Shown here: in pieces, positions 1 through 64,000 of the stretch
Layout of the letters: every line of letters begins with the position of its first letter
How positions within the stretch are numbered: the first letter of the stretch is position 1
Sequence record: OL362041.1
Length of the DNA: 64,000 nucleotides
Strand: one strand, 5' to 3'
From: Escherichia phage vB_Eco_OMNI12
Program-made: the position numbers and the translations under genes
The notes under the pieces: model-generated
Seen by the model: only the letters and a program-made list of their open reading frames with translations
Told to the model about the DNA's origin: nothing
Database searches by the model: none

Positions 1-401
1 ATATACAAAATTCGCGAAAGCGATAAACCTCTGAACTTGCTTCCTTTATTACCAATAAAACTGCGCACAGAATCAGTAAATAAACGAAAACGTATATCAT
101 CATTAGAATAACGCGAAAATTCCTTTTTAATATTATCTGCGGAAATTTTAGCGTAAGCTGAAGTATTAGAAAGAACAATAACTGTTCCGCCATCATACAA
201 CCAATTAGCAGCAAAGTTAGTCACAGCAATTGATTTACCAGATTGACGCCCACCATCTAGTCGAAGTGTACAATACTGTTTAAGTAAGTCTTCAAATGGC
301 GGGATATATTCGTTTTTACAAATTTCTTCTACTCTAGCATCAGAATGGTGTGTAAAAGCATTCATCAGGGATAGATAAGGACCAGTTAAAAATGTTCTCA
401 T
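1..401 (-). CDS. P-loop NTPase-like hypothetical protein, N-terminal part only (gene runs past window start)
   Basis: Minus-strand ORF starting at ATG ~399-401 (MRTFLTGPYLSL...), Walker A-like GGRQSGKS; absent from ORF track because truncated by window edge. Confidence 0.4.
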   Translation of the reverse strand, partial: MRTFLTGPYLSLMNAFTHHSDARVEEICKNEYIPPFEDLLKQYCTLRLDGGRQSGKSIAVTNFAANWLYDGGTVIVLSNTSAYAKISADNIKKEFSRYSNDDIRFRLFTDSVRSFIGNKGSKFRGLSLSRILY

Positions 402-546
402 TTTGTTCTCTCTAGGTTTGGGCCATTCCATGGCGCATGAATTGTCCATTTCTGTATTTACCCATTACCGCACTTGGGCTCGACCTTATTACAGGTTGGC
501 GGGAATCCCTCACAGAATCATGAGGTCCAGGTTATTCCCATGTTAT

Positions 547-963
547 TTAAATGTAAATATTTTTGCCGTAATACTTATACCAGTGTGGCTTCATTAAAAT
601 TTTTTCATCGAGTCGTTGTTGACTCAACTTAATAGCTGATTTGCATGGATTATAATCATTTTTTCATTCTACTGGAATATCGCTGATGTCAGGAACTTCA
701 GTATCTTTTATACTGAACCCGCGTTTTAAGCATTCCGTTATAATGTCCGATTGACGCTTTCGCAAAAATTCTAACTTATCGTAAAAGAAAGTAACATGAC
801 CAGAACCTAAAATAAATTTAGAAGATATTTTAAAATCTTTAACGCGCTTACCGTTTGCCACATGCTTACGAACTATACCAAAAACACGCGGCAATTCACG
901 GTATTCTGCGATTAAATGTTGATCAGCAAGTTCAGATACTAAAGTCAAATTAATACGAGTCAT
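547..963 (-). pseudogene. denV: Endonuclease V (pyrimidine dimer DNA glycosylase) with in-frame TGA at codon 100; 138 codons total
   Basis: ORF track 99 aa [17 protein letters not shown]... matches T4 EndoV N-terminus; same frame continues after TGA (664-666) as KNDYNPCKSAIKLSQQRLDEKILMKPHWYKYYGKNIYI to TAA at 547-549, matching the EndoV C-terminus. Confidence 0.7.
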
Positions 964-1022
964 TTTATCCCTCCAAGTAACTGTGAATATACTATCACAA
1001 TTCTAGGAGAAAGTAAACAACT

Positions 1023-1553
<531 letters not shown>

Positions 1554-2009
1554 TTAAAAGAGGTTGTTCATTATTCGGTAAAGTGAAGGACCCATCACAT
1601 ATTGCCACTGAGTACGAGGAATAAGAGCAAAAGCATCCATCTCTGGAATCATAACGCCATCTTTATTTTCAAAATAAGACTCACAATAGCAATTTCTGAA
1701 CATCTCATGCTCTACTGGAATCGTATAATAAAATAACTGTAAGTCTTTATTACTAGAATATTTAAATACACCTAGGTCTTCTAGAAGGTCTGGATTATAA
1801 TTGCTAAAACCAGTCTCTTCTAAGCATTCTCTTCGTGCTGCATCTAGTGCGCTTAAATCAGAATTTTCTACGCGGCCCTTTGGAATATCCCAACGATGTG
1901 CCATCATTCCAGGCTTACGAGAACCAGTAACCCGACCCATAAATAAATCTTTATCTTCTGTCATAAAGATAATACCAGCTGATAATGTTTTCATTTTAAT
2001 TTCCTGCAT
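1554..2009 (-). CDS. nudE: Nudix hydrolase
   Basis: Nudix box GRVENSDLSALDAARRECLEETGF; likely true start at the internal Met MKTLSAG (ATG ending 1994) preceded by AGGAAA. Confidence 0.85.
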   Translation of the reverse strand: MQEIKMKTLSAGIIFMTEDKDLFMGRVTGSRKPGMMAHRWDIPKGRVENSDLSALDAARRECLEETGFSNYNPDLLEDLGVFKYSSNKDLQLFYYTIPVEHEMFRNCYCESYFENKDGVMIPEMDAFALIPRTQWQYVMGPSLYRIMNNLF

Positions 2010-2479
2010 TCAGTGATAAAGTTATTTAAATTTTGAGCATATTTCTTTTCATCAAAAATCTTTTGTTGTCTGCGTAACCGCCATGGCATTTCAATGAACA
2101 CACACCATATTCCGGATAATATTGCTGCAGTAAAAATATTAACAAATATAGTACAAAGAGCCCAATCTCCTATTCTGTCCATTGGATTTTTTCCAAAGAA
2201 GTAAAATACGAATGATGACGCAGGAAGACTAATGATATACCACAGAAGCATATTCTTATCCGTAAACCATTCAGCGTTCGTTAACTTAGCACGACCGTTT
2301 TGAATACATACGAACTTATCATCTGTTACAGTAAATGGCTTAGCTGCTTGATATCCCATTCTAAACTCCCTAATTAATCGTTTCTTTGTATCTTCAGAAC
2401 AGCCGCTCCAGTCAACTCTATCAACTGAAATGCCATCGTCCCCATCATCTAAATCATACCAGCGAGTTTTTAAAATCAT
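1991..2479 (-). CDS. Small membrane protein (e.x-region accessory gene), paralog family member 1
   Basis: 162 aa, hydrophobic segments; ATGA start/stop overlap with neighbours. Confidence 0.6.
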   Translation of the reverse strand: MILKTRWYDLDDGDDGISVDRVDWSGCSEDTKKRLIREFRMGYQAAKPFTVTDDKFVCIQNGRAKLTNAEWFTDKNMLLWYIISLPASSFVFYFFGKNPMDRIGDWALCTIFVNIFTAAILSGIWCVFIEMPWRLRRQQKIFDEKKYAQNLNNFITECRKLK

Positions 2480-2838
2480 TTAATTTTCCTACAATCACTC
2501 ACAAACTCTTCCATTGATTCTTTTTCAATATAAGACATGTAGTTATTATATTCTTTTAATTGTATTTTGTAATCCTTTTTTCTTTGCCAATTTATTTTAA
2601 AATTATCATAATGAAAATATAACATGGTACCAAAGAATGAAAATAATGAAATCGCTATAGTATAACAAAGCTCACTCCAAACTTCTGTTATATTTACTGT
2701 GCCGTCGATGTTTAAAATAAGACAGTCAATCATTAATCCAATAAGACTACCTGCAAGAGCTGCAAATGCTGATATGGCAAGAATTAATAGTGCCTCTGGA
2801 AACGAATATTTGACTTTATTTAGTTTTGGCTTTTGCAT
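2476..2838 (-). CDS. Small membrane protein, paralog family member 2
   Basis: 120 aa, two predicted TM helices, charged C-terminal tail. Confidence 0.6.
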   Translation of the reverse strand: MQKPKLNKVKYSFPEALLILAISAFAALAGSLIGLMIDCLILNIDGTVNITEVWSELCYTIAISLFSFFGTMLYFHYDNFKINWQRKKDYKIQLKEYNNYMSYIEKESMEEFVSDCRKIK

Positions 2839-3233
2839 CGTGATTCCTTAACAAATTTCATAATTTCATTAAATTCATACGCAGCAAGTTTAAGCTGATG
2901 TTCCTTTTTAATCTTTTTACACTGAGCTTTCCATTCGCGTACGCGTTTACGATAATGTCTTCCTTGATACCAGTATCCTACCCAATTTACAGGTACTAAT
3001 AAAAATGGAACTACTAATGGAAGAATTAATACTAACAGAAATACTGCGTCTGATTCAATATCAGTAGTAACATCTATAACTATTCCAATAATCATTAGGA
3101 TTATAAATGATACAGCTGTCACAGGACCTACTAATACATCAGTAGGAATTAGCTGGCGCTTTAATTCATACTTCAACGGTTTACTTGGAAGGTATAGTGA
3201 TGGTTTTGACATATTCTCTACATTCCTTAACAA
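2820..3233 (-). CDS. Small membrane protein, paralog family member 3
   Basis: 137 aa, two predicted TM helices, basic C-terminal tail. Confidence 0.6.
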   Translation of the reverse strand: MLRNVENMSKPSLYLPSKPLKYELKRQLIPTDVLVGPVTAVSFIILMIIGIVIDVTTDIESDAVFLLVLILPLVVPFLLVPVNWVGYWYQGRHYRKRVREWKAQCKKIKKEHQLKLAAYEFNEIMKFVKESRCKSQN

Positions 3234-3795
3234 ATTTTTCTAGTAATAAATCGCTTTCAAAATTGGGATTTTCTACGAATTTATCAAAAAGATCATCAAC
3301 AATAGTTAAGATATTCTTTTTACTAAGAATACGTTTATTTTCATGCTTCGTTTCAGAATCAACTATAAGAGTAAAGAAATATTTCTTGCCCTGAAATTTT
3401 ACAGTAGTATCAATATAAAATAAATTTGACTTTTGTAAATTACGTTTAAACCATGCGTCACTTAAACTATAAACACCGAGATAATCAAAATCGTCGTTTA
3501 AATAACAAACCGTCCATTCAGGAGAAATGAAATCAGTAAATTCAACATCAAAATCACACGTCAATGAATGAATTGATTCAATACTGTTAATGAGTATTCC
3601 AGGACGTATTAAAGACTTTTTACCTCTAGAAAATCTTCCGGAAAGGCTTTCATCAGTTTCATATGAAGACCCCCAATAGTAATTACGTCCTTCTGCCATG
3701 CGTTTAAGAGCATTTAGTAATTGGTCTGGAACATCAACCTGTCTTTGGAACTCTTCAAACATTGAATTGAAATCACTTTGCATTTTCATTTTCAT
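3181..3795 (-). CDS. Hypothetical protein
   Basis: 204 aa ORF; start among MKMKM ATGs preceded by GGAG. Confidence 0.6.
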   Translation of the reverse strand: MKMKMQSDFNSMFEEFQRQVDVPDQLLNALKRMAEGRNYYWGSSYETDESLSGRFSRGKKSLIRPGILINSIESIHSLTCDFDVEFTDFISPEWTVCYLNDDFDYLGVYSLSDAWFKRNLQKSNLFYIDTTVKFQGKKYFFTLIVDSETKHENKRILSKKNILTIVDDLFDKFVENPNFESDLLLEKFVKECREYVKTITIPSK

Positions 3796-3811
3796 TCCTA
3801 TTTACTCCAGT

Positions 3812-3833
3812 ATAAGGGGCCGAAGCCCCTTAT
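3812..3833 (-). terminator. Intergenic GC-rich stem-loop (GGGGC-UUCG-GCCCC); terminator or RNA-stability hairpin
   Basis: ataaggggccgaagccccttat immediately after stop of 3836..4429. Confidence 0.45.
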
Positions 3834-3835
3834 CA

Positions 3836-4429
3836 TTATTTCAGAGAATTAATGTATTCCTGAACATCGGCAGAGGTAGTTTCAACCCCAGAAATATTAC
3901 CGTTAAAGGTTTCAACTCGAGCAAGGGTATCTTCAATATCAACCTTAGTCAGTGCTGCAATTTCAACTACATCATCAGCAGTACTAATTCCAAGGGCATT
4001 TGCTGCACGAGTTTCACGGATATATTCCAATTTAACCGCAAGTTCTTGACGAGCATCATCTAACTCAACTACTTTCTTGGCGATTTCAATTCGCATTTCA
4101 GCATAACCGTCAGCCTTAGTAGTCAACTGCTCAGCTGTTCGACGATATAGTAAACCGAGTTTAGCATGCATTGTTACATCTTGGCCTTCGGAAAGAAGTT
4201 TACGAATTTCACGCTCTTTTGATTCGGCCTGTCGATTCTTTTCGATAACAAGTTCACGAATACGTTTTTCTTCGTTAATAGATTTAACAGAAGCAGTTTT
4301 TAGATCTTTAATTTTATCAAGTAGTTTTGCTGCTGCAGCAGTATACTGTTCTTCGACAGATAGATTTTTAGCCATAGCAGAACCAAGTTTAGTGCGAATA
4401 AACTCAACAATTTTCTTCAGTGTGTTCAT
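3836..4429 (-). CDS. Coiled-coil hypothetical protein
   Basis: 197 aa, heptad-rich charged sequence; RBS AAGGAAA upstream of ATG. Confidence 0.6.
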
Positions 4430-4489
4430 AGTATTTCCTTAGGTTAATTGAGATTTAAAATCCGTAGGAGTATAATACTCTATCGTCAA

Positions 4490-4530
4490 ATTATAGGCTC
4501 ATAATATCTCAATCATGAGCCTGCGTAAAC
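4490..4530 (-). promoter_or_regulatory. Early-type promoter candidate (-35 GTTTAC, -10 TATTAT/TATAAT) with internal inverted repeat
   Basis: Minus strand GTTTACGCAGGCTCATGATTGAGATATTATGAGCCTATAAT; inverted repeat AGGCTCAT/ATGAGCCT between the elements. Confidence 0.4.
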
Positions 4531-4794
4531 TTATTTCATATTATTGAAATATTCTTCTGCGATTTCGTCGTTATCATGGTAAACTTTAGAAGACAGTTTA
4601 ACATAACCTTCTGCTGTGAACATATTAATCACAACTTTTACAGTATACCACTGACCGTCTTCATTACCCATTACTGCGTAAGTTTCAAACATCGGATGAT
4701 CAGGACCGATAACTTTAATATCATTCACTGTACGACCGAAATCTTCTGAAACGCATTTCATAAAGAAGTTGAACAGTTCGCCGTAATTATCCAT
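4531..4794 (-). CDS. Hypothetical small protein (start moved to internal Met)
   Basis: ORF track 4531..4914; a promoter-like element lies inside the 5' extension and GGAG RBS precedes MDNYGELFNFF. Confidence 0.5.
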   Translation of the reverse strand: MDNYGELFNFFMKCVSEDFGRTVNDIKVIGPDHPMFETYAVMGNEDGQWYTVKVVINMFTAEGYVKLSSKVYHDNDEIAEEYFNNMK

Positions 4795-4837
4795 TTCATT
4801 CTCCAAGTTGTTTTCTGTATCAGTAGTTGATAGTTGT

Positions 4838-4880
4838 ATAGTACCATGGAAGAACAGAGATGTAAACAGTTTTGTGAAAA
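4838..4880 (-). promoter_or_regulatory. Early-type promoter candidate (-35 GTTTAC, 18-nt spacer, -10 TACTAT, upstream TTTCACAAAA)
   Basis: Minus strand TTTTTCACAAAACTGTTTACATCTCTGTTCTTCCATGGTACTATAC; same architecture as the repeats at 9.4-10.1 kb. Confidence 0.45.
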
Positions 4881-5023
4881 AATTTTTAGGGAATTCTAGG
4901 GCAGGGATGGGCAATTAAAGGATAGGATAATATATTATAAAGGGTATAAACTAAATGATGCCTAGAGAGGTCCAGAAAGGCCTAGATACCAAAAAGCCCT
5001 ATCATTTAGATAGGGATTTAAAA

Positions 5024-5587
5024 TTATTTACCTAGTTTACTTATTATAGCTTCTGCAGCAGCTTTTAGCTTAGATGCAGTGTTAATACGATTTTTAATTT
5101 CAGTATACGCATCGCCAAGAACATCAAGGCTATCAGAATAAACACTTACACTATTGCGTTCGCTATTTGAAATAGAACCTTTAGTTTTGCGGTCAAAATC
5201 GGTGTACACGTCTTGAAGATCGCGGGCTGCCTTCTTTGCATCATCCAATGCATCAAGAGCTTTATTCAAAGCATTAACGTATTTTTTAGTGTCGAACATA
5301 TTCTTAGAAATTTTAACAGGTGCGCGTTCAGGAGTAGCTAACACAGATTTAGGAACCTGAGCGCCAGATGCCAATTTCTTAGAAATTTTGAAAAATGCTT
5401 TATTGAATTTATTTTCTTGACTCATTGTAAAAGAACTATTATCGATGTTGTACATTTCAATAGCTTTAGCTTTCCACTTAAGAAAATCGCCGCGGTCTTT
5501 TGGGTCCAATTGGAAGAATACTTTAGTAAGATCTGCTTCAGATGGTAATTTTGCTGCTTCGGTTAAAAATTCGGCATAGGTTTTCAT
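5024..5587 (-). CDS. Internal-protein-like capsid-packaged protein (N-terminal CTS-like MKTYAEFLTE)
   Basis: 187 aa; N-terminus fits T4 internal-protein capsid targeting consensus; RBS AAGGA upstream. Confidence 0.6.
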   Translation of the reverse strand: MKTYAEFLTEAAKLPSEADLTKVFFQLDPKDRGDFLKWKAKAIEMYNIDNSSFTMSQENKFNKAFFKISKKLASGAQVPKSVLATPERAPVKISKNMFDTKKYVNALNKALDALDDAKKAARDLQDVYTDFDRKTKGSISNSERNSVSVYSDSLDVLGDAYTEIKNRINTASKLKAAAEAIISKLGK

Positions 5588-5675
5588 TTAAAATCCTTGA
5601 AATAATTTATCGGTTGGTTATTAATTATTTATTACTTTGTTACTATCCGTAACAGCGTTATCCGAGTGATTCAAA

Positions 5676-5704
5676 CTAAAAAGCCCCAACCTTTCGGTCG
5701 GGGC
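5676..5704 (-). terminator. Intrinsic terminator (GCCCCGACC-GAAA-GGUUGGGGC followed by UUUUU)
   Basis: Sequence aaaaagccccaacctttcggtcggggctaag; identical copy at 6235-6261. Confidence 0.7.
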
Positions 5705-5712
5705 TAAGAATG

Positions 5713-6186
5713 TCATTTGATTTGTTTAGCAGACCAAATGCGGTCTTTAATAATTTTTTGGATGTCTTCAACATACTCAAGAGAGTGAACATGTGGATTA
5801 TCTTTGAAACTATAAGCACGGGCTAACTTTTGGCCTTCGGTTTTGATTACTAAAAGCTCTTTAAGGATAGCTTCATATTTAGCGATAATTCCTTTAACGA
5901 TATTTTTTTCTTGTGCCGCTTTAGGATCTGCTTTAGGAGCAGGTTTACCCGAAGCCTTTGCAAAAGCAGCGCCAGTAGCAACTAAACTTTTCCAGGCCAT
6001 ACTAACTGCATTTCCCGTAAATCCTTCCGCTTTCATGTCGCGTGCAAACTGGAATCGCGATTCATCAGAAGCATCTTTATAGGAATATTTACCCGCGGCA
6101 ATGGCAGCTTTTGCAACAGCTTGAATTTCGGTGCTAGATGCTTCATTTAACACCGCTTCATTTAAAAATTGAGTATATGATTTCAT
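5713..6186 (-). CDS. Internal-protein-like capsid-packaged protein (N-terminal CTS-like MKSYTQFLNE)
   Basis: ORF track 5713..6363 runs through the terminator and tRNA-like region; true start taken at internal ATG with RBS AGGAAA. Confidence 0.6.
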   Translation of the reverse strand: MKSYTQFLNEAVLNEASSTEIQAVAKAAIAAGKYSYKDASDESRFQFARDMKAEGFTGNAVSMAWKSLVATGAAFAKASGKPAPKADPKAAQEKNIVKGIIAKYEAILKELLVIKTEGQKLARAYSFKDNPHVHSLEYVEDIQKIIKDRIWSAKQIK

Positions 6187-6234
6187 CTTATTTCCTGTTT
6201 TAATTTGTAGATTTAATATACTAATATTTATACC

Positions 6235-6261
6235 AAAAAGCCCCAACCTTTCGGTCGGGGC
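6235..6261 (-). terminator. Intrinsic terminator, second identical copy
   Basis: Identical hairpin plus U-run; ends the tRNA/stable-RNA transcription unit. Confidence 0.7.
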
Positions 6262-6265
6262 TAAG

Positions 6266-6578
6266 CCTTGCGGCAACCTTGTCGGGGTTCCACCTGCTAA
6301 GACAAGTGTTTGTACGAAACGCCGGGATTCGAACCCGGTTATTAAGTAGTTGACGCTACTCAATATTTTTAAAAGGCCATATCTCGACCATATCCGAACG
6401 TTCCGTCAAAAACGCTACTCGGCTTACGGCAAAGATATTTCCTCGAATCGATAATTCGGTGCGCCGTTTCTGCTGTGGTGTAAGAGGGCATCAACAAATC
6501 ATAAAGATTTATTAACGCAATTCCTTACCCAGGGAACATCAGTCCGACGACTTACCGGTAGCGACCCGGTTTCTTGTC
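6266..6578 (-). ncRNA. Candidate small stable RNA region (position of T4 species 1 / species 2 RNAs), includes tRNA-like element ~6314-6405
   Basis: Non-coding stretch between tRNA-Arg and terminator; T-arm-like CCGGGTTCGAATCCCGG with pairing acceptor-like ends CGGAACG / CGTTTCG. Confidence 0.4.
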
Positions 6579-6655
<77 letters not shown>

Positions 6656-6658
6656 TAA

Positions 6659-7324
6659 TTAAAATTTCATTTTTCGACCTTTAAACCATCCTTCTGGAAT
6701 TGGGTCAGTTTTCTTAATACGTTTAGAAACTTTTTCATCTAATGAATGAATCCACATCATACCAAATTGGGAATTCTTTTCACCTTGTTGGTGTTTATTT
6801 TTGGCGTGAGATTCTTTCATTTTATTAATAGTTTCAAGAGTATGGGTCTTACCCAAGAAAGATTTAATATTTAAAAATTTCTCTCTATACTTAGGATTAT
6901 CCCAAAGCTGTTTAAACCTTTCTGAACCCATTTTACGATATTTTTCTTTAAGGTCTGGGTCGTTCTCAAATCTGGTTTTAAAAGCAGCAGCCCCTTTTAA
7001 GGAAGCTTCTTTCTTTTTATCCAAATATTCTTTAGTGTTTAAATGGTCCCAACCACCTTCACCACCTAATTTCAAATTATAAACATCAGGGCGCTTTAAA
7101 AACTCTTCAGTCACAATATTCTTTTCTGACTCAAACATAGAGGTTTTATCGTCAAAGAACTCTAATATTTCTTTAGAGAAATTTTCTATACCATACTTGT
7201 CTTGGGCTCTTTTTAATAATTTACCAGAACCCATATATCCATCATCTAAATTTTCGGTAGAATGAGCGCCTATATAGATTTTATTATTAATTTTATTTGT
7301 TATTTTATAAGTGTAATGGAACAT
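6659..7324 (-). CDS. segB: GIY-YIG homing endonuclease (SegB-like) inside the tRNA cluster
   Basis: 221 aa; N-terminal YKITNKINNKIYIGAH...GYMGSG GIY-YIG motif; same position as T4 segB. Confidence 0.8.
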   Translation of the reverse strand: MFHYTYKITNKINNKIYIGAHSTENLDDGYMGSGKLLKRAQDKYGIENFSKEILEFFDDKTSMFESEKNIVTEEFLKRPDVYNLKLGGEGGWDHLNTKEYLDKKKEASLKGAAAFKTRFENDPDLKEKYRKMGSERFKQLWDNPKYREKFLNIKSFLGKTHTLETINKMKESHAKNKHQQGEKNSQFGMMWIHSLDEKVSKRIKKTDPIPEGWFKGRKMKF

Positions 7325-7365
7325 AAATATCTCCTATTTCTAAGAGTATTTATGTTCCCAAAATA

Positions 7366-7437
7366 TGGCCCTGGGTGGAATTGAACCACCATCTGGCGAT
7401 TATGAGTCGCTTGCTTGAACCTTCCAGCTACAGGGCC
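7366..7437 (-). tRNA. tRNA-Ile (anticodon CAU, presumably lysidine-modified)
   Basis: Acceptor GGCCCUG, anticodon loop CUCAUAA, T-loop GGUUCAAUUCC. Confidence 0.8.
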
Positions 7438-7443
7438 TTGATA

Positions 7444-7516
7444 TGCTGATTGACGGAATCGAACCGCCGACATCCTCATTACAAGTGAGGTGCTCTACCT
7501 ACTGAGCTAAATCAGC
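7444..7516 (-). tRNA. tRNA-Thr (anticodon UGU)
   Basis: Anticodon arm CCUCA-CUUGUAA-UGAGG, T-loop UUCGAUU. Confidence 0.85.
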
Positions 7517-7523
7517 GAAATTA

Positions 7524-7610
7524 CGGAGGCGATAGGATTTGAACCTATGAGTCACCGGAGCGACTGCCGGTTTTCAAGACCGGTGCATTAAACCACTCTG
7601 CCACGCCTCC
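7524..7610 (-). tRNA. tRNA-Ser (anticodon UGA), long variable arm
   Basis: 87 nt; acceptor GGAGGCG, anticodon loop CUUGAAA. Confidence 0.85.
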
Positions 7611-7612
7611 AG

Positions 7613-7686
7613 TCTCCGCGGCAGGATTTGAACCTGCGACATTCTGCTCCCAAAGCAGACGCTCTACCAAACTGAGCTACACGGAG
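7613..7686 (-). tRNA. tRNA-Pro (anticodon UGG)
   Basis: Anticodon arm UCUGC-UUUGGGA-GCAGA, T-loop GGUUCAAAUCC. Confidence 0.85.
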
Positions 7687-7698
7687 TAAATTAAATTT

Positions 7699-7770
<72 letters not shown>

Positions 7771-7776
7771 AAACTT

Positions 7777-7863
7777 TGGTACGAGAAGTGGGACTCGAAC
7801 CCACAAGGAAATCATTCCGCAGCATTTTAAGTGCTGTGCCTTTACCAATTTGACCATTCTCGC
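7777..7863 (-). tRNA. tRNA-Leu (anticodon UAA), CCA encoded
   Basis: 87 nt, long variable arm; anticodon arm CAGCA-CUUAAAA-UGCUG. Confidence 0.85.
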
Positions 7864-7864
7864 G

Positions 7865-7937
7865 CTGGGAATAAAGGACTCGAACCTTTGCATCTAGCAG
7901 TCAAAGTGCTATGCCTTACCAACTTGGCTAATTCCCA
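7865..7937 (-). tRNA. tRNA-Gln (anticodon UUG)
   Basis: Acceptor UGGGAAU, anticodon loop CUUUGAC; directly abuts tRNA-Leu. Confidence 0.85.
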
Positions 7938-8006
7938 ATTATTAACAAAGGCTCTCAGGAAAGAACCCTTGATGATAGAGGGTATTAATCAGTGCGATAT
8001 GAGTTA

Positions 8007-8031
8007 ATAATAACACATAATTCTTAAAGCA
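8007..8031 (-). promoter_or_regulatory. Candidate middle promoter (MotA-box-like TGCTTTA, 12 nt, -10 TATTAT) upstream of the tRNA cluster
   Basis: Minus strand ATTTGCTTTAAGAATTATGTGTTATTAT ~70 nt upstream of tRNA-Gln. Confidence 0.3.
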
Positions 8032-8539
8032 AATCAATCATTTTAACGGTTGGCAAAACAATTTCTTTTTCAATATAAGCAAATTCGACACGTTCAACTA
8101 CACGCAAGAAATCGTAATCATAGTATTCAGAAGCATAGCCAAGAATATCAATAAGTCCTTGAGATATCTCATCGCCTTTCACAAAGAACAGGTCGAATAC
8201 GCGGGCTTCGTCTTCTTCAGATTTATCACCAAGGTCTACTTCGATACCAAAGACCTTTTTAATAAATTCCGGTTGGAGTTGGTCTGAGAACAGTCCTTCA
8301 ACCAGATATTCGTAGATAATAAGCGAGCAACGACCGAATGGTGTATTACCGCAATAACGTTCGGCTTTGGTGCTAGAATGACGGCTCTTAAATTTCTTCA
8401 AGAGATATTTAAACTGTTGGAGCTCATGCTCTTCCACTTCAAACAATGTTTTGGTTTTATAGTTGTCACCATCACTTTCATAGGTAGTGACATCAATTAC
8501 GTAGCCCTTAGGAATTGTACTGCCTAAACGAATATTCAT
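8024..8539 (-). CDS. Hypothetical protein
   Basis: 171 aa ORF, first of a co-oriented translationally coupled set. Confidence 0.6.
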   Translation of the reverse strand: MNIRLGSTIPKGYVIDVTTYESDGDNYKTKTLFEVEEHELQQFKYLLKKFKSRHSSTKAERYCGNTPFGRCSLIIYEYLVEGLFSDQLQPEFIKKVFGIEVDLGDKSEEDEARVFDLFFVKGDEISQGLIDILGYASEYYDYDFLRVVERVEFAYIEKEIVLPTVKMIDLL

Positions 8540-8543
8540 TTAA

Positions 8544-8834
8544 TCACCATACCATATTAATGTAAGTATACTCAATACATTCAAGATTTAAAGGATTCTT
8601 GAAAATATCATATTCAAGAGGGCCTTTTTCTGTTTCAATAAAGAAATCAAAGTTAACTGTGTTAAATTTACGGTCTTCCTTCACTAATTTAACTTGAGAA
8701 GATGAACGGTCAATGTAAACCTTTTCAACTTCAAAACATGTTAAAATGCCATAATCATCAATCAAAGCTTTAGCCGCGTCTTGATCATATTTATATCCAT
8801 TTTCAATGGATGATACTTTCGCATAAAGAATCAT
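8544..8834 (-). CDS. Hypothetical protein
   Basis: 96 aa ORF. Confidence 0.55.
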   Translation of the reverse strand: MILYAKVSSIENGYKYDQDAAKALIDDYGILTCFEVEKVYIDRSSSQVKLVKEDRKFNTVNFDFFIETEKGPLEYDIFKNPLNLECIEYTYINMVW

Positions 8835-8836
8835 TA

Positions 8837-9235
8837 TCAGCCTTCATCAACAATAGTGTGAGTATTAGCATTTACGATTTGCCACCAATCAAAGCGATTA
8901 GAATCCATCGGTTTGTTTTCATTTTCTTTGATAATGTCACGGAGTTCATCTTCAGAGAATGCTTTAGCGATTAAATCGGTATACCCACCACGTGGATAAT
9001 AATTATCACCTGCAAACAAAAGGAAATTTACCTTCCCGGAAGGAACATACGCTTCCTTAGGATACTTGTTTCCTGCGTGGTCAACCACTTCAATATAACG
9101 GTAAGGAATATCGGTTCTTTCAACCCATTGCCATGCCGCCGCAGGGGAATCGAAAGCATCTACACCTAAACGATTATCTTCATCTTTAGACGGATTATTT
9201 TCGTAATCCGCATATACATAATATTCAACGTTCAT
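8837..9235 (-). CDS. Hypothetical protein
   Basis: 132 aa ORF. Confidence 0.55.
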   Translation of the reverse strand: MNVEYYVYADYENNPSKDEDNRLGVDAFDSPAAAWQWVERTDIPYRYIEVVDHAGNKYPKEAYVPSGKVNFLLFAGDNYYPRGGYTDLIAKAFSEDELRDIIKENENKPMDSNRFDWWQIVNANTHTIVDEG

Positions 9236-9420
9236 TATTCACCTTTAGAAATTTTATCCATAACAATAGCAATTAAACCAATTAAAAATGCTACTACAAG
9301 TGAAAAAACATTTTCTGCCGTAGTCAATAATCCGCATATAAATCCAACAAACATTGAAAAACTGAAAGCGGAAGCAGAAATTGCAATAGCAACATTTCGA
9401 ATTAATTCACAACGTTTCAT
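9235..9420 (-). CDS. Small hydrophobic (two-TM) hypothetical protein
   Basis: 61 aa ORF, overlaps the start of the downstream ORF. Confidence 0.45.
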   Translation of the reverse strand: MKRCELIRNVAIAISASAFSFSMFVGFICGLLTTAENVFSLVVAFLIGLIAIVMDKISKGE

Positions 9421-9478
9421 TTTATTCTCCTCAGTAGTAGATAGGGTAATAGTATCACTACCCTATCTAAAAGTAAAC
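9421..9478 (-). promoter_or_regulatory. PeSL-like cassette copy 1: early promoter (-35 GTTTAC 9473-9478, -10 TACTAT 9449-9454) with inverted repeat GATAGGGTA / TACCCTATC
   Basis: Three near-identical ~60 bp elements share GTTTAC-N18-TACTATTACC with a hairpin spanning the -10 region. Confidence 0.55.
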
Positions 9479-9712
9479 TTATTTTTTACGAAAAATTGAT
9501 TTATTTTCTGCTGCCCATTTTTCAATAACTGCAGCAGGACCAGTAACAACAATTTTATCACCGTAATCTTCTGCGGCGAGTTGACCGAAATTATCTAATG
9601 CATCACGAAGAACTCCATGAGGCATTTCACCCATTTTATCTTTCTTGCCAGTGTAAATAAACTCAACTTTTACATCAGCAGTTTCAGCAATAAATTCTTG
9701 GTAAGTTTTCAT
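9479..9712 (-). CDS. Internal-protein-like small protein (N-terminal CTS MKTYQEFIAE)
   Basis: ORF track 9479..9724 (MEIKMKTYQEFIAE); start placed at second ATG with GGAAAT RBS. Confidence 0.6.
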   Translation of the reverse strand: MKTYQEFIAETADVKVEFIYTGKKDKMGEMPHGVLRDALDNFGQLAAEDYGDKIVVTGPAAVIEKWAAENKSIFRKK

Positions 9713-9724
9713 TTTGATTTCCAT

Positions 9725-9788
9725 TTGGTTTTGTTTTGATAGGGTAATAGTATCACAACTAAAACCCTATGTAAACAACTTTGTGAAA
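9725..9788 (-). promoter_or_regulatory. PeSL-like cassette copy 2 (-35 9771-9776, -10 9747-9752)
   Basis: Minus strand TTTCACAAAGTTGTTTACATAGGGTTTTAGTTGTGATACTATTACCCTATC. Confidence 0.55.
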
Positions 9789-10046
9789 TTATTTTAAATC
9801 TTCTAATCGTTTCTTCATCTTAGAACCATTTTTAGCAATTTCTCCTGCATCGGAGCATAATGCTAAAAGTGCTTTAACTTTAGTTTGGTCTCCTTTAAAA
9901 GATGAAGGATCGACCGCAGCAGCAAGTTCTTTAATACGAGAGAAAAGACGCTCAGCTTCAGCTAAAGCCATTCCAAGCTTTACTTCCATACCGTGGGAAG
10001 ATTCAGTGATAGTAGTTTTTGTAGCAAACTCTTTGAAAGTTTTCAT
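9789..10046 (-). CDS. Internal-protein-like small protein (N-terminal CTS-like MKTFKEFATK)
   Basis: 85 aa; RBS AGGAAA upstream; 3' end codons DLK-stop lie inside the repeated element. Confidence 0.55.
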   Translation of the reverse strand: MKTFKEFATKTTITESSHGMEVKLGMALAEAERLFSRIKELAAAVDPSSFKGDQTKVKALLALCSDAGEIAKNGSKMKKRLEDLK

Positions 10047-10119
10047 TTTTATTTTCCTAATTAATTTTGATGAGGTAATAGTATCACTACCTCATCAGTA
10101 TGTAAACAACTTTGTGAAA
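10047..10119 (-). promoter_or_regulatory. PeSL-like cassette copy 3 (-35 10102-10107, -10 10078-10083)
   Basis: Minus strand TTTCACAAAGTTGTTTACATACTGATGAGGTAGTGATACTATTACCTCATCA. Confidence 0.55.
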
Positions 10120-10804
<685 letters not shown>

Positions 10805-10805
<1 letters not shown>

Positions 10806-11530
10806 TATAGTACCTTTAGTGTATTTTTAATTTTAGAAAAAAGTTCTTCAAGAGAACCATCGTTTGTAATTACTAAATCGCCATCACGAATTGGCAATCC
10901 AGCTTCTGTAATATGTGTATCATTGGATTTTTGACCAGGACGAACTACATGAATTACTGTAGCACCCATCGCCCTAGCCGCATCCATTTCATGATCTTGA
11001 CGGGTATCAGGAACGATATAATAATCATAACCTGAGTTAAATTTATCAAGATAATCTAAAGCAAATAATTTTACCCAGTACATGCGGTCGAAGTTATTAA
11101 CAATCAAATCCGTACCTAGGGCTTGCATCAGACGACGGACTGACCATTGATCTTCAATATTATTTATAACGTCAATAATCTTGTTAAATGCTACGGAATT
11201 AACTGATTCTTGTCCTTCGTCATCAAAAACAAACACACCTTTAATTGGGCTTTTACCATTAAGATAGCAAAATGCTTGTTCCATAATCGTGATTACTTCT
11301 AATTTAGTTAGATTTAAATTAGTCTCACGATCATAGTCAATTCCTTCAAACTCTTTACGAGTTAAGCAAGGATAGTCGGTATTTGCTGCAAATACTCCCC
11401 ATGCATAAGCCAATGCATCCTTAATAGGACCAGCAAGTTGGTATTTAACTGCAGAATAATTGCTCATGATAAAATCAGCAGTAGTATCTTTTCCACTACG
11501 CTTTACACCGCTTAAAAAGATTAGTTTCAT
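10805..11530 (-). CDS. 1: Deoxynucleoside monophosphate kinase gp1
   Basis: 241 aa MKLIFLSGVKRSGKDTTADFI..., P-loop. Confidence 0.93.
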
Positions 11531-11579
11531 ATGTTTCTCCTCAAATTTAGTTAAGATTATAACACATGAAACTGAAGCA

Positions 11580-12110
11580 TTAAACTTCCGCTATAATTTT
11601 TCCATCTTTTTCTACTTGAAAATACGTATAAGGAATCGTTGCTGTACATACTAAAGCCGGGTCTGAATCTTCTGTGTAGCTAAATTCTACTTCAGACAGG
11701 TCAGAAACCCAAGGCTTATAAAAATTTATTGACATCACGATTTCAGTTTTGCTATTATCTAAAATGTAAAGCGTAATGTATTCAGGACCTGTTTTTTGGG
11801 CAGTATTTTCACCTGTAAGATAGTTGCTAGTTCCTAGCATCCATTCATACATTCCTATCCATGACTTAAGTTCTTCATCAACTATAAATCTCACGATGAG
11901 TGGATCGTACTCAAATGTAGCACCTGGACGTTGTGCTCGGCCCAGTCCAAACGGCCCAGTCACGGTATCAGTAACAGGTATTCTAATTCCTGGAATAGGA
12001 ACTGACTGAGCATTTAAAGTAAAAGCAGATGTAGTATTACTATGTGGTATTGATACTACAAAGTTAGTTGTATTTGCTTGGTTAAAAATTTGTTGCAGTG
12101 CTTGCGACAT
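11580..12110 (-). CDS. 3: Tail completion / sheath stabilizer gp3
   Basis: ORF track 11580..12191; start placed at MSQALQQIFNQ (176 aa) with GAGGAA RBS. Confidence 0.85.
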   Translation of the reverse strand: MSQALQQIFNQANTTNFVVSIPHSNTTSAFTLNAQSVPIPGIRIPVTDTVTGPFGLGRAQRPGATFEYDPLIVRFIVDEELKSWIGMYEWMLGTSNYLTGENTAQKTGPEYITLYILDNSKTEIVMSINFYKPWVSDLSEVEFSYTEDSDPALVCTATIPYTYFQVEKDGKIIAEV

Positions 12111-12216
12111 ATATTCCTCATAATGCTTTATAACTGTTGGTGGTATAATGGGTCTAAGTCCCTTCCATTCAATTCCAATTAGAACAAACAATAGAAAAGA
12201 ATGGAAGATAATAGAA

Positions 12217-13041
12217 TTAAATATTTGACCAGACTTTGTTTGCAGAGAAACGTTTTCCTTTTGAAACGAACTGCTGAAGTGGCATTAACACAACGTTCGC
12301 CCAGTCTTTCGGGGCGATTTCAACAAGGCTACCCATAATATTACCAGGTATATATGCCTTAATCATTTGGTCTGCACCCCTAAATCCTTTCACTTGACTC
12401 CAATCAATTTTTAATTTCGTTTTATTAGTAATAGTAGGTGTATTTGAATATTGCTTTAAAAGCTCTTCTAGGAATTGCTGGCGAGCTTTAGGTGGAATAT
12501 AGTGCAAGTTCAATCCGTACATTAAATTATGCTTACCTAAACCAAGGTAAATTATCAAAGGAAATTTATCCCAGTAAGGAAGAGTTTCCTTGTGTTTAGC
12601 ATCATAAGCAAAAGCATATATTCGTCCCGGCTGCGGGCGAACAACTTTATGTCCTTTTACTTGCTTAATAGTTTCAGCAAACCACTTTCTGGTTTTATTA
12701 TTAATTGCTGCGCCTTCATTACGAATTTTATCACGTAATGTTTGCCTGAATGAATTTATCATAAGCAGTTGTCTTTCTTGCTTATTGAGTTTATTCATTG
12801 GTTTTGATTCAAGCTTTTGAATCTTTTCAGCCGTTTTAATTCCTGAAGCATATTTTGACATTGCTGAAGTAAACGTAGAGTATTTGATTCCTCTTTCTTC
12901 AGCAAATTGCTTTCCGGTCATTCCTTTTGCTTTGGCCTTTTTATATTCAAGACCTATCTGAATCCATTTCTTTTCGTTTAATGATTGCTTAACCTTTGGA
13001 ACTTGGGGAGTGCTTTCATTAATTATTTGAAAAATAGCCAT
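12217..13041 (-). CDS. 2: DNA end protector protein gp2
   Basis: 274 aa ORF in conserved 1-3-2-4 order. Confidence 0.85.
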
Positions 13042-13493
13042 TATGCCCCCTTAAAGCCAAGAGCTCGTAATCCATCTTCTGTTAAAATTCTAAATTTTAT
13101 TCCACGCTTTTCAGCTAAAGCTTGAGCTGCTTTCCATTTGTCAGTATTAACGGAATATGTATAAATTTCATTCATAAATCTTTTCTTCGCTGCAGTTGTT
13201 AGATGTGCTGGTTTAACTGGTGGTTGTGTTTCTTTTTTAGGTTTTATTTCAATAAAAAATTCTTGTCCAGAAGAATCTTTCATCCAAATATCCATGAAGT
13301 ATCTACGTTTTTTCCCTTCTGCATTACAAAAATAAGGAATTACTGCTGTTTCACTACCCCATGCAATAATTTCTGGATTTTTATCTAACCATTCAAAAAA
13401 GAATTTTTCCCAATTTGATCTATACGTAATTTTTTTAGGGTCACCTCTATACTTTGATATATTTTTAGGAACCCATTTTCCAGAATATGCCAT
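13041..13493 (-). CDS. 4: Head completion protein gp4
   Basis: 150 aa ORF overlapping gene 2 start. Confidence 0.85.
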
Positions 13494-13504
13494 TGGATTC
13501 TCCT

Positions 13505-13527
13505 TATAAATAGATAATATATTTATA
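13505..13527. promoter_or_regulatory. Divergent late promoters: TATAAATA on plus (13505-13512, for gene 53) and on minus (13520-13527, for gene 4)
   Basis: Exact TATAAATA on both strands in the 47-bp divergent intergenic region. Confidence 0.6.
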
Positions 13528-13540
13528 AACAGGAGGGCCC

Positions 13541-14131
13541 ATGCTCTTTACATTTTTTGATCCGATTGAATATGCGGCCAAAACGGTGAATAAAAACGCG
13601 CCGACTATTCCTATGACAGATATTTTTAGAAACTATAAAGACTATTTTAAACGCGCTCTTGCGGGATACCGCTTACGTACTTATTATATCAAAGGTTCAC
13701 CACGCCCGGAAGAATTAGCAAATACTATATATGGAAATCCACAGTTGTATTGGGTTTTATTGATGTGTAATGATAATTATGACCCGTATTATGGATGGAT
13801 TACTTCACAAGAAGCAGCTTATCAAGCATCTATACAAAAATACAAAAATGTAGGTGGAGACCAAATAGTATATCATGTGAATGAGAACGGTGAAAAATTT
13901 TATAATTTAATATCATACGATGATAATCCATATGTTTGGTATGATAAAGGTGATAAAGCTAGAAAATATCCTCAATATGAAGGAGCACTTGCTGCTGTTA
14001 ATACGTATGAAGATGCTGTTCTTGAAAATGAAAAACTTCGTCAAATAAAAATAATAGCAAAATCAGACATTAATTCATTTATGAACGACCTTATACGTAT
14101 AATGGAGAAATCTTATGGAAATGATAAGTAA
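13541..14131 (+). CDS. 53: Baseplate wedge protein gp53
   Basis: 196 aa ORF upstream of gene 5. Confidence 0.9.
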   Translation: MLFTFFDPIEYAAKTVNKNAPTIPMTDIFRNYKDYFKRALAGYRLRTYYIKGSPRPEELANTIYGNPQLYWVLLMCNDNYDPYYGWITSQEAAYQASIQKYKNVGGDQIVYHVNENGEKFYNLISYDDNPYVWYDKGDKARKYPQYEGALAAVNTYEDAVLENEKLRQIKIIAKSDINSFMNDLIRIMEKSYGNDK

Positions 14132-15842
14132 TAACCTTAATTGGTTTGTTGGTGTTGTTGAAGATAGAATGGACCCATTAAAATTAGGTCGTGTTCGTGT
14201 TCGTGTGGTTGGTCTGCATCCACCTCAAAGAGCACAAGGCGATGTAATGGGTATTCCAACTGAAAAATTACCATGGATGTCAGTTATTCAACCTATAACT
14301 TCTGCAGCAATGTCTGGAATTGGAGGTTCTGTTACTGGACCGGTAGAAGGAACTAGAGTTTATGGTCATTTTTTAGACAAATGGAAAACTAACGGAATTG
14401 TCCTTGGCACGTATGGTGGAATAGTTCGCGAAAAACCGAATAGACTTGAAGGATTTTCTGACCCAACTGGGCAATATCCTAGACGTTTAGGAAATGATAC
14501 TAATGTATTAAACCAAGGCGGAGAAGTAGGATATGATTCGTCTTCTAACATTATCCAAGATAGTAACTTAGACACTGCAATAAATCCCGATGATAGACCA
14601 CTATCAGAGATTCCAACCGATGATAATCCAAATTTGTCAATGGCTGACATGCTTCGCCGTGATGAAGGATTAAGACTAAAAGTTTATTGGGATACTGAAG
14701 GATATCCGACAATTGGTATTGGTCATCTTATCATGAAGCAGCCAGTTCGTGATATGGCTCAAATTAATAAAGTTTTATCAAAACAAGTTGGTCGTGAAAT
14801 TACTGGAAACCCAGGTTCTATTACGATGGAAGAGGCGACGACTTTATTTGAACGTGATTTGGCTGATATGCAACGGGACATTAAATCACATTCTAAAGTA
14901 GGACCAGTCTGGCAAGCTGTCAACCGTTCTCGTCAAATGGCGTTAGAAAATATGGCATTTCAAATGGGTGTTGGCGGTGTAGCTAAATTTAACACAATGT
15001 TAACTGCTATGTTAGCCGGAGATTGGGAAAAAGCATATAAAGCCGGTCGTGATTCATTGTGGTATCAACAAACAAAAGGCCGTGCATCCCGTGTTACCAT
15101 GATTATTCTTACGGGGAATTTGGAATCATATGGTGTTGAAGTGAAAACCCCAGCTAGGTCTCTATCAGCAATGGCTGCTACTGTAGCTAAATCTTCTGAC
15201 CCGGCTGACCCTCCTATTCCAAATGACTCGAGAATTTTATTCAAAGAACCAGTTTCTTCATATAAAGGTGAATATCCTTATGTGCATACAATGGAAACTG
15301 AAAGCGGACATATTCAGGAATTTGATGATACTCCTGGGCAAGAACGATACAGATTAGTTCATCCGACTGGAACTTATGAAGAAGTATCACCGTCAGGAAG
15401 AAGAACAAGAAAAACTGTCGATAATTTGTATGATATAACCAACGCTGATGGTAATTTTTTGGTAGCCGGTGATAAAAAGACTAACGTCGGTGGATCAGAA
15501 ATTTATTACAACATGGATAATCGTCTTCACCAAATAGATGGAAGCAATACAATATTTGTACGTGGCGATGAAACTAAGACAGTTGAAGGCAATGGAACTA
15601 TCCTAGTTAAAGGTAATGTTACTATTGTAGTTGAAGGTAATGCTGACATTACAGTTAAAGGAGATGCTACCACTTTAGTTGAAGGAAATCAAACTAACAC
15701 AGTAAATGGAAATCTTTCTTGGAAAGTTGCTGGGACAGTTGATTGGGACGTTGGTGGTGATTGGACAGAAAAAATGGCATCTATGAGTTCTATTTCATCT
15801 GGTCAATACACAATTGATGGATCGAGGATTGACATTGGCTAA
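14115..15842 (+). CDS. 5: Baseplate hub / central spike protein gp5 with lysozyme domain
   Basis: 575 aa; internal lysozyme domain MADMLRRDEGLRLKVYWDTEGYPTIGIGHLI paralogous to e; C-terminal VxGxxxxx beta-helix repeats. Confidence 0.95.
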   Translation: MEMISNNLNWFVGVVEDRMDPLKLGRVRVRVVGLHPPQRAQGDVMGIPTEKLPWMSVIQPITSAAMSGIGGSVTGPVEGTRVYGHFLDKWKTNGIVLGTYGGIVREKPNRLEGFSDPTGQYPRRLGNDTNVLNQGGEVGYDSSSNIIQDSNLDTAINPDDRPLSEIPTDDNPNLSMADMLRRDEGLRLKVYWDTEGYPTIGIGHLIMKQPVRDMAQINKVLSKQVGREITGNPGSITMEEATTLFERDLADMQRDIKSHSKVGPVWQAVNRSRQMALENMAFQMGVGGVAKFNTMLTAMLAGDWEKAYKAGRDSLWYQQTKGRASRVTMIILTGNLESYGVEVKTPARSLSAMAATVAKSSDPADPPIPNDSRILFKEPVSSYKGEYPYVHTMETESGHIQEFDDTPGQERYRLVHPTGTYEEVSPSGRRTRKTVDNLYDITNADGNFLVAGDKKTNVGGSEIYYNMDNRLHQIDGSNTIFVRGDETKTVEGNGTILVKGNVTIVVEGNADITVKGDATTLVEGNQTNTVNGNLSWKVAGTVDWDVGGDWTEKMASMSSISSGQYTIDGSRIDIG

Positions 15843-15852
15843 TATACTTCCA

Positions 15853-16371
15853 ATGAGCGCTGATTTAGGAGAATCCATGGAAGGTTCTTCTATCGACGTC
15901 ACCTTTACCGCTCAATTAGAAACAGGTGAAACGTTAGTATCTATAAATATAACTAGTTACGAAGAAACTCCTGGGGTTTTAGTAGAAGAAAATCGCTTAT
16001 ACGGAACATATGAATCTGTGTTTGGATTTGGAAATGACGCGTTGAAATATCGTTTAGGCGATGAATTTAAAACTGCTGCTTCATGGGAAGAACTTCCTAC
16101 TGATTCTGATACTCAGTTGTATTTATGGAAAGCTCCTCAAAACCTCCAGAAGACATTCACTTACGAAGTAACATTAATATATGACTACCAAGAACAAAGT
16201 GAATCTGGAGGTTCTGGCAGTAATTCTAGGTCATCTTCTGATACTACTGAACCGACGGATCCTCCTGCTCCAGTAAGAAAAACTCTCGTTAAAAATTATA
16301 CTAAAACTATAGTTGGAAATTGGAGTCGTTGGGCTAATAAATTAAGAAGCTATGTGTATGAGAGGTCATAG
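15853..16371 (+). CDS. 5.1: gp5.1-like hypothetical protein
   Basis: ORF track 15814..16371; start moved to Met outside the gene 5 overlap. Confidence 0.7.
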
Positions 16372-16665
16372 ATGTCAGGATTAAGTTATGATAAGTGTGT
16401 TACTGCTGGCCATGAAGCATGGCCTCCAACAGTTGTGAATGCAACACAAAGTAAAGTATTCACTGGAGGAATTGCTGTTCTCGTAGCAGGTGATCCAATT
16501 ACAGAACATACAGAAATTAAAAAGCCATATGAAACACATGGCGGAGTGACACAACCCAGAACTTCTAAGGTATATGTCACTGGAAAGAAAGCTGTTCAAA
16601 TGGCTGATCCAATATCATGCGGTGATACTGTGGCTCAGGCATCATCTAAAGTATTCATTAAATAG
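16372..16665 (+). CDS. 5.4: PAAR-repeat spike tip protein gp5.4
   Basis: 97 aa [30 protein letters not shown]... Confidence 0.9.
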
Positions 16666-16673
16666 GATTTAAA

Positions 16674-18656
16674 ATGGCAAATACCCCTGTAAATTATCAA
16701 TTAACAAGAACAGCAAATGCTATTCCCGAGATATTCGTCGGGGGTACGTTTGCTGAAATAAAACAAAACCTCATTGAATGGCTTAATGGCCAAAATGAAT
16801 TTTTGGATTATGATTTTGAAGGCTCAAGATTAAACGTTCTGTGTGACCTTTTGGCTTATAATACATTGTACATTCAGCAGTTTGGTAATGCTGCTGTGTA
16901 TGAAAGCTTTATGCGTACTGCTAACTTACGAAGTTCAGTTGTTCAAGCTGCACAAGATAACGGATATTTACCTACTTCAAAATCCGCTGCGCAGACCGAA
17001 ATTATGTTAACATGCACCGACGCATTGAATAGGAATTACATTACAATTCCTCGCGGAACTCGCTTTTTAGCATATGCAAAAGATACTTCTGTTAATCCAT
17101 ATAACTTCGTTTCTACCGAAGACGTTATTGCTATTCGTGATAAAAATAACCAATATTTTCCGCGTTTAAAATTGGCCCAGGGACGTATAGTAAGAACTGA
17201 AATCATTTATGATAAATTAACACCTATTATCATTTATGATAAAAATATTGATAGAAACCAGGTTAAATTATACGTTGATGGAGCAGAATGGATTAACTGG
17301 ACAAGAAAGTCAATGGTTCATGCTGGTTCTACATCGACAATTTACTACATGCGTGAAACTATTGATGGAAATACTGAATTCTATTTTGGTGAAGGTGAAA
17401 TTTCTGTTAATGCTTCTGAAGGAGCTTTGACTGCTAATTATATCGGAGGTCTTAAACCTACTCAGAACTCTACGATTGTTATTGAGTACATCAGTACTAA
17501 TGGTGCTGACGCGAACGGAGCAGTCGGATTTTCATACGCAGATACATTAACAAATATAACTGTCATCAATATTAATGAAAATCCAAACGATGACCCAGAT
17601 TTTGTTGGGGCAGATGGCGGCGGTGATCCAGAAGATATTGAGCGTATCCGCGAATTGGGTACTATTAAACGCGAAACCCAGCAACGCTGCGTAACTGCGA
17701 CTGACTATGATACATTCGTTTCAGAGAGATTTGGTTCTATTATTCAAGCAGTTCAGACTTTCACTGATTCTACTAAACCTGGTTATGCATTTATTGCTGC
17801 TAAACCTAAATCAGGTCTGTATTTAACTACTGTACAGCGTGAAGATATTAAAAATTATCTCAAAGACTATAATTTAGCTCCTATTACGCCATCAATTATT
17901 TCTCCTAATTACCTTTTTATTAAGACTAATTTAAAAGTCACATATGCTTTAAATAAACTACAAGAATCCGAGCAGTGGCTTGAAGGTCAAATAATTGATA
18001 AAATTGATCGCTATTATACCGAAGATGTAGAAATTTTTAACTCGTCTTTCGCTAAATCTAAGATGTTAACTTATGTAGATGATGCAGATCATTCTGTCAT
18101 TGGTTCATCAGCGACTATTCAAATGGTTCGTGAAGTACAAAACTTCTATAAAACACCTGAAGCAGGTATTAAATACAATAATCAAATAAAAGATCGTTCT
18201 ATGGAATCTAATACGTTTTCATTTAATTCTGGACGAAAGGTTGTAAATCCTGATACTGGTTTAGAAGAAGATGTATTATATGATGTTCGTATAGTATCAA
18301 CAGACCGAGATTCTAAAGGAATTGGTAAAGTTATTATTGGTCCATTTGCTTCTGGCGATGTTACAGAAAATGAAAACATTCAGCCATATACAGGCAATGA
18401 TTTTAATAAATTAGCAAATTCTGATGGACGCGACAAATACTATGTTATCGGTGAAATAAATTATCCGGCTGACATGATTTATTGGAATATCGCTAAAATT
18501 AATTTAACATCTGAAAAATTTGAGGTTCAGACTATTGAATTATATTCTGACCCAACCGATGATGTTATCTTTACCCGTGATGGTTCACTGATTGTATTTG
18601 AAAATGATTTACGTCCGCAATACTTAACTATCGATTTGGAGCCTATATCACAATGA
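16674..18656 (+). CDS. 6: Baseplate wedge protein gp6
   Basis: 660 aa. Confidence 0.93.
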   Translation: MANTPVNYQLTRTANAIPEIFVGGTFAEIKQNLIEWLNGQNEFLDYDFEGSRLNVLCDLLAYNTLYIQQFGNAAVYESFMRTANLRSSVVQAAQDNGYLPTSKSAAQTEIMLTCTDALNRNYITIPRGTRFLAYAKDTSVNPYNFVSTEDVIAIRDKNNQYFPRLKLAQGRIVRTEIIYDKLTPIIIYDKNIDRNQVKLYVDGAEWINWTRKSMVHAGSTSTIYYMRETIDGNTEFYFGEGEISVNASEGALTANYIGGLKPTQNSTIVIEYISTNGADANGAVGFSYADTLTNITVININENPNDDPDFVGADGGGDPEDIERIRELGTIKRETQQRCVTATDYDTFVSERFGSIIQAVQTFTDSTKPGYAFIAAKPKSGLYLTTVQREDIKNYLKDYNLAPITPSIISPNYLFIKTNLKVTYALNKLQESEQWLEGQIIDKIDRYYTEDVEIFNSSFAKSKMLTYVDDADHSVIGSSATIQMVREVQNFYKTPEAGIKYNNQIKDRSMESNTFSFNSGRKVVNPDTGLEEDVLYDVRIVSTDRDSKGIGKVIIGPFASGDVTENENIQPYTGNDFNKLANSDGRDKYYVIGEINYPADMIYWNIAKINLTSEKFEVQTIELYSDPTDDVIFTRDGSLIVFENDLRPQYLTIDLEPISQ

Positions 18657-21600
18657 CAGTAAAAGCACCTTCAGTCACTAGTCTCAGAATTTCCAAGTTA
18701 TCCGCAAATCAGGTGCAAGTACGCTGGGATGACGTTGGTGCTAATTTCTACTATTTTGTAGAAATCGCTGAGACAAAAACAGACTCGGGGGAAAATCTCC
18801 CGAGTGATCAATATCGTTGGATTAATTTAGGATATACAGCAAACAATAGTTTCTTTTTTGATGATGCTGATCCACTAACATCATACATCATTAGAGTAGC
18901 TACAGCTGCGCAAGATTTTGAGCAGTCTGATTGGATTTATACCGAAGAGTTTGAAACTTTTGCTACAAATGCTTATACATTTCAAAACATGATTGAAATG
19001 CAATTAGCCAATAAATTCATTCAGGAAAAATTTACTCTTAATAATTCTGATTATGTTAATTTTAACAATGACACTATAATGGCTGCATTGATGAATGAAT
19101 CATTTCAATTCAGCCCATCGTATGTTGATGTTTCATCAATAAGTAATTTTATTATTGGTGAAAATGAGTATCATGAAATACAAGGTTCTATTCAGCAAGT
19201 ATGTAAGGATATTAACCGAGTTTATTTGATGGAATCAGAAGGAATTCTATATCTTTTTGAGCGCTATCAACCTGTAGTTAAAGTATCCAATGATAAAGGA
19301 CAAACCTGGAAAGCTGTAAAGCTCTTCAATGACCGTGTAGGATATCCTTTATCTAAGACAGTATATTACCAATCTGCGAACACAACATACGTTCTAGGAT
19401 ACGACAAGATTTTCTACGGCCGTAAATCTACTGATGTTAGATGGTCAGCAGATGATGTCAGATTTAGTTCGCAGGATATAACATTTGCTAAACTTGGTGA
19501 CCAATTGCATCTAGGATTTGATGTAGAAATTTTTGCCACTTATGCGACTTTACCAGCGAATGTATACCGCATTGCAGAAGCTATTACTTGCACCGATGAT
19601 TACATTTACGTTGTCGCCAGAGATAAAGTTAGATACATAAAAACGAGTAATGCACCTATAGATTCTGATCCATTATCTCCAACATATTCGGAAAGACTTT
19701 TTGAACCTGATACAATGACTATAACTGGAAATCCTAAAGCAGTATGCTATAAAATGGATTCTATTGGTGATAAAGTTTTTGCTCTTATTATCGGTGAAGT
19801 TGAAACATTAAATGCTAATCCTAGAACGTCAAAAATAATTGATTCTGCTGATAAAGGAATATATGTTTTAAATCATGACACAAAAACGTGGAAAAGAGTT
19901 TTTGGCAACACTGAAGAAGAAAGAAGACGTATTCAACCTGGATACGCAAACATGTCAACTGACGGTAAATTAGTTTCTCTGTCTTCGAGTAATTTTAAAT
20001 TTTTAAATGATAACGTTGTTAATGACCCTGAAACTATGGTGAAATATCAGTTAATCGGTGCCGTTAAATATGAATTTCCTCGTGAATGGTTAGCTGATAA
20101 GCATTATCATATGATGGCATTTATAGCAGATGAAAAGTCTGATTGGGAAACTTTTACGCCTCAGCCAATGAAATACTATGCAGAACCGTTCTTTAACTGG
20201 TCTAAAAAGTCTAATACACGGTGCTGGATAAACAACTCTAATAGGGCTGTGGTAGTTTATGCTGATTTAAAATACACTAAAGTTATTGAAAATTTTCCAG
20301 AAACATCGCCAGATAGATTAGTTCATGAATACTGGGATGATGGTGATTGTACGATAGTAATGCCAAATGTTAAATTCACGGGATTTAAAAAATATGCGTC
20401 TGGGATGCTTTTTTATAAATCTTCTGGTGAAATAATTTCTTACTATGATTTTAACTATCGTGTGAGAGATACAGTAGAAATTATTTGGAAGCCGACTGGA
20501 GTATTTTTAAAAGCATTTTTACAAAACCAAGAGCATGAGACTCCTTGGTCACCAGAAGAAGAGCATGGATTAGCTGATCCTGATTTAAGACCATTAATTG
20601 GCACAATGATGCCTGATTCTTATTTGTTGCAGGATTCGAATTTTGAGGCATTTTGCGAAGCATATATTCAGTATCTTTCTGATGGATATGGAACTCAGTA
20701 TAACAATTTACGAAATTTAATTCGTAACCAATATCCACGAGAAGAGCATGCGTGGGAATATTTGTGGTCAGAGATATATAAAAGAAACATTTATTTAAAT
20801 GCTGATAAACGTGATGCTGTTGCGAGATTCTTTGAATCACGTAGCTATGATTTTTATTCTACTAAAGGAATTGAAGCATCATACAAGTTTCTTTTTAAAG
20901 TTCTTTATAATGAAGAAGTTGAAATTGAAATTGAATCTGGGGCCGGTACTGAATATGACATAATCGTTCAATCTGATTCTTTGACTGAAGATTTAGTAGG
21001 ACAAACGATTTATACAGCCACAGGAAGATGTAATGTTACTTATATAGAAAGAAGTTATTCTAATGGTAAATTGCAATGGACCGTAACTATTCATAATCTT
21101 TTGGGAAGATTAATTGCTGGTCAAGAAGTTAAAGCAGAAAGACTCCCTAGTTTTGAAGGCGAAATTATTCGTGGAGTTAAAGGAAAGGATTTGCTTCAAA
21201 ACAATATAGACTATATTAATAGAAGTAGATCATACTATGTAATGAAAATTAAATCCAATTTACCTTCTTCCCGCTGGAAATCTGACGTTATTCGTTTTGT
21301 TCATCCAGTAGGATTTGGATTTATAGCAATTACCCTTTTAACGATGTTTATTAATGTTGGTTTAACTCTTAAACACACAGAGACAATAATTAATAAATAT
21401 AAAAACTATAAATGGGATTCTGGATTGCCTACTGAATATGCTGATAGAGTAGCTAAATTAACTCCAACCGGTGAAATTGAGCATGATTCAGTAACAGGCG
21501 AAGCAATTTATGAGCCTGGCCCAATGGCTGGTGTAGAATATCCTCTTCCTGATGACTATAATGCTGAAAATAATAATTCAATATTTCAAGGTCAATTGCC

Positions 21601-21751
21601 GTCTGAACGACGTAAATTAATGAGTCCTTTATTTGATGCATCTGGAACAACATTTGCGCAATTTAGAGATTTAGTTAATAAACGTCTAAAAGATAATATA
21701 GGAAATCCAAGAGACCCTGAAAATCCAACACAGGTTAAAATAGATGAATGA
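18653..21751 (+). CDS. 7: Baseplate wedge protein gp7
   Basis: 1032 aa. Confidence 0.93.
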   Translation: MTVKAPSVTSLRISKLSANQVQVRWDDVGANFYYFVEIAETKTDSGENLPSDQYRWINLGYTANNSFFFDDADPLTSYIIRVATAAQDFEQSDWIYTEEFETFATNAYTFQNMIEMQLANKFIQEKFTLNNSDYVNFNNDTIMAALMNESFQFSPSYVDVSSISNFIIGENEYHEIQGSIQQVCKDINRVYLMESEGILYLFERYQPVVKVSNDKGQTWKAVKLFNDRVGYPLSKTVYYQSANTTYVLGYDKIFYGRKSTDVRWSADDVRFSSQDITFAKLGDQLHLGFDVEIFATYATLPANVYRIAEAITCTDDYIYVVARDKVRYIKTSNAPIDSDPLSPTYSERLFEPDTMTITGNPKAVCYKMDSIGDKVFALIIGEVETLNANPRTSKIIDSADKGIYVLNHDTKTWKRVFGNTEEERRRIQPGYANMSTDGKLVSLSSSNFKFLNDNVVNDPETMVKYQLIGAVKYEFPREWLADKHYHMMAFIADEKSDWETFTPQPMKYYAEPFFNWSKKSNTRCWINNSNRAVVVYADLKYTKVIENFPETSPDRLVHEYWDDGDCTIVMPNVKFTGFKKYASGMLFYKSSGEIISYYDFNYRVRDTVEIIWKPTGVFLKAFLQNQEHETPWSPEEEHGLADPDLRPLIGTMMPDSYLLQDSNFEAFCEAYIQYLSDGYGTQYNNLRNLIRNQYPREEHAWEYLWSEIYKRNIYLNADKRDAVARFFESRSYDFYSTKGIEASYKFLFKVLYNEEVEIEIESGAGTEYDIIVQSDSLTEDLVGQTIYTATGRCNVTYIERSYSNGKLQWTVTIHNLLGRLIAGQEVKAERLPSFEGEIIRGVKGKDLLQNNIDYINRSRSYYVMKIKSNLPSSRWKSDVIRFVHPVGFGFIAITLLTMFINVGLTLKHTETIINKYKNYKWDSGLPTEYADRVAKLTPTGEIEHDSVTGEAIYEPGPMAGVEYPLPDDYNAENNNSIFQGQLPSERRKLMSPLFDASGTTFAQFRDLVNKRLKDNIGNPRDPENPTQVKIDE

Positions 21752-22748
21752 TTCAAGTGTTATCTATCGTGCGATAGTTACTTCAAAATTTAGAACAGAA
21801 AAAATGTTGAATTTTTATAATTCAATTGGAAGTGGTCCGGATAAAAACACTATCTTTATCACATTTGGAAGATCAGAACCGTGGTCATCAAATGAAAATG
21901 AGGTGGGCTTTGCCCCACCTTATCCAACCGATTCTGTATTAGGCGTAACTGACATGTGGACGCATATGATGGGAACAGTAAAGGTTCTTCCATCAATGCT
22001 TGACGCAGTTATTCCTCGTCGAGATTGGGGAGATACTAGATATCCGGATCCATACACATTTAGAATTAACGATATTGTAGTGTGTAACTCAGCTCCTTAC
22101 AACGCTACTGAATCAGGCGCAGGCTGGTTAGTATATCGTTGTTTAGATGTTCCTGATACTGGAATGTGTTCAATCGCATCTTTAACTGATAAGGATGAAT
22201 GCCTTAAATTAGGCGGAAAATGGACACCTTCTGTTAGGTCAATGACTCCTCCTGAAGGTCGAGGAGATGCTGAAGGAACAATTGAACCTGGGGACGGGTA
22301 TGTATGGGAATATCTTTTTGAGATTCCACCCGATGTATCTATAAATAGATGCACGAATGAATATATTGTGGTTCCTTGGCCTGAGGAATTAAAAGAAGAC
22401 CCGACTAGATGGGGATATGAAGATAATCTCACTTGGCAACAAGATGATTTTGGATTAATTTACCGGGTTAAGGCAAATACTATCCGTTTTAAAGCATATT
22501 TAGATTCAGTTTATTTTCCTGATGCTGCATTGCCAGGAAATAAAGGATTTAGACAAATATCAATAATCACGAATCCTCTTGAAGCTAAAGCTCATCCAAA
22601 TGACCCAAACGTTAAAGCTGAAAAGGATTATTATGACCCAGAAGATTTAATGAGGCATTCGGGCGAAATGATTTATATGGAAAATAGGCCACCTATTATT
22701 ATGGCAATGGATCAAACAGAAGAAATCAATATTCTGTTTACATTTTAA
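21744..22748 (+). CDS. 8: Baseplate wedge protein gp8
   Basis: 334 aa. Confidence 0.93.
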   Translation: MNDSSVIYRAIVTSKFRTEKMLNFYNSIGSGPDKNTIFITFGRSEPWSSNENEVGFAPPYPTDSVLGVTDMWTHMMGTVKVLPSMLDAVIPRRDWGDTRYPDPYTFRINDIVVCNSAPYNATESGAGWLVYRCLDVPDTGMCSIASLTDKDECLKLGGKWTPSVRSMTPPEGRGDAEGTIEPGDGYVWEYLFEIPPDVSINRCTNEYIVVPWPEELKEDPTRWGYEDNLTWQQDDFGLIYRVKANTIRFKAYLDSVYFPDAALPGNKGFRQISIITNPLEAKAHPNDPNVKAEKDYYDPEDLMRHSGEMIYMENRPPIIMAMDQTEEINILFTF

Positions 22749-22753
22749 ATTAA

Positions 22754-22771
22754 GGGAGCCCATGGGCTCCC
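22754..22771 (+). terminator. Stem-loop GGGAGCC-CATG-GGCTCCC followed by TTTTT after gene 8
   Basis: Perfect 7-bp GC-rich stem plus T-run. Confidence 0.65.
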
Positions 22772-22779
22772 TTTTTCTT

Positions 22780-22787
22780 TATAAATA
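22780..22787 (+). promoter_or_regulatory. Late promoter TATAAATA upstream of gene 9
   Basis: Exact motif 25 nt upstream of ATG. Confidence 0.6.
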
Positions 22788-22811
22788 CTATAAACTCATA
22801 AGGAAACCGCT

Positions 22812-23678
22812 ATGTTCATTCAAGAACCAAAGAAATTGATTGATACCGGCGAAATTGGTAACGCTTCTACTGGTGATATCTTATTCGACGGTGGTAATAA
22901 AATTAATAGTGATTTTAACGCAATTTATAATGCGTTTGGCGATCAGCGTAAAATGGCAGTAGCAAATGGCACTGGAGCAGATGGTCAAATTATCCATGCT
23001 ACTGGGTATTATCAAAAACACTCTATTACAGAGTACGCAACTCCAGTGAAAGTTGGCACTAGACATGATATTGATACCTCTACTGTAGGTGTTAAAGTTA
23101 TTATTGAAAGAGGCGAACTCGGCGATTGTGTTGAATTCATTAACTCTAATGGATCAATATCAGTTACTAATCCTTTAACAATTCAAGCTATTGATTCAAT
23201 TAAAGGTGTTTCAGGTAATTTAGTAGTAACTAGCCCATATAGTAAAGTAACTTTACGCTGTATTTCATCTGATAATTCTACATCGGTTTGGAATTATTCT
23301 ATTGAAAGTATGTTTGGACAAAAGGAATCACCAGCTGAAGGTACATGGAATATTTCTACATCCGGATCAGTTGATATTCCACTATTTCATCGCACTGAAT
23401 ACAATATGGCTAAATTGTTAGTTACGTGCCAATCGGTAGATGGAAGAAAAATTAAAACGGCAGAAATAAATATTCTTGTAGATGCTGTTAATTCAGAAGT
23501 CATTTCTTCTGAATATGCTGTCATGCGGGTTGGAAATGAAACAGAAGAAGACGAAATCGCTAATATTGCATTTAGTATTAAAGAAAATTATGTAACGGCA
23601 ACTATAAGTTCTTCAACTGTCGGTATGAGAGCAGCAGTTAAAGTTATCGCTACGCAGAAAATCGGGGTGGCTCAATAA
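22812..23678 (+). CDS. 9: Baseplate wedge / long tail fiber socket gp9
   Basis: 288 aa. Confidence 0.93.
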   Translation: MFIQEPKKLIDTGEIGNASTGDILFDGGNKINSDFNAIYNAFGDQRKMAVANGTGADGQIIHATGYYQKHSITEYATPVKVGTRHDIDTSTVGVKVIIERGELGDCVEFINSNGSISVTNPLTIQAIDSIKGVSGNLVVTSPYSKVTLRCISSDNSTSVWNYSIESMFGQKESPAEGTWNISTSGSVDIPLFHRTEYNMAKLLVTCQSVDGRKIKTAEINILVDAVNSEVISSEYAVMRVGNETEEDEIANIAFSIKENYVTATISSSTVGMRAAVKVIATQKIGVAQ

Positions 23679-25483
23679 TGAAACAAAATATTAATATCGG
23701 TAATGTTGTAGATGATGGTACCGGTGACTACCTGCGTAAAGGTGGTATAAAAATAAATGAAAACTTTGATGAACTTTATTATGAACTTGGCGATGGAGAT
23801 GTTCCATATTCAGCCGGTGCCTGGAAAACTTATAATGCTTCATCCGGTCAAACATTAAAAGCTAAGTGGGGAAAATCATACGCTATTAATACCTCTTCTG
23901 GAAGAGTAACTTTACAACTTCCTAAAGGAACTGTTAATGATTATAATAAAGTAATTAGAGCTAGGGATGTATTTGCAACATGGAACATTAATCCAGTTAC
24001 TTTAGTAGCTGCTTCTGGGGATACAATTAAAGGGTCGTCATCGTCAGTTGAAATTAATATTCAATTTAGTGATTTAGAGCTCGTTTATTGCGCTCCAGGA
24101 CGTTGGGAGTATGTCAAAAACAAACAAATTGATAAAATTATTAGTTCAGATATTAGTAATGTAGCTCGCAAAGAATTTTTAGTAGAAGTTCAAGGACAAA
24201 CTGACTTTTTAGATGTTTTCCGCGGAACTAGCTATAATGTTAATAACATCCGAGTAAAACACCGTGGTAATGAATTATATTACGGCGATGTATTTAGTGA
24301 AAACAGTGACTTTGGCTCTCCCGGAGAAAATGAAGGAGAATTGATTCCTCTTGATGGATTTAATATTAGGTTAAGACAGCCTTGTAATATTGGTGACACT
24401 GTTCAAATTGAAACATTTATGGATGGTGTATCACAATGGAGAAGTTCATATACAAGACGCCAAATAAAAGTATTAGATTCAAAACTAACGTCAAAAACGT
24501 CTTTAGAAGGAAGTATTTACGTTACTGATTTATCAACAATGAAATCAATTCCATTTTCTGCATTTGGATTAATTCCTGGAGAACCTATTAATCCTAATTC
24601 TCTTGAAGTTCGTTTTAATGGAATTTTACAACAACAAGCTGGAACAGCAGGATATCCTCTGTTTTTGTGTGAAGGTGCTAACTCAGATACGCAAGCAGGA
24701 TGTATATCTCTTGGTGGTGAATGGAAAGAATCGAACACAGATTATTCTATAGAATATGAAGATGGAAAACCTGTCAGTCTTTTATTTGATAGAAAATTTG
24801 AATCAGGTGATATAATCGTTATAACATGGTTTAATAATGATTTAGGAACTCTTTTAGAAAAAGATGACATTATTGAATTAACTGATGACCGTTATGTTAG
24901 TAAAGGATCATCTACTGAAGTTACTGGGGATGTAGCCTTAACAGATTTTGATAAAATCGGTTGGCCAAATGTTGAAAAAGTTGATTCTTATACTAGAACG
25001 TATAATTCAATATCATCTATTTTCGACAGCATTTATCCTGTTGGTTCAATTTATGAAAATGCTATAAATCCAAATAATCCGGTGACTTATATGGGATTTG
25101 GTTCATGGAAATTATTTGGTAAAGGACAAGTTTTAGTAGGATGGAATGATGATGTTACGGATCCAAACTTTGCTTTAAACAATAATGATTTAGATTCTAG
25201 CGGAAATCCTTCACATACTGCCGGTGGAACAGTTGGAACAACATCGGTGACACTTGAGAACGCAAATCTTCCTGCGACTAAAACTGATGAAAAAGTTTTA
25301 ATTGAAGATGAAAACGGATCAGTTATTATTGGAGGTTGTCAATATGACCCAGACGAAACTGGTCCTATATATACAAAATATCGTGAAGACTACGCAACAA
25401 CAAACTCTTCACATACTCCTCCTACTAATATTAGTAATATTCAACCGTCTATTACTGTATACCGTTGGATAAGGATTGCATAA
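23678..25483 (+). CDS. 10: Baseplate wedge protein gp10
   Basis: 601 aa. Confidence 0.93.
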
Positions 25484-26142
25484 TGAGTTTACTTAATAAT
25501 AAAGCGGGAGTTATTTCCCGCTTAGCAGATTTTCTTGGTTTTAGAACTAAGAAAAATGATATTTCGGTTATGAATAATCAGCCAGTAGGCGCTGTAACAA
25601 TTTCACAAATAGCAAAAGGTTTTTATGACCCGAATGTAGAATCTGCTATCAATGATGTTAGAAATATGGCAGAGCAACCGGTTGGAGCTGTATTAGTTAA
25701 TATAAGCGGCGTATCTCCTACTGGCGTGCAACAAACCGACTATTGGTCATTTGAAGGAACTGTTACTGATACTTCAGTCAAATCAGGTGACCCAGTTATT
25801 GTTAACATGTTTGGTATTCCAGTTAAAGCTACTAATGGAATGACTTCAATTGAATTTACTAGTGCTGTTAGAACAGCTCTACAGGAAATGGTTGTAAAAT
25901 TTATTGCAATTGATTCATTTGAAGACCATCCTACTATAGGGAATAAAATACAAGTTAAGTATTTAGATAACCAAGAACATATCTTAGAGCAATACTCTGA
26001 TAAAGGAATTACTTTCAAACAAGAAATAATTTCTCCTTCTAAACCCGGGTATGGAACTTGGCAATTATTAGGTGCGCAAACTGTTACGCTAGATAGTCAT
26101 ACACAACCTACAGTATTTTATTATTTTGAGAGAATAGCATGA
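25483..26142 (+). CDS. 11: Baseplate wedge protein gp11 (short tail fiber attachment)
   Basis: ORF track 25465..26142 begins at TTG; ATG start at [14 protein letters not shown] gives 219 aa. Confidence 0.9.
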
Positions 26143-27689
26143 GTAACAATACATATCAGCACGTATCAAATGAATCAAAATATGTTAAATTCGATCCTAC
26201 TGGATCGAATTTTCCTGGCACTGTTACGACAGTACAGTCTGCATTATCAAAAATAAGTAATATCGGCGTAAATGGTATTCCTGATGCAACTATGGAAGTT
26301 AAAGGAATAGCAATGATTGCATCAGAGCAAGAGGTTTTAGATGGAACAAATAATTCTAAAATCGTTACACCAGCTACATTAGCAACAAGATTATTGTATC
26401 CAAATGCTACTGAAACTAAATATGGTTTAACGCGCTATTCAACAAATGAAGAAACATTAGAAGGCTCAGATAATAATTCATCAATAACGCCGCAAAAACT
26501 GAAATACCATACTGATGATGTGTTCCGAAATAGATATTCATCTGAGTCATCAAACGGGGTTATTAAAATATCATCTACGCCTGCGGCTTTGGCTGGTGTT
26601 GATGATACTACGGCGATGACTCCGCTAAAAACCCAAAAACTCGCAATAAAATTAATTTCACAAATAGCTCCTTCCGAAGATACTGCATCAGAATCTGTGA
26701 GAGGTGTGGTTCAATTATCAACTGTTGCGCAAACTCGTCAAGGAACTCTCCGCGAAGGATATGCAATTTCTCCGTATACCTTTATGAATTCTGTTGCAAC
26801 ACAAGAATATAAGGGTGTTATACGTTTAGGAACACAATCGGAAATTAACAGTAATTTAGGAGATGTTGCAGTAACAGGTGAAACACTAAATGGTCGAGGA
26901 GCTACTGGTTCTATGCGTGGAGTAGTTAAATTAACGACGCAAGCCGGTATTGCCCCTGAAGGTGATAGCTCTGGAGCATTAGCATGGAACGCAGATGTAA
27001 TTAATACTCGTGGTGGACAAACTATTAATGGTTCTTTAAATTTAGACCATCTTACAGCAAATGGAATTTGGTCACGCGGTGGAATGTGGAAAAATGGCGA
27101 TCAACCTGTTGCCACTGAAAGATATGCGTCCGAACGAGTTCCGGTTGGAACTATTATGATGTTTGCGGGTGATTCAGCACCTCCAGGTTGGATTATGTGT
27201 CATGGTGGAACCGTGTCAGGTGACCAATTTCCTGATTATAGAAACGTAGTTGGAACAAGATTTGGTGGCGATTGGAATAATCCTGGCGTTCCTGATATGC
27301 GGGGTCTTTTCGTCAGAGGAGCCGGCACAGGCGGTCATATTTTAAATCAACGTGGACAAGATGGCTATGGAAAGGATAGACTGGGCGTAGGATGTGACGG
27401 AATGCATGTTGGTGGTGTTCAGGCACAACAAATGTCATACCATAAACATGCTGGTGGTTGGGGTGAATATAACAGAAGTGAAGGCCCATTTGGCGCGTCA
27501 GTTTATCAAGGATATCTTGGAACTAGAAAATATTCCGACTGGGATAATGCTTCATACTTCACTAATGATGGATTTGAATTAGGTGGACCGAGAGATGCTC
27601 ATGGTACACTTAATCGTGAAGGATTAATTGGTTATGAAACTAGACCATGGAATATATCATTAAACTATATTATTAAAGTTCATTACTAA
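26139..27689 (+). CDS. 12: Short tail fiber gp12
   Basis: 516 aa. Confidence 0.93.
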
Positions 27690-27698
27690 GGATTACAA

Positions 27699-29156
27699 AT
27701 GATTGAATTAAAAGAGTTACCTTTTGTTGATAGCGTTCCTGACGAAGGTCAGGAACGTATTTCATGGATTAAAAATGGTGAAGAAATATTAGGAGCTAGT
27801 ACTAAGTATGGAAATGATGGATCAATGAATAGACCAATTGTTTCCGTGTTTAAAAACGTCGAAGTTCTTGATGAAAATGTGGGAATTCTTAAAACTGCCA
27901 TTGAAACATCACAGAAAGATATTAAAACAATTCAAGGAGTTTTAGATGTATCAGGAGATATAGAAGCACTATCGCAGATCAGTGTTAATAAAAATGACAT
28001 ATCGAATTTAAAGACACTTACCAGTGAACACACTGATATATTAACTGGAACTAATAATACAGTTGACAAAATTATTGCTGATATAGGTCCATTTAATGAT
28101 GAAGAAAACTCTGTTTATAGAACAATTAGAAATGATTTATTGTGGATTAAACAGGAATTAGGACAATATTCTGGCCAAGACATTAACGGTCTTCCTGTTG
28201 TTGGTAATGCTAGCACAGGAATGAAACACAGAATAATAACAAATAGTACATTATTATCTTCACAAGGCATTCGTTTAAGTGAATTAGAAAATAAATTTAC
28301 TGAATCTGACGTAGGATCATTAACTGTTGAAGTTGGTAAATTACGTGATGAACTTGGTAATAAACCAGTAGATTTTGGGCCAAATATTTATAATAGATTA
28401 AACACCATAGATGATAAACAAACTTTAATAATTTCTGATATAGCAGAAATTAAATCTTCTATTGGATACCCAGAAAATGTTTCTATAATAACAGAAATTA
28501 ATAATAACAAAAGTAGCATTGAAGCTATTAATAATGAATTAAATCAGAGTGAAGGTGTTAAACAGCGCTTAACGGCTATTGAAACTTCTATAGGTTCAGA
28601 TGATATTCCTTCTAGTATTAAAGGAAAAATTAAAAATCACACAACTTCTATTGAGTCTTTAAACGGAATTGTTGGTGAAAACACTTCGTCTGGTTTAAGA
28701 GCGAATGTTTCGTGGTTAAATCAAATTGTTGGAACTGACTCCAGCGGAGGACAACCGTCTCCTTCTGGATCTCTATTAAATAAAGTTTCAGTGCTTGAAG
28801 GAGAAGTTTCAGTTTTAAACAATAATGTTCAAAATATACAAGTTGAAATAGGAAATAATAGAACAGGAATTAAAGGTCAAGTTATTGAACTTACTTCACT
28901 TATAAATGGAAATAATCCTGACGGATCAACTGTTGAAGAACGAGGATTAACTAATTCTATAAAAACGAATGAAACTAACATTGCGGCAGTCACGCATGAA
29001 GTAAATACAGCTAAAGACAATATATCCTCTTTACAGAGCAGCGTTCAAGCTCTACAAGAAGCGGGTTATATTCCTGAAGCTCCAAAAGATGGCCAAGCTT
29101 ACGTTCGTAAAGACGGCGAATGGGTACTACTTTCTACCTTTTTATCACCAGCATAA
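27699..29156 (+). CDS. wac: Fibritin (whisker antigen control) with C-terminal foldon
   Basis: 485 aa coiled coil ending [27 protein letters not shown]. Confidence 0.95.
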
Positions 29157-29159
29157 CAT

Positions 29160-29175
29160 GGGGCCGCAAGGCCCC
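29160..29175 (+). terminator. Stem-loop GGGGCC-GCAA-GGCCCC after wac
   Basis: GC-rich hairpin between wac and gene 13. Confidence 0.5.
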
Positions 29176-29187
29176 AAAGGATTTTAA

Positions 29188-30889
<1,702 letters not shown>

Positions 30890-30930
30890 TAAATATTATA
30901 AACTAATTAAAGCCCAGATTAGGAGAAATC

Positions 30931-34071
<3,141 letters not shown>

Positions 34072-34099
34072 TATTAAAGCATATTAAAGAGGATTAAAA

Positions 34100-36079
34100 A
34101 TGACTTTATTATCTCCGGGCATTGAGCTCAAAGAAACTACGGTTCAAAGCACCGTGGTTAATAACTCTACTGGTACAGCAGCTTTGGCCGGTAAATTCCA
34201 GTGGGGTCCTGCTTTTCAGATTAAACAGGTTACAAACGAAGTAGATTTAGTTAATACTTTTGGTCAACCTACAGCTGAAACTGCTGACTATTTTATGTCT
34301 GCAATGAATTTCTTACAATATGGAAATGATTTGCGAGTTGTGCGCGCTGTCGATAGAGATACCGCTAAAAACTCATCTCCGATTGCTGGTAATATTGAAT
34401 ACACAATTTCTACCCCAGGTAGTAACTACGCGGTTGGAGATAAAATCACGGTCAAATATGTTTCAGAAGATGTTGAAACAGAAGGTAAAATTACCGAAGT
34501 AGATGCTGATGGAAAAATTAAGAAAATTAATATTCCTACTGCAAAAATTATTGCTAAAGCTAAAGAAGTTGGCGAATACCCAACATTAGGTTCTAACTGG
34601 ACCGCGGAAATTTCTTCATCTTCTTCCGGTTTAGCTGCAGTAATAACTCTTGGAAAAATTATTACTGATTCTGGTATTTTATTAGCTGAAATTGAAAATG
34701 CTGAAGCTGCTATGACAGCGGTTGACTTTCAAGCAAATCTCGAAAAATACGGAATTCCAGGAGTAGTAGCTCTTTATCCAGGCGAATTAGGCGATAAAAT
34801 TGAAATTGAAATCGTATCTAAAGCTGACTATGCAAAAGGAGCTTCTGCATTACTCCCAATTTATCCAGGTGGCGGAACACGTGCATCTACTGCCAAAGCA
34901 GTGTTTGGATATGGACCACAAACTGATTCACAATACGCTATTATAGTTCGTCGCAATGATGCTATTGTTCAAAGTATTGTTCTTTCAACAAAGCGTGGTG
35001 AAAAAGATATTTACGATAGTAACATCTACATTGATGACTTTTTCACAAAAGGCGGTTCAGAATATATTTTCGCAACTGCACAAAACTGGCCAGAAGGATT
35101 CTCTGGAATTTTAACTCTGTCTGGTGGATTATCATCAAATGCTGAAGTAACAGCAGGAGATTTAATGGAAGCCTGGGACTTCTTTGCTGACCGTGAATCT
35201 GTTGACGTTCAGTTGTTTATTGCGGGTTCTTGTGCCGGTGAATCTTTAGAAACAGCATCTACTGTCCAAAAACACGTCGTTTCAATTGGGGATGCTCGCC
35301 AGGATTGCTTAGTATTATGCTCACCACCGCGCGAAACTGTAGTTGGAATTCCTGTAACTCGCGCTGTTGATAACTTAGTCAATTGGAGAACCGCAACAGG
35401 TTCATACACTGATAATAACTTTAATATCAGTTCAACCTATGCAGCAATTGATGGTAACTACAAATATCAGTATGACAAATATAATGATGTCAATCGCTGG
35501 GTTCCATTAGCAGCTGATATTGCCGGTTTATGTGCAAGAACCGATAACGTTTCTCAGACTTGGATGTCTCCAGCTGGTTATAATCGCGGCCAGATTCTTA
35601 ACGTTATTAAACTTGCTATTGAAACTCGCCAAGCTCAGCGCGACCGTTTATACCAAGAAGCTATCAACCCAGTAACTGGTACAGGTGGTGATGGTTACGT
35701 ATTATATGGTGATAAAACAGCTACTTCTGTTCCTTCTCCATTTGATCGTATTAACGTTCGTCGTCTGTTTAATATGTTGAAAACGAATATCGGACGTAGT
35801 TCAAAATATCGTTTGTTCGAATTAAACAACGCGTTTACTCGTTCATCATTCCGCACAGAAACTGCCCAATACTTACAGGGAATTAAAGCTCTCGGTGGAA
35901 TTTATGAATATCGTGTAGTTTGCGATACAACAAATAACACTCCGTCAGTAATTGATAGAAATGAGTTTGTTGCAACATTCTACATCCAACCTGCACGCAG
36001 TATAAATTATATCCAACTTAACTTCGTTGCGACTGCTACTGGTGCAGATTTCGATGAGTTGACTGGTCTTGCAGGTTAA
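34100..36079 (+). CDS. 18: Tail sheath protein gp18
   Basis: 659 aa. Confidence 0.95.
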   Translation: MTLLSPGIELKETTVQSTVVNNSTGTAALAGKFQWGPAFQIKQVTNEVDLVNTFGQPTAETADYFMSAMNFLQYGNDLRVVRAVDRDTAKNSSPIAGNIEYTISTPGSNYAVGDKITVKYVSEDVETEGKITEVDADGKIKKINIPTAKIIAKAKEVGEYPTLGSNWTAEISSSSSGLAAVITLGKIITDSGILLAEIENAEAAMTAVDFQANLEKYGIPGVVALYPGELGDKIEIEIVSKADYAKGASALLPIYPGGGTRASTAKAVFGYGPQTDSQYAIIVRRNDAIVQSIVLSTKRGEKDIYDSNIYIDDFFTKGGSEYIFATAQNWPEGFSGILTLSGGLSSNAEVTAGDLMEAWDFFADRESVDVQLFIAGSCAGESLETASTVQKHVVSIGDARQDCLVLCSPPRETVVGIPVTRAVDNLVNWRTATGSYTDNNFNISSTYAAIDGNYKYQYDKYNDVNRWVPLAADIAGLCARTDNVSQTWMSPAGYNRGQILNVIKLAIETRQAQRDRLYQEAINPVTGTGGDGYVLYGDKTATSVPSPFDRINVRRLFNMLKTNIGRSSKYRLFELNNAFTRSSFRTETAQYLQGIKALGGIYEYRVVCDTTNNTPSVIDRNEFVATFYIQPARSINYIQLNFVATATGADFDELTGLAG

Positions 36080-36095
36080 TACGGTGCATTCTAAA

Positions 36096-36113
36096 GGCCT
36101 GTTTCGGCAGGCC
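36096..36113 (+). terminator. Stem-loop GGCCTG-TTTCGG-CAGGCC after gene 18
   Basis: GC-rich hairpin; no clear T-run. Confidence 0.4.
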
Positions 36114-36114
36114 A

Positions 36115-36181
36115 TATAAATACACTATATCCTTAATTCTTTAATTCTATATGCCCTAGGTTAAACATAGGGATATAAATA
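36115..36181 (+). promoter_or_regulatory. Two late promoter motifs TATAAATA (36115-36122 and 36174-36181) upstream of gene 19
   Basis: Exact motifs in the 18-19 intergenic region. Confidence 0.5.
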
Positions 36182-36195
36182 CTACAGAGGCTAAT

Positions 36196-36687
36196 ATGTT
36201 TGTAGATGATGTAACACGAGCGTTTGAATCTGGTGATTTTGCTCGACCTAACTTATTCCAAGTAGAAATTTCTTATCTTGGACAAAATTTTACATTCCAA
36301 TGTAAAGCCACTGCTTTACCAGCTGGTATTGTAGAAAAAATTCCAGTCGGATTTATGAACCGTAAAATTAACGTAGCAGGCGATCGTACATTCGATGACT
36401 GGACTGTTACAGTAATGAACGATGAAGCTCATGATGCTCGCCAGAAGTTTGTTGATTGGCAAAGCATTGCTGCTGGTCAAGGAAACGAAATTACTGGTGG
36501 AAAACCTGCAGAGTATAAAAAGAGCGCTATTGTTCGTCAATATGCTCGTGATGCTAAAACAGTAACAAAAGAAATTGAAATTAAAGGTCTGTGGCCTACT
36601 AACGTGGGTGAACTTCAATTAGATTGGGATTCAAACAATGAAATCCAAACCTTTGAAGTAACTCTTGCTCTCGATTATTGGGAATAA
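36196..36687 (+). CDS. 19: Tail tube protein gp19
   Basis: 163 aa. Confidence 0.95.
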   Translation: MFVDDVTRAFESGDFARPNLFQVEISYLGQNFTFQCKATALPAGIVEKIPVGFMNRKINVAGDRTFDDWTVTVMNDEAHDARQKFVDWQSIAAGQGNEITGGKPAEYKKSAIVRQYARDAKTVTKEIEIKGLWPTNVGELQLDWDSNNEIQTFEVTLALDYWE

Positions 36688-36694
36688 AATGAAT

Positions 36695-36708
36695 GGGGAG
36701 AAATCCCC
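36695..36708 (+). terminator. Stem-loop GGGGA-GAAA-TCCCC after gene 19
   Basis: Short GC hairpin with GNRA loop. Confidence 0.4.
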
Positions 36709-36719
36709 ATCCTGCTTAA

Positions 36720-38344
<1,625 letters not shown>

Positions 38345-38345
<1 letters not shown>

Positions 38346-38584
38346 TGGAAGGTTTAATTGAAGCTATTAAATCAAACGACCTCGTAGCCGCTCGTAAATT
38401 ATTTGCTGAAGCCATGGCTGCAAGAACGACTGATTTAATTAAAGAAGAAAAAATCGCTATCGCTCGTAATTTCTTAATCGAAGGTGAAGAACCTGATGAC
38501 GAGGATGATGACGAAGACGAAGATAGTGATGATAAAGACGACAAAAAAGACAAAGACTCTGACGAAGACGAGGATGATGAATAA
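38345..38584 (+). CDS. 67: Prohead core protein gp67 with poly-acidic C-terminal tail
   Basis: 79 aa ending [32 protein letters not shown]. Confidence 0.85.
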
Positions 38585-39009
38585 TGCTTCTGATCCCTGA
38601 AACTCATGAATTAGTTCTCGAGAATGTCGAAGCACTTATTCCTGAAGCACAGGGTCGCTTTGACGAATTGTCTTCTGCTTTAAATAAAGACGATATAAAT
38701 ACAATTGTCGAGAATATGCTTGATGATGAAACTGATTTAGCGGTTGCATTAGCTTCTATTAATGAAAATATGCCGTTAAATGAATTTATCGTTAAACATG
38801 TTTCTGCCCGTGGTGAAATTACTCGCACTAAAGATCGCAAAACCCGCGAACGTAATGCATTTCAAACTACCGGGTTGTCTAAAGCAAAACGTAGACAAAT
38901 TGCTCGTAAAGCTACCAAAACGAAGATTGCCAATCCAGCAGGTCAATCTCGTGCTCAGCGTAAGCGTAAAAAAGCTCTTAAACGCCGTAAAGCATTAGGA
39001 TTAAGCTAA
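38584..39009 (+). CDS. 68: Prohead core protein gp68
   Basis: 141 aa, basic C-terminus. Confidence 0.85.
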
Positions 39010-39647
39010 TGAATGAACCCCAATTACTAATTGAAACTTGGGGTCAACCTGGCGAAATTATTGATGGCGTACCAATGCTTGAATCTCATGATGGAAAAGA
39101 CTTAGGTTTAAAACCGGGTTTATACATCGAAGGAATATTCATGCAAGCGGAAGTCGTCAATAGAAATAAACGTCTTTATCCAAAACGTATATTAGAAAAA
39201 GCGGTAAAAGACTATATTAATGAGCAAGTTTTAACTAAACAAGCTCTCGGAGAATTAAATCATCCTCCACGCGCTAATGTTGACCCGATGCAAGCCGCTA
39301 TCATTATAGAAGATATGTGGTGGAAAGGAAATGACGTATACGGACGAGCTCGTGTTATTGAAGGTGACCACGGTCCTGGAGATAAATTAGCAGCTAATAT
39401 TCGTGCCGGATGGATTCCAGGAGTTTCTTCTCGTGGATTAGGTTCATTGACTGACACAAATAAAGGTTATCGTATCGTAAACGAAGGATTCAAATTAACT
39501 GTAGGTGTTGATGCAGTATGGGGTCCAAGTGCTCCAGATGCATGGGTAACTCCTAAGGAAATTACCGAATCACAGACGGCGGAAGCCGATACAAGTGCCG
39601 ATGACGCCTATATGGCTCTCGCAGAGGCCATGAAAAAAGCGTTATAA
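39009..39647 (+). CDS. 21: Prohead core protease gp21
   Basis: 212 aa. Confidence 0.93.
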   Translation: MNEPQLLIETWGQPGEIIDGVPMLESHDGKDLGLKPGLYIEGIFMQAEVVNRNKRLYPKRILEKAVKDYINEQVLTKQALGELNHPPRANVDPMQAAIIIEDMWWKGNDVYGRARVIEGDHGPGDKLAANIRAGWIPGVSSRGLGSLTDTNKGYRIVNEGFKLTVGVDAVWGPSAPDAWVTPKEITESQTAEADTSADDAYMALAEAMKKAL

Positions 39648-39650
39648 ATA
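39643..39650 (+). promoter_or_regulatory. Late promoter TATAAATA upstream of gene 22
   Basis: Exact motif overlapping gene 21 stop. Confidence 0.55.
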
Positions 39651-39677
39651 TTATTATCTAAACAACAGGACTACAAA

Positions 39678-40487
39678 ATGCTTAAAGAACAACTGATTGC
39701 CGAAGCGCAGAAAATTGATGCTTCCGTTGCTCTTGATAGTATTTTCGAATCAGTTAATATTTCTCCGGAAGCAAAAGAAACTTTCGGCACTGTATTCGAA
39801 GCTACCGTCAAGCAGCACGCCGTTAAATTAGCTGAATCTCATATCGCTAAAATTGCTGAAAAAGCAGAAGAAGAAGTAGAAAAAAATAAAGAAGAAGCAG
39901 AAGAAAAAGCTGAGAAGAAAATAGCTGAGCAAGCTTCTAAATTCCTTGACCATCTTGCAAAAGAATGGCTCGCTGAAAATAAATTAGCAGTTGATAAAGG
40001 CATCAAAGCCGAACTGTTTGAATCCATGCTTGGTGGATTAAAAGAGCTCTTTGTTGAACACAACGTTGTTGTTCCAGAAGAATCAGTTGATATTGTAGCT
40101 GAAATGGAAGAAGAGCTGCAAGAACATAAAGAAGAATCAGCTCGTCTGTTCGAAGAACTCAATAAGCGTGACGCATATATCAATTATGTGCAGCGTGAAG
40201 TGGCATTGAGCGAAAGTACTAAAGATCTGACTGAGTCTCAAAAAGAAAAAGTCTCTGCTCTGGTCGAAGGTATGGATTATTCAGATGCATTCTCAAGTAA
40301 ATTGAGTGCAATCGTAGAAATGGTGAAGAAATCTAATAAAGATGAAAGCACTATTACTGAGAGTATAAATACTCCTGATACTGAAGCAGCCGGACTGAAT
40401 TTCGTCACTGAAGCTGTAGAAGATAAAGCTGCACCTGGTGCAGAAGATATTGTAAGTGTATATGCGAAAGTCGCATCTCGTTTCTAA
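39678..40487 (+). CDS. 22: Prohead core scaffold protein gp22
   Basis: 269 aa, E/K-rich coiled coil. Confidence 0.93.
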   Translation: MLKEQLIAEAQKIDASVALDSIFESVNISPEAKETFGTVFEATVKQHAVKLAESHIAKIAEKAEEEVEKNKEEAEEKAEKKIAEQASKFLDHLAKEWLAENKLAVDKGIKAELFESMLGGLKELFVEHNVVVPEESVDIVAEMEEELQEHKEESARLFEELNKRDAYINYVQREVALSESTKDLTESQKEKVSALVEGMDYSDAFSSKLSAIVEMVKKSNKDESTITESINTPDTEAAGLNFVTEAVEDKAAPGAEDIVSVYAKVASRF

Positions 40488-40505
40488 TTTTAAAGGTTAA
40501 CACAA

Positions 40506-42071
40506 ATGACTATCAAAACTAAAGCTGAACTTTTGAACAAATGGAAGCCATTACTGGAAGGTGAAGGTTTACCGGAAATTGCTAATAGCAAACAAGCGAT
40601 TATCGCTAAAATCTTTGAAAACCAGGAAAAAGATTTCCAGACAGCTCCGGAATATAAAGACGAAAAAATTGCTCAGGCATTTGGTTCTTTCTTAACAGAA
40701 GCTGAAATCGGTGGTGACCACGGTTACAATGCTACCAACATCGCTGCAGGTCAGACTTCTGGCGCAGTAACTCAGATTGGCCCAGCTGTTATGGGTATGG
40801 TACGTCGTGCTATTCCTAACCTGATTGCTTTCGATATTTGTGGTGTTCAGCCGATGAACAGCCCAACCGGTCAGGTATTCGCACTCCGCGCGGTATATGG
40901 TAAAGACCCAATCGCTGCCGATGCTAAAGAAGCATTCCACCCAATGTATGGTCCAGATGCAATGTTCTCTGGTCAGGGTGCTGCTAAGAAATTCCCAGCT
41001 CTGGCTGCTAGCACACAAACCACAGTAGGTGATATCTATACTCACTTCTTCCAGGACACTGGTACTGTGTATCTGCAAGCTTCTGCTCAAGTAACAATCG
41101 ATGCTGGTGCGACTGATGCTGCTAAATTAGATGCTGAAATTAAGAAACAAATGGAAGCTGGTGCACTGGTAGAAATCGCTGAAGGTATGGCTACTTCTAT
41201 CGCTGAACTTCAGGAAGGTTTCAATGGTTCTACCGATAACCCATGGAATGAAATGGGCTTCCGTATCGATAAGCAAGTTATCGAAGCTAAATCTCGTCAG
41301 CTGAAAGCTGCTTACTCTATTGAATTAGCACAAGACCTCCGCGCTGTTCACGGTATGGATGCTGATGCTGAACTGTCTGGTATTCTGGCTACCGAAATCA
41401 TGCTGGAAATCAACCGTGAAGTTGTTGATTGGATTAACTACTCCGCACAGGTTGGTAAATCTGGTATGACCCTGACTCCGGGTTCTAAAGCTGGTGTATT
41501 TGACTTCCAGGATCCGATTGATATTCGTGGTGCTCGCTGGGCGGGTGAATCCTTTAAAGCTCTGTTGTTCCAGATTGACAAAGAAGCAGTTGAAATTGCT
41601 CGTCAGACCGGTCGTGGTGAAGGTAACTTCATTATCGCTTCCCGTAACGTAGTTAACGTTCTGGCTTCAGTTGATACCGGCATTTCTTATGCTGCACAGG
41701 GTCTGGCTACCGGCTTTAACACTGATACTACCAAGTCAGTATTTGCTGGTGTTCTGGGTGGTAAATACCGCGTATATATCGACCAGTATGCTAAACAAGA
41801 TTATTTCACTGTAGGTTATAAAGGTCCGAACGAAATGGATGCTGGTATTTACTATGCTCCATATGTAGCTCTGACTCCGCTGCGTGGTTCCGATCCGAAG
41901 AACTTCCAACCAGTAATGGGATTCAAAACTCGTTACGGTATCGGTATCAACCCATTTGCAGAATCCGCTGCTCAGGCTCCGGCTTCTCGCATCCAGAGCG
42001 GTATGCCTTCTATCCTGAACAGCCTTGGTAAAAACGCTTACTTCCGCCGTGTATATGTTAAAGGTATCTAA
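40506..42071 (+). CDS. 23: Major capsid protein gp23
   Basis: 521 aa. Confidence 0.97.
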   Translation: MTIKTKAELLNKWKPLLEGEGLPEIANSKQAIIAKIFENQEKDFQTAPEYKDEKIAQAFGSFLTEAEIGGDHGYNATNIAAGQTSGAVTQIGPAVMGMVRRAIPNLIAFDICGVQPMNSPTGQVFALRAVYGKDPIAADAKEAFHPMYGPDAMFSGQGAAKKFPALAASTQTTVGDIYTHFFQDTGTVYLQASAQVTIDAGATDAAKLDAEIKKQMEAGALVEIAEGMATSIAELQEGFNGSTDNPWNEMGFRIDKQVIEAKSRQLKAAYSIELAQDLRAVHGMDADAELSGILATEIMLEINREVVDWINYSAQVGKSGMTLTPGSKAGVFDFQDPIDIRGARWAGESFKALLFQIDKEAVEIARQTGRGEGNFIIASRNVVNVLASVDTGISYAAQGLATGFNTDTTKSVFAGVLGGKYRVYIDQYAKQDYFTVGYKGPNEMDAGIYYAPYVALTPLRGSDPKNFQPVMGFKTRYGIGINPFAESAAQAPASRIQSGMPSILNSLGKNAYFRRVYVKGI

Positions 42072-42086
42072 TCTTTGACGATTTAA

Positions 42087-42102
42087 GGGACCTTCGGGTC
42101 CC
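42087..42102 (+). terminator. Intrinsic terminator GGGACC-TTCG-GGTCCC plus T-run after gene 23
   Basis: GC hairpin followed by TTTAGTTGTTTTT. Confidence 0.7.
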
Positions 42103-42119
42103 TTTAGTTGTTTTTATGG

Positions 42120-42127
42120 TATAAATA
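42120..42127 (+). promoter_or_regulatory. Late promoter TATAAATA upstream of gene 24
   Basis: Exact motif 28 nt upstream of ATG. Confidence 0.6.
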
Positions 42128-42154
42128 AATCATATAAACCAAAAGGAAAGCGCA

Positions 42155-43438
42155 ATGGCTAAAATCAACGAACTTCTGCGCGAATCAACCACAACGAATA
42201 GCAACTCAATCGGTCGCCCAAATCTCGTTGCTTTGACTCGCGCTACCACTAAATTAATATATTCTGACATTGTAGCAACGCAAAGAACTAATCAACCTGT
42301 TGCTGCTTTTTATGGTATCAAATACCTTAACCCAGACAATGAATTTACATTTAAAACTGGTGCTACTTATGCTGGCGAAGCTGGATATGTAGACCGAGAA
42401 CAAATCACAGAATTAACAGAAGAGTCTAAATTAACTCTCAATAAGGGCGATTTATTCAAATATAATAATATCGTTTATAAAGTATTAGAAGATACACCAT
42501 TTGCTGATATTGAAGAAAGCGATTTAGAATTAGCTCTTCAGATTGCAATTGTTCTTTTAAAGGTTCGTCTATTTTCTGACGCAGCGTCAACAAGCAAATT
42601 TGAAAGCTCTGATAGTGAAATTGCGGATGCTAGATTCCAGATTAATAAATGGCAAACCGCAGTTAAATCTCGTAAACTTAAAACTGGTATCACAGTTGAA
42701 TTAGCACAAGATTTAGAAGCAAATGGATTCGATGCTCCTAATTTCTTGGAAGATTTGCTTGCAACTGAAATGGCAGATGAAATCAATAAAGATATTCTGC
42801 AGTCTTTGATTACAGTGTCAAAACGCTATAAAGTTACAGGAATTACTGATACTGGATTCATCGATTTGAGTTATGCATCTGCACCTGAAGCTGGTCGTTC
42901 ATTATACCGAATGGTATGTGAAATGGTTTCGCATATCCAAAAAGAATCAACTTATACAGCAACGTTCTGTGTTGCTTCAGCTCGTGCTGCTGCGATTCTT
43001 GCTGCATCAGGTTGGTTAAAACATAAACCAGAAGATGATAAATATCTTTCACAAAATGCCTATGGGTTCTTAGCTAATGGTTTACCGCTTTATTGCGATA
43101 CTAACAGCCCATTAGATTATGTAATCGTTGGCGTAGTAGAAAATATCGGTGAAAAAGAAATTGTTGGATCAATTTTCTATGCTCCGTATACAGAAGGTCT
43201 TGACTTAGATGACCCTGAACATGTAGGTGCATTTAAAGTTGTAGTTGATCCAGAAAGTTTGCAGCCATCTATCGGTTTATTAGTTAGATATGCTTTATCT
43301 GCAAATCCTTACACCGTAGCAAAAGATGAAAAAGAAGCAAGAGTAATTGATGGTGGAGACATGGATAAAATGGCGGGTCGTTCAGATTTGTCTGTTTTAT
43401 TAGGTGTTAAATTACCAAAAATTATCGTTGATGAATAA
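42155..43438 (+). CDS. 24: Capsid vertex protein gp24
   Basis: 427 aa, gp23 paralog. Confidence 0.93.
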   Translation: MAKINELLRESTTTNSNSIGRPNLVALTRATTKLIYSDIVATQRTNQPVAAFYGIKYLNPDNEFTFKTGATYAGEAGYVDREQITELTEESKLTLNKGDLFKYNNIVYKVLEDTPFADIEESDLELALQIAIVLLKVRLFSDAASTSKFESSDSEIADARFQINKWQTAVKSRKLKTGITVELAQDLEANGFDAPNFLEDLLATEMADEINKDILQSLITVSKRYKVTGITDTGFIDLSYASAPEAGRSLYRMVCEMVSHIQKESTYTATFCVASARAAAILAASGWLKHKPEDDKYLSQNAYGFLANGLPLYCDTNSPLDYVIVGVVENIGEKEIVGSIFYAPYTEGLDLDDPEHVGAFKVVVDPESLQPSIGLLVRYALSANPYTVAKDEKEARVIDGGDMDKMAGRSDLSVLLGVKLPKIIVDE

Positions 43439-43444
43439 AACAAA

Positions 43445-43460
43445 GGGACCAAAAGGTCCC
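43445..43460. terminator. Bidirectional stem-loop GGGACC-AAAA-GGTCCC between convergent genes 24 and rnlB
   Basis: Hairpin followed by TTTTT on plus strand. Confidence 0.65.
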
Positions 43461-43467
43461 TTTTTAT

Positions 43468-44472
43468 TTAACTTACCAATTCAATCCAAGCCGGACGAAG
43501 TACATCTTGTACCATTTTAACTAATTCCTTCTTAATCAAAGAAGGATTATCCGCTTGAGCTAAAGTAATACCTTCACGAGAAGTTTCTTCCAAAATATCT
43601 TGAACAGTTAGTCCCATCACCTTTCCAAAATCCTTCGGACCAATTTCACCAATTTTAGAAATAACGTTATTTACTCGGTTCAGTGTAACGTAACAAGCTA
43701 AAATTCCAACCAATTTGTTATCAGCTTCTGACAGTTCAACTTTAGCTTTAATAGGCTTATCAGACTTTTTCTTTTCACTAAATTTAGAGTTCTTGCATTT
43801 GATAGCTACGCGATTGCCATTAGGCATCCAAGAAGGATAACAAGGTTTCAATACATATCCTTCAGCGGTAAATACTTCGCCTTTTACTTCAGCATTCCAA
43901 ACGCATTTATTTGCATCAACTAATCCAGCATGGTCTACCGTAAAATTATAATCCTGGACGACAGAATCTAAATCATTTGGCAATTTAATAAGTTCTTCAA
44001 ATTTACCACGACCTAAAAGTGGAGCCATTTTAAATTTAAATGTATTACAGAATGATTCCATCATATAATCATCGACATAAGTCACATCACCACTTTCGGT
44101 AGTAACAATAATGTCAAATACATAAAAATCTTTATCACCATAATCGACATTCTTCTGAATGCCAGGTCCAGCGAATTCGCCAAAGACTTGATAAGATACA
44201 ACCGCTGAAGTTTCCATAATATCTTGTACTGCTTTAATAGAATCAGCGTAATTCTTCAAAATAATTTCATACCCAAAGAAATCTTCAGCAGGAAGAATAG
44301 GACCAGTGCGTTTAGCGCAAGTTACTTTATCACGCTCAATAATCAATGAGAAATTTGTGCCGTGAATCTTTTCACGAGCTACCCACTCCCCACCAGTCAA
44401 TCCCAAGCTATAAAGTTTTTCAATAAATTTAGAGTTGTAATGATTTTCAAGACTGCTATACTTTTTAAACAT
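43468..44472 (-). CDS. rnlB: RNA ligase 2
   Basis: 334 aa; nucleotidyltransferase motif KIHGTN. Confidence 0.93.
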
Positions 44473-44481
44473 AATTAATCC

Positions 44482-44760
44482 TCAAAATGTAATTTCTAAC
44501 CAATCACCATCACGCTGATCACTATTGACTTTAAAGCTAAATCCTTCTTTTCTCAGCCAATCACCAATTTCTTCAGTAATCAATTTATCGCGAGCAGTAC
44601 AATAATAACTAAAATATGTTTTACCTTGTTCAGCTGCTTTATTAGCAAGTTCCGAAAAATCTTTAATAAAACACTCTAGCTTAAACTGTTTACTTTTAAG
44701 TGCTTTTTCGCGTAATCGATTAGCAAAAGATTCATTTTCATAAAGATCATACTGTTCCAT
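44482..44760 (-). CDS. Hypothetical protein (T4 24.2 position)
   Basis: 92 aa ORF. Confidence 0.6.
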   Translation of the reverse strand: MEQYDLYENESFANRLREKALKSKQFKLECFIKDFSELANKAAEQGKTYFSYYCTARDKLITEEIGDWLRKEGFSFKVNSDQRDGDWLEITF

Positions 44761-44763
44761 TTT

Positions 44764-44961
44764 TCACCTTTTATTAATATGTCTTTTTCTATAGACAACT
44801 TTTTCTCGAGTTTCAAATTTATTCTTAGCAGTCATAGCTCGAGCCCATAATACAGCCACTTCTTTCGCCTGTAAGTTTAATTCACGAGCAATTTCAATGA
44901 ATGACTTTCCAGACTCATGAAGAGTAAACACCACAACCTCAGTTCTCATAATCAATCTCAT
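44764..44961 (-). CDS. Hypothetical small protein (T4 24.3 position)
   Basis: 65 aa ORF. Confidence 0.5.
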   Translation of the reverse strand: MRLIMRTEVVVFTLHESGKSFIEIARELNLQAKEVAVLWARAMTAKNKFETREKVVYRKRHINKR

Positions 44962-45028
44962 GTTATCGAGTTGATGCCATTATATACATCATTTTCTGAG
45001 TATGTTTTGTGTGCTTTCAAAATGAAGA

Positions 45029-45046
45029 AAGGGGCCGAAGCCCCTT
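45029..45046 (-). terminator. Stem-loop AAGGGGC-UUCG-GCCCCUU after hoc
   Basis: GC hairpin with UUCG loop followed by U-rich tract on minus strand. Confidence 0.55.
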
Positions 45047-45056
45047 ATGATTATGA

Positions 45057-46763
45057 TTATGGATAGGTATAGATGATACCAGTTTCTAAAGCAGTTTTAT
45101 GAATGATGTATCCATTGCGTGATTCTTGAACATCAACTTCTGGATAGTCTTTAATCATCTTCTGAAGAGTGTAACGATGCAGGTAGTATTTACTATCTGG
45201 GTCGTCAGTTTTCCAATCTTTACCTTCTTCGGTCATTTTTTGGATTTCATCCATAACCCACCAACCGCACCAGATATAAGCTGAAGTACGATGTGGAAGA
45301 GGATGAACATAAGGCAATTCACCTTCTGGTTCTGGAGCAACTTTATCAGTTACCTGAACTTGACCTTCTGCTGTAATAGTTTTGCTATCGTAATCAGTTG
45401 CAGTAACGACAGCAGTAACTTCAATAGTTTGACTTCCAACAGATGAGGTATCGACAGTATATACGTTAGTTGACCCTTCTACAGGAGAAGAATCTTTCTT
45501 CCATGAGTAAGTAATTTGTGCTTCTTCTGGAGCACCCGTAACATTAGCCGTAAATGTAGCCGAAGCATCTTGCTGAACGTTAATAGAAGGAGGAGTCAAT
45601 GTAACCTGTGGATTCATTGTTTTCTTATTAACAGTCAATGATACTTCATTAGAAGTAACTTCCTTTTCATTGTAATTTTCTGCAGTTACTTGCGCTACAC
45701 ACTTAACTGTTTTAGCTCCAACTGTGGTAGGAGTATAGTTAAATGTAGTAGTAGTTTCTCCATCGACCAGAGAACCGTCAACATACCACTGATACGTAGC
45801 AGACGCTCCTGGTGGCTGTGAATCCAAGGCAGCAGTAAATTGAACTGGGGTTCCAATTACTCCGGCAGCAGGATTAGCAGGAGTTACGGCTAACGTAGTT
45901 GTCTGTGTCTTCTTATTAACTGTTAATGATACTTCATTAGAAGTAACGCTTAGTGCATCATAATCTGTTGCTGTTACTTGCGCTACGCATTTAATTCTTT
46001 TTACTCCACTTGTAGTTGGAGTATAGCTAAATGTAGCAGAAGTCGCTTCACCAATTTGAGAATCATCTACATACCACTGATACGTAGCAGATGCCCCATC
46101 AGGTTGAGAAGCTAAGGCAGCAGTAAATTCAACGGCTGTTCCAATCACTCCAGCTGGAGGACTATCAGGAGTTACTGCCAAGGTAGTCGTCTGCGTCTTT
46201 TTATTAACAGTCAATGATACTTCATTAGAAGTAACGCTTAGTGCATCATAATCTGCCGCAGTTACTTGAGCTACACACTTGATTTTTTTAACTCCGCTTG
46301 TGTCAGGAGTGTAATTGAATGTAGCGTCAGTTGCTTCGTCTACAGGAGAACCGTCAACGTGCCATTGATACGTAGCGTTTGCACCTGATGGCTGTGAAGC
46401 TAAGGCAGCGGTAAATTCAATTGGAGTTCCAATCACTCCAGCATCAGGGCTACCAGGAGTTACTGCCAAAGTAGTTGTTTGTGTCTTATTTTGAACTGTG
46501 ATAGTTGTACTAATTTCAGCTGTTTCAGGTTCAGATTCTGCAACTTGATTGGTTGCAACTACTTTAATAGTCTTTTGACCGGCAGGTCCTTTTAGTACAT
46601 AACTAAAAGTTGCTGACGTTTCTTCCTGTGGAGCGTCGTCTACAGTCCAAGCATATGTAATAGGTCCATCTCCAGTTTGACCACTGGGTGTAGCAGTAAA
46701 CTGCTTAGTTTCATCAATAACCCCTGTCGGTGTTTTAGGAGTTATATCAACTGTAAAAGTCAT
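45057..46763 (-). CDS. hoc: Head outer capsid protein Hoc, expanded form with five Ig-like domains plus capsid-binding domain
   Basis: 568 aa; T4 Hoc-like N-terminus and C-terminal ELPYVHPLPHR...GWWVMDEIQKMTEEGKDW; three tandem 96-aa repeats. Confidence 0.9.
   Translation of the reverse strand: MTFTVDITPKTPTGVIDETKQFTATPSGQTGDGPITYAWTVDDAPQEETSATFSYVLKGPAGQKTIKVVATNQVAESEPETAEISTTITVQNKTQTTTLAVTPGSPDAGVIGTPIEFTAALASQPSGANATYQWHVDGSPVDEATDATFNYTPDTSGVKKIKCVAQVTAADYDALSVTSNEVSLTVNKKTQTTTLAVTPDSPPAGVIGTAVEFTAALASQPDGASATYQWYVDDSQIGEATSATFSYTPTTSGVKRIKCVAQVTATDYDALSVTSNEVSLTVNKKTQTTTLAVTPANPAAGVIGTPVQFTAALDSQPPGASATYQWYVDGSLVDGETTTTFNYTPTTVGAKTVKCVAQVTAENYNEKEVTSNEVSLTVNKKTMNPQVTLTPPSINVQQDASATFTANVTGAPEEAQITYSWKKDSSPVEGSTNVYTVDTSSVGSQTIEVTAVVTATDYDSKTITAEGQVQVTDKVAPEPEGELPYVHPLPHRTSAYIWCGWWVMDEIQKMTEEGKDWKTDDPDSKYYLHRYTLQKMIKDYPEVDVQESRNGYIIHKTALETGIIYTYP
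45627..46490. repeat. Three tandem direct repeats of ~288 bp inside hoc, each encoding one Ig-like domain
   Basis: Repeat units ~46490-46203, 46202-45915, 45914-45627; recurring ttattaacagtcaatgatacttcattagaagtaac. Confidence 0.8.
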
Positions 46764-46772
46764 AAGTTATCC

Positions 46773-47453
46773 TTATTTTAATGTTACGAAAGAAGAGTTG
46801 CGTGTTTCACGAATTAGAACTGATCCGTCACGGTTAATGTAATAAATTAAGCTAAATAAAGTTTGGTGTGCTGACGCATGTTCAAAACTAGTTGGGTGAG
46901 ATTTCCAATCAGGAGTTTCAGCAATCCATTGATAAATCCACCAAGGAACAGTACAGAATCCTGGATTTTTTCCAATCAACTGAAGATTCGGGCTAAAGTT
47001 TTCCGGAAGAGTAAATACAGACTGCTTTTCAGATTCAATAATCTCAGCTACAGCCTGTTCAAATTTTTCTTCAACAAATGGAGTATCTTCAATCAAAACA
47101 TCGGTATTTTCAGGAATTTTATCTGTTTCTACTACTTCAATTTTAATGTCAGATTTAACCGGAGAATCAATCAAAAGTGCTGCTTCTGGATTGACTTCTT
47201 CATCGTCATATTTTAACCCCTCTGCAGCATCAGCAGCATCAATTAAGTCTTTAATAGATAACCCATCAGTCTCCGGCATAGGTTCACTAGCGAGCTTCTG
47301 GAGAGCTTCTTCAATATCATTAACGATATTATCAAAAGATTTATTCTTTTTGACCTTTATACCAAACTGTTCAGCATATTCAGCTAATTTAGCTTTAGCT
47401 TCTTTATTATCATCAAGAGCCTTCAGCTCTGCAATATAATCTTTATCTATCAT
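46773..47453 (-). CDS. inh: Inhibitor of prohead protease Inh
   Basis: 226 aa ORF between hoc and uvsW. Confidence 0.75.
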   Translation of the reverse strand: MIDKDYIAELKALDDNKEAKAKLAEYAEQFGIKVKKNKSFDNIVNDIEEALQKLASEPMPETDGLSIKDLIDAADAAEGLKYDDEEVNPEAALLIDSPVKSDIKIEVVETDKIPENTDVLIEDTPFVEEKFEQAVAEIIESEKQSVFTLPENFSPNLQLIGKNPGFCTVPWWIYQWIAETPDWKSHPTSFEHASAHQTLFSLIYYINRDGSVLIRETRNSSFVTLK

Positions 47454-47466
47454 AATATTTCCTCAG

Positions 47467-47474
47467 TATAAATA
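47467..47474 (+). promoter_or_regulatory. Late promoter motif TATAAATA upstream of uvsW
   Basis: Exact motif 30 nt upstream of ATG. Confidence 0.45.
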
Positions 47475-47503
47475 TAGATATATTTATTACATGGTATTTA
47501 GAC

Positions 47504-49015
47504 ATGACTGACATTAAAGTACATTTTTATGATTTTAGTCACGTGAGAATTGATTGCGAAGAAAGTACATTTCATGAACTCCGTGATTTCTTTAGCTTTG
47601 AAGCTGATGGGTATCGTTTTAATCCGAAGTACAAATATGGCCACTGGGATGGACGAATTCGTCTTTTAGATTATAATCGCCTTCTTCCATTCGGTTTAGT
47701 CGGGCAAATTAAAAAGTTCTGCGATAACTTTGGCTATAAAGCCTGGATTGACCCACAGATTAACGAAAAAGAAGAATTATCAAGAAAAGATTTTGATGAA
47801 TGGCTTTCTAAATTAGAAATCTATTCAGGAAATAAAAGAATTGAACCGCATTGGTATCAAAAAGATGCAGTGTTCGAAGGATTAGTTAATCGTCGTAGAA
47901 TTCTTAATCTTCCAACATCCGCTGGTAAATCGTTAATTCAAGCTTTGCTTGCGCGATATTATTTGGAAAATTATGAAGGTAAAATTCTTATCATTGTTCC
48001 AACAACTGCTCTAACAACTCAGATGGCTGATGACTTCGTTGACTATCGTTTATTCAGTCATGCAATGATAAAGAAAATTGGTGGCGGAGCATCAAAAGAT
48101 GATAAATATAAAAATGATGCACCGGTCGTTGTTGGTACATGGCAAACTGTAGTAAAACAACCGAAAGAATGGTTCTCACAGTTTGGAATGATGATGAATG
48201 ATGAATGCCATCTTGCTACAGGAAAAAGTATTTCATCTATCATATCAGGTTTAAATAACTGCATGTTCAAATTTGGTCTATCTGGTTCATTACGTGATGG
48301 CAAAGCCAATATCATGCAGTATGTTGGAATGTTTGGTGAAATATTTAAGCCAGTAACGACTTCTAAATTAATGGAAGATGGACAAGTAACTGAGTTAAAA
48401 ATTAATAGTATTTTTCTTCGCTATCCCGATGAGTTCACTACTAAATTAAAGGGAAAAACTTACCAAGAAGAAATAAAAATTATTACTGGGCTTAGTAAAA
48501 GAAATAAATGGATCGCTAAATTAGCTATTAAGCTTGCACAAAAAGATGAAAACGCTTTTGTCATGTTTAAACACGTATCGCACGGTAAAGCTATTTTCGA
48601 TTTAATTAAAAATGAATACGATAAAGTTTATTACGTATCAGGGGAAGTTGATACCGAAACCCGCAATATAATGAAAACCTTAGCTGAAAACGGTAAAGGA
48701 ATAATTATAGTAGCTAGTTATGGTGTATTTTCTACTGGTATTTCAGTTAAAAATCTGCATCACGTTGTTTTAGCACACGGTGTTAAATCTAAAATTATTG
48801 TATTGCAAACAATAGGTCGCGTATTACGTAAACATGGTTCTAAAACAATCGCAACAGTCTGGGACCTCATAGATGACTGTGGTGTCAAGCCAAAATCTGC
48901 TAATACTAAAAAGAAATATGTTCACTTGAACTATCTTTTAAAACACGGCATTGATCGTATTCAGCGCTACGCAGATGAAAAATTTAATTACGTAATGAAA
49001 ACAGTTAATTTATAA
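47504..49015 (+). CDS. uvsW: UvsW DNA/RNA helicase (SF2)
   Basis: 503 aa MTDIKVHFYDFSHVRIDCEES...; Walker A PTSAGKS, DECH box. Confidence 0.95.
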   Translation: MTDIKVHFYDFSHVRIDCEESTFHELRDFFSFEADGYRFNPKYKYGHWDGRIRLLDYNRLLPFGLVGQIKKFCDNFGYKAWIDPQINEKEELSRKDFDEWLSKLEIYSGNKRIEPHWYQKDAVFEGLVNRRRILNLPTSAGKSLIQALLARYYLENYEGKILIIVPTTALTTQMADDFVDYRLFSHAMIKKIGGGASKDDKYKNDAPVVVGTWQTVVKQPKEWFSQFGMMMNDECHLATGKSISSIISGLNNCMFKFGLSGSLRDGKANIMQYVGMFGEIFKPVTTSKLMEDGQVTELKINSIFLRYPDEFTTKLKGKTYQEEIKIITGLSKRNKWIAKLAIKLAQKDENAFVMFKHVSHGKAIFDLIKNEYDKVYYVSGEVDTETRNIMKTLAENGKGIIIVASYGVFSTGISVKNLHHVVLAHGVKSKIIVLQTIGRVLRKHGSKTIATVWDLIDDCGVKPKSANTKKKYVHLNYLLKHGIDRIQRYADEKFNYVMKTVNL

Positions 49016-49027
49016 GGGCTTCGGCCC
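49016..49027 (+). terminator. Stem-loop GGGC-TTCG-GCCC after uvsW
   Basis: Short GC hairpin with UUCG loop. Confidence 0.4.
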
Positions 49028-49040
49028 TTTGGAGAAAAAG

Positions 49041-49271
49041 ATGTTACTAGAATTTAAACAATTTCTTTATGAAGCTTCTATTGATGAATTTATGGGTAAA
49101 ATTGCCTCTTGTCAAACATTAGAAGGTTTAGAAGAACTTGAAGCTTATTATAAGAAAAGAGTTAAAGAAACTGAATTAAAAGATACTGATGACATCTCAG
49201 TCAGAGATGCTTTGGCAGGAAAAAGAGCTGAATTAGAAGATTCAGACGATGAAGTAGAAGAAAGCTTTTAA
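49041..49271 (+). CDS. uvsW.1: UvsW.1 small protein
   Basis: ORF track 49029..49271; start at MLLEFKQFLYEAS gives 76 aa. Confidence 0.8.
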   Translation: MLLEFKQFLYEASIDEFMGKIASCQTLEGLEELEAYYKKRVKETELKDTDDISVRDALAGKRAELEDSDDEVEESF

Positions 49272-49326
49272 ATTAAAAAAGGCCCAACCAAAAAGGAAGG
49301 GCCAAAACTATAGACTAAAGGTCACA

Positions 49327-49494
49327 CTATAGCAAAAGTTGCGTTTCATTTAATTGTTCTTCCGAACTTTCTGAAACTGGTAGTTCTTTAATGTAATTAT
49401 AGCAAGGCCCAGGATGTACAGGACCTTTGTCTGTTTCAACAACCAATGCAGAATCGATTGGAGTTTTACAGACAACACAAATCTTATCTGACAT
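49327..49494 (-). CDS. Small Cys-containing protein, 55 aa, not in ORF track
   Basis: Hand translation: MSDKICVVCKTPIDSALVVETDKGPVHPGPCYNY...; RBS GAGGAGA upstream of ATG 49492-49494. Confidence 0.5.
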   Translation of the reverse strand: MSDKICVVCKTPIDSALVVETDKGPVHPGPCYNYIKELPVSESSEEQLNETQLLL

Positions 49495-49522
49495 GATTGT
49501 CTCCTCTGAATTATATATCTAT

Positions 49523-49747
49523 TTATACAACTCTCATATGCATATCAATGCCCATATCTTTAGAATAAAAATATTCATCAAGATATCCGGCAAATTTTCC
49601 TTTAATATAAAGAACATCTTCACCGCACGGGTGGTCGGCCAGGATACGAATATCCTGACGCTTAAGATTATGCTTTTTCATTAAGAATTGAATTTCCGTT
49701 TCAAATTCTTCTTCATAATTAAAAGCATCATCAATGTTATATCTCAT
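49523..49747 (-). CDS. Hypothetical small protein overlapping uvsY stop
   Basis: 74 aa ORF. Confidence 0.6.
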   Translation of the reverse strand: MRYNIDDAFNYEEEFETEIQFLMKKHNLKRQDIRILADHPCGEDVLYIKGKFAGYLDEYFYSKDMGIDMHMRVV

Positions 49748-50160
49748 TATTTTCCAGCCTCAAATGCTCGCATGTCTTGAATATGCTTAATAGCAAATCC
49801 ACGTGATTTAATAGCATCAAGAGCTCCGCTACAGAAATCTAATAAAATCCCCCAATACTGTAACGAGGTATCAACCTTTAAAACATCCTTATCAGCTGAT
49901 AGAACTGTCTTCATTTCTGATTTCTCGTAACGATCCATACTAAATTCATCACCATCTCCTCGTCCCGAGTAGTAGTCTAATTTAGCTTTAAGAGCAACTT
50001 TTTTCTGTGCATCAATTCTAAGCATTTCCTTTTTAATACTTGAATGCTTATTAAGCCATTTACTATATAACATCACATTATTAGCTGCTTCATACTGTAA
50101 TTTAGTCGAATCTATAAACACATCTTTCTTCAATTCTTCTTGAAGATCTTCTAATCTCAT
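49747..50160 (-). CDS. uvsY: Recombination mediator UvsY
   Basis: 137 aa MRLEDLQEELKKDVFIDSTKLQYEAANN... Confidence 0.95.
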   Translation of the reverse strand: MRLEDLQEELKKDVFIDSTKLQYEAANNVMLYSKWLNKHSSIKKEMLRIDAQKKVALKAKLDYYSGRGDGDEFSMDRYEKSEMKTVLSADKDVLKVDTSLQYWGILLDFCSGALDAIKSRGFAIKHIQDMRAFEAGK

Positions 50161-50200
50161 ATTGTTCTCTATTCAATTGTTATTGGATGGACTTAGATTC

Positions 50201-50226
50201 ATTATACCACGTTTATACGTGAAGCA
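50201..50226 (-). promoter_or_regulatory. Middle promoter for uvsY: MotA box TGCTTCA (50220-50226), 13-nt spacer, extended -10 TGGTATAAT (50201-50209)
   Basis: Minus strand TGCTTCACGTATAAACGTGGTATAAT matches the MotA-dependent middle promoter architecture. Confidence 0.6.
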
Positions 50227-50625
50227 TTATACTCTATTACTGGAAGCCAGTTGTAGTTTTATCTGCTCAATATCATCAGGGTTATCGATGACTGAAAAGC
50301 GTATTTCTACTATCAAAGTATAATCATCATAAACCGGTATTACATTAACTGCTAATTTATCAATACGTGGCTCATAGTTTCTTACTGCGCTTTCGATATT
50401 ACGCTCAACCGTGTCAGCAGTAAGAGGAGTCATATTCTCAAAAAGTTGGTCAGATAAATCGCATCCAAATTCAGGGTCAAACGGTCTTGAACCTTTTCTT
50501 GTTGTAATAATTCCTAAAAGACTATTTTTAATTGACCTTAATCCAAGTGATCTTGAAACGTCTTTGTTCCAATCCATTTTCATCTCTGGGTCAATATCAG
50601 AATAAAGCTTATTAATATTTGCCAT
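50227..50625 (-). CDS. 25: Baseplate wedge protein gp25
   Basis: 132 aa [42 protein letters not shown]... Confidence 0.95.
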   Translation of the reverse strand: MANINKLYSDIDPEMKMDWNKDVSRSLGLRSIKNSLLGIITTRKGSRPFDPEFGCDLSDQLFENMTPLTADTVERNIESAVRNYEPRIDKLAVNVIPVYDDYTLIVEIRFSVIDNPDDIEQIKLQLASSNRV

Positions 50626-51251
50626 TACAATAGCTCAAAGAATTCTTTGAGTCCTCTTATTACATGAGCGTGAGTTTTTCCACACTCTGGACATTTAATT
50701 GGAACAGCCAAATAAACAGTAGGCTTTAAAAGCATATCTTTTATAGCTACAATATCTGACTCTGTGATGATAGAATATAAATCTTCTAGTTCCTTTTCAT
50801 TTAAGTCTTCAACTGGAATGCTTTCCCCGTTAGCATGAATCGTTTCTATACATGATACTATCATGTGGGCTATATTTTTATCATCAAAAATTTTAGGGTA
50901 TCGGAATTTAATTTTAATGTCACCCAGTGTATACCAAAGGTCTTCTGGTGCATCTATTTGTGTATGTAATAGATTTATATGGGTTGGTATTTCAGTTCCG
51001 CAGGTGCACTTCCAGGAGTTTTCGTGATTAACTTCTCCAAGAGAATGCGCCCATAAATGAATCAACAATAGTTCTGATTCTTGGCGATTTAAATCTTTTG
51101 CATTTGTGCAGTCTTTGATTAGCTTTTTAACAATTACTTCTACAGAACCATTATTTTTGGCAGTAATAAGTTCTAGATATTCTTTAAGAGTAAATGCGCG
51201 ACAGTTGATTATTTTAGAACCAACTCTCACATCAAATTTGTATTCATACAT
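50625..51251 (-). CDS. 26: Baseplate hub protein gp26
   Basis: 208 aa. Confidence 0.9.
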
Positions 51252-51272
51252 ATTTAGCTCCTTTATTTATCA

Positions 51273-51284
51273 TATTTATAAATA
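51273..51284. promoter_or_regulatory. Overlapping divergent late promoters: TATAAATA on minus (51273-51280, for 26/25) and plus (51277-51284, for 51)
   Basis: catatttataaatag carries the motif on both strands. Confidence 0.5.
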
Positions 51285-51301
51285 GAATAAAAGGAGCATC
51301 T

Positions 51302-52051
51302 ATGGCAAACATTATTCGTTGTAAATTACCAGATGGTGTTCATCGTTTTAAACCATTTACGGTAGAAGATTATCGAGATTTTTTGTTAGTTCGAAACGAT
51401 ATAGAACATCGGTCACCACAAGAACAAAAAGAAATAATTACTGATTTAATTGATGATTATTTTGGAGACTATCCGAAGACTTGGCAACCATTTATATTTT
51501 TGCAGGTATTTGTAGGTTCAATAGGTAAAACTAAAGTACCAGTCACATTTGTATGTCCAAAATGTAAAAAAGAAAAGACAGTTCCATTTGAAATATATCA
51601 AAAAGAATTAAAGGAACCTATTTTTGATGTAGCTAATGTTAAAATTAAATTAAATTTTCCTTCTGAGTTTTATGAAAATAAAGCAAAGATGATTACTGAA
51701 AATATTCATTCTGTTCAAGTAGATGAAATGTGGTATGATTGGAAGGAAATTAGTGAATCGAGTCAAATAGAACTTGTTGACGCCATCGAGATAGAAACAT
51801 TAGAAAAAATTCTCGATGCAATGAATCCTATTAATTTAACATTGCACATGTCGTGTTGTGATAAGTACATTAAAAAATACACTGATATAGTAGATGTGTT
51901 TAAGCTATTAGTTAATCCAGATGAGATATTTACTTTTTATCAAATTAATCACACGCTTGTAAAAAGTAATTATAGCTTAAATTCAATAATGAAAATGATT
52001 CCTGCCGAGCGCGGATTCGTATTAAAACTGATTGAGAAGGATAAACAATAA
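51302..52051 (+). CDS. 51: Baseplate hub assembly protein gp51
   Basis: 249 aa. Confidence 0.9.
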
Positions 52052-53223
52052 TGAGTATGTTGCAACGCCCCGGATATCCAAATCTCAGCGTTAAATTATT
52101 TGAGAGTTATGACGCTTGGAGTAATAATAGATTTGTTGAATTAGCTGCTACTATTACCACATTAACTATGCGGGATTCTCTTTATGGTCGAAATGAAGGA
52201 ATGCTACAATTTTATGATTCTAAAAATATCCATACAAAAATGGATGGAAATGAAATAATTCAGATTTCTGTAGCTAATGCAAACGATATTAATAATGTTA
52301 AAACAAGAATTTATGGATGTAAGCATTTTTCTGTATCTGTAGATTCAAAAGGTGATAACATCATTGCTATTGAATTGGGAACTATTCATTCTATAGAAAA
52401 TCTTAAATTTGGTAGACCATTTTTCCCTGATGCAGGTGAATCTATAAAAGAAATGCTTGGTGTCATTTATCAAGACCGCACATTATTAACTCCAGCAATA
52501 AATGCTATAAATGCTTATGTTCCTGATATTCCATGGACTAGCACATTTGAAAACTATTTGTCATATGTAAGAGAAGTTGCTCTAGCGGTAGGAAGCGATA
52601 AGTTCGTATTTGTATGGCAAGACATCATGGGAGTTAACATGATGGACTATGATATGATGATAAATCAAGAACCATATCCAATGATTGTAGGTGAGCCAAC
52701 TTTAATAGGTCAATTCGTCCAAGAATTGAAATATCCATTAGCATATGATTTTGTTTGGTTGACTAAATCAAACCCGCATAAACGTGATCCAATGAAAAAT
52801 GCTACTATCTATGCTCATTCATTTTTAGATTCTTCATTACCAATGATTACTACAGGAAAGGGTGAAAACTCTATTGTAGTGTCAAGGTCAGGTGCTTATT
52901 CTGAAATGACTTATAGAAATGGATATGAAGAAGCTATTCGTCTTCAGACTATGGCGCAATATGACGGCTATGCTAAATGTTCTACTGTCGGTAATTTTAA
53001 CTTGACTCCTGGCGTTAAAATTATTTTTAATGATAGTAAAAACCAATTTAAAACAGAATTTTACGTTGATGAAGTTATTCACGAATTATCAAATAATAAT
53101 TCCGTAACTCATCTATATATGTTCACTAATGCAACGAAACTGGAAACAATCGACCCAGTTAAGGTTAAAAATGAATTTAAAACTGATACTACCACTGAAG
53201 AAAGTAGTTCTTCCGATAAGTAA
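52051..53223 (+). CDS. 27: Baseplate hub protein gp27
   Basis: 390 aa. Confidence 0.93.
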
Positions 53224-53704
53224 TAAAGAAGTTTCTATTCCTAAGATGGGTCTTAAACATTATAACATTTTAAAAGATGTTAAAGGTCCTGATGAAAATT
53301 TAAAGCTTCTTATTGATTCTATTTGTCCAAATTTATCACCGGCAGAAGTTGATTTCGTTTCTATTCATTTATTGGAATTTAATGGAAAGATTAAATCTCG
53401 TAAAGAAATAGATGGCTATACTTATGACATTAATGATGTTTATGTATGCCAAAGATTAGAATTTCAATACCAAGGAAATACATTTTATTTTAGACCTCCT
53501 GGAAAATTTGAACAATTTTTAACGGTGAGCGATATGTTATCTAAATGCTTGCTTAAGGTCAACGATGAAGTTAAAGAAATTAATTTTCTTGAGATGCCAG
53601 CATTCGTTTTAAAATGGGCAAATGATATTTTTACAACTTTAGCAATTCCTGGCCCTAATGGTCCAATAACTGGAATTGGCAATATTATTGGATTATTTGA
53701 ATGA
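53171..53704 (+). CDS. 28: Baseplate hub protein gp28
   Basis: ORF track 53129..53704; start at [11 protein letters not shown] gives 177 aa, overlapping gene 27 end. Confidence 0.85.
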
Positions 53705-55473
53705 AAAAGCCACAAGAAATGCAAACGATGCGTAGAAAAGTTATTTCAGATAATAAACCAACACAGGAAGCGGCTAAATCCGCTTCCAATACTTTATCTG
53801 GACTTAATGACATTTCTACAAAATTGGATGATGCTCAAGCTGCTTCTGAATTAATAGCTCAAACCGTTGAAGAAAAATCGAATGAAATAATTGGAGCAAT
53901 TGACAATGTAGAAAGCGCAGTGAGTGATACTACTGCTGGTTCTGAGTTAATTGCTGAAACTGTCGAAATTGGCAATAATATTAATAAAGAAATCGGTGAA
54001 TCGCTCGGAAGTAAATTAGATAAATTAACGAGTTTACTCGAGCAAAAAATCCAGACAGCCGGAATTCAACAAACAGGAACTAGTTTAGCTACGGTTGAAA
54101 GCGCTATTCCTGTTAAAGTTGTTGAGGACGATACAGCTGAATCCGTGGGTCCTTTATTACCAGCTCCTGAAGCAGTTAATAATGATCCTGACGCTGATTT
54201 TTTCCCTGCCCCTCAACCAGTTGAACCTAAGCGAGAGTCACCGGAAGAAAAACAGAAAAAAGAAGCATTTAATTTAAAATTATCTCAAGCTTTAGATAAA
54301 TTAACAAAGACTGTTGATTTTGGATTTAAAAAATCCATTTCAATTACTGATAAAATATCAAGCATGCTATTTAAGTATACTGTCAGTGCTGCTATTGAAG
54401 CTGCTAAAATGGTTGCATTAATAATGGCTGTTGTTATTGGAATAGACCTACTGATGGTTCATTTTAAATATTGGTCAGATAAATTTTCAAAAGCCTGGGA
54501 TTTGTTTAGCACTGATTTTAAAACTTTTTCAAGCGAAACCGGAACTTGGGGTCCTTTATTACAGAGCATCTTTGAATCTATTGATGAAATTAAAAAGTTC
54601 TGGGAAGCGGGAGATTGGGGCGGTTTGACGGTAGCTATTGTAGAAGGGCTTGGAAAGGTTCTTTATAATTTAGGAGAACTTATTCAGCTTGGAATGGCTA
54701 AATTATCAGCAGCAATTCTTCGAGTTATTCCTGGTATGAAAGATACTGCTGACGAAGTAGAAGGAAGAGCACTGGAAAATTTCCAAAATTCTACTGGAGC
54801 ATCTCTCAATAAAGAAGACCAGGAAAAAGTTGCGAATTATCAAGATAAACGAATGAATGGAGACCTTGGTCCGATAGCAGAAGGACTAGACAAAATTGCG
54901 AACTGGAAAACTCGTGCATCTAACTGGATTCGTGGTGTTGATAATAAAGAAGCATTGACAACTGATGAAGAACGCGCAGCAGAAGAAGAAAAATTAAAGC
55001 AGCTTTCACCAGAAGAAAGAAAAAATGCTTTAATGAAGGCTAATGAAGCCCGTGCCGCGATGATTCGTTTTGAAAAATATGCTGATTCAGCTGATATGAG
55101 TAAAGACTCAACGGTTAAATCAGTTGAAGCTGCCTATGAAGACCTTAAAAAACGAATGGATGACCCGGATTTAAATAATTCACCGGCAGTTAAAAAAGAA
55201 CTTGCTGCTAGATTTTCTAAAATTGATGCTACTTATCAAGAGCTCAAGAAAAATCAGCCTAATGCCAAACCTCAAACTTCTGCTAAATCGCCAGAAGCAA
55301 AACAAGTCCAGGTAATAGAAAAGAACAAAGCACAGCAAGCTCCTATTCAACAAGCATCTCCTTCAATCAATAATACTAATAATGTTATTAAGAAAAATAC
55401 TGTCGTTCATAATATGACACCCGTAACGAGCACGACTGCTCCTGGTGTATTTGATGCGACTGGAGTTAATTAA
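53701..55473 (+). CDS. 29: Tail tube tape measure / baseplate hub protein gp29
   Basis: 590 aa. Confidence 0.93.
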   Translation: MKKPQEMQTMRRKVISDNKPTQEAAKSASNTLSGLNDISTKLDDAQAASELIAQTVEEKSNEIIGAIDNVESAVSDTTAGSELIAETVEIGNNINKEIGESLGSKLDKLTSLLEQKIQTAGIQQTGTSLATVESAIPVKVVEDDTAESVGPLLPAPEAVNNDPDADFFPAPQPVEPKRESPEEKQKKEAFNLKLSQALDKLTKTVDFGFKKSISITDKISSMLFKYTVSAAIEAAKMVALIMAVVIGIDLLMVHFKYWSDKFSKAWDLFSTDFKTFSSETGTWGPLLQSIFESIDEIKKFWEAGDWGGLTVAIVEGLGKVLYNLGELIQLGMAKLSAAILRVIPGMKDTADEVEGRALENFQNSTGASLNKEDQEKVANYQDKRMNGDLGPIAEGLDKIANWKTRASNWIRGVDNKEALTTDEERAAEEEKLKQLSPEERKNALMKANEARAAMIRFEKYADSADMSKDSTVKSVEAAYEDLKKRMDDPDLNNSPAVKKELAARFSKIDATYQELKKNQPNAKPQTSAKSPEAKQVQVIEKNKAQQAPIQQASPSINNTNNVIKKNTVVHNMTPVTSTTAPGVFDATGVN

Positions 55474-55481
55474 GGAATAAT

Positions 55482-56576
55482 ATGGCAATTGTTAAAGAAA
55501 TAACTGCTGATTTAATTAAAAAGTCCGGTGAGAAAATTTCAGCCGGACAGAGTACTAAATCAGAAGTAGCAACTAAAACATACACTGCCCAGTTTCCAAC
55601 TGGGCGTGCTAGTGGTAATGACACTACAGGGGACTTCCAGGTAACAGATCTATATAAGAATGGATTATTATTTACTGCATACAATATGTCATCTAGGGAT
55701 TCTGGAAGTCTTAGAACGATGAGATCTAACTACTCTTCTTCATCTTCGAGTATTTTACGTACAGCCAGAAACACTATCAGTAATACAGTATCAAAACTAT
55801 CAAATGGACTAATATCAGATAATAATTCAGGAACAATAAGTAAAGTTCCTGTTGCAAATATTCTTTTACCTAGATCTAAATCTGACGTCGATACGTCATC
55901 ACATAGATTTAATGATGTTCAAGATAGTCTTATTACAAAAGGTGGAGGTACTGCTACTGGTGTGCTAAGCAATATGGCTTCAACCGCAGTATTTGGAGCG
56001 CTGGAAAGTATAACACAAGGTATAATGGCTGATAATAATGAACAGATTTATACGACAGCCAGAAGCATGTACGGCGGTGCTGAAAATAGAACTAAAGTGT
56101 TCACTTGGGATTTGACTCCGCGCTCAACAGAAGATTTAATGGCTATTATTAATATCTATCAGTATTTTAACTATTTTTCTTACGGTGAAACTGGTAAATC
56201 TCAATATGCTGCTGAAATAAAAGGATATCTAGATGAGTGGTACCGTTCTACTTTTATTGAGCCGTTAACTCCAGAAGATGCAGTTAAAAATAAGACGTTA
56301 TTTGAGAAAATGACATCGAGTTTAACTAACGTTCTTGTAGTTTCAAACCCGACAATTTGGATGGTGAAAAACTTTGGTGCAACATCTAAGTTTGATGGAA
56401 AAACGGAAATATTCGGTCCATGTCAAATCCAGAGTATCAGATTTGATAAAACACCTAATGGTAACTTTAACGGATTAGCTATTGCTCCAAATCTCCCTAG
56501 TACATTTACTCTCGAGATTACTATGAGAGAAATTATCACGTTAAACCGTGCTTCTTTATATGCGGGGACTTTTTAA
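55482..56576 (+). CDS. 48: Baseplate-tail tube junction protein gp48
   Basis: 364 aa. Confidence 0.92.
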   Translation: MAIVKEITADLIKKSGEKISAGQSTKSEVATKTYTAQFPTGRASGNDTTGDFQVTDLYKNGLLFTAYNMSSRDSGSLRTMRSNYSSSSSSILRTARNTISNTVSKLSNGLISDNNSGTISKVPVANILLPRSKSDVDTSSHRFNDVQDSLITKGGGTATGVLSNMASTAVFGALESITQGIMADNNEQIYTTARSMYGGAENRTKVFTWDLTPRSTEDLMAIINIYQYFNYFSYGETGKSQYAAEIKGYLDEWYRSTFIEPLTPEDAVKNKTLFEKMTSSLTNVLVVSNPTIWMVKNFGATSKFDGKTEIFGPCQIQSIRFDKTPNGNFNGLAIAPNLPSTFTLEITMREIITLNRASLYAGTF

Positions 56577-57541
56577 TGTATTCTTTAGAGGAATTTAATA
56601 ATCAAGCAATAAACGCAGATTTCCAACGTAATAATATGTTCAGCTGTGTTTTTGCTACAACTCCATCAACTAAAAGCTCTTCGTTGATAAGTTCAATTAG
56701 CAACTTTTCTTATAATAACTTGGGCCTAAATTCAGATTGGTTAGGATTAACTCAAGGCGATATTAATCAGGGAATTACTACGCTAATTACAGCTGGCACA
56801 CAAAAACTGATAAGAAAATCAGGGGTTAGTAAATATCTTATTGGTGCCATGAGTCAACGTACAGTTCAAAGTTTATTAGGCTCATTTACAGTTGGTACAT
56901 ATTTAATTGACTTCTTTAACATGGCATATAACTCATCTGGATTGATGATATACTCTGTAAAAATGCCAGAGAATAGATTATCCTATGAAACTGACTGGAA
57001 CTATAATTCTCCTAATATTCGTATAACTGGGAGAGAATTAGACCCTTTGGTTATTTCATTCAGAATGGATTCAGAAGCTTGTAACTATCGTGCAATGCAA
57101 GACTGGGTTAACGCTGTTCAAGACCCAGTAACTGGATTGCGTGCTTTGCCGCAAGATGTCGAGGCTGATATTCAGGTTAATCTTCATTCTCGCAATGGAT
57201 TACCACATACTGCGGTGATGTTCACTGGATGCATTCCAGTGTCCGTAAGCGCTCCTGAGTTATCATATGATGGAGATAACCAAATAACTACATTTGATGT
57301 TACTTTTGCGTATAGAGTCATGCAGGCTGGAGCAGTTGATAGACAAGCTGCGCTTGAATGGCTTGAATCTGCTGCTATAAATGGTATTCAAAGCGTTCTC
57401 GGAAATAGTGGAGGTGTCACTGGACTATCTAATTCGCTTTCACGACTTAGTAGATTAGGGGGAACTGCAGGAAGCATTTCAAATATTAACACTATGACAG
57501 GAATTGTCAATTCGCAAAGTAAAATATTAGGAGCAATATAA
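56576..57541 (+). CDS. 54: Baseplate-tail tube initiator gp54
   Basis: 321 aa. Confidence 0.92.
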   Translation: MYSLEEFNNQAINADFQRNNMFSCVFATTPSTKSSSLISSISNFSYNNLGLNSDWLGLTQGDINQGITTLITAGTQKLIRKSGVSKYLIGAMSQRTVQSLLGSFTVGTYLIDFFNMAYNSSGLMIYSVKMPENRLSYETDWNYNSPNIRITGRELDPLVISFRMDSEACNYRAMQDWVNAVQDPVTGLRALPQDVEADIQVNLHSRNGLPHTAVMFTGCIPVSVSAPELSYDGDNQITTFDVTFAYRVMQAGAVDRQAALEWLESAAINGIQSVLGNSGGVTGLSNSLSRLSRLGGTAGSISNINTMTGIVNSQSKILGAI

Positions 57542-57546
57542 CAATG

Positions 57547-57563
57547 GGGACCTTTCGGTCCCC
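57547..57563. terminator. Stem-loop GGGGACC-TTTC-GGTCCCC between convergent gene 54 and the 96-aa ORF
   Basis: 7-bp GC stem followed by ATATTTTTATTT. Confidence 0.6.
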
Positions 57564-57569
57564 ATATTT

Positions 57570-57860
57570 TTATTTACGGAATGAAATGAAAGCAGCAACT
57601 GAAGCAACTAAACTGTCTTCAATATAAACTTCAATTTTTACCGGAGCTTCTGACTCAAATTTACCTGTTACTACACCCTGAAAAATACTTTCAGTCTGTT
57701 CTGGCTTTGAAAAATTTTCAGAAGGAAAAATTCCGAACTTTTTATCTGTTCCAAAAATTTTGATAAATTCATCGTAAACTGCTTCATTAAAAGCATTATC
57801 AGCAGGAATAACGCCTTCAACTACAAGTTCTTGACCTAAAAAGCGCAAAGAAGATTTCAT
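57570..57860 (-). CDS. Hypothetical protein downstream of the Alt paralogs
   Basis: 96 aa ORF. Confidence 0.6.
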   Translation of the reverse strand: MKSSLRFLGQELVVEGVIPADNAFNEAVYDEFIKIFGTDKKFGIFPSENFSKPEQTESIFQGVVTGKFESEAPVKIEVYIEDSLVASVAAFISFRK

Positions 57861-57920
57861 TTTGTGTTCCTCATGTTATGTCAGTAAGACTACTATAACA
57901 CAACACGAGGGACTTGTAAA

Positions 57921-59978
57921 CTACATCTTGAACTTTTTAGACATTCCGTTGATGTTAACCAAAGAAGCTAAGATTTGAGAAACTTCGTTTTCCTCTTCTT
58001 TTGATTCTTCTACAAGGAATTGATTAAATCCAGCCATTGGACGAACTTCACCAGTTTCCATTAGATGGTCGCCATCATATACTGATTCTTCTAATTGTTC
58101 AGAAGGAGGAACGATTGTACCTTCGATTAGATACTTGTTATAAGCAGTTTCTTTCATAAAGTAAGTACTTACTTTATTAATCTTCAGTAAAATTCCACGT
58201 GGTAGAATAACTTCAGCTTCTGACGGAAATCCTGATAAATGACCCGGAACGATAACTTTGATTCGCTCAGCTCCTTTAATTACCATACCCACGCTAGTTT
58301 CAGCATCTTCATTAGCATATGTAGAATGACTACCCATATGCATCAAATCTTCTGCATCAACGGAACCTTCTCCTTCACCAGAAAATACTGCGCCGGAATC
58401 ATCTAGAGCCATATAGTTTTTACCATGCTCACCGAAGATATTTGGTTTAAGCGATGTGGATACGAAGTTCTTGAAATAGAACATTTTATTTTCAATGTTA
58501 TGACGCAAAGTTTTAAAGGTAACTTCTTGTCCACGGTAAAGTGTAGTTCCTGGAGGAAGAACTGAACCTTTAGCGAATGCAGAATCAAGCGTCTCAATAT
58601 GTTTAATAGCTCGTTCCATATATTCTTCACGGGTAGAATCTGGTTTACCCAAAAGGAACGAGTTCATTTCAACATATGAATCTGCACAATAATCTTCAAT
58701 TACATCAGATTCAGCTTGAGTTAATCCTTTTGGAGTTACTTCAGTGCTTGCGTATTCATATGCCTGAGCAGCAGATTCATTAATCAATTTATAAATGCCA
58801 TTCATGACAAATTGAATAATAGCTGTCTTTTCATCTGGCGTAGCTTTAGAACCTTTAACCAAATCATTGATAATTTTCTTAATAACATCAAAGCTATTAG
58901 AAATATTAATATCAGCAAGATCGCTTAAAATTTTATCAGTCTTATAATCAAAGAATTCTTTATTCTTTAAATATTCTTGAGAACCTTGATATGTTATATC
59001 GCTCTGTAACTTGATAGATGGATCACGTAAACGTGCATGGGCTAATGCAATATGATTTCGGAAGCTTTCGAGTTCATAATCACTAGATTTAAAACGAGAA
59101 GCGCTTCTCATACCGCCTATAGCTCCTTTGCTGAAGTTTGAACCAATTTGAATAACGCCAGAGTTCATTGGTCCTTCTGCTTTATACACCGGAACTTTAG
59201 ATTCAAACTCTTGATATTTCTTAGCAGCGAAGCTATCACCCTGAAGTGAAGCATCAACAGTAGAATATTGAGCTTGTGCTGCTAATCGACGACTAATTTT
59301 AGTTTTCTGAATAACAGCTTGGTCCGTGCGCTTATCATTTTCTAAAGCAATAGAAGCAGCAACAGCAACAGCTTTAGGAACAGCATTACCTGTTTTAACA
59401 TCTACATAAACATCACCAACCTTTGATTCAACTTTTGTGAATAACTCAGTTGAAATAGGAGGTACACCTGGAATGTCTTCTAAATTGGCATTTTTACGAT
59501 AAACCATAATATATGCGTACTTTTTATCATAATCCCAGATTTCCTTTAAAAGAACATATCGACCTGCTCCTTTAGTACGTACTAAACGGTCAGCAATAAC
59601 TTGCATTTGACGAGCAGCGCCATTTGTTTTACTCTTTAGTACGCGGAATAAGCATGCATCAATTTTATACTGTTTCATTGTTTGAAGAGCAGTATCAAAA
59701 ACAGCGTTAATGACGCCAATTGGATTTCCACCCAAGTTTCTAAGTTTAACCAGTGATAATTTCTCGTTGACACCTATCATTACGATATGCATCATTTTAT
59801 CGCCTGGCTTAACGTTTTTATTCGTATCACCACCAGAGGTGTATGTACAAAATCTAAATCCAGGAAGCACGCTTTCTTCGCCGGCTTGAATAGCAAAAAT
59901 TTGTGGTATTTTATGCTTAGGATTTAAGTTAACAACCGGCGCCGAAGCGCCGTCAAATAATTCTGTAATAAGTTCCAT
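57921..59978 (-). CDS. Alt-family mono-ADP-ribosyltransferase, second tandem paralog
   Basis: 685 aa MELITELFDGASAPVVNLNPKHKIPQIF...; R-S-ExE motifs (TLYRGQ, FVSTSL, EAEVILPRG); N-terminal ~210 aa similar to the adjacent Alt. Confidence 0.85.
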   Translation of the reverse strand: MELITELFDGASAPVVNLNPKHKIPQIFAIQAGEESVLPGFRFCTYTSGGDTNKNVKPGDKMMHIVMIGVNEKLSLVKLRNLGGNPIGVINAVFDTALQTMKQYKIDACLFRVLKSKTNGAARQMQVIADRLVRTKGAGRYVLLKEIWDYDKKYAYIMVYRKNANLEDIPGVPPISTELFTKVESKVGDVYVDVKTGNAVPKAVAVAASIALENDKRTDQAVIQKTKISRRLAAQAQYSTVDASLQGDSFAAKKYQEFESKVPVYKAEGPMNSGVIQIGSNFSKGAIGGMRSASRFKSSDYELESFRNHIALAHARLRDPSIKLQSDITYQGSQEYLKNKEFFDYKTDKILSDLADINISNSFDVIKKIINDLVKGSKATPDEKTAIIQFVMNGIYKLINESAAQAYEYASTEVTPKGLTQAESDVIEDYCADSYVEMNSFLLGKPDSTREEYMERAIKHIETLDSAFAKGSVLPPGTTLYRGQEVTFKTLRHNIENKMFYFKNFVSTSLKPNIFGEHGKNYMALDDSGAVFSGEGEGSVDAEDLMHMGSHSTYANEDAETSVGMVIKGAERIKVIVPGHLSGFPSEAEVILPRGILLKINKVSTYFMKETAYNKYLIEGTIVPPSEQLEESVYDGDHLMETGEVRPMAGFNQFLVEESKEEENEVSQILASLVNINGMSKKFKM

Positions 59979-59981
59979 GAT

Positions 59982-62036
59982 TTATCCTTGAACGAACTTG
60001 TAAGGCATGTTTGCAATATCTATACAAGACGCAATAATTCCAAGAGATGATTCTACTTTCTGTTTAACATTTGATGAAACAAATGATGCAAAATCAACTC
60101 TGTCTTCTATTTCAATATCACCTGTCATTGTAACTACTTCGCCGGTTTCCATTAGACGGTCACCGTCATAAATTACCGATTCGGTGAGTTCTTCTGTGGT
60201 CATAACTTCAGCTTGAATAAGCTTGTTGTTAGTTTTAACTGTTCCATCATTGTAAGATGCATCGGTTATTTTATTAACTTTGACCATTAATCCACGTGGC
60301 AAAATGACTTCCATTTCATTTGAAGGTGCTAAACTTCCACCTGGTAAAACAACATTGACTTTATCAGCCCCAGTAATAACCCATCCAATTCCAACTAAAT
60401 TATCGCTAGAATTTACTAGTCCTTCATCAGTTTTATCAATAGAAACACTTAAACGCTTTTCGTCTGGTAAAACACCCACAGATGAATCAGTCATCCAGGT
60501 ACCAAAAATATTTGGATATAATGATGTTGACACAAAATTTCTAAAATAAAAAACTCGATTTTTTACCAGTGCTTCATATATTGAAGGTAACATTCGTTGT
60601 GAACGATACAAAGTAATACCTTTTGGTAATCGTTCACCATTTTTAAAGGCAGAATCTAAATTATCAATAGCTTTTTCTATATCAGATGCTGTCAAAATAC
60701 TTGTACGCTCATCTGGATTATATAATCCCAAAAGAGCGTTATTTATGTCTACATATCCTGAACTTACGTATTCACGAATTCCGCGTTTTTGTGCCGGTGT
60801 GTATTTAGATGAATCTTTATTTTCGACTATAGGATGTAGTGACCATCCAGCGGTAAGAGCATATCCACGCAATTCTCTTCGAATAATCTTTGTTTTTATT
60901 GCATTCCAAGAATTTTGTACTAACTCATTCGCAGCATCTTGATTTAAATGCGAATGCTTGTTAATGTTTCTTTCTAACCAAGCACCTTTATATTTTTCTA
61001 AAGTATCATCAACTATAGAAGCAATAGTTTCTAAAGTTTTTATTGAAGTAATAGATTCTTTTCGTAATCTTTCTAAAGCTTTATTTTTTATTTCTGCATT
61101 AACATCAGATTCTTTATCTTCAGGAATTATAGAAGCTTCTCTGAATGCCATTCCAGCTGTAACACTACTAAGAGCATTCTCTAATGCAAATCCTGAAGTA
61201 GAAATAACAGTTAATTCATTAGCGTCAGAAATTAAAGGAGCGTCAGCAGGTTTATTTAATTCTGCTGCTGAAGCCTCAAATTTTTGAAACATCGGCGTTT
61301 CAAATCTAGAAGATTCCAATGATTGACTTTGCGCAATTGCTCTACGGGAAATTTTAACTTTAACGATTACAGCTTGGTCAGAACGTTTATCATTTTCTTG
61401 TGCAATAGATGCTGCAATTGCCTCATTTTTGGTTACTTGAACTCCGGTATCTTTATTGATATAAACATCACCGACCTTCGATTCAACTTTAGTAAAGAGC
61501 TCGGTACTAATTTCCGGAACTCCTGGAATGTCTTCTAGTGATACATTTTTGCGATGTATAAGAATATATGCATACTTTTTATCATAATCCCAGAGTTCCT
61601 TAAGAAGGACGTATCTGCCACCTGAACGACTACGGATAAGTCTATCAGCAATAACTTGAATTTGTCGAGCTTGACCAGCGGTTTTAGACTTAAGAATACG
61701 AAGCATACAAGCATCAATTTTATACTGACGCATTGTTTGCATTGCAACAGTAAAAACTGAATTGATATAATTAATTGGGCTTGGACCAAGACCTTTTAAT
61801 TTAGCAATTGAACCTTTAGCAGTTAATGTAAAAGGAACAATATGCATCATTTTATCGCCCATCTTTAAATCGCGATTAGTATCACCTCCAGATGTATAGG
61901 TACATAAACGAAAACCTGGTTGTTCAATTGCATCATCAACATGAACTGAAAAAATTTGTGGTATTTTCTTCTTTGGATTTAAGTTTGTAATCGGAAGAGT
62001 AGTATCTTCGTCAAATAATTCTGTAATAAGTTCCAT
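59982..62036 (-). CDS. alt: Alt ADP-ribosyltransferase (capsid-packaged)
   Basis: ORF track 59982..62039 (MMELITELFDEDTTLPITNL...); start at second Met; R-S-ExE motifs (TLYRSQ, FVSTSL, EMEVILPRG). Confidence 0.9.
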   Translation of the reverse strand: MELITELFDEDTTLPITNLNPKKKIPQIFSVHVDDAIEQPGFRLCTYTSGGDTNRDLKMGDKMMHIVPFTLTAKGSIAKLKGLGPSPINYINSVFTVAMQTMRQYKIDACMLRILKSKTAGQARQIQVIADRLIRSRSGGRYVLLKELWDYDKKYAYILIHRKNVSLEDIPGVPEISTELFTKVESKVGDVYINKDTGVQVTKNEAIAASIAQENDKRSDQAVIVKVKISRRAIAQSQSLESSRFETPMFQKFEASAAELNKPADAPLISDANELTVISTSGFALENALSSVTAGMAFREASIIPEDKESDVNAEIKNKALERLRKESITSIKTLETIASIVDDTLEKYKGAWLERNINKHSHLNQDAANELVQNSWNAIKTKIIRRELRGYALTAGWSLHPIVENKDSSKYTPAQKRGIREYVSSGYVDINNALLGLYNPDERTSILTASDIEKAIDNLDSAFKNGERLPKGITLYRSQRMLPSIYEALVKNRVFYFRNFVSTSLYPNIFGTWMTDSSVGVLPDEKRLSVSIDKTDEGLVNSSDNLVGIGWVITGADKVNVVLPGGSLAPSNEMEVILPRGLMVKVNKITDASYNDGTVKTNNKLIQAEVMTTEELTESVIYDGDRLMETGEVVTMTGDIEIEDRVDFASFVSSNVKQKVESSLGIIASCIDIANMPYKFVQG

Positions 62037-62059
62037 CATAGCCTCTCTAGTGTTTATTC

Positions 62060-62067
62060 TATTTATA
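62060..62067 (-). promoter_or_regulatory. Late promoter TATAAATA upstream of alt
   Basis: Minus-strand motif 24 nt upstream of alt ATG. Confidence 0.55.
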
Positions 62068-62073
62068 AAATTA

Positions 62074-62091
62074 AAGGCCCGAAGGCCTTTA
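62074..62091 (-). terminator. Stem-loop AAAGGCC-UUCG-GGCCUUU overlapping stop of the 62-aa ORF
   Basis: GC hairpin with UUCG loop. Confidence 0.5.
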
Positions 62092-62277
62092 GTAATCTAG
62101 TGGTAAGAGAGTACGATATATTTCAAACTTTGGTCCTTTTTCATAGGCATCAAATGTTTCTGTAAATTTATTATAAGCGTATGCATCTACAAATTCGAGA
62201 ATGACTTGTGATACAGAAGTAGAAACATCTCCACCTTCTTTTTGAGCAATGACAATTGTTTCTAAGTAAGCTTTCAT
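62089..62277 (-). CDS. Hypothetical small protein between ligase and alt
   Basis: 62 aa ORF overlapping ligase start. Confidence 0.55.
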   Translation of the reverse strand: MKAYLETIVIAQKEGGDVSTSVSQVILEFVDAYAYNKFTETFDAYEKGPKFEIYRTLLPLDY

Positions 62278-63737
62278 AAACCAGTTACCTCATGAAAATC
62301 ACCAAATACATCCTCGAATGTATTAGCTTTAGTTTTATCTTCACGTAAACGAATCGCAATCGGAAGAAATAATTTAACGTAATCAGTGCGGCCATCAGAT
62401 TTTAACCAACCGTTGCATTCGCACTCTAGAATTTTTCCAATATAATAATTTTGGTTTTCCATAATGCGAGTACGGTCAAGTTCATGCGATTTTACACCGG
62501 CTTTATCTTTTAAGCCTGAACCAGCATTTACCTTAATTTTTCCACACTCTGATTCAAGAATAAATCCACCCGCTTTAGTAGGGTCTTTACGGTGAGGATA
62601 AATTCCTACAATTTTTAAATCAACATCAATTACTTCTTTAAATTTATAGAGATTTTTTGAACGAGCATTTTCCCACAATCCATCGGTATTTTTGAGAATA
62701 ATACCTTCAAGACCTTGGTCAATATACTTTTTATAAATTACCTTAGCTTCATCTAGGTTATTTACTACCTGGTTTTCAATTAAAATTACTTTATCATAAC
62801 CTGATGTCATTTGTTCTAGTTTAGAAAAACGTACATCATATTTCAAACGAAATGCAGGAAGACCGTATATTTCTACCAACGGGACATAATCCCAGACCTG
62901 AAACTTCATGCATTGAGCTTCTTTTTCAGAAATGGTTCCCTTTAAAGATTTATTGGCGATGCCATTAGATGCAGTACGTGATTCAGCTACTTCGGCGAAT
63001 TCTTTAGCTTTACTAATTTCAGGATAAGCATCAAAAAGAAAATCTAGGCCTTCTGGCTCCTTTTCAACTTGCTCATGGTATACCAATTCGCCATCAATTA
63101 ACACACCTTCTGGATGAATCTGGCGGGCTTCAGCAGTCATTTTGATTAACTCTTCCTTAAGAAGATCTAATCCTAGATATTCATTACCAGCTCGTGATAA
63201 AAGACGAACATCATCTAATTCATCACCTCTGACTTCAGCAAAACACCGAGCTCCATCAGCTTTTAACTGGGCAAAGGCTGGAAATTTGATATTCTTACTA
63301 ATGCCTTTTTCATCATAAGAACTTGCAAGCATTTGAGGTTGTTCAGGAATTAAACCTGGCCAAACTTTGTTTGCAATAGATACTGAAGCACCGCATTCAA
63401 GGTCTCGCATCATCACCCGACGCAAAACTTCAACATCATCTTTTTTACCGTCAGTAATATATCCAGTTAATTCCTCAATTGCCGCATTTCCAGTCAATTT
63501 CCGAGTAGCTAACGTGAATTCAATGAAGTCAAGCATATCGGTAAGAGTCAACATTCCAAAACTCTGGGTAGCAATACCCGGTTTAGGCCATTTCTTGATA
63601 TAATACTGTAACCCACGAGAATAAGTCAGACGATATACTCGTTTAAGCAATTCATTATCTTTATTCTTTTCAAGAATTGCTTGCTTCTGCTTAGTTGAAC
63701 CAATAGATGCTATTTCGCTCAGAATTTTAAGAATCAT
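62274..63737 (-). CDS. 30: ATP-dependent DNA ligase gp30
   Basis: 487 aa MILKILSEIASIGSTKQKQAILEKNKDNELLKRVYRLTY... Confidence 0.96.
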   Translation of the reverse strand: MILKILSEIASIGSTKQKQAILEKNKDNELLKRVYRLTYSRGLQYYIKKWPKPGIATQSFGMLTLTDMLDFIEFTLATRKLTGNAAIEELTGYITDGKKDDVEVLRRVMMRDLECGASVSIANKVWPGLIPEQPQMLASSYDEKGISKNIKFPAFAQLKADGARCFAEVRGDELDDVRLLSRAGNEYLGLDLLKEELIKMTAEARQIHPEGVLIDGELVYHEQVEKEPEGLDFLFDAYPEISKAKEFAEVAESRTASNGIANKSLKGTISEKEAQCMKFQVWDYVPLVEIYGLPAFRLKYDVRFSKLEQMTSGYDKVILIENQVVNNLDEAKVIYKKYIDQGLEGIILKNTDGLWENARSKNLYKFKEVIDVDLKIVGIYPHRKDPTKAGGFILESECGKIKVNAGSGLKDKAGVKSHELDRTRIMENQNYYIGKILECECNGWLKSDGRTDYVKLFLPIAIRLREDKTKANTFEDVFGDFHEVTGL

Positions 63738-64000
63738 TGTTCATCCTTTAGAGTTTGGTTTACAGCTCTATTATAAATCAATTCATCATTAAGCTCAGTC
63801 AAAGACCTGTGGTACGTGGTTCTAACTTTATTTCCTTGCATCCAGTGCTTGACGTAAATGAAACCTTGCTCTACACATTTTTTAAAAATTCGTTCGTCTT
63901 TTTGAGCTCGGAATTCTGGATTGCATCTAAAAAATTGATTTACGTGACCGTAATCACGTGTAGTATTACCTTCATTTTCATAAATAGTATGAACAACAAA
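63734..64000 (-). CDS. Hypothetical protein, C-terminal part only (gene starts beyond window end)
   Basis: Open minus-strand frame ...KKCVEQGFIYVKHWMQGNKVRTTYHRSLTELNDELIYNRAVNQTLKDEQ ending in TGA overlapping ligase ATG. Confidence 0.45.
   Translation of the reverse strand, partial: FVVHTIYENEGNTTRDYGHVNQFFRCNPEFRAQKDERIFKKCVEQGFIYVKHWMQGNKVRTTYHRSLTELNDELIYNRAVNQTLKDEQ

Follow-up and report, generated by a model that had tools for sequence, protein, structure and literature searches.

In phage T4, vs.8 (NP_049732, T4 64253-64912) lies directly 3' of denV and 5' of vs.7, and the accessory vs.8-vs.3 cluster begins with it. The gene order in T4 and its relatives is e - denV - vs.8 - vs.7 - vs.6 - vs.5 - vs.4 - vs.3 - regB - vs.1 - vs, with ipIII - ipII between e and denV in T4 only. 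The vs.4 gene encodes the anti-CBASS sponge Acb2, and its ortholog matches the Pfam family Acb2_Tad1_hairpin (E 2e-20). The product of vs.3 is the anti-Thoeris sponge TadIV-1 (PMC13243611). In the same 2026 paper, Vs.3-Vs.8 were each cloned behind "the promoter of vs.8", and among the Part I genes vs.3-vs.8, tested singly, type IV Thoeris immunity was impaired by vs.3 only (PMC13243611). Our literature search on Vs.8 found no functional study; vs.8 appears there only as a gene that was cloned and as the source of a promoter. Since vs.8 heads a cluster rich in counter-defence genes, a counter-defence role is possible for Vs.8 by analogy. Across GenBank and RefSeq, vs.8 and vs.7 orthologs are labelled variously as "endoribonuclease", "RegB domain-containing protein", and "terminase large subunit", which looks like annotation spill-over from the neighbouring regB or from weak P-loop matches.

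We found the ortholog of this gene at the edge of the window, the 64,000-nucleotide stretch of phage DNA analysed here. Translation of the minus strand of 1-401 starts at an ATG (401-399) and stays open for 133 codons to the window edge, where the coding sequence is cut, and stops are abundant in both remaining minus-strand frames. The protein begins MRTFLTGPYLSLMNAF (its opening also reads MRTFLTGPYLSLMNAFTHHSDARVEEICKNEYIPPFEDLLKQYCTLRLDGGRQSGKS), passes through GGRQSGKS, and ends, as far as it is visible, with SRILY. The initial annotation had described a truncated P-loop ORF of about 133 codons on the minus strand from about 401, downstream of denV, and we recovered the same frame, start, and motif, with denV directly upstream at 963-547 (-). 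It had not been able to place the ORF among named T4 genes. The fragment is, however, identical to T4 Vs.8 (residues 41-173) at 131 of 133 positions (98.5%, two differences) and occupies the same position between denV and vs.7, so that a known, conserved T4 ORF does match the full-length protein. The gene already has a name in T4, and its identity is nothing new.

Comparison with close relatives gave a consistent assignment, at a level of similarity far beyond chance. The fragment matches PHROG 1488 (function not assigned; E 3.4e-57), as does a full-length relative (E 9.9e-80), and all 133 residues are identical to the protein of Shigella phage SfPhi01. The first kilobase of the window is 99.2-99.3% identical to many Tequatroviruses, including SfPhi01 and phage CM8, and by this measure the source phage is a Tequatrovirus, 99.3% identical to SfPhi01. 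The visible fragment represents the 5' three-quarters of the gene, whose full protein in relatives has 179 residues. The window stops short of Walker B and the final 46 residues; both were read from relatives with an identical or near-identical sequence across the visible 133 residues, in which the protein runs through IIDEPVKSPDMDK to FFVIGMQ. We expect the window ORF to continue as ...IIDEPVKSPDMDKIYSVHIDTVH(C/Y)CCN.KCCIGGITRPQFFVIGMQ, followed by a stop overlapping the vs.7 start, as in T4, where the vs.7 start codon overlaps the vs.8 stop. The window ends inside vs.8, and the genes downstream are known from 99%-identical relatives and from T4. Overall, we consider it very likely that 1-401 (-) is an edge-cut ortholog of T4 vs.8 that encodes a predicted RecA-like ATPase, starts at the ATG at 401, and has a structured RNA leader upstream.

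The upstream neighbourhood differs from that of T4. The endonuclease V gene denV (547..963, -) is preceded by the lysozyme gene e (1023..1517, -), and the interval 964-1022 has no ipII or ipIII, unlike T4 65356-66502. Among T4-like phages, the gene ahead of the vs.8 leader varies widely and includes denV, ip-like genes, and others. Codon 100 of denV in the window is an in-frame TGA (664-666, -) in place of the TGG (Trp100) of relatives: base 664 is T in the window and C in SfPhi01 and CM8. None of 276 near-full-length matches in the phage collection was identical to a 91-nt query around this TGA, which is due either to sequencing error or to an opal mutation specific to the strain.

The start of vs.8 required separate attention, since T4 annotates Vs.8 as a 219-residue protein with 40 extra N-terminal residues, beginning MRDSRQPVIRSS. 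In the window, this longer reading is blocked by an in-frame TAG (414-412), and the stretch upstream of the conserved start carries an 8-nt deletion relative to T4. The ATG at 401-399 is preceded by a weak Shine-Dalgarno-like GAGAG (412-408; together 399..412, -), and it corresponds to the conserved start in relatives, the Met of MRTF, MKTF, or MKYL. Across 35 divergent loci, the in-frame extension upstream of this Met ranged from 0 to 45 codons, an in-frame stop occurred within 0-7 codons upstream in 15 of the 35, and the upstream sequence was read in different frames in different phages.

The spacer between denV and vs.8 (145 nt) is more conserved than the flanking coding sequence, and comparative analysis revealed a structured leader RNA of 120 nt (420..539, -), the sequence annotated in T4 as the first 40 codons of Vs.8. 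A covariance model built from 12 "long-type" leaders matched the window once in its 64 kb, at 419-540 (-), with a score of 86.5 bits (E 1e-23). With the same model, T4 scored 84 bits, long-type leaders 110-170 bits, and non-T4-like lineages 36-46 bits. All elements lie on the minus strand. Helix P1 pairs 539-534 with 506-501 and encloses P2 (525-521 with 512-508). P3 pairs 496-493 with 486-483 around a GUAAUA loop, the conserved core spans 485-461, and P6 (434-431 with 425-422) closes a UGGAA loop. A pseudoknot, PK2 (530-528 with 454-452), pairs the strand between P1 and P2 with a segment 3' of the core. The core is invariant and unpaired, the P6 loop contains a GGA, and an AUGGA roughly 20 nt upstream of that GGA is conserved.

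Covariation supports P1, P2, P3, P6, and PK2. The variants of P1 include AAAGG/CCUUU, AAAGC/GCUUU, AAAGA/UCUUU, GGGAA/UUCCC, GGGAG/CUCCC, GAAUG/CAUUC, GAGUG/CACUC, GGAAC/GUUCC, and GGGG/CCCC. In P3, ACCU/AGGU changes to GCCU/AGGC, and in P6, GCCA/UGGC changes to GGCA/UGCC and GGCU/AGCC. RNAalifold, run on a plain MAFFT alignment, independently proposed a helix crossing P1, which is PK2. The pseudoknot occurs as CCG/CGG, CAC/GUG, CGC/GCG, ACCA/UGGU, CCA/UGG, CUCG/CGAG, CCUG/CAGG, and CUG/CAG, and all four of its pairs covary on a 57-row alignment in columns that are unpaired in the model; one such pair appears as CG (20 rows), UA (11), AU (5), and GC (3), with 88% of cells paired. Over the whole structure, 91.4% of cells pair, compared with 80.4% in shuffles and 24%-43% when partners are slid, and the covariation score was reached by none of 500 shuffles; we note that the alignment was partly fitted to the model, which inflates the P1, P2, P3, and P6 counts, and that the raw sequences also show the variants of P1 and PK2.

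Other elements of the leader showed less variation or a weaker signal. The P5 hairpin (GUAA/UUAC) is conserved and shows no compensatory changes, and P7 (ACAU/AUGU) is weak, with 82% pairing. A second pseudoknot, between the P1/P3 linker and the P5 loop, had modest support (mean of 3.0 bp with its own partner versus 2.5 bp mismatched). Folding of the spacer as a single sequence gave no thermodynamic signal (z = 0.46), and the structure emerged only from comparative data. A first RNAalifold run on a mixed-type alignment found two hairpins only, because of misalignment.

The leader is widespread, and its distribution extends beyond vs.8. A BLAST search with the spacer matched 1034 phage records. 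When we scanned viral contigs, we found 35 loci with vs.8 relatives at 35%-98% protein identity, most of which had the element directly upstream; a metagenome scan yielded only 13 further vs.8 loci, mostly close relatives. Several phages carry a second full copy of the leader before another gene (L034, L035, L038, Ra_O-1, and STP4-a), and in L034, L035, and L038 the full leader precedes this different gene while only the 3' hairpin module is left before vs.8. Tandem copies stand upstream of vs.8 in L025 (1215-1469), L037 (1222-1476), and L063 (309-563), and by inspection L050 has a degenerate second unit. The leader had no match in 5,426 E. coli genomes. A scan of bacterial genomes with a 21-nt degenerate core returned 28 matches, which we judged to be chance, as all lie in GC-rich coding sequence and have no flanking hairpin.

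A 43-nt core (window 503-461, CCCGCCAACCUGUAAUAAGGUCGAGCCCAAGUGCGGUAAUGGG) is found at 92%-95% identity in rV5-like phages and a Pseudomonas phage. These copies lie on the tRNA strand in unannotated gaps beside or within tRNA clusters, in the absence of a vs.8 gene. The core occurs with its own P1 and P3 in non-T4-like phages, namely rV5 (L004 2489-2573(-), NC_011041 at about 63.3 kb), Pseudomonas phage PsgM04F (L005 2497-2567(-)), and the contigs L068, L070, L081, L086, L087, L075, and L085; in L087, it is followed, as judged by eye, by a stem-loop and U-run resembling a terminator. This pattern suggests that the core is an autonomous small RNA in non-T4-like lineages. L068, L070, L081, and L086 are relatives of the Pseudomonas phage from IMG/VR, and in them small RNAs stand one after another, one of those in L081 being tRNA-like. 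A conserved long-range stem, GUUGUGG...CCACAAC, brackets each of these RNAs, an arrangement that resembles a repeating cassette of processing stems within a tRNA/sRNA array.

These observations bear on whether the 219-residue T4 form could be real, in which case the window would have lost its N-terminus through the TAG and the 8-nt deletion, and the upstream 120 nt would be degraded coding sequence. The T4 frame is open for 54 codons upstream of the conserved Met, and the window retains a 33-codon, GTG-started remnant ORF (513-412), as this explanation would predict. However, the extension, stops, and reading frames differ among the 35 loci as described above, and indels in the leader are not multiples of three. 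In addition, base pairs of P1, PK2, P2, P3, and P6 change in a compensatory manner within this sequence, which is found ahead of unrelated genes as well, and in non-coding gaps next to tRNA clusters or inside them. We therefore consider a genuine long form highly improbable. From the comparative evidence, the 120 nt upstream of vs.8 do not code for protein but form a conserved, pseudoknotted RNA leader, and the T4 reference annotation of vs.8 very probably begins 40 codons too early.

Turning to the protein, the Walker A motif GGRQSGKS (P-loop, residues 50-57; 231..254, -) fits the pattern G-x4-GK[ST] and aligns with SRQLGKT of the large terminase gp17. In an alignment of 18 family members reaching down to 39% identity, DGGRQSGK is invariant. 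The invariant columns are D49, G50, G51, R52, Q53, S54, G55, K56, R113, R124, G125, I134, I135, E137, P138, G177, and Q179, with D136 nearly invariant. The Walker B motif in relatives, outside the window, is ILYIIDEP (residues 131-138; hhhhDEP, Asp136-Glu137), and an RG motif (Arg124-Gly125) lies eight residues before it. The C-terminal strand FFVIG(M/T)Q is also conserved. Tevenvirinae proteins spanning 35%-100% identity all keep the Walker A Lys, the Walker B Asp-Glu, and two arginines. A conotoxin match to the Cys-rich tail of T4 Vs.8 was rejected as spurious, with the Cys cluster not conserved in distant members.

Structure prediction agreed with the motifs. The AlphaFold2 model is a confident single alpha/beta domain (pLDDT 81, pTM 0.82) with the RecA-like alpha/beta fold that characterizes ASCE-type P-loop NTPases, and every one of its best structural matches is a RecA-like domain of a helicase or terminase. 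This resemblance is a generic one, with helicase RecA1 domains scoring as high as terminases. Profile matches to the large terminase subunit were weak (PHROG_2 at 2e-6; Pfam Terminase_6N at 14.2 bits, cut-off 22), and Pfam AAA and terminase matches all fell under the gathering cut-offs. Using hhalign, GGRQSGKS aligned with SRQLGKT and RG..ILYIIDEP with the RG/Walker B segment of the window's own gp17 (E 0.0026, with a probability of only 11%). Searches with Vs.8 found no match in NCBIfam and nothing significant among PDB sequences, and a search of PADLOC and anti-defence families returned P-loop matches only, which were insignificant.

The family is widely distributed and variable at its margins. 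Using tblastn, we found vs.8 in 1009 phage records, with organism names mainly of enterobacterial phages. In an exhaustive search of 1.84 billion cluster representatives, 50 clusters at 50% identity matched the Vs.8 profile (E <= 0.001), nearly all of them 150-185 aa long. In BFVD, a structure search showed that many large phages, among them phiRSL1, 201phi2-1, and Aeromonas and Vibrio phages, encode uncharacterised proteins close to Vs.8 in size and fold. Three distant Vs.8-like proteins (P0056, P0058, and P0060) carry His at the Walker A lysine position (GHS/GHT) and have no catalytic Glu in Walker B. Because these proteins have neither residue, the wider family probably includes non-hydrolysing members, and hydrolysis would not be universal within it.

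From the conserved residues, Vs.8 is predicted to bind and hydrolyse ATP via Lys56/Ser57 and Asp136/Glu137. Since a lone RecA-like domain would normally depend on a neighbouring subunit to complete the active site, Vs.8 most likely acts in oligomeric form or together with a partner, for example Vs.7. We predict that it acts on nucleic acid, or as an ATP-driven switch, early in infection.

Two other readings of the protein were weighed against this one. Vs.8 could instead be a non-enzymatic counter-defence protein that binds nucleotides or mimics terminase, for example a decoy for host sensors of the Avs1-3 type, which recognise the ATPase domain of the large terminase, or a binder of a nucleotide signal. 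Avs proteins sense terminase, and Vs.8 resembles the terminase ATPase subdomain but has no nuclease domain. Its gene shares an accessory cluster with Acb2 (vs.4) and TadIV-1 (vs.3), and distant relatives without catalytic residues keep the same fold and size. However, the invariant Walker A Lys, Walker B Asp-Glu, and two arginines in Tevenvirinae predict catalysis rather than mere binding, the PADLOC and anti-defence family search gave no significant match, and only vs.3 among vs.3-vs.8 impaired type IV Thoeris immunity (PMC13243611). We consider this reading unlikely. A kinase-type P-loop protein in place of a RecA-like ATPase, for instance a polynucleotide or nucleotide kinase, would also be compatible with a small (179 aa), stand-alone protein with a Walker A motif, and several small kinases are encoded by T4. 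This seems very improbable, given that the top structural matches include no kinases, that a Walker B with an acidic pair (hhhhDE) and an additional strand separating the two Walker strands characterize the ASCE division, and that no kinase family in Pfam, NCBIfam, or PDB was matched. We conclude that Vs.8 is a predicted stand-alone, terminase/helicase-like ASCE ATPase domain.

The locus is of interest at both levels. Vs.8 is conserved in about 1000 phage genomes, and two anti-defence proteins have already come from the cluster that its gene heads; its architecture, with only a terminase-like ATPase domain, suggests specific mutants for testing. The leader is a covarying pseudoknotted RNA that has no Rfam entry, is common to unrelated phage families, and is very probably mis-annotated in T4. 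In the best-studied phage, it offers an accessible candidate for a new RNA of regulatory or catalytic function.

Compared with described P-loop proteins, Vs.8 is closest in its motifs to the ATPase subdomain of large terminases (T4 gp17, PDB 2o0h; Pfam Terminase_6N), with which it has in common the Walker A form R-Q-x-G-K-S/T and the RG before Walker B. In contrast, gp17 has 610 residues, and Vs.8 has 179, with no nuclease domain and no N-terminal or lid subdomain; the nuclease domain is absent because the protein stops 41 residues after Walker B. Its gene lies in the early accessory region, not in the packaging module, and the window has a genuine gp17 of its own at 32236-34068. SF2 helicases such as Mfd, RIG-I, and DEAD-box proteins need a second RecA domain with an arginine finger and motifs Ia-VI, whereas Vs.8 is a single 179-residue domain with no helicase-specific motifs at the sequence level. 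As judged from its domain content, Vs.8 is neither a terminase nor a two-domain helicase.

Known RNA elements likewise did not account for the leader. A scan of Rfam 15 with permissive filters (E up to 5) found no match over the leader in window 1-3000 or in the rV5, Pseudomonas, long-type, and tandem loci. ARAGORN found no tRNA or tmRNA in window 1-1200, and a promoter and terminator scan of window 1-1100 found no minus-strand sites. We considered PeSL cassettes, in which a sigma-70-type promoter is joined to a single, simple stem-loop (Arbiol et al. 2010; Comeau et al. 2014, PMC4122927). Like the leader, they are conserved and non-coding, and flank variable genes in hyperplastic regions of T4-like genomes (PMC4122927). 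The leader differs in its length of 120-145 nt, its at least five helices plus a pseudoknot, its lack of a promoter consensus, and its occurrence in rV5-like and Pseudomonas phages as well, and we rejected PeSL as a different kind of element.

The leader is compatible with a cis-acting sensor or processing element, given its invariant unpaired core, the P6-loop GGA and the AUGGA, the tandem copies, its site directly after the upstream stop codon, and the terminator-like end in L087. The closest topological parallel is with the HDV-like (including theta) ribozymes of phages (PMC10879173), which form a nested double pseudoknot. The two have the same strand order, which is the P1 5' strand, the 5' strand of the second helix, a hairpin, the P1 3' strand, a hairpin domain, and the 3' strand of the second helix, and both are found near phage tRNA genes. 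The leader differs in that no HDV family in Rfam matches it, P1 has 5-6 bp with no G.U seen at its base, and the hairpin replacing P3 is long. Long-type leaders have a C immediately 3' of the P4-like hairpin, and the window type lacks it. Thus, the topology is compatible with an HDV-like ribozyme, but the conserved nucleotides (the cleavage-site G.U and the J4/2 catalytic C) are not consistently present, and we treat the relation, drawn by analogy, as a lead only. Set beside these systems, the leader could, we tentatively suggest, be a previously undescribed class of pseudoknotted RNA in T4-like, rV5-like, and Pseudomonas-phage lineages, acting as a ligand-sensing riboswitch or a self-cleaving or processing element that controls the anti-defence cluster.

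What the first reader, a model, noticed from the sequence alone, without database searches (positions are those of the whole stretch)
547..963. denV interrupted by an in-frame opal codon at position 100
The reading frame is 138 codons, the length of T4 endonuclease V, and aligns with it end to end, but codon 100 is TGA (plus-strand tca at 664-666, context TGA-A). Translation would stop at ...DISDIPVE, removing the C-terminal ~38 residues (including the WYKYYGK segment). The downstream codons stay in frame and conserved, so the change is recent, or a sequencing error, or tolerated by low-level readthrough. T-even phages T2 and T6 are classically more UV-sensitive than T4 and lack v-gene function, so a naturally inactivated denV would fit that biology.
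Basis: partly seen in the sequence, partly recalled or inferred. Interest (0 to 1): 0.55.

Follow-up and report, generated by a model that had tools for sequence, protein, structure and literature searches.

The report
Recent nonsense mutation in phage denV
A T4-like coliphage carries a single-base change that turns tryptophan codon 100 of its UV-repair gene (denV, endonuclease V) into a stop codon; this is a real, very recent, strain-private knockout of a dispensable accessory gene, which is ordinary biology.

Summary
On the minus strand, 963..547 encodes a 138-codon homologue of T4 endonuclease V (78% identity, residues 1-137, E 3e-69), and codon 100 is TGA (plus strand 664-666).

About 55 deposited Tequatrovirus genomes have a denV ORF identical at all 417 bases except this one, where they read TGG (Trp). 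The change is therefore one G>A transition (C>T on the plus strand), with no later decay.

It is not a sequencing slip. Contigs assembled independently from at least two SRA runs (SRR16571691, SRR16571700) are 100% identical to the window and carry the same TGA. denV is also the only one of about 72 shared genes in the 64-kb window with an internal stop.

It is not recoding. TGA terminates 12 of 65 conserved genes here, no UCA-anticodon tRNA is present, and every relative has TGG.

The stop removes helix 3 (108-124), invariant S114/R117/E120/K121/P126/Y129 and the WYKYY segment, so the 99-aa product should be inactive. Basal UGA readthrough by Trp-tRNA (about 2-4% in E. coli K-12) would rebuild the ancestral protein, so the allele may be leaky.

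The T2/T6 analogy holds only loosely: those phages lack the gene at this locus.

The parts
547..963 (-). denV (endonuclease V / pyrimidine-dimer DNA glycosylase) reading frame, 138 codons plus TAA, interrupted at codon 100
   Evidence: The ORF is 99.8% identical to about 55 intact phage denV ORFs.
664..963 (-). The ORF actually open: codons 1-99 plus the premature TGA. It encodes the N-terminal fragment containing Thr2, Arg3, Glu23, Arg26 and helices 1 and 2.
   Evidence: 99-aa ORF; conserved residues; helices 14-36 and 64-80. This product was called in Logan assemblies of SRR16571691 and SRR16571700.
664..666 (-). Premature opal codon TGA at codon 100. The mutated base is window position 664 (plus strand T, ancestral C; coding strand A, ancestral G of TGG-Trp). 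It is followed by A, giving a UGA-A context.
   Evidence: No exact match to the TGA-containing 51-mer in 50,697 phage records, while 244 records differ from it by a single mismatch and every relative whose sequence was read at this codon has TGG. The TGA 35-mer is absent from IMG/VR, JGI metagenome contigs and GTDB genome contigs.
659..664 (-). The A-run on the coding strand, lengthened from A5 to A6 by the mutation. In an unrelated metagenome scaffold (L023) the same run carries a +1 A frameshift.
547..663 (-). The now untranslated tail: codons 101-138 and the natural TAA (547-549). It still encodes helix 3 (108-124), invariant S114, R117, E120, K121, P126 and Y129, and W128-Y132 (WYKYY).
   Evidence: It is base-for-base identical to intact relatives.
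969..974 (-). Shine-Dalgarno sequence GGAGGG, 5 nt upstream of the denV ATG (963-961). The translation start signals are intact, so the 99-aa fragment should be made.
   Evidence: Read directly, and identical in relatives. Function is inferred.

Best explanation
This is a genuine, very recent loss-of-function allele of denV in a Tequatrovirus (T4-like coliphage), which can be written denV W100opal.

One G>A transition at the third base of Trp codon 100 (C>T on the window's plus strand, at a TpC following a T5 run) created UGA. Ribosomes start normally at the intact RBS and ATG and terminate after Glu99. That yields a 99-residue fragment with the catalytic N-terminus (Thr2, Glu23) but without the third of the three core helices, the DNA-contacting Arg117 and Lys121, and the aromatic WYKYY C-terminus. 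The fragment is expected to be misfolded or inactive, so the phage should behave as a natural v-minus (UV-sensitive) strain.

UGA followed by A is misread at the percent level by E. coli Trp-tRNA, and Trp is the ancestral residue. A small fraction of fully wild-type EndoV may therefore still be made, in a host-dependent way.

denV is an accessory gene that is often absent or decayed in this genus, so the mutation is most simply neutral or nearly neutral drift in a low-UV niche or in laboratory propagation.

Shown: the base change, its uniqueness, its reproducibility, the intact state of the rest of the genome, and the conservation of the lost region. Inferred: inactivity of the fragment, the UV phenotype, and the extent of readthrough.
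For: - Single-base difference: the 417-nt ORF is identical to Pinarejo, HP3 and PM136 except TGG>TGA. 81 phage records are >=99% identical and none is 100%. 244 records differ from the TGA-centred 51-mer at a single position, and no record matches it exactly.
- Reproducibility: Logan contigs from SRR16571691 (the identical contig occurs in 2 samples) and SRR16571700 are 100.000% identical to the window over 3,963, 4,827 and 1,810 bp and carry TGA. The best deposited phage is only 96-97.6% identical over those stretches.
- Record quality: of 81 Pinarejo proteins, about 72 have full-length collinear matches in the window, and denV alone has an internal stop. There are no frameshift splits.
- No recoding: TGA ends 12 of 65 conserved genes, and there are 224 TGG codons. 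The 8 tRNAs include no UCA anticodon, and tRNA-Arg is UCU.
- Importance of the lost part: family members are 135-147 aa. Invariant S114, R117, E120, K121, P126 and Y129, and near-invariant P106 and W128, lie after the stop. The AF2 model (pLDDT 90.6) places helix 108-124 in the lost part.
- Dispensability: the gene is absent at this locus from T6, T2 and PP01, replaced by ipIII in ON506924, frameshifted in L023, and reduced to scraps in W143, AV113, SF and TU01.
- Readthrough: about 2% (37 C) to 4% (25 C) basal UGA readthrough in wild-type E. coli K-12, set by Trp-tRNA-Trp competing with RF2 (PMC10570021).
Against: - No experimental data exist: neither the UV phenotype nor the protein product has been seen.
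- The SRA runs carrying TGA belong to one accession series and may be the very data from which the window's genome was assembled. They exclude a random consensus error, but not a systematic platform error next to the homopolymer.
- Two further runs with this strain (SRR16571696, SRR16571697) give contigs that stop 18-36 nt short of the site, so they do not confirm the base. They could hint at a mixed population.
- The requirement for the C-terminus rests on conservation, a predicted model and remembered mutagenesis and crystallography literature that I could not retrieve.
Confidence: 0.85

Rival explanations
1. Sequencing or assembly artefact: the true base is G (TGG), and the A is a miscall next to an A5 homopolymer.
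For: The change lies directly beside a homopolymer run, and an unrelated metagenome scaffold shows an indel in the same run. The TGA allele is absent from 50,697 phage records, IMG/VR, JGI metagenomes and GTDB genomes. All supporting runs come from one SRA series.
Against: The same base appears in contigs assembled separately from at least two runs (three samples), each 100% identical to the window. It is a substitution, not the indel typical of homopolymer errors. The other ~72 shared genes in the 64 kb have no stop or frameshift.
Confidence: 0.05
2. Leaky opal. The mutation is real, but natural UGA-A readthrough by Trp-tRNA restores enough wild-type EndoV for a near-normal or only partly reduced v+ phenotype, so the gene is attenuated rather than dead. 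This overlaps the best explanation and differs only in the predicted phenotype.
For: The ancestral residue is Trp, so readthrough recreates the exact wild-type protein. Basal UGA readthrough is 2-4% in E. coli K-12 and is driven by Trp-tRNA. The tail is still intact. From memory, a 3' A is one of the leakier UGA contexts in E. coli.
Against: 2-4% was measured on a reporter in K-12, whose RF2 is weak; natural hosts with efficient RF2 should read through less. No downstream structure or conserved context suggests enhancement. Whether a few percent of EndoV is enough for phage UV repair is unknown.
Confidence: 0.3
3. Programmed recoding: UGA is decoded as a sense codon by design, through code reassignment, a phage suppressor tRNA or selenocysteine.
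For: None beyond the in-frame position.
Against: Every relative examined has TGG. TGA is the genuine stop of 12 of 65 conserved genes, including gp6, gp7 and DNA ligase. There is no tRNA with a UCA anticodon, and only tRNA families are found by Rfam in window 1-9000.
Confidence: 0.01
4. The 99-aa N-terminal fragment is itself functional, for example as a DNA-binding or dominant-negative protein, and the truncation is adaptive.
For: The fragment keeps the Pfam-defined core (PF03013 matches residues 1-86) and the catalytic Thr2 and Glu23.
Against: No C-terminally truncated form recurs among 1,394 homologues; the short entries are N-terminal gene-call truncations. The allele is private to one strain. 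The lost part holds 6 of 25 invariant columns and one of three core helices.
Confidence: 0.03

Closest known systems
T4 endonuclease V (denV product; PDB 2END/1VAS; Pfam PF03013 Pyr_excise)
   Same: Same gene family and length, with 78% identity over residues 1-137. The N-terminal catalytic residues are the same, and the model shows the same three-helix architecture.
   Different: Here codon 100 is a stop, so the translated product is 99 aa. T4 has Phe100 where this allele's ancestor has Trp. In T4, ipII and ipIII lie between denV and e (from memory); here denV directly follows e.
Intact denV of close Tequatrovirus relatives (e.g. Escherichia phages Pinarejo PP925831 and HP3 NC_041919)
   Same: 416 of 417 ORF bases are identical, with the same flanks, RBS and gene order e-denV-vs.8.
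   Different: They read TGG at codon 100 and are annotated as full-length 138-aa endonuclease V.
Laboratory T4 v (denV) nonsense mutants
   Same: Same kind of lesion: a point nonsense mutation in denV, expected to give UV sensitivity (from memory of the classical genetics; not retrieved here).
   Different: This allele arose outside any documented mutagenesis, in a non-T4 strain, and is an opal at a Trp codon, so it is intrinsically prone to wild-type-restoring readthrough.
Natural v-minus state of T2 and T6
   Same: T-even phages without functional EndoV, showing that denV is dispensable.
   Different: T2, T6 and PP01 have no denV sequence at the syntenic locus. That is gene absence or replacement, not a point-inactivated gene.
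Qbeta coat/A1 readthrough and other UGA-to-Trp leaky termination in E. coli
   Same: The same decoding event (UGA read by Trp-tRNA at the percent level) could act here.
   Different: There the stop is conserved and the extension is functional by design. Here the stop is a private mutation with no conservation.

Membership tests
Pyrimidine-dimer DNA glycosylase / T4 endonuclease V (PF03013) | Significant profile match above Pfam's gathering score | tested here: met
   PF03013 at 52.1 bits against a cut-off of 23, for both the 99-aa fragment and the 138-aa conceptual product. E 3e-69 to PDB 2END.
Pyrimidine-dimer DNA glycosylase / T4 endonuclease V (PF03013) | N-terminal catalytic residues (Thr2 alpha-amino nucleophile, Arg3, Glu23, Arg26) | tested here: met
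   MTRIN..., E23 and R26 are present and are invariant or near-invariant across 28 homologues. Their catalytic roles are taken from established knowledge of T4 EndoV (memory).
Pyrimidine-dimer DNA glycosylase / T4 endonuclease V (PF03013) | A complete single-domain product of about 135-147 aa, including helix 3 (R117, K121) and the C-terminal aromatic WYKYY segment | tested here: not met
   These residues are encoded but lie after the in-frame TGA at codon 100. Invariant S114, R117, E120, K121, P126 and Y129 and helix 108-124 are therefore lost from the product. The locus is a member by descent, a fresh pseudogene, and not a complete gene.
Pyrimidine-dimer DNA glycosylase / T4 endonuclease V (PF03013) | CPD-specific glycosylase/AP-lyase activity; v+ UV-resistance phenotype | not testable with these tools
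   Needs an enzyme assay or UV survival curves.
Programmed stop-codon readthrough / recoded gene | The stop codon is conserved at the same position in orthologues | tested here: not met
   0 of 50,697 phage records have the TGA 51-mer, and 244 records differ from it by one mismatch. All 14 other fetched alleles have TGG.
Programmed stop-codon readthrough / recoded gene | A dedicated decoding apparatus (suppressor tRNA with a UCA anticodon, SECIS-like or stimulatory structure), or genome-wide use of TGA as sense | tested here: not met
   8 tRNAs, none with UCA. Rfam finds only tRNAs in window 1-9000. TGA ends 12 of 65 conserved genes and occurs in-frame only here.
T2/T6-type natural absence of the v gene | No denV sequence between the vs genes/regB and e | tested here: not met
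   The window has the whole gene minus one base. T6, T2 and PP01 have none at that locus. The rest of the T2 and T6 genomes was not scanned.

The most novel reading that the evidence does not exclude
The opal at a Trp codon acts as a host-dependent dimmer rather than a knockout. Because UGA-A is misread as Trp, the phage would make a few percent of perfectly wild-type EndoV. The amount would be set by the host's RF2 allele, temperature and cAMP/tRNA-Trp status, and this low, conditional expression would be tolerated or even favoured in a dark (gut or laboratory) niche. A weaker corollary: the A-run after codon 100 is a recurrent mutational hot spot through which denV is switched off in nature, since a +1 A frameshift occurs at the same run in an unrelated metagenome scaffold.
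Probability: 0.07. Interest if true: 0.4.

Novelty: new member of a known kind. Interest (0 to 1): 0.15.

Why it matters
The finding matters little on its own. It is one more example of an accessory phage gene being lost, caught at the earliest stage: one base, with no further decay.

Practical value:
- It flags that this strain should be annotated with a denV pseudogene, not a 99-aa 'endonuclease'.
- Together with its TGG siblings (HP3, Pinarejo and others) it offers a natural near-isogenic pair for measuring what EndoV contributes to phage survival in sunlight-exposed versus gut environments.
- An opal at a Trp codon is a clean natural reporter of UGA readthrough during T-even infection.
- The check corrects a tempting textbook analogy: the sequenced T2 and T6 genomes lack denV at this locus and do not carry an inactivated copy there.

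Tried and rejected
- Looked for the TGA allele elsewhere. It is absent from INPHARED phages, IMG/VR, JGI metagenome contigs, GTDB genome contigs, RefSeq E. coli genomes and PLSDB plasmids. It was found only through an exact-protein lookup in Logan assemblies.
- Tried to identify the source record. The Hoc protein is identical in SNOJ01000006.1 (GCA_013182975.1), but the strain-specific e.3 protein and the 99-aa denV product are not on record there. That contig is therefore a relative, not the source. The SRA run accessions are not mentioned in the searchable literature.
- Tested for a phage-encoded opal suppressor, since T4 opal suppressors arise from tRNA-Arg. There is none: tRNA-Arg is the wild-type UCU.
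- Tested for genetic-code reassignment and rejected it.
- Tested whether the window is T2 or T6. It is not, and they have no denV at this locus. LC348379, which I recalled as T2, is PP01.
- Suspected a ~10-kb discontinuity just downstream of denV from the odd extents. That was wrong: window 1-600 is collinear with relatives.
- Checked the 145-nt intergenic stretch downstream of denV for RNA structure. Fold z-score is 0.44, so there is nothing there, and there are no Rfam hits.
- The consensus promoter scan found no denV promoter. A T4-early-like GTTTAC...TAGTAT motif at about 1018-989 is visible by eye only and is not claimed.
- Literature searches for the classical T2/T6 v-gene and EndoV C-terminal mutagenesis papers returned nothing usable. 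Three further attempts were rejected for terms that were too short.
- The first blastn loop failed on file paths. The same test was completed.

Full report
**1. The observation**

The minus strand of window 963..547 reads [17 protein letters not shown]...[46 protein letters not shown].
- The internal stop is TGA at codon 100 (plus-strand 'tca' at 664-666), and it is followed by A.
- The ORF listing accordingly reports a 99-aa ORF (664..963) and a 26-aa tail ORF.
- The conceptual 138-aa product matches T4 endonuclease V (PDB 2END) over residues 1-137 with E 3e-69, and Pfam PF03013 Pyr_excise above threshold.
- The gene sits immediately downstream of the T4-type lysozyme gene e (1023..1517) and nudE.

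The only correction is that T4 has Phe at position 100, whereas the ancestor of this allele had Trp.

**2. What changed**

- A 701-nt stretch around the gene is 99.3% identical to about 37 deposited Tequatrovirus genomes.
- In a four-way alignment, the 417-nt ORF differs from Pinarejo, HP3 and PM136 at one base only: TGG>TGA. The other four differences lie in the 3' end of gene e.
- Across the phage collection, 81 records are >=99% identical to the ORF and none is 100%.
- For a 51-mer centred on the codon, no record matches exactly and 244 differ from it by one mismatch.
- All 14 other alleles I fetched from phages and metagenomes read TGG.
- The event is therefore a single G>A transition, C>T on the plus strand, at a TpC after a T5 run (TTTTTCC>TTTTTTC). 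That context fits UV-type, deamination or dislocation mutagenesis equally well.
- The tail has accumulated no further change, so the event is very recent.

**3. Real mutation or artefact?**

Three lines of evidence argue for a real mutation.
- *Independent assemblies.* The exact 99-aa product is on record in Logan assemblies of SRR16571691 (the identical contig occurs in two samples) and SRR16571700. Those contigs are 100.000% identical to the window over 3,963, 4,827 and 1,810 bp and carry the same TGA, while the best deposited phage is 96-97.6% identical there. A strain-specific neighbour (e.3) occurs only in runs SRR16571691, SRR16571696, SRR16571697 and SRR16571700, so this strain was sequenced repeatedly.
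- *Clean record.* Of 81 Pinarejo proteins, about 72 have full-length collinear matches in the window. denV is the only one with an in-frame stop, and none is split by a frameshift.
- *Type of change.* It is a substitution, not the indel expected from homopolymer miscalls.

Caveats:
- All the runs belong to one accession series and may be the data from which the window's genome was built.
- The contigs from SRR16571696 and SRR16571697 end 18 and 36 nt before the site, so they are uninformative.

**4. Recoding?**

No.
- TGA is the genuine terminator of 12 of 65 conserved genes in the window (gp6, gp7 and DNA ligase among them).
- The window has 224 TGG codons against this one in-frame TGA.
- The phage's tRNA cluster is the standard T4 set (Arg-UCU, Met/Ile-CAU, Thr, Ser, Pro, Gly, Leu, Gln) with no UCA anticodon.
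- Rfam finds only those tRNAs in window 1-9000.
- The stop is not conserved in any relative.

**5. Consequence for the protein**

- Among 1,394 homologues, lengths cluster at 135-147 aa. The two short entries near the top (115 and 121 aa) are N-terminal gene-call truncations, not C-terminal ones.
- In a 28-sequence alignment, six of the 25 invariant columns (S114, R117, E120, K121, P126, Y129) and near-invariant P106 and W128 lie beyond codon 100. Position 100 itself is Trp, Phe or Leu.
- An AlphaFold2 model of the intact sibling protein (mean pLDDT 90.6) has three main helices, 14-36, 64-80 and 108-124. The stop deletes the third helix and the WYKYY C-terminus.
- From established knowledge of T4 EndoV (crystal structures 2END and 1VAS, and site-directed mutagenesis of residues 128-132; recalled, not retrieved), Arg117 and Lys121 contact DNA and the aromatic C-terminus is needed for dimer-specific binding.
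- I therefore infer that the 99-aa fragment is inactive, although it keeps Thr2 and Glu23.
- The RBS (GGAGGG) and ATG are intact, so the fragment should be synthesised.

**6. Leakiness**

- UGA is misread by Trp-tRNA in competition with RF2. A reporter in wild-type E. coli K-12 gave about 2% readthrough at 37 C and about 4% at 25 C (PMC10570021).
- Because the ancestral residue is Trp and the tail is intact, any readthrough regenerates exactly wild-type EndoV.
- The allele may therefore be a strong hypomorph rather than a null, with the level depending on the host. This is an inference. No stimulatory element was found: the downstream intergenic RNA fold has z 0.44.

**7. The T2/T6 analogy**

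- In T6 (MH550421), regB directly abuts e.
- In T2 (LC348380, AP018813), ipIV fills the space between vs.7 (plus a vs.8-position ORF) and e. In PP01 (LC348379), ipIV and ip10 lie between vs.8 and e.
- None of these loci gives any tblastn hit (E<=10) or blastn hit to denV.
- Those phages therefore lack the gene at this locus; they do not carry a point-inactivated copy there. I scanned only 17-20 kb around the syntenic position, not the whole genomes.
- More broadly, denV is a variable accessory gene:
  - It is replaced by ipIII in ON506924.
  - It is frameshifted by +1 A in the very A-run after Trp100 in metagenome scaffold L023.
  - It is reduced to 68-nt or 110-nt scraps in W143, AV113, SF and TU01.
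- Loss of denV is thus common, and this window shows its first step.

**8. Verdict**

- The feature is a strain-private, very recent nonsense mutation (W100opal) in an otherwise ordinary T4-like phage.
- It most likely abolishes, or strongly reduces, pyrimidine-dimer glycosylase activity.
- It is a new allele of a well-known kind of event, and the interest is low.
- The only mildly unusual twist is that the opal replaces Trp, so natural readthrough would be self-correcting.

Noticed in passing
L023:3055-3480 (ENA ERZ28574716, GAIO21-1 scaffold_233): An unrelated T4-like metagenome scaffold has a +1 A in the A5 run immediately after Trp100 of denV. This gives ...AEWKK* and a 102-aa product, so the same few bases are hit in two lineages. 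It could be a real hot spot or a homopolymer assembly error.
   Followed up: partly
Phage records MZ189262 (W143), OR352943 (AV113), NC_055749 (SF), MZ560701 (TU01), PQ666542 (sb4): Some Tequatrovirus genomes keep only scraps of denV: the last 68 nt, or the first 110 nt. sb4 has a full-length match but no annotated CDS. This indicates recurrent deletion or decay of the gene.
   Followed up: no
L005 (T6 MH550421, 55000-75000); L007/L008 (T2); L006 (PP01): T6 lacks the whole vs.3-vs.8/denV/ip block, and regB abuts e. T2 and PP01 carry ipIV (and ip10) in place of denV. The region between regB and e is a gene-turnover hot spot.
   Followed up: partly
L007:8002-8973 (T2 LC348380, record 63001-63972): The T2 record annotates a 'nudE' CDS that spans and overlaps the e lysozyme CDS (63001-63495). 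This is apparently an annotation slip.
   Followed up: no
window 45057-46763 (-): The Hoc-like head decoration gene is 568 aa with internal ~290-nt repeats at about 79% identity. It is only 54.5% identical to the 471-aa Pinarejo Hoc. It is 100% identical over 3.7 kb to SNOJ01000006.1, a 167,973-bp phage-sized contig inside WGS assembly GCA_013182975.1.
   Followed up: partly
window 6579-7937 (-): The tRNA cluster is the 8-gene T4 set, with a 221-aa SegB-type GIY-YIG homing endonuclease ORF (6659-7324) between tRNA-Arg and tRNA-Met. The close relative Pinarejo instead has 11 tRNAs (adding His, Asn and Tyr) and no segB there.
   Followed up: partly
window 682 and 700 (ends of Logan contigs L025 and L026): Contigs from SRR16571696 and SRR16571697 stop 18 and 36 nt short of the mutated base. 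This could be a coverage gap or a sign of a TGG/TGA mixture in those samples; it was not resolvable here.
   Followed up: no
window ~12110-12220 and ~36076-36196, compared with L009:11318-11977 and L009:35847-36497: Two Pinarejo ORFs have no counterpart in the window: a homing endonuclease between genes 3 and 2, and a 216-aa ORF between the tail sheath and tube genes. This is typical mobile-element presence/absence.
   Followed up: no
window 57924-59978 and 59985-62036 (-): Two tandem Alt-like ADP-ribosyltransferase genes of 685 and 684 aa, as in Pinarejo.
   Followed up: no

Follow-up and report, generated by a model that had tools for sequence, protein, structure and literature searches.

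A C-terminal motif shared across the overlapping early genes e.2 to e.5 of a T4-like phage, a candidate docking peptide

Gene content and junctions between e.6 and nudE

The window analysed here is a stretch of 64,000 nucleotides from Escherichia phage vB_Eco_OMNI12 (OL362041.1), a Tequatrovirus whose DNA is 94% identical to that of T4 at this locus and shows 98% identity to phage Paracelsus. An earlier note on this DNA had described a tandem series of small overlapping membrane-protein genes. Its ORF coordinates agree with the ORF list, all on the minus strand, and from sequence the four ORFs are assigned as the orthologues of the T4 early genes e.2, e.3, e.4 and e.5, with equal order, overlaps and lengths (Table 1).

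Table 1. Features of the e.6 to nudE interval (window coordinates; residue numbers where marked aa)
Feature	Position	Strand	Description
nudE (Nudix hydrolase)	1554..1994	-	last of the overlapping series; likely start ATG 1994
e.2	1991..2479	-	162 aa; phrog_2203, E 3.2e-76, 1-160 of 166; predicted layout: soluble acidic N-domain aa 1-76, TM1 77-95, short loop, TM2 106-129, basic tail NNFITECRKLK
e.2 tail motif FITECR	2003..2020	-	following AGGAAA is the SD of ATG 1994
e.3	2476..2838	-	120 aa; phrog_2330, E 2.3e-58, 1-118 of 122; 46 homologues; predicted layout: two-TM hairpin aa 16-42 and 56-76, then 44-aa cytoplasmic tail ending EEFVSDCRKIK
e.3 tail motif FVSDCR	2488..2505	-	TGT-AGG-AAA-ATT-AAA-TGA includes the e.2 SD and its ATGA start
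e.4	2820..3212	-	130 aa; phrog_2604, E 5.5e-70, 1-130 of 130; predicted layout: TM aa 28-48 and 57-80, TM2 running on as a single long helix to the C-terminus (MKFVKESRCKSQN)
e.4 tail motif FVKESR (Ser for Cys)	2838..2855	-	AAGGAA (K-E codons) is the SD of ATG 2838 (e.3)
e.5	3181..3795	-	~200 aa, soluble; phrog_2607, E 9.2e-110
e.5 tail motif FVKECR	3217..3234	-	AAGGAA 10 nt ahead of ATG 3212 (e.4)
GC-rich hairpin	3812..3833	.	between e.6 and e.5
e.6	3836..4429	-	strongly conserved, 197 aa, directly upstream of e.5

These genes are themselves already known, having been catalogued as anonymous T4 ORFs since the 1990s, and in T4 record L13089 they carry the names msp7 (e.2), msp6 (e.3), msp5 (e.4) and msp4 (e.5). 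Records of the T4 family label e.3 and e.4 as 'predicted membrane protein', while the label 'sulfurtransferase' found on e.3/e.4 in some NCBI records was backed by no model searched. A literature search for studies of what e.2 to e.5 do returned omics tables alone. Homologues with precomputed Pfam assignments numbered 51 for e.2 (PF26896) and 102 for e.4 (PF26873); e.2 orthologues are present in Dhaka-, Mosig- and Kanagawavirus, and the e.5 orthologue group spans 7 lineages.

Several gene boundaries called for attention. The third ORF had been opened at TTG 3233, a start that has to be replaced by ATG 3212, as in T4 and all homologues. The e.2 gene is intact here (162 aa), whereas in reference T4 it is split by frameshifts (102 aa annotated). 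The start of e.5 is ambiguous between ATG 3795, 3789 and 3783, and the longest nudE ORF would start at 2009, the gene being annotated in RB32, PP01 and VEc74 as a shorter one of 441 nt.

As had been proposed, every gene of the series overlaps the next and carries the following gene's Shine-Dalgarno (SD) sequence within its own tail, with an AGGA-type SD placed 5-10 nt ahead of each start codon. The description of these junctions as ATGA-type fits e.3/e.2, where the overlap is 4 nt, and probably e.2/nudE, where it is 4 nt (ATGA) if ATG 1994 is the start and 19 nt from ATG 2009, but it does not extend to e.4/e.3 (19 nt) or e.5/e.4 (32 nt). Overlapping coupled genes, with ATGA or longer stop/start overlaps, are common in T4 early operons, and the overlaps and internal SDs from e.5 to nudE match the predicted layout of a translationally coupled operon.

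No terminator-like element was found from e.5 to nudE, the sole one in the stretch being the hairpin between e.6 and e.5, and promoter-like matches stood at background (19 found, 16.2 expected). RNA folding detected no SD-sequestering structure at the four junctions (z -0.9 to +1.35). In record L13089 the only annotated promoters precede msp1-3, i.e. they lie upstream of e.8, e.7 and e.6, and msp3 (e.6) is followed by a stem-loop. In T4 the genes e.2, e.3, e.4, e.5, e.6 and nudE belong to the early RNA class and the e.2-e.6 and nudE proteins have been detected by mass spectrometry (PMC9697503, supplements 4 and 6). We infer that e.5, e.4, e.3, e.2 and nudE would be translated serially from a single polycistronic early message.

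Predicted membrane architecture and kinship of e.2, e.3 and e.4

Hydropathy analysis (Kyte-Doolittle, 19-residue windows) recovered in e.2, e.3 and e.4 the two hydrophobic helices and charged, basic C-terminal tail that had been read from the ORFs, and the same scan detected no hydrophobic segment in e.5. Counts of K+R over N-terminus, loop and C-tail were 4/0/10 in e.3 and 5/0/15 in e.4, which places the N and C ends of both proteins in the cytoplasm; e.3 and e.4 are thus predicted, by positive-inside counts, to be small inner-membrane helical hairpins. The corresponding counts in e.2 were 13/2/9, and the protein is predicted to form the same hairpin with an additional 76-aa N-domain. The AF2 model of e.4 (pLDDT 81.7) has helices at 24-49 and 54-129, the latter continuous, so that in the model TM2 is prolonged as a long cytoplasmic helix. 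For e.5, AF2 prediction from a single sequence gave a pLDDT of 38 and was unusable.

In e.3 and e.4, conservation is lowest in TM1 and the periplasmic loop, which suggests that the adaptive, host-facing end of these proteins lies in the membrane and would be consistent with a role in exclusion or anti-defence. Relaxed constraint, instead of positive selection, could account for this extra variability, which is modest in size (0.73-0.85 vs 0.94-0.99). Superinfection exclusion and lysis timing were the roles for which the earlier note had put these proteins forward. At E<=1, e.2, e.3 and e.4 gave no Pfam-A match to Imm, holin or antiholin families, and none to the exclusion and lysis families Imm, Sp, holin T, RI and RIII across Pfam-A, PHROGs, NCBIfam and PADLOC. 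Searches of Pfam-A, NCBIfam, PADLOC and PDB sequences yielded sub-threshold noise only, and Foldseek comparison of the e.4 model with BFVD and PDB returned e.4 orthologues only. T4 Imm confers superinfection immunity and is a small early protein of the inner membrane, and holin T and antiholin RI are other small T4 membrane proteins; all three resemble e.2-e.4 in being small, early, non-essential-looking phage membrane proteins. We know of no counterpart to the long cytoplasmic helix or to the shared C-terminal motif.

The proposal that e.2, e.3 and e.4 form one tandem family of three holds for the pair e.3 and e.4, which are linked by cross-genus profiles, but not for e.2, which shares the tail only. 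Pairwise BLASTP among the three aligned the 14-aa tail or nothing, and hhalign profiles built from Tequatrovirus alone were uninformative (probability 0.6-3.8%, Neff 1.2-1.8). Cross-genus profiles aligned e.3 with e.4 at 95.7% probability (E 1e-8) over 59 columns covering TM2 and the tail, and at 83% (E 9e-6, 46 columns) with the tail masked, compared with 0.5% for the reversed control; these profiles have little depth (Neff about 2.5) and the composition of the proteins is biased, which the reversed control covers partly. Tandem paralogues in one comparison locus (L027; 7371/7702 and 11796/12181) also bridge the e.3 and e.4 groups. The match of e.2 to e.3 or e.4 was confined to the 12-14-residue tail, and masking the tail left probabilities of 2.4% and 7.7%, no better than reversed controls. 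Similarity outside the tail, which the earlier note had taken as the test of its family, is therefore absent by BLASTP, present by profile between e.3 and e.4, and absent for e.2. A HMMER search with the e.4 profile against 1.84 billion representative proteins retrieved 7 matches, all e.4 relatives or fragments, with e.3 and e.2 absent.

These comparisons strongly suggest that e.3 and e.4 are old paralogues and, as strongly, that e.2 and e.5 are separate families with the tail alone in common. Neither the shared tail nor the kinship of e.3 with e.4 is mentioned in any T4-family annotation examined.

Conservation and codon usage of the C-terminal motif

The tail that ends e.2, e.3, e.4 and e.5 can be written as Φ(-3)-E-x-F(0)-I/V(+1)-x-x-C(+4)-R(+5), an amphipathic motif followed by basic residues. 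That these four proteins share it had been noticed before, and pattern scans placed the sharing far above chance. The pattern F[IVL]x[ED][CSIV][RK] matched 5 times in six frames of the window, and 4 of these matches are the C-termini of e.2, e.3, e.4 and e.5; across the complete T4 genome, the real genes with F[IVL]xxC[RK] close to their end are e.2, e.3 and e.5 only. No other 9-residue stretch of e.3 or e.5 is as well conserved as the motif, and in e.4 the motif shares first place. In e.2, F154, I155, C158 and R159 are invariant and make up 4 of the 18 invariant columns, while among e.5 orthologues, where the motif (EKFVKECREYVK) sits 11 aa ahead of the stop, F188, C192 and R193 account for 3 of only 5. 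Members of the e.4 family have S, I, V or M in place of the motif Cys, and the Cys is therefore not indispensable.

Across 9 genus-level lineages, in comparison loci that were all anchored on e.6, 30 of 131 ORFs from e.6 onward carried the motif, compared with 0 of 108 upstream (Fisher p = 3e-9). The carriers, membrane and soluble proteins alike, all come from the e.6-to-e interval of T4-like phages. The soluble carriers, of which there are several besides e.5, are 90-260 aa long with no hydrophobic segment. When the motif was masked, 22 groups of carriers stayed unlinked (~20 groups mutually without detectable similarity).

Such a distribution could arise if all carriers, e.2 and e.5 included, descended from one ancestor by serial tandem duplication and diverged everywhere beyond a doubly constrained tail. 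The detectable relationship of e.3 and e.4, the paralogue pairs of L027 and the common architecture of the two-TM-plus-tail proteins are in line with this history. We nevertheless regard it as unlikely, as it has to accommodate the soluble carriers and the 22 unlinked groups, an e.2 that matches neither e.3 nor e.4 once the tail is masked (2-8%), and an e.4 profile that retrieves its own family only.

The earlier note had held the tail to be at least partly forced by the DNA. For the K-E and R-K residues this is partly so, since the SD codons fall at +2/+3 (K-E) in e.5 and e.4 and at +5/+6 (R-K) in e.3 and e.2; at none of these junctions, then, do the codons of F, I/V and C belong to the SD, and these residues are conserved all the same. 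Carried further, the same argument would make the whole tail a nucleic-acid by-product, its last codons being obliged to encode the SD, spacer and start of the next gene. Every tail does contain AGGAAA or AAGGAA 5-10 nt before the next ATG, with K-E and R-K doubling as SD codons, and the e.3/e.2 and e.2/nudE junctions are nearly identical over 18 nt. We judge this explanation decidedly improbable, because the position of the SD within the motif varies by junction while F, I/V and C-R stay fixed, and because the residues outlast their codons. The motif Arg is encoded across genera by AGA, AGG, CGT, CGA, CGC and CGG, and the motif also uses both Phe codons, both Cys codons and ATT/ATC/ATA, including a GC-rich TGCCGT in what would have to be an AU-rich spacer. 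Moreover, the motif is kept where the next start lies 10-15 codons off or past a 29-nt spacer; in such cases it stands 10-25 codons from the stop, or is followed by that spacer and a downstream gene with its own RBS. Its standing as the most conserved segment of e.5 and the lack of significant RNA structure at the junctions argue in the same direction.

Overall, the codon comparison indicates that the motif is conserved as a peptide, through synonymous codon turnover, and that the SD alone is an insufficient explanation. Ordinary coupled genes likewise combine a stop/start overlap with an SD inside the upstream ORF, but unlike e.2-e.5 they yield no peptide motif that is kept across genera through codon turnover.

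A reading of the tail as a gp21-protease site (I-x-E) or as a mimic of a capsid-targeting sequence was considered and rejected, as the Glu is unconserved outside three genera and carriers include membrane proteins.

Gene turnover at the tail and candidate roles of the motif

The region is a hyperplastic zone in which gene content differs in every genus, and the tail DNA lies at several of the rearrangements. In RB32, PP01 and VEc74, e.2 has been lost in frame, leaving the e.3 body fused to an e.2-type end, with crossovers inside GA(T/A)TG(T/C)AGGAAA at two different points. MX01 is without e.4, an e.5-like sequence being joined straight to an e.3-like one. In UFV06, an e.4::e.2 chimera was formed at an unrelated 6-nt microhomology. 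Within one genome the tail cassettes share ~10-12 identical nt. These 10-12 nt of tail DNA would act as microhomology for in-frame loss or gain of genes, a seam that would exist because the tail codons also carry the SD and start of the next gene.

A comparable arrangement is known from the PeSL promoter-stem-loop cassettes in hyperplastic regions of T4-type phages (Arbiol et al. 2010, PMC2839356; Comeau et al. 2014, PMC4122927). Like the tail element, PeSLs are short conserved sequences that mark gene boundaries in a plastic region, and genes are removed or swapped when copies recombine. They differ in being intergenic and composed of a promoter and a terminator, whereas the tail element lies in coding sequence, where it comprises the final 6-9 codons together with the SD and start of the following gene, holds no promoter, terminator or stable hairpin, and is conserved as peptide rather than DNA. 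A PeSL is defined by a sigma-70-like early promoter between genes, with a terminator stem-loop behind it, and this arrangement was found nowhere from e.5 to nudE.

In another view, tail and start would mainly serve recombination, as a cassette analogous to the PeSL but coding, which spreads between genes and mediates their insertion and deletion while its peptide is functionless. The losses of e.2 at two crossover points within the shared core, the fusion in MX01, the genus-specific contents of this hyperplastic region and the documented PeSL-mediated shuffling in T4-type phages (PMC2839356) would all be accounted for. This view appears quite unlikely to us, as some 10-12 shared nt amount to microhomology and not to a propagated element, and as the UFV06 chimera arose at an unrelated 6 nt, from which it follows that such deletions need no cassette. 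In addition, residues are kept while their codons drift, the reverse of the pattern expected from a DNA element.

In T4, the C-terminal clamp-binding tails of gp43, gp33 and gp55 all bind gp45. These tails are, like that of e.2-e.5, short hydrophobic or amphipathic peptides that form the very C-terminus of otherwise unrelated proteins and so point to one hub, although their motif is different and several of the e-region carriers are membrane proteins. The tail of e.2-e.5 would be a short helix for docking or assembly, carried at the end of a cytoplasmic stalk, and would probably tie accessory early proteins to a single partner in common or to one another. Taken as a whole, the account that we find the most convincing, and consider reasonably probable, is that of an early series from e.5 to e.2 which includes membrane hairpins, ends its members in a docking tail conserved as a peptide, and uses the DNA of that tail as a microhomology seam.

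A bolder version, which we advance tentatively and hold less probable, would make the tail a portable C-terminal address tag with which a varying set of early accessory proteins, hairpins in the membrane as well as soluble ones, dock on a conserved hub (the neighbouring e.6 or a host factor), forming an integron-like effector array. If this were true, the tag DNA with the next RBS and start would permit in-frame gene swapping, and the e.6-to-e region would be a set of interchangeable effectors with a shared connector. A sequence used doubly, as peptide motif and as translation start, can be a seam for in-frame loss and gain of accessory genes.

One short motif recurs, from genus to genus of T4-like phages, on ~20 early proteins that are otherwise unrelated; it ranks first or nearly first in conservation in each of the four families here and may provide a handle on phage dark matter. 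A single tail peptide could be used as bait for the partner in common, and many genes could be tested with the same set of point mutations. In a scan of IMG/VR for TTTATTAARGAATGYMG, 80 matches were obtained, mostly random; four of them lay in frame near a stop, and three of these four were on T4-like contigs.

Gene layout and junctions of the e.2-e.5 block

Identity over positions 1500-4500 was 98% with phage Paracelsus and 94% with T4, and at least 80% of this interval was covered by each of 497 phage records; the window comes from a T4-like phage of the genus Tequatrovirus. Alignment with the T4 annotation and PHROG profiles (E 1e-58 to 1e-110) assigned four ORFs to the early genes e.2 to e.5. 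The ORFs described in the earlier note are therefore real and all on the minus strand, but were already catalogued in T4, where an old record names the same genes msp4 to msp8. That record annotates promoters only before msp1-3 (e.8, e.7 and e.6) and a stem-loop after msp3 (e.6), which is the sole terminator-like hairpin of this stretch in the window (3812-3833). Gene e.4 starts at ATG 3212 and not at TTG 3233; the 130-aa product agrees with T4 and with all 102 homologues.

Coordinates of the genes and related features (window positions unless a comparison locus, L, is named; P, homologous protein)
Feature	Coordinates	Strand	Tail hexamer	Basis or remark
e.2	1991-2479	minus	FITECR	T4 alignment and PHROG
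e.3	2476-2838	minus	FVSDCR	T4 alignment and PHROG
e.4	2820-3212	minus	FVKESR	T4 alignment and PHROG
e.5	3181-3795	minus	FVKECR	T4 alignment and PHROG
e.6	3836-4429			upstream of e.5
nudE	1554-1994 or 1554-2009			downstream of e.2
lysozyme e	1023-1517			downstream of e.2-e.5 block
ORF, N-terminus MKTYAEFLTEA	5024-5587
ORF, N-terminus MKSYTQFLNEA	~ATG 6186 down to 5713
UFV06 e.4::e.2 chimera	L008 1501-1821			P0051; 106 aa; two TM helices and e.2 tail kept
Second tandem family	L002 3731-4526; L004 3691-4936; L030 7710-8545; L032 7302-7828

The ATGA-type junctions proposed throughout the block hold for one junction of four, e.3/e.2 (4 nt), and probably for a second, e.2/nudE, but not for e.5/e.4 and e.4/e.3, which overlap by 32 and 19 nt. 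With ATG 1994 as the nudE start, e.2 and nudE would overlap by 4 nt. An AGGAAA lies 7 nt ahead of this codon, its ATGA includes the e.2 stop, and the resulting gene fits the 441-nt nudE of RB32, PP01 and VEc74; judged from these sequence features, this start is more likely than ATG 2009. The T4-style annotated start at ATG 2009 (MQEIKMKT…) stems from the GAATGC (E-C) codons in the e.2 tail. In a T4 time course, e.2 to e.6 and nudE all belonged to the early-RNA class and their proteins were all detected, those of e.4 and e.5 early, e.2 in the middle period and e.3 as a late-accumulating product (PMC9697503, supplements 4 and 6).

The shared C-terminal motif and its constraint

The products of e.2 to e.5 end in a common peptide, Φ-E-x-F-(I/V)-x-x-C-R. 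The pattern F[IVL]x[ED][CSIV][RK] had five matches in six frames of the window, four of which were the C-termini of these proteins, and across the whole T4 genome F[IVL]xxC[RK] occurred near a real gene end only in e.2, e.3 and e.5. Over nine genus-level lineages, of the 131 ORFs from e.6 onward 30 carried [FW][IVL]xxC[RK] no more than 25 residues from the stop, in comparison to 0 of 108 upstream (Fisher p = 3e-9). The consensus of 37 distinct tails was [LIF]-[END]-x-F-I-[KED]-x-C-R-[KEGR], with motif positions -3, 0, +1 and +4 on a single helix face. Carriers included two-TM proteins and soluble proteins of 90-260 aa, and with the motif masked they fell into 22 groups of undetectable mutual similarity. 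On these sequence comparisons the tail is a new element, a conserved C-terminal motif that recurs on many early proteins, unrelated to one another, encoded in the e.6-to-e region of T4-like phages; the annotations and papers searched held no prior description of it. In the e.4 family the motif Cys is missing, its place being taken by S, I, V or M.

The tail had been attributed at least in part to the DNA, as it also encodes the ribosome binding site and start of the next gene. Its K-E codons (AAGGAA in e.5 and e.4) or R-K codons (AGGAAA in e.3 and e.2) do double as the next Shine-Dalgarno sequence, although its position within the motif varies from junction to junction, with F, I/V and C-R unchanged. 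Codons also turn over between genera (Arg as AGA, AGG, CGT, CGA, CGC or CGG; Cys as TGT or TGC; Phe as TTT or TTC; Ile as ATT, ATC or ATA), and JS98 e.2 carries a GC-rich TGCCGT at the would-be spacer. The motif is retained where the next start lies 10-15 codons on (the Kanagawavirus e.5-like protein and a Karamvirus 117-aa protein), 25 codons ahead of the stop in RB43, and before gene e in Jiaodavirus, ahead of a 29-nt spacer that contains its own RBS. The motif window ranked first in conservation in e.3 and e.5 and joint first in e.4; F154, I155, C158 and R159 were invariant in e.2, and three of the five invariant columns among e.5 orthologues from seven lineages were F188, C192 and R193. 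No significant structure was found in the junction RNAs. Shifting Shine-Dalgarno register, codon turnover, retention without an adjacent start, top conservation and unstructured RNA together indicate a constraint mainly on the peptide, so that forcing by the DNA explains the tail only to a minor extent.

Paralogy, topology and putative function

The proposal of one tandem family was half right. BLASTP among e.2, e.3 and e.4 gave nothing convincing beyond an e.2/e.3 match confined to their final 14 residues (E 0.007), PHROGs place the three in separate families, and hhalign with Tequatrovirus-only profiles, which were too shallow, gave 0.6-3.8% probability. Searching 1.84 billion representative proteins with the e.4 profile returned seven matches, all e.4 relatives or fragments. 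Orthologues were then gathered by tblastn and from e.6-anchored loci of Mosigvirus RB69, Dhakavirus (dhaeg, JS98, MX01), Kanagawavirus, Jiaodavirus, Karamvirus, Biquartavirus and three IMG/VR lineages. When profiles were built across these genera, e.3 matched e.4 over 59 columns, TM2 and the whole tail (95.7%, E 1e-8), and over 46 columns with the motif removed (83%, E 9e-6), in comparison to 0.5% for reversed-sequence controls. One lineage (L027) also holds neighbouring paralogues (phmmer E 1.6e-7), of which one links to e.4 and its neighbour to e.3. The e.2 profile matched e.3 (90%) and e.4 (50%) in 12-14 tail columns only, and masking the tail left no match to either. We conclude that e.3 and e.4 probably arose as paralogues long ago and that e.2 and e.5 form separate families.

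Hydropathy bore out the two hydrophobic helices claimed for e.2 (aa 77-95 and 106-129), e.3 (16-42 and 56-76) and e.4 (28-48 and 57-80), and gave none for e.5. Lys+Arg counts in N-terminus, loop and C-tail were 4/0/10 in e.3 and 5/0/15 in e.4, predicting a cytoplasmic location of both ends, and 13/2/9 in e.2, which has an additional soluble N-domain of 76 aa. The AF2 model of e.4 (17-sequence alignment, pLDDT 81.7) had a helix at 24-49, a four-residue turn and an unbroken helix at 54-129, in which TM2 would extend directly into a cytoplasmic stalk of about 50 residues with the tail at its end. Conservation within Tequatrovirus was lowest in TM1 and the periplasmic loop of e.3 and e.4 and highest in the N-terminus and tail. 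The e.4 segment of TM1, loop and TM2 (2973-3131) occurs with several sharply different TM1/loop variants (e.g. P0183-P0187 versus the rest) in Tequatrovirus proteins about 85% identical elsewhere, which suggests mosaic exchange of that segment. An internal E-W-K-x-Q-C (aa 92-98; 2919-2939) lies about 26 residues upstream of the e.4 motif, with E93, W94 and C98 invariant across the four lineages compared.

Pfam-A, NCBIfam, PADLOC and PDB sequence searches gave only noise, Foldseek with the e.4 model found only orthologues, and the e.5 model was unusable. None of the results favoured the superinfection-exclusion or lysis-timing roles suggested in the earlier note, or an anti-defence role. The best reading is that the e.2-e.4 products would be early accessory proteins with an inner-membrane anchor, whose membrane or periplasm-facing part would evolve fastest and whose cytoplasmic stalk would end in an amphipathic docking helix; shared with soluble e.5, this helix would link all of them to a common partner or to one another. 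Several NCBI records name e.3/e.4 homologues 'sulfurtransferase' (P0053, P0071, P0105, P0116 and others) and one e.3 homologue 'DNA primase'; none of the models searched supported these names, which look like propagated annotation errors.

Gene flux and neighbouring features

RB32, PP01 and VEc74 lack e.2, and their e.3 body is fused in frame to an e.2-type end (…GATTG[T/C]AGGAAATTAAAATGAAAACA), with crossovers at two different points within the common core GA(T/A)TG(T/C)AGGAAA. MX01 lacks e.4, its e.5-like gene being joined straight to an e.3-like gene, and in the e.4::e.2 chimera of UFV05/06 e.3 was deleted at a 6-nt microhomology (ATCATT) within TM1. In reference T4, frameshifting has broken e.2 over different frames, and the annotated product has 102 aa (L001 3490-3990, NC_000866). 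These losses, the chimera and the frameshift indicate dispensable genes in a state of flux. One of the seams is the tail sequence with its double role, which behaves as microhomology and not as a propagated DNA element; it is also distinct from the intergenic promoter-stem-loop (PeSL) cassettes of T4-type hyperplastic regions (PMC2839356).

The common e.2 form in relatives is intact at 162 aa, and 122-aa forms starting at the Met41 position also exist (P0045-P0048). Downstream of e.3, RB69, Dhaka-, Kanagawa- and Karamvirus carry a second family in tandem, absent from the window; its small soluble proteins all have W(V/I/L)SSSxxC or something very similar just before the stop, with junctions of the TGCTAAGGAA…ATG type.

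Elsewhere in the window, denV (544-963, minus) is interrupted by an in-frame stop following codon 99 (ORF end at 664), beyond which the frame resumes the normal C-terminus (KNDYNPCKSAIKLSQQRLDEKILMKPHWYKYYGKNIYI, then stop); this reflects either a nonsense-interrupted gene or a sequencing error. T4 carries ipII and ipIII between e and denV; the window lacks both genes (963-1023). Two ORFs between the e.6/e.7-like genes and tRNA-Arg (5024-6186) have N-termini like internal-protein capsid-targeting sequences, and the resemblance of EF[IL]xEA in the 5024-5587 ORF to the tail (xF[IV]xEC) may be coincidence. A T4-type cluster of 8 tRNAs occupies 6579-7937; as in T4, tRNA-Arg is separated from the other tRNAs by an ORF (6659-7324) for a GIY-YIG segB-like homing endonuclease.

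Follow-up and report, generated by a model that had tools for sequence, protein, structure and literature searches.

Two probable T4-type early promoters at the e.8-e.6 locus of a T4-like phage, the second left in front of e.6 by deletion of e.7

Two minus-strand elements in the early region of Escherichia phage vB_Eco_OMNI12 (OL362041.1) are, very probably, both sigma-70-dependent early promoters of the T4 type; element 1 would be the promoter of e.8 and element 2 the ortholog of the e.7 promoter, with e.7 itself deleted. Promoters of this type are used by the host RNA polymerase in the first minutes of infection and need no phage protein. The stretch analyzed, referred to here as the window, is 64,000 nucleotides long. 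A sequence-only reading of it had noted two minus-strand motifs in which GTTTAC is followed, after an 18-nt spacer, by TACTAT or TATTAT, and both can be read directly: GTTTAC-N18-TACTAT at 4867-4838 (element 1) and GTTTAC-N18-TATTAT at 4530-4501 (element 2). Our case is built on their sequence features, the enrichment of the motif, orthology with T4, the pattern of conservation, covariation in a hairpin, and a deletion junction; promoter activity, transcription start sites, and the role of the hairpin are predicted from geometry and orthology.

In the T4 early consensus, GTTTAC spans positions -36 to -31 and the -10 hexamer spans -12 to -7, with an A-rich UP-like region (-40 to -44) and GT-rich bases 5′ of -12 (Nolan et al. 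2006, PMC1524935). Both elements fit GTTTAC, the 18-nt gap, and TAnnAT at these positions exactly, and both precede, and point toward, minus-strand genes. In the region that was searched, the window matches Tequatrovirus genomes, DalCa (MH992510) and fPS-90 (LR215723) among them, at 99.9% identity, which identifies it by sequence as that of a Tequatrovirus, a T4-like phage. The T4 early cluster occupies the minus strand. By increasing coordinate, it runs from e (1023-1517) through nudE and e.2 to e.5 to an e.6 homolog (3836-4429; 197 aa, identified by profile match to PHROG 1203 and by T4 e.6), which is now the gene 3′ of element 2, and an e.8 homolog (4531-4794; 87 aa, PHROG 2678, T4 e.8 being 264 nt), both of unknown function. 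Beyond e.8 come two extra genes (5024-6190), the tRNA/segB block, ip-type cassettes at 9.4 to 10.1 kb, and then 57B, 57A, and gene 1, all on the minus strand. The gene e.7, which in T4 sits between e.8 and e.6, is missing. In several GenBank records, the e.6 homolog is labeled "host specificity protein"; PHROG 1203 and T4 give its function as unknown, and the label is probably a propagated annotation error.

Terminators lie on either side of the two genes. The intrinsic one at 4997-5015 (minus strand) has a 7-bp stem and a T-run with the tail CTTTTTGG; it ends the gene at 5024-5587, is annotated in fPS-90 and DalCa, and shields element 1 from transcription coming from upstream. In four transcriptome runs of a near-identical phage (Logan contigs), RNA contig depth was about zero between 4883 and 5064, that is, between this terminator and element 1. 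The second terminator, after e.6 at 3805-3841 (minus strand, hairpin at 3812-3833), is likewise annotated in fPS-90 and DalCa and is likely the end of an e.8-e.6 transcription unit. The genes upstream of element 1 differ between the window and T4, and despite this the noncoding spacer of about 120 nt at 4880-4996 (minus strand) is conserved against T4 (locus L003, about 6700-6835). It contains no ORF, and a search of 4300-5100 gave no Rfam match.

Element 1 has every feature expected of a full-strength member of the family, judged by sequence: an A/T-rich UP-like region containing the box TTTCACAAA (4871-4879), the -35 hexamer GTTTAC (4862-4867), and an extended -10 (4838-4846) in which TGg (TG at 4846-4845) precedes TACTAT (4843-4838), all on the minus strand. 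The A-rich upstream sequence AAAATTTTTTCACAAAAC is present together with TGg. From promoter geometry, the e.8 mRNA is predicted to start at A4831, 7 nt past the -10 hexamer. The element lies 37 nt 5′ of the e.8 start codon, with the Shine-Dalgarno sequence GGAG (4801-4804, 6 nt before the ATG) in between; GTTTAC is invariant in 11 aligned relatives, and GGAG is invariant in the alignment as well. In five relatives with an e.8 that is 80 to 87% identical, the hexamers, their N18 spacing, the TG, GGAG, and some of the leader do not vary, whereas the spacer and the sequence upstream of the element have diverged; these five have a terminator hairpin about 25 to 30 nt 5′ of the -35. The element itself has no hairpin (-1.5 kcal/mol, z = +0.73), the nearest being that of the terminator at 4997-5015. 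T4 has the same sequence 5′ of e.8, where its -35/-10 signals are annotated in L13089 (T4 msp1-msp8), and fPS-90 and fPS-2 annotate it as a "predicted early promoter." By sequence, then, element 1 is orthologous to the T4 e.8 promoter.

An ORF call at 4531-4914 begins at a TTG and would run through element 1. The sequence-only reading placed the start instead at an internal Met (MDNYGELF) after GGAG, and this holds: e.8 starts at ATG 4794, six bases past GGAG, because residues 1-87 align to profile positions 1-87 of 87 in PHROG 2678, an in-frame stop lies 8 to 11 codons 5′ of the ATG in six relatives, and T4, DalCa, and fPS-90 all annotate the gene as 264 nt. The longer call is therefore an overextension, and the annotation should read 87 aa from 4794. 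At the other end of the gene, the last codons, AAT AAT ATG AAA TAA (4531-4545, minus strand), show no nucleotide change, even at synonymous sites, in nine of nine distinct relatives, while the remainder of e.8 has diverged, down to 80% amino acid identity, in the same comparison. Going by its sequence, this A/T-rich 3′ end may also serve element 2 as its UP region.

Element 2 begins where e.8 stops. Its GTTTAC (4525-4530, minus strand) abuts the TAA (4533-4531) and is kept in 9 of 10 aligned relatives, L009 having GCGTAC; the -10 hexamer TATTAT (4501-4506, minus strand) is invariant in 10 relatives. There is no TGn, AGA standing at -15 to -13, and what lies upstream is coding sequence, the A/T-rich 3′ end of e.8. 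Element 2 would be expected to be the weaker DNA promoter, since it lacks TGn and an intergenic UP region, and it is the weaker case of the two as a promoter. The sequence-only reading described an inverted repeat between the two hexamers. The repeat is there, AGGCTCAT (4522-4515) and ATGAGCCT (4502-4495), but it is not confined to the spacer: its 3′ arm overlaps the end of the -10 and reaches about +1. The resulting hairpin (4495-4522, minus strand) has 8 bp as a DNA inverted repeat and 11 bp in the RNA fold, at -15.7 kcal/mol (z = -4.69). Across nine distinct homologs, 94.8% of cells are paired, compared to at most 45% in slid controls, and one pair is compensatory, AU in five sequences and GC in four. 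In the T4 record NC_000866, position 70346 (L003 6347), inside the 5′ arm of this hairpin, is an N (GGCTNATG). T4 has the same element directly after the e.8 stop codon, 26 nt before the start codon of e.7, and L13089 lists it as a "putative" -35/-10 pair; we take element 2, on its sequence, to be the ortholog of this putative T4 e.7 promoter. The fPS-2 record lists it as a predicted early promoter, the fPS-90 record does not annotate it as a promoter, and in phage e11/2 its hairpin is annotated as a terminator; the fPS-90 and DalCa records underannotate it.

Matches to the motif exceed chance in the window. GTTTAC-N17-19-TAYTAT was found five times in the 64 kb, against 0.16 expected, and on the minus strand every time; the looser combination of GTTTAC and TAnnAT gave six matches, all within the first 10 kb and each 20 to 70 nt 5′ of a minus-strand gene start. 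Joined to the upstream box, as TTTCACAAA-N3-GTTTAC, the hexamer occurred three times (4862, 9771, and 10102) against 0.02 expected. The 9-mer box alone was not enriched (36 occurrences, 49 expected, with at most one mismatch), and neither was the output of a generic sigma-70 scan (44 sites, 43 expected from shuffled sequence). The signal is thus specific to the T4 consensus, and only the T4-specific pattern discriminates.

The genome-wide consensus search that the sequence-only reading called for used fPS-90 and T4 as whole-genome proxies for the phage of the window. GTTTAC-N17-19-TANNAT fell 31 times on the reverse and 2 times on the forward strand of fPS-90, and 35 and 2 times in T4, the favored strand in both being that of the early genes; the reversed-pattern control gave 3/2 in fPS-90 and 4/0 in T4. 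A Shine-Dalgarno sequence and an ATG lie within about 20 to 45 nt 3′ of 28 of the 30 N18 matches in fPS-90. With some 30 GTTTAC-N18-TAnnAT elements per genome, nearly all on the early strand, and orthologs annotated in T4 (L13089), fPS-2, and fPS-90, the proposal of an early-promoter family is borne out. Promoter features are absent from the T4 reference records NC_000866 and AF158101, and we found no genome-wide T4 start-site map in the literature searched. A weight matrix (67 columns, 27 sites) is overfitted, and its scores serve as ranks only: in leave-one-out scoring, element 1 was second of 128,000 window positions (59 bits), or fifth with its paralogs out of training (37 bits), and element 2 was eleventh in the window (-7.4 bits), a poor fit to the family outside the hexamers.

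The family consensus upstream of the spacer is aAaaaatTTtcA.AaA.ttGTTTAC. The upstream box of element 1 had been read as common to the cassettes at 9.4 to 10.1 kb; two of the three do have TTTCACAAA, but the copy at 9478 lacks it. As a feature specific to the ip cassettes the box is to be rejected, since 9 of 28 intergenic fPS-90 promoters have it. Folding of the fPS-90 promoters separates two structural subclasses. One, with about nine copies, has a strong hairpin around the -10 (at most -13 kcal/mol, z of at most -3) and includes element 2 and the three ip cassettes. The other, without a hairpin, has the upstream box TTTTTCACAAAAC, spacer sequence, and the leader ACAACTATCAACTAC in common and includes element 1 and the fPS-90 copies at 25856, 145289, 161672, and 165318. 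A blast search with the 130 nt upstream of e.8 hits five to eight places per Tequatrovirus genome, one of them the T4 "early promoter 54.4" 5′ of nrdC.10. The fPS-90 promoter at 164783-164812 (L026) is chimeric: it has the spacer of the element 1 subclass, AAGACTGTTCTTCCGTGG, and a leader starting TACCCTATC; this sequence is the 3′ arm of the hairpin in the ip-type subclass, and its 5′ partner is missing. From its sequence, this looks like a past crossover between the two subclasses inside the -10 region.

What stands behind element 2 varies among relatives. In 12 loci, the e.8-e.6 interval takes six arrangements, four with cargo genes unrelated to one another and two that are empty; element 2 is retained at its position in four of the six, in keeping with the portability that the sequence-only reading had suggested. 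Element 2 is followed by e.7 in T4 and L006 (and in fPS-2), by an unrelated gene starting MNIEDKEMQ in L010, L011, L013, and L014, and by another unrelated gene starting MSLYTELNKK in L009. In L007, a different promoter-like element precedes a gene starting MTTLIIWFDE; in L012, e.6 lies directly behind its own hairpin-type promoter; and the window, L008, and L015 have the hybrid described below. The e.7 slot is taken in other T4-like phages by three unrelated small genes, at L007 1603-2275 (MTTLIIWFDE), L009 3262-4180 (MSLYTELNKK), and L010 3262-3795 (MNIEDKEMQ). The TATTAT, GTTTAC, and N18 spacing of element 2 are kept 25 to 30 nt before the start codons of three unrelated cargo genes.

Alignments and a split in the blast matches place the deletion junction at about 4480-4488 (minus strand). 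To its left is an e.7-type leader up to the TTGA of the TTGAGGAG ribosome-binding site; to its right is a fPS-2-type e.6 promoter from just 5′ of its -10, the -35 having been lost. The TATTAT at 4472-4477 (minus strand) is the orphan -10 hexamer of that ancestral promoter, as alignment with the complete e.6 promoters in fPS-2, L010, and L012 shows. The full e.7-less hybrid was found in 89 of 334 blast records, the rest matching only positions 1-58 or 61-116 of the query. Thus, as read from sequence, e.7 was lost by a deletion joining its leader and Shine-Dalgarno sequence to the spacer of the e.6 promoter. Element 2 now stands in front of e.6 because this deletion fell between two neighboring promoter cassettes, and since its ends lie in the e.7 ribosome-binding site and in the e.6 promoter spacer, element 2 is the only complete promoter directly 5′ of e.6. 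An e.6 transcript from it is predicted, from geometry, to start at 4494 (minus strand) with a leader of about 65 nt.

Compared to the T4 promoters of e.8, e.7, and e.6 (L13089 msp1, msp2, and msp3), element 1 is the same except for two spacer bases, its leader and start codon being identical, and element 2 matches the e.7 promoter down to its hairpin and its place directly after the e.8 stop. In T4, by contrast, element 2 is followed by e.7, and e.6 has an intact promoter of its own, the third of the series; in the window, e.7 and the -35 of the e.6 promoter are gone, and the leader of about 65 nt contains the orphan -10.

The published PeSLs (promoter-early stem-loops) of T4-type phages are composites of a stop codon, an A/T-rich region, an early promoter, a stem-loop, a Shine-Dalgarno sequence, and a start codon (Arbiol et al. 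2010, PMC2839356; Comeau et al. 2014, PMC4122927). Element 2 has this composite layout in common with them; both elements fit the PST/T4 consensus TTTACW-N17-TAYWAT and likewise flank genes that vary between close relatives; they border genes inserted, deleted, or replaced. The stem-loop over the -10, as in element 2 with its strong hairpin, is among the commonest layouts described. Element 1 differs in having no adjacent stem-loop, its nearest terminator being about 120 nt upstream. The stems here are also A/T-richer than the GGGG/CCCC stems of the RB49 PeSLs. Promoter and terminator activity, together with mini-circles arising from recombination of neighboring copies, further characterize PeSLs (PMC2839356). 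Recombination between adjacent PeSL promoter cassettes removes the intervening ORF (PMC2839356, PMC4122927), and a comparable crossover between Shine-Dalgarno and -10 boxes has been described (PMC2839356); the deletion in the window likewise lies between adjacent cassettes, its left end in the e.7 Shine-Dalgarno sequence and its right end just 5′ of the next -10. The IP-locus repeats of T-even phages (Repoila et al. 1994, as cited in PMC2839356) have copies in the window at 9478, 9776, and 10107. These share GTTTAC-N18-TACTAT with the present elements, two of them have the TTTCACAAA box of element 1, and all three have the hairpin-around-the-(-10) layout of element 2 with unrelated hairpin sequences; they flank internal-protein genes, whereas the present elements flank the e.8, e.7, and e.6 ORFs of unknown function.

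The idea of a family of portable early promoters is already known, being the published PeSL and T4 early-promoter concept (PMC2839356, PMC4122927); both elements have long been annotated in T4 (L13089), and the finding is an ordinary one, of little significance beyond annotation. The new contributions are small: the junction is placed at 4480-4488, the arrangements are catalogued, and one compensatory change is recorded in the hairpin. Even so, the e.8-e.6 locus is a clean natural example of the PeSL model, with the promoter fixed, the gene behind it swapped or lost, and the junction traceable to within about nine bases, and the interval offers a convenient nonessential site for cassette-exchange tests or cargo insertion in T4-like phages.

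We expect that host sigma-70 polymerase would start at element 1 near A4831, transcribe e.8, and then pass, or be attenuated at, the hairpin of element 2; readthrough would carry on through e.6 to the terminator at about 3805-3841. A second, weaker start near 4494 would come from element 2. The hairpin would fold in readthrough RNA from element 1, where it could attenuate transcription or form a 3′ end that protects the e.8 mRNA. The Logan RNA contigs break at 4814-4843; their ends are unusable as start sites, since this leader is repeated in the genome (for example, at fPS-90 25856).

It is unlikely, in our judgment, that element 2 is mainly an attenuator, a terminator, or an RNA-stabilizing hairpin, with vestigial hexamers and e.6 expressed only by readthrough from element 1. 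Such a role would suit the strong hairpin with its compensatory change, the poor family score outside the hexamers and the missing TGn, and the terminator annotation in e11/2; in addition, a single RNA contig covers 3743 to 4827 without a break, spanning the element, and PeSL stem-loops have been shown to terminate in RB49/phi1 (PMC2839356). However, no U-tract follows the stem (AUAAUUUG), a terminator scan made no call there, and the hexamers and their N18 spacing have been kept across divergent phages, 25 to 30 nt before the start codons of the cargo genes. Contig depth over e.6 was 1.6 to 2.8 times that over e.8 in three of the four runs, weak evidence that points the same way. The two roles are, moreover, compatible, PeSLs being defined as composite promoter-terminators.

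Other assignments concern both elements together. Middle promoters dependent on MotA would also have sigma-70 -10 hexamers, and in T4 the e.6 protein falls in the middle class while its RNA is early (PMC9697503 supplement). But GTTTAC is present at the -35 in place of a TGCTT Mot box at about -30, element 2 having GGCTCA without the invariant CTT; T4 e.8 and e.7 are early as both RNA and protein (PMC9697503 supplement); and among the roughly 60 mapped middle promoters tabulated for T4, not one lies in the interval from 66,724 to 72,593 (PMC2988021). This assignment is very improbable, and on the strength of that gap in the middle-promoter map, we reject it. That both motifs are functionless sigma-70 look-alikes, arising by chance in A/T-rich DNA, hardly merits belief; it would agree with the unenriched generic scan, but the T4-specific pattern is about 30-fold enriched, exclusive to one strand, and always just 5′ of a gene start, and its position is conserved in T4 and in more distant relatives. 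Two early promoters of the T4 type thus remain our preferred reading.

One can also envision, as quite a long shot, that the subclass with a hairpin around the -10 (element 2, the three ip cassettes, and about five more per genome) is a selected two-state device. As DNA, it would be a promoter and a cruciform-prone recombination site that sets cassette boundaries; as RNA, formed in readthrough transcripts only, it would mark these for attenuation or processing, with the result that each cargo gene would be expressed mainly from its own promoter. If this were true, it would have left traces in the AU/GC compensatory change and in the fPS-90 chimeric promoter at 164812.

One further early-promoter-like element was seen within the otherwise late region of the window. 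At 57892-57921 (minus strand), GTTTAC-N18-TATAGT is followed by a Shine-Dalgarno sequence and an ORF starting MKSSLRFLG, probably, by map position, the alt.-3 homolog. This element escapes the TAnnAT pattern and ranks sixth to seventh in the window by weight matrix (14.5 to 14.8 bits).

Follow-up and report, generated by a model that had tools for sequence, protein, structure and literature searches.

Candidate internal-protein genes in terminator-bounded modules between e.8 and rnaC of a T4-type phage

The interval between e.8 and rnaC in the window (the whole 64,000-nucleotide stretch of Escherichia phage vB_Eco_OMNI12 DNA that was analysed) holds two genes, ORF A and ORF B, which are best explained as accessory internal proteins that would be packaged into the phage head, injected into the next host and probably used there against host defence, the genes lying in terminator-bounded modules. 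The probability of this whole explanation is put at about 0.65, and with it go the reading of the interval, situated past the end of the tRNA operon, as a third ip locus and that of ORF A and ORF B as internal-protein candidates whose families are unnamed so far. In the database records examined, both genes are labelled "hypothetical protein" or "Phage protein". Internal-protein genes as a type have been known since the 1990s, and by analogy with them an anti-restriction role, so far undescribed, is plausible for both ORF A and ORF B.

The window belongs to a Tequatrovirus and is 99.4% identical to Yersinia phage fPS-90 over the e.8–rnaC region. The order on the minus strand is rnaC, T1, the TATAAATA late promoter, ORF B, T2, ORF A, T3 and e.8, with the following features (a slash within a peptide marks the predicted cleavage site).

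6313..6451, minus strand: homologue of rnaC (species 1 RNA), which closes the tRNA operon and anchors the locus upstream; 99.3% over 139 nt against T4 rnaC in NC_000866
6234..6265, minus strand: predicted terminator T1, tRNA-operon terminator; CTTAGCCCCGACC-GAAA-GGTTGGGGC followed by U5; its copy of the 31-nt repeat lies at 6235-6265
6225..6232, minus strand: T4-type consensus late promoter TATAAATA; adjoins the U-run of T1, 38 nt from its end to the ORF B ATG
6157..6186, minus strand: ORF B capsid-targeting sequence (CTS) and predicted gp21 cleavage site (codons 1-10), MKSYTQFLNE/A
5713..6186, minus strand: ORF B, candidate internal protein of 157 aa, starting MKSYTQFLNEAVLNEA; Shine-Dalgarno AGGAAA at 6191-6196; phrog_2280
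5677..5708, minus strand: predicted terminator T2, exact 31-nt copy of T1 (5678-5708); closes the ORF B module on its 3' side, where the ORF A module adjoins
5626..5633, minus strand: AATAAATA, candidate weak late promoter; 7/8 match to the late-promoter consensus
5558..5587, minus strand: ORF A CTS and predicted gp21 cleavage site (codons 1-10), MKTYAEFLTE/A
5024..5587, minus strand: ORF A, candidate internal protein of 187 aa, starting MKTYAEFLTEAAKL; Shine-Dalgarno AAGGA at 5594-5598; phrog_2280
4991..5015, minus strand: predicted terminator T3, closing the ORF A module on its 3' side; CCCTATC-TAAAT-GATAGGG followed by CU5; unlike T1 and T2
4531..4794, minus strand: e.8 homologue, downstream anchor; DNA 96% identical to T4 e.8; phrog_2678

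An Rfam scan of positions 4800-8100 matched tRNAs only, rnaC and rnaD having no Rfam family. T1, T2 and T3 are predicted to be intrinsic (rho-independent) terminators, each being a hairpin that runs directly into a U-run. In T1 and T2 the stem measures 10 bp, seven of them G-C, the loop is GAAA and the run is U5 (predicted −20.3 kcal/mol), whereas the stem of T3 has 7 bp (predicted −10.4 kcal/mol). T3 had gone unmentioned in the initial annotation, which had placed an identical hairpin and U-run at 5676-5704 and 6235-6261; the identity stood, but those coordinates were slightly off and too short, the repeat running from 5678 to 5708 and from 6235 to 6265. This 31-mer occurs exactly twice in the 64 kb, with no further copy at three or fewer mismatches and none expected (100 shuffles). 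T4 and PST have one terminator copy of the T1/T2 type, at the same place as T1, and GGTATCTAGG, which comes after T3 in the window, is the flank that comes after this single terminator in both phages. T2 variants in other phages preserve the pairing, for example by a swap of GA to AG opposite UU.

Regarding expression, the TATAAATA promoter has been annotated in fPS-90 as a predicted late promoter and is kept in the B-containing Tequatrovirus loci, and ORF B would be transcribed late from this sequence abutting T1. A call of 216 aa for this gene uses a TTG start at 6363 and passes through T1 into rnaC, and is thus the over-extension that the initial annotation took it for; in fact, all homologues start with MKSY or MKTY. 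No canonical promoter serves ORF A, and a strong terminator stands upstream of it; the gene might be transcribed from the near-consensus AATAAATA or through read-through. From the end of AATAAATA to the ORF A ATG there are 38 nt, as many as between the ORF B promoter and its ATG, and the heptamer ATAAATA is present in all A-containing loci, with variable sequence upstream.

The CTS-like N-terminus first noticed in both genes has been borne out by alignment, together with the putative protease site. Residues 1-11 of ORF A match those of IPII/IPIII at 8 of 11 positions and those of ORF B at 7 of 11, and the [LI]xE/A motif at residues 8-11 (LTE/A in ORF A and LNE/A in ORF B) has the same position as IAE/A of IPII and IPIII, a match of sequence only; a second LNE/A is found at residues 13-16 of ORF B. 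For IpIII, residues −10 to −1 are annotated as absent from the mature protein (GenBank X04567). CTS-like ORF starts number four in the 64-kb window, three of them fitting MK[ST][YF]x[EQ]F[ILVA]xE, and all four belong to the two loci considered, the other pair being, by the names used in PST, IpV (9789..10046, 100% identity) and IpVI (9479..9712, 95%). Both proteins are basic and lysine-rich as IPII and IPIII are (pI 9.4-9.5, 13-14% Lys). The T4 proteins thus resemble them in a 10-residue N-terminal CTS ending in [LI]xE/A, in size and composition (100-190 aa, pI ~9.5, 13-15% Lys) and in being encoded by non-essential genes of polymorphic distribution. They differ in locus (denV–e as against e.8–rnaC), in lacking similarity past residue ~12 and in their promoters, which are of the early type for T4 ipII and ipIII and canonical late for ORF B. 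The alignment to IPII/IPIII that had been proposed therefore held for the leader and failed beyond ~12 residues, and homology of ORF A or ORF B to IPI, IPII or IPIII was rejected, the alignments being confined to the leader (~11-12 residues). Likewise, PST carries IpIV, IpV and IpVI (KF208315), CTS-bearing T-even accessory genes as ORF A and ORF B are candidates to be, but global identity of the two proteins to PST IpIII-VI is 13-27%, which is noise, and the e.8–rnaC site of PST is empty. Repoila and colleagues reportedly described ip4-10 in 1994 as CTS-bearing accessory genes of T-even phages. That ORF A or ORF B is one of these is argued against by the PST annotation and by the supplements of the ip4-10 study, which do not contain the N-terminal sequences of either (Silas et al., 2025).

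The e.8–rnaC loci of 17 related phages, whose flanks are 94-100% identical, present four states.

Neither gene: T4, PST
ORF B only: phiD1, fPS-2, e11/2, PP01
ORF A only: T4_ev151, Killian, CT01
Both genes: fPS-90, the window and six more loci

By this distribution the genes are non-essential and vary between close relatives, and the empty site of T4 agrees with the non-T4 position that the initial annotation had assigned to them. The empty site is a minority state. The arrangement is not unusual. ORF B is present in 511 phage records and ORF A in 164; many of these ~500 and ~160 sequenced phages are therapy candidates. In a megablast of the junctions, the one between ORF B and ORF A was present in 124 records and that between ORF B and e.8 in 277, the two usable counts, as pieces less than ~590 nt apart get joined and the counts for the four states are partly confounded; of 231 apparent T4-like matches, about one third in the sampled rows were true single-piece empty sites. 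Phages with neither gene, with one or with both constitute natural isogenic-like sets for the comparison of host ranges.

A physiological explanation might be drawn from the internal proteins already characterised. The N-terminal ~10 residues (MK[ST]YxxFLxE) would steer the ORF A and ORF B proteins into the prohead scaffolding core, the gp21 prohead protease would cleave after Glu10 (L-x-E/A), and the basic, Lys-rich mature proteins would remain with the DNA in the head and enter the next host with it. There they would most likely counter host defence, most plausibly type IV restriction of modified phage DNA; an anti-defence role for ORF A or ORF B is given somewhat better than even odds by analogy, and a type IV restriction enzyme as the target is a tentative suggestion on the same footing. 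Ip1, Ip2 and Ip3 block each a different GmrSD enzyme, the Ip2 and Ip3 targets being GmrSD of ECOR21 and ECOR17, and have the leader alone in common (PMC12373910), and the leader-bearing Bas37_0260, from the ipI locus, is an McrBC inhibitor (preprint 10.1101/2025.11.20.689424); this leader-only sharing is also that of ORF A and ORF B, for which these proteins are the functional precedent, although no sequence relation to T4 Ip1-3 was found beyond the leader. Internal proteins have been reviewed as diverse defence proteins with only the CTS in common (PMC3012670). On the other hand, Ip4-10 gave no reproducible new pairs against 15 GmrSD groups (Silas et al., 2025, PMC12373910), so the CTS is no guarantee of a GmrSD target. 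As for an inhibitor of GmrSD or McrBC, the two proteins have no homology to IPI-III past the leader, and Foldseek with the ORF B model against PDB and BFVD returned self-matches only. A Pfam search gave nothing over threshold, and a profile search with the ORF B alignment in 1.84 billion representative proteins gave 14 matches; eight of these were inspected, and each has the look of a T4-type relative or of a fragment of one.

The same proteins might be packaged for the organisation of the head or its DNA, by charge neutralisation or as an aid to packaging or ejection, rather than for counter-defence. They are basic and Lys-rich, their AF2 models show long helices and a Pro/Lys/Ala linker, they resemble no known inhibitor, and lysines of internal proteins have been seen by solid-state NMR to touch DNA phosphates (PMC3012670). 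However, the genes are absent from near-identical phages, T4 included, and are thus dispensable for head function; such presence/absence polymorphism is typical of arms-race genes, and the T-even CTS proteins of known function (Ip1-3 and Bas37_0260), four out of four, block type IV restriction. A structural role is therefore considered unlikely. The counter-defence reading is of biological significance because several active GmrSD groups are still without a known inhibitor, and because recent work has dealt with two Ip loci only (Silas et al., 2025; HIDEN-SEQ preprint, 2025), e.8–rnaC not being among them; this interval would add a third, with two anti-defence candidates.

The boundaries of the modules are equally informative. 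In all 17 loci the junctions fall at the same nucleotide, directly after the terminator U-run, that is, after GGGGCTTTTT, which points to terminator-delimited modules. T4_ev151 and the window differ by exactly 557 nt, the spacing from T1 to T2, and the ORF B-only phages differ from T4 by an extra unit flanked by 36-nt repeats. ORF B had been described as a cassette between two terminator copies, with a comparison of synteny in the e-to-tRNA interval as a check, and this comparison sustained the description, the cassette being present or absent across phages with breakpoints at those terminators. Since T3 differs from T1 and T2, the ORF A module shares only 9 nt (GGGCTTTTT) at its bounds. In a Mosigvirus the ORF A module is 96.8% identical and the adjoining B-like gene 71% identical. 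The modules, one consisting of late promoter, ORF B and terminator and the other of ORF A and T3, would have been inserted exactly after a terminator U-run, and recombination between terminator copies would gain, lose or swap them. Exchange by recombination at the terminators, with these as the substrate, is quite probable, although selection that keeps only recombinants with intact transcription units would also put the breakpoints at terminators.

Alternatively, the duplicated terminator could be a mere insulator of transcription units, with no role in mobility, the indels arising from unrelated illegitimate events. Terminators are common after short accessory genes in T4-like phages (a scan of 12 kb gave 12 terminator-like sites where 6.4 would be expected), and the dissimilar T3 and the 9 nt shared at the bounds of the ORF A module would fit such a role. 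Nevertheless, the shared junction nucleotide, the 557-nt difference and the 36-nt repeats speak against it, as does the fact that short homologies are enough for efficient recombination in T4-type phages and that PeSL motifs behave alike, so that pure insulation is rated as improbable. In the PeSL system (promoter-early stem-loop; Arbiol, 2010; Comeau, 2014), short conserved motifs with a terminator stem-loop surround single accessory ORFs, a motif together with its ORF has been precisely gained or lost between relatives, and the cassette carries its own expression signals; PeSL-mediated shuffling is thus a precedent for cassettes (PMC2839356). The stem-loop part of this likeness is found here, in the exact 31-nt repeat that flanks ORF B and the junctions at the terminator end in every locus compared. 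The promoter part is not: what is conserved here is an intrinsic terminator, joined for ORF B to the late promoter TATAAATA and not to a sigma-70-like early promoter, the 31-nt repeat has no promoter hexamers, and no sigma-70-like site was found on the minus strand of the T1–ORF B and T2–ORF A intervals. Another example is that of the lambdoid morons, single accessory genes with their own promoter and terminator between resident genes, as here; their insertion, though, is not tied to conserved flanks, whereas the flanks here are repeated terminators and the orientation is that of the surrounding genes (Hendrix et al., 2000). The four states with identical breakpoints offer a clean test case for terminators as recombination linkers in T4-type genomes. 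A broader and doubtful possibility is that e.8–rnaC is a third, integron-like ip cassette site in Tevenvirinae, with the terminator and late promoter as a recombination linker through which co-infecting phages would exchange genes for injected proteins in a form ready for expression, and that ORF A and ORF B inhibit defences beyond the range of Ip1-3 and Bas37_0260, for example orphan GmrSD groups or non-type IV systems.

Packaging itself has been approached in the literature through the ORF B homologue g140 of fD1 (98.1% identical), which was scored as particle-associated by LC-MS/MS of purified fD1 virions. In this screen g129 and g146, known homologues of Ip proteins, were also particle-associated, and the neighbours g133-135, g138 and g139 were not; the screen has low specificity, as 113-137 of 277 proteins (~40-50%) scored likewise, DenV, lysozyme and NudE among them. 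The virion proteomics suggested at the outset thus gives an indication for ORF B, within the low specificity of that screen, and none for ORF A: virion proteomics is absent from the fPS-90 paper, the DeePVP/HP3 paper is computational and a locus-tag search gave false matches only. ORF B is very probably packaged into the head, and ORF A is probably packaged as well.

The CTS-like N-termini might instead be relics of recombination between the starts of ip genes, ORF A and ORF B being ordinary cytoplasmic accessory proteins with no specific packaging. In accordance with this, the similarity to internal proteins is confined to ~11 residues, the 42-nt stretch at the two starts (74% identical) could be a recombination site, the database records all call the genes hypothetical, and the proteome that contained the ORF B homologue also contained many non-structural proteins. 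Against it, all relatives of ORF B, those down to 35-42% identity and remoter matches in other T4-like genera, retain x-F-x-x-F-L-x-E/[AG], which argues for selection on the motif; the composition is that of IPII and IPIII, and ORF B has a late promoter. Mullaney and Black are said to have found in 1996 that ten CTS residues are enough to package foreign proteins. The encapsidation of GFP and of a nuclease by the CTS points the same way (PMC3012670), and relic leaders are considered improbable.

That the two genes are ipII and ipIII moved from the denV–e interval, or their replacements, is highly improbable: the initial annotation had given correctly the T4 order denV-ipII-ipIII-e (T4 annotation) and the closeness of denV and e in the window (~60 bp, measured as 59 nt), where ipII and ipIII homologues are absent, and T4 has both genes together with an empty e.8–rnaC site, but of its proposal relocation is refuted and replacement not supported, since homology stops at the leader and IPIII co-occurs with ORF A and/or ORF B in Shfl2, vB_Eco_F25, G3F10, SCS4, VIPECOOM03, PaulHMueller and RPN187, so the denV–e and e.8–rnaC loci vary independently. 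In fact, local loss suffices as an explanation, as in T4 an early promoter that comes with an inverted repeat recurs ahead of both ipII and ipIII, and one copy of it is left in the e–denV spacer of the window.

Finally, homology between ORF A and ORF B has no support from sequence alignment past the leader, BLASTP and hhalign aligning residues 1-12 only. PHROGs nevertheless places both proteins together in phrog_2280, and their AF2 models (that of ORF A a weak one, pLDDT 64) have a common architecture.

In this region, all genes are carried on the minus strand and are transcribed in the order tRNA cluster with segB, rnaD, rnaC, the ORF B/ORF A interval, e.8, e.6 ... nudE, e, and denV. Positions 4400-7400 match 788 phage records and share 99.4% identity with the Tequatrovirus Yersinia phage fPS-90. 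ORF A and ORF B, the two genes with a putative capsid-targeting sequence (CTS, a leader of about 10 residues), were both found where the initial annotation had placed them, and its view of the 216-aa call for ORF B as an over-extension holds, since the TTG start of that call falls within rnaC.

Features of the rnaD to e.8 interval
6458..6574, minus strand, rnaD
6313..6451, minus strand, rnaC
6235-6265, minus strand, terminator T1, first copy of the 31-mer CTTAGCCCCGACCGAAAGGTTGGGGCTTTTT
6225..6232, minus strand, late promoter, consensus TATAAATA, adjoining the T1 U-run, with 38 nt from its end to the ORF B start
5713..6186, minus strand, ORF B, 157 aa
5678-5708, minus strand, terminator T2, second copy of the 31-mer
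5626..5633, minus strand, AATAAATA, candidate promoter of ORF A
5024..5587, minus strand, ORF A, 187 aa
4991..5015, minus strand, terminator T3, 3' of ORF A and different from T1 and T2, -10.4 kcal/mol
4531..4794, minus strand, e.8, 87 aa

A 127-aa call with a TTG start (4531..4914, minus strand) over-extends e.8, and its extra stretch spans an early-promoter region annotated in fPS-90.

Two identical terminators had been described around ORF B; their identity and the bracketing stand, but the hairpin coordinates were wrong by a few bases, the only correction needed to what had been described. Both exact copies of CTTAGCCCCGACCGAAAGGTTGGGGCTTTTT form a 10-bp stem with a GAAA loop (-20.3 kcal/mol) followed by U5, and no further copy was found in the window even with three mismatches allowed, none being expected by chance. 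T3 was absent from the initial annotation, and the depositors of fPS-90 annotated the same late promoter and all three terminators. No canonical promoter was detected for ORF A. Its sole candidate, AATAAATA, ends 38 nt before the ATG, as with ORF B, and every A-bearing locus keeps its ATAAATA, the sequence ahead of it being variable. ORF A may be expressed either from this candidate or by transcription that reads through T2 or, in A-only phages, T1.

The proposal that ORF B is a cassette between two terminator copies is supported by the comparison of loci, in which four states occur and all junctions lie directly 3' of GGGGCTTTTT.

States of the e.8-rnaC site (T, terminator; T', terminator after ORF B)
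Neither gene (T4, PST): single terminator copy after rnaC, then GGTATCTA[A/G]G..., then e.8
B-only (phiD1, fPS-2, e11/2, PP01): T-[G/A]GTATAAATA...B...CATTC-T'-GGTATCTAGG
A-only (T4_ev151, Killian, CT01): T-AGTTTGAATC...A...T3-GGTATCTAGG
B then A: the window, fPS-90, DalCa, OES_C-2, ECML-134, CrRp10, F13076, Pu-Krd-SF3

The difference between T4_ev151 and the window is exactly 557 nt, the T1-to-T2 spacing, and T2 variants of other phages preserve the hairpin (e.g., with GA replaced by AG across from UU). In junction-specific searches, the B-A junction was found in about 124 records and the B-e.8 junction in about 277, counts that are approximate because the search tool joins pieces; true empty sites of the T4 type are a minority. 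The Mosigvirus ChristianSchoenbein (Bas46; positions 961-2111 of its extract) shares this architecture, but ORF A has 96.8% protein identity there vs. only 71% for the adjoining B-like gene, which indicates that the A module has been exchanged across genera. In Bas46, the T3 stem is unchanged and its loop is inverted (TAAAT to ATTTA). The cassette reading is supported. This behavior agrees with modular shuffling under the PeSL model, where repeated promoter/stem-loop motifs that flank single ORFs recombine with each other (PMC2839356, PMC4122927). At this site, however, an intrinsic terminator forms the repeat, and for B it is joined to a late promoter, whereas the PeSL promoter is early. Shuffling of the T4 type is known, and the modular organization of A and B represents a variant of it.

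The internal-protein reading of both genes is also supported. As had been noticed, both N-termini resemble a CTS: residues 8-11 of each fit [LI]xE|A (the bar marks the predicted prohead protease cut), at the position of IAE|A in the T4 internal proteins IPII and IPIII, and the first ten residues of IpIII are annotated as removed in the mature protein (GenBank X04567). Alignment of ORF A with IPII/IPIII is limited to residues 1-11/12 (8/11 with IPII), and ORF B gave no significant alignment with IPII/IPIII. ORF A and ORF B align with each other over residues 1-11 only (7/11), and in profile-profile comparison likewise only the first 12 residues aligned. Both proteins have a pI of about 9.5 and 13-14% lysine, resembling IPII/IPIII. 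The N-terminus x-F-x-x-F-L-x-E|[AG] is kept in 8/8 B-family sequences inspected, the most divergent full-length members among them, a conservation that argues for a functional leader. Four CTS-like ORF starts occur in the 64-kb window, the other two at the ipI locus: IpV of Yersinia phage PST (100% identity; 9789..10046, minus strand) and IpVI (95%; 9479..9712, minus strand), for which the start of an 81-aa call (9479..9724) is probably placed four codons too far upstream. A relationship of ORF A or ORF B to PST IpIII-VI was ruled out (13-27% global identity, unrelated).

ORF A occurs in 164 phage records (85-100% identity) and ORF B in 511, from Tequatrovirus, Mosigvirus (about 71-73%), and, partially, Klebsiella Jiaodavirus; all listed homologues are annotated as "hypothetical" or "Phage protein". 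About a dozen members of the B family are present among 5.8 billion clustered proteins plus 1.84 billion representatives. Neither protein has a Pfam family, and both are assigned to phrog_2280, "unknown function". AlphaFold predicts for both a leader helix, a small three-helix domain, a Pro/Lys/Ala-rich linker, and a long C-terminal helical hairpin (pLDDT 74 for ORF B, 85-92 in its N-domain; 64 for ORF A), and Foldseek with the ORF B model against PDB and BFVD returned self-hits only, with no relative.

Packaging of ORF B is backed by LC-MS/MS of purified fD1 (phiD1) virions, where g140 (157 aa, 98.1% identical to ORF B) was classed as particle-associated and without a T4 homologue. The Ip homologues g129 (IpIV) and g146 were also classed as particle-associated, and the small neighbors g133-135, g138, and g139 (e.8) were not (PMC8309999). 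The same screen counted DenV, lysozyme, NudE, and overall 113-137 of 277 proteins (PMC8309999), and the g140 result is therefore supportive, not decisive. A search for proteomic data on ORF A found none.

Relocation or replacement of ipII and ipIII had been suggested from the T4 order denV-ipII-ipIII-e, which is correct, and from the closeness of denV and e, indeed separated by 59 nt. No ipII or ipIII homologue is present in the window. Similar early promoters, each overlapping an inverted repeat (GTTTAC...gaattgtga..., PeSL-like; positions 1357-1416, 1720-1834, and 2417-2503 of the T4 extract, L001), lie directly ahead of ipIII, ipII, and denV in T4, and the e-denV spacer of the window (964..1022, minus strand) holds one copy. 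Since a single copy remains, the absence can be explained locally and fits a loss of both genes via recombination between those repeats. A and B share only the leader with IPII/IPIII, and IPIII (261 records) occurs together with A and/or B in Shfl2, vB_Eco_F25, G3F10, SCS4, VIPECOOM03, PaulHMueller, and RPN187; thus, A and B are not relocated copies and not replacements, support for the relocation reading is lacking, and e.8-rnaC constitutes an ip locus of its own. Between vs.8 and denV, fPS-90 (g125c), fD1 (g129), and PST (ipIV) carry another CTS gene, IpIV, which is absent from the window through an indel of ~477 bp at ~546-548 (670-1145 in extract L002); it encodes 157 aa starting MKTYQEFITE|AA, and fD1 g129, found in virions, is labeled "Head protein". 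In the adjacent denV (547..963, minus strand), codon 100 is an in-frame TGA (664-666; TGG, Trp, in fPS-90) with the remaining 38 codons still in frame; either endonuclease V has been shortened to 99 aa by a recent nonsense mutation, or the stop is an error of sequencing.

According to a review of the T4 head, internal proteins are diverse defense proteins with only the CTS in common (PMC3012670). Ip1, Ip2, and Ip3 each act against a different GmrSD type IV restriction enzyme (PMC12373910), and McrBC is inhibited by another leader-bearing protein, Bas37_0260 (2025 preprint). The most likely role of A and B, judged by analogy, is that of injected inhibitors of host defenses, possibly of type IV restriction enzymes; the target may lie elsewhere, because no reproducible pairs were obtained for Ip4-10 with 15 GmrSD groups (PMC12373910). 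The authors of the Ip1-3 study speak of "the two Ip loci" (PMC12373910); A and B add two new, unnamed members to a known class, and their locus is outside those recognized; they are useful candidates for anti-defense work and not a new kind of system.

Another variable slot beside the tRNA cluster is occupied by a 171-aa ORF (8024..8539, minus strand) between the first tRNA (Gln) and a trna.2-like gene; fD1 carries it as g142, and T4 lacks an equivalent in this position. Finally, ARAGORN calls tRNA-Met (anticodon CAT) at 7366..7437 (minus strand), a position annotated as tRNA-Ile in T4, and the assignment to Met probably stems only from reading the anticodon as unmodified.
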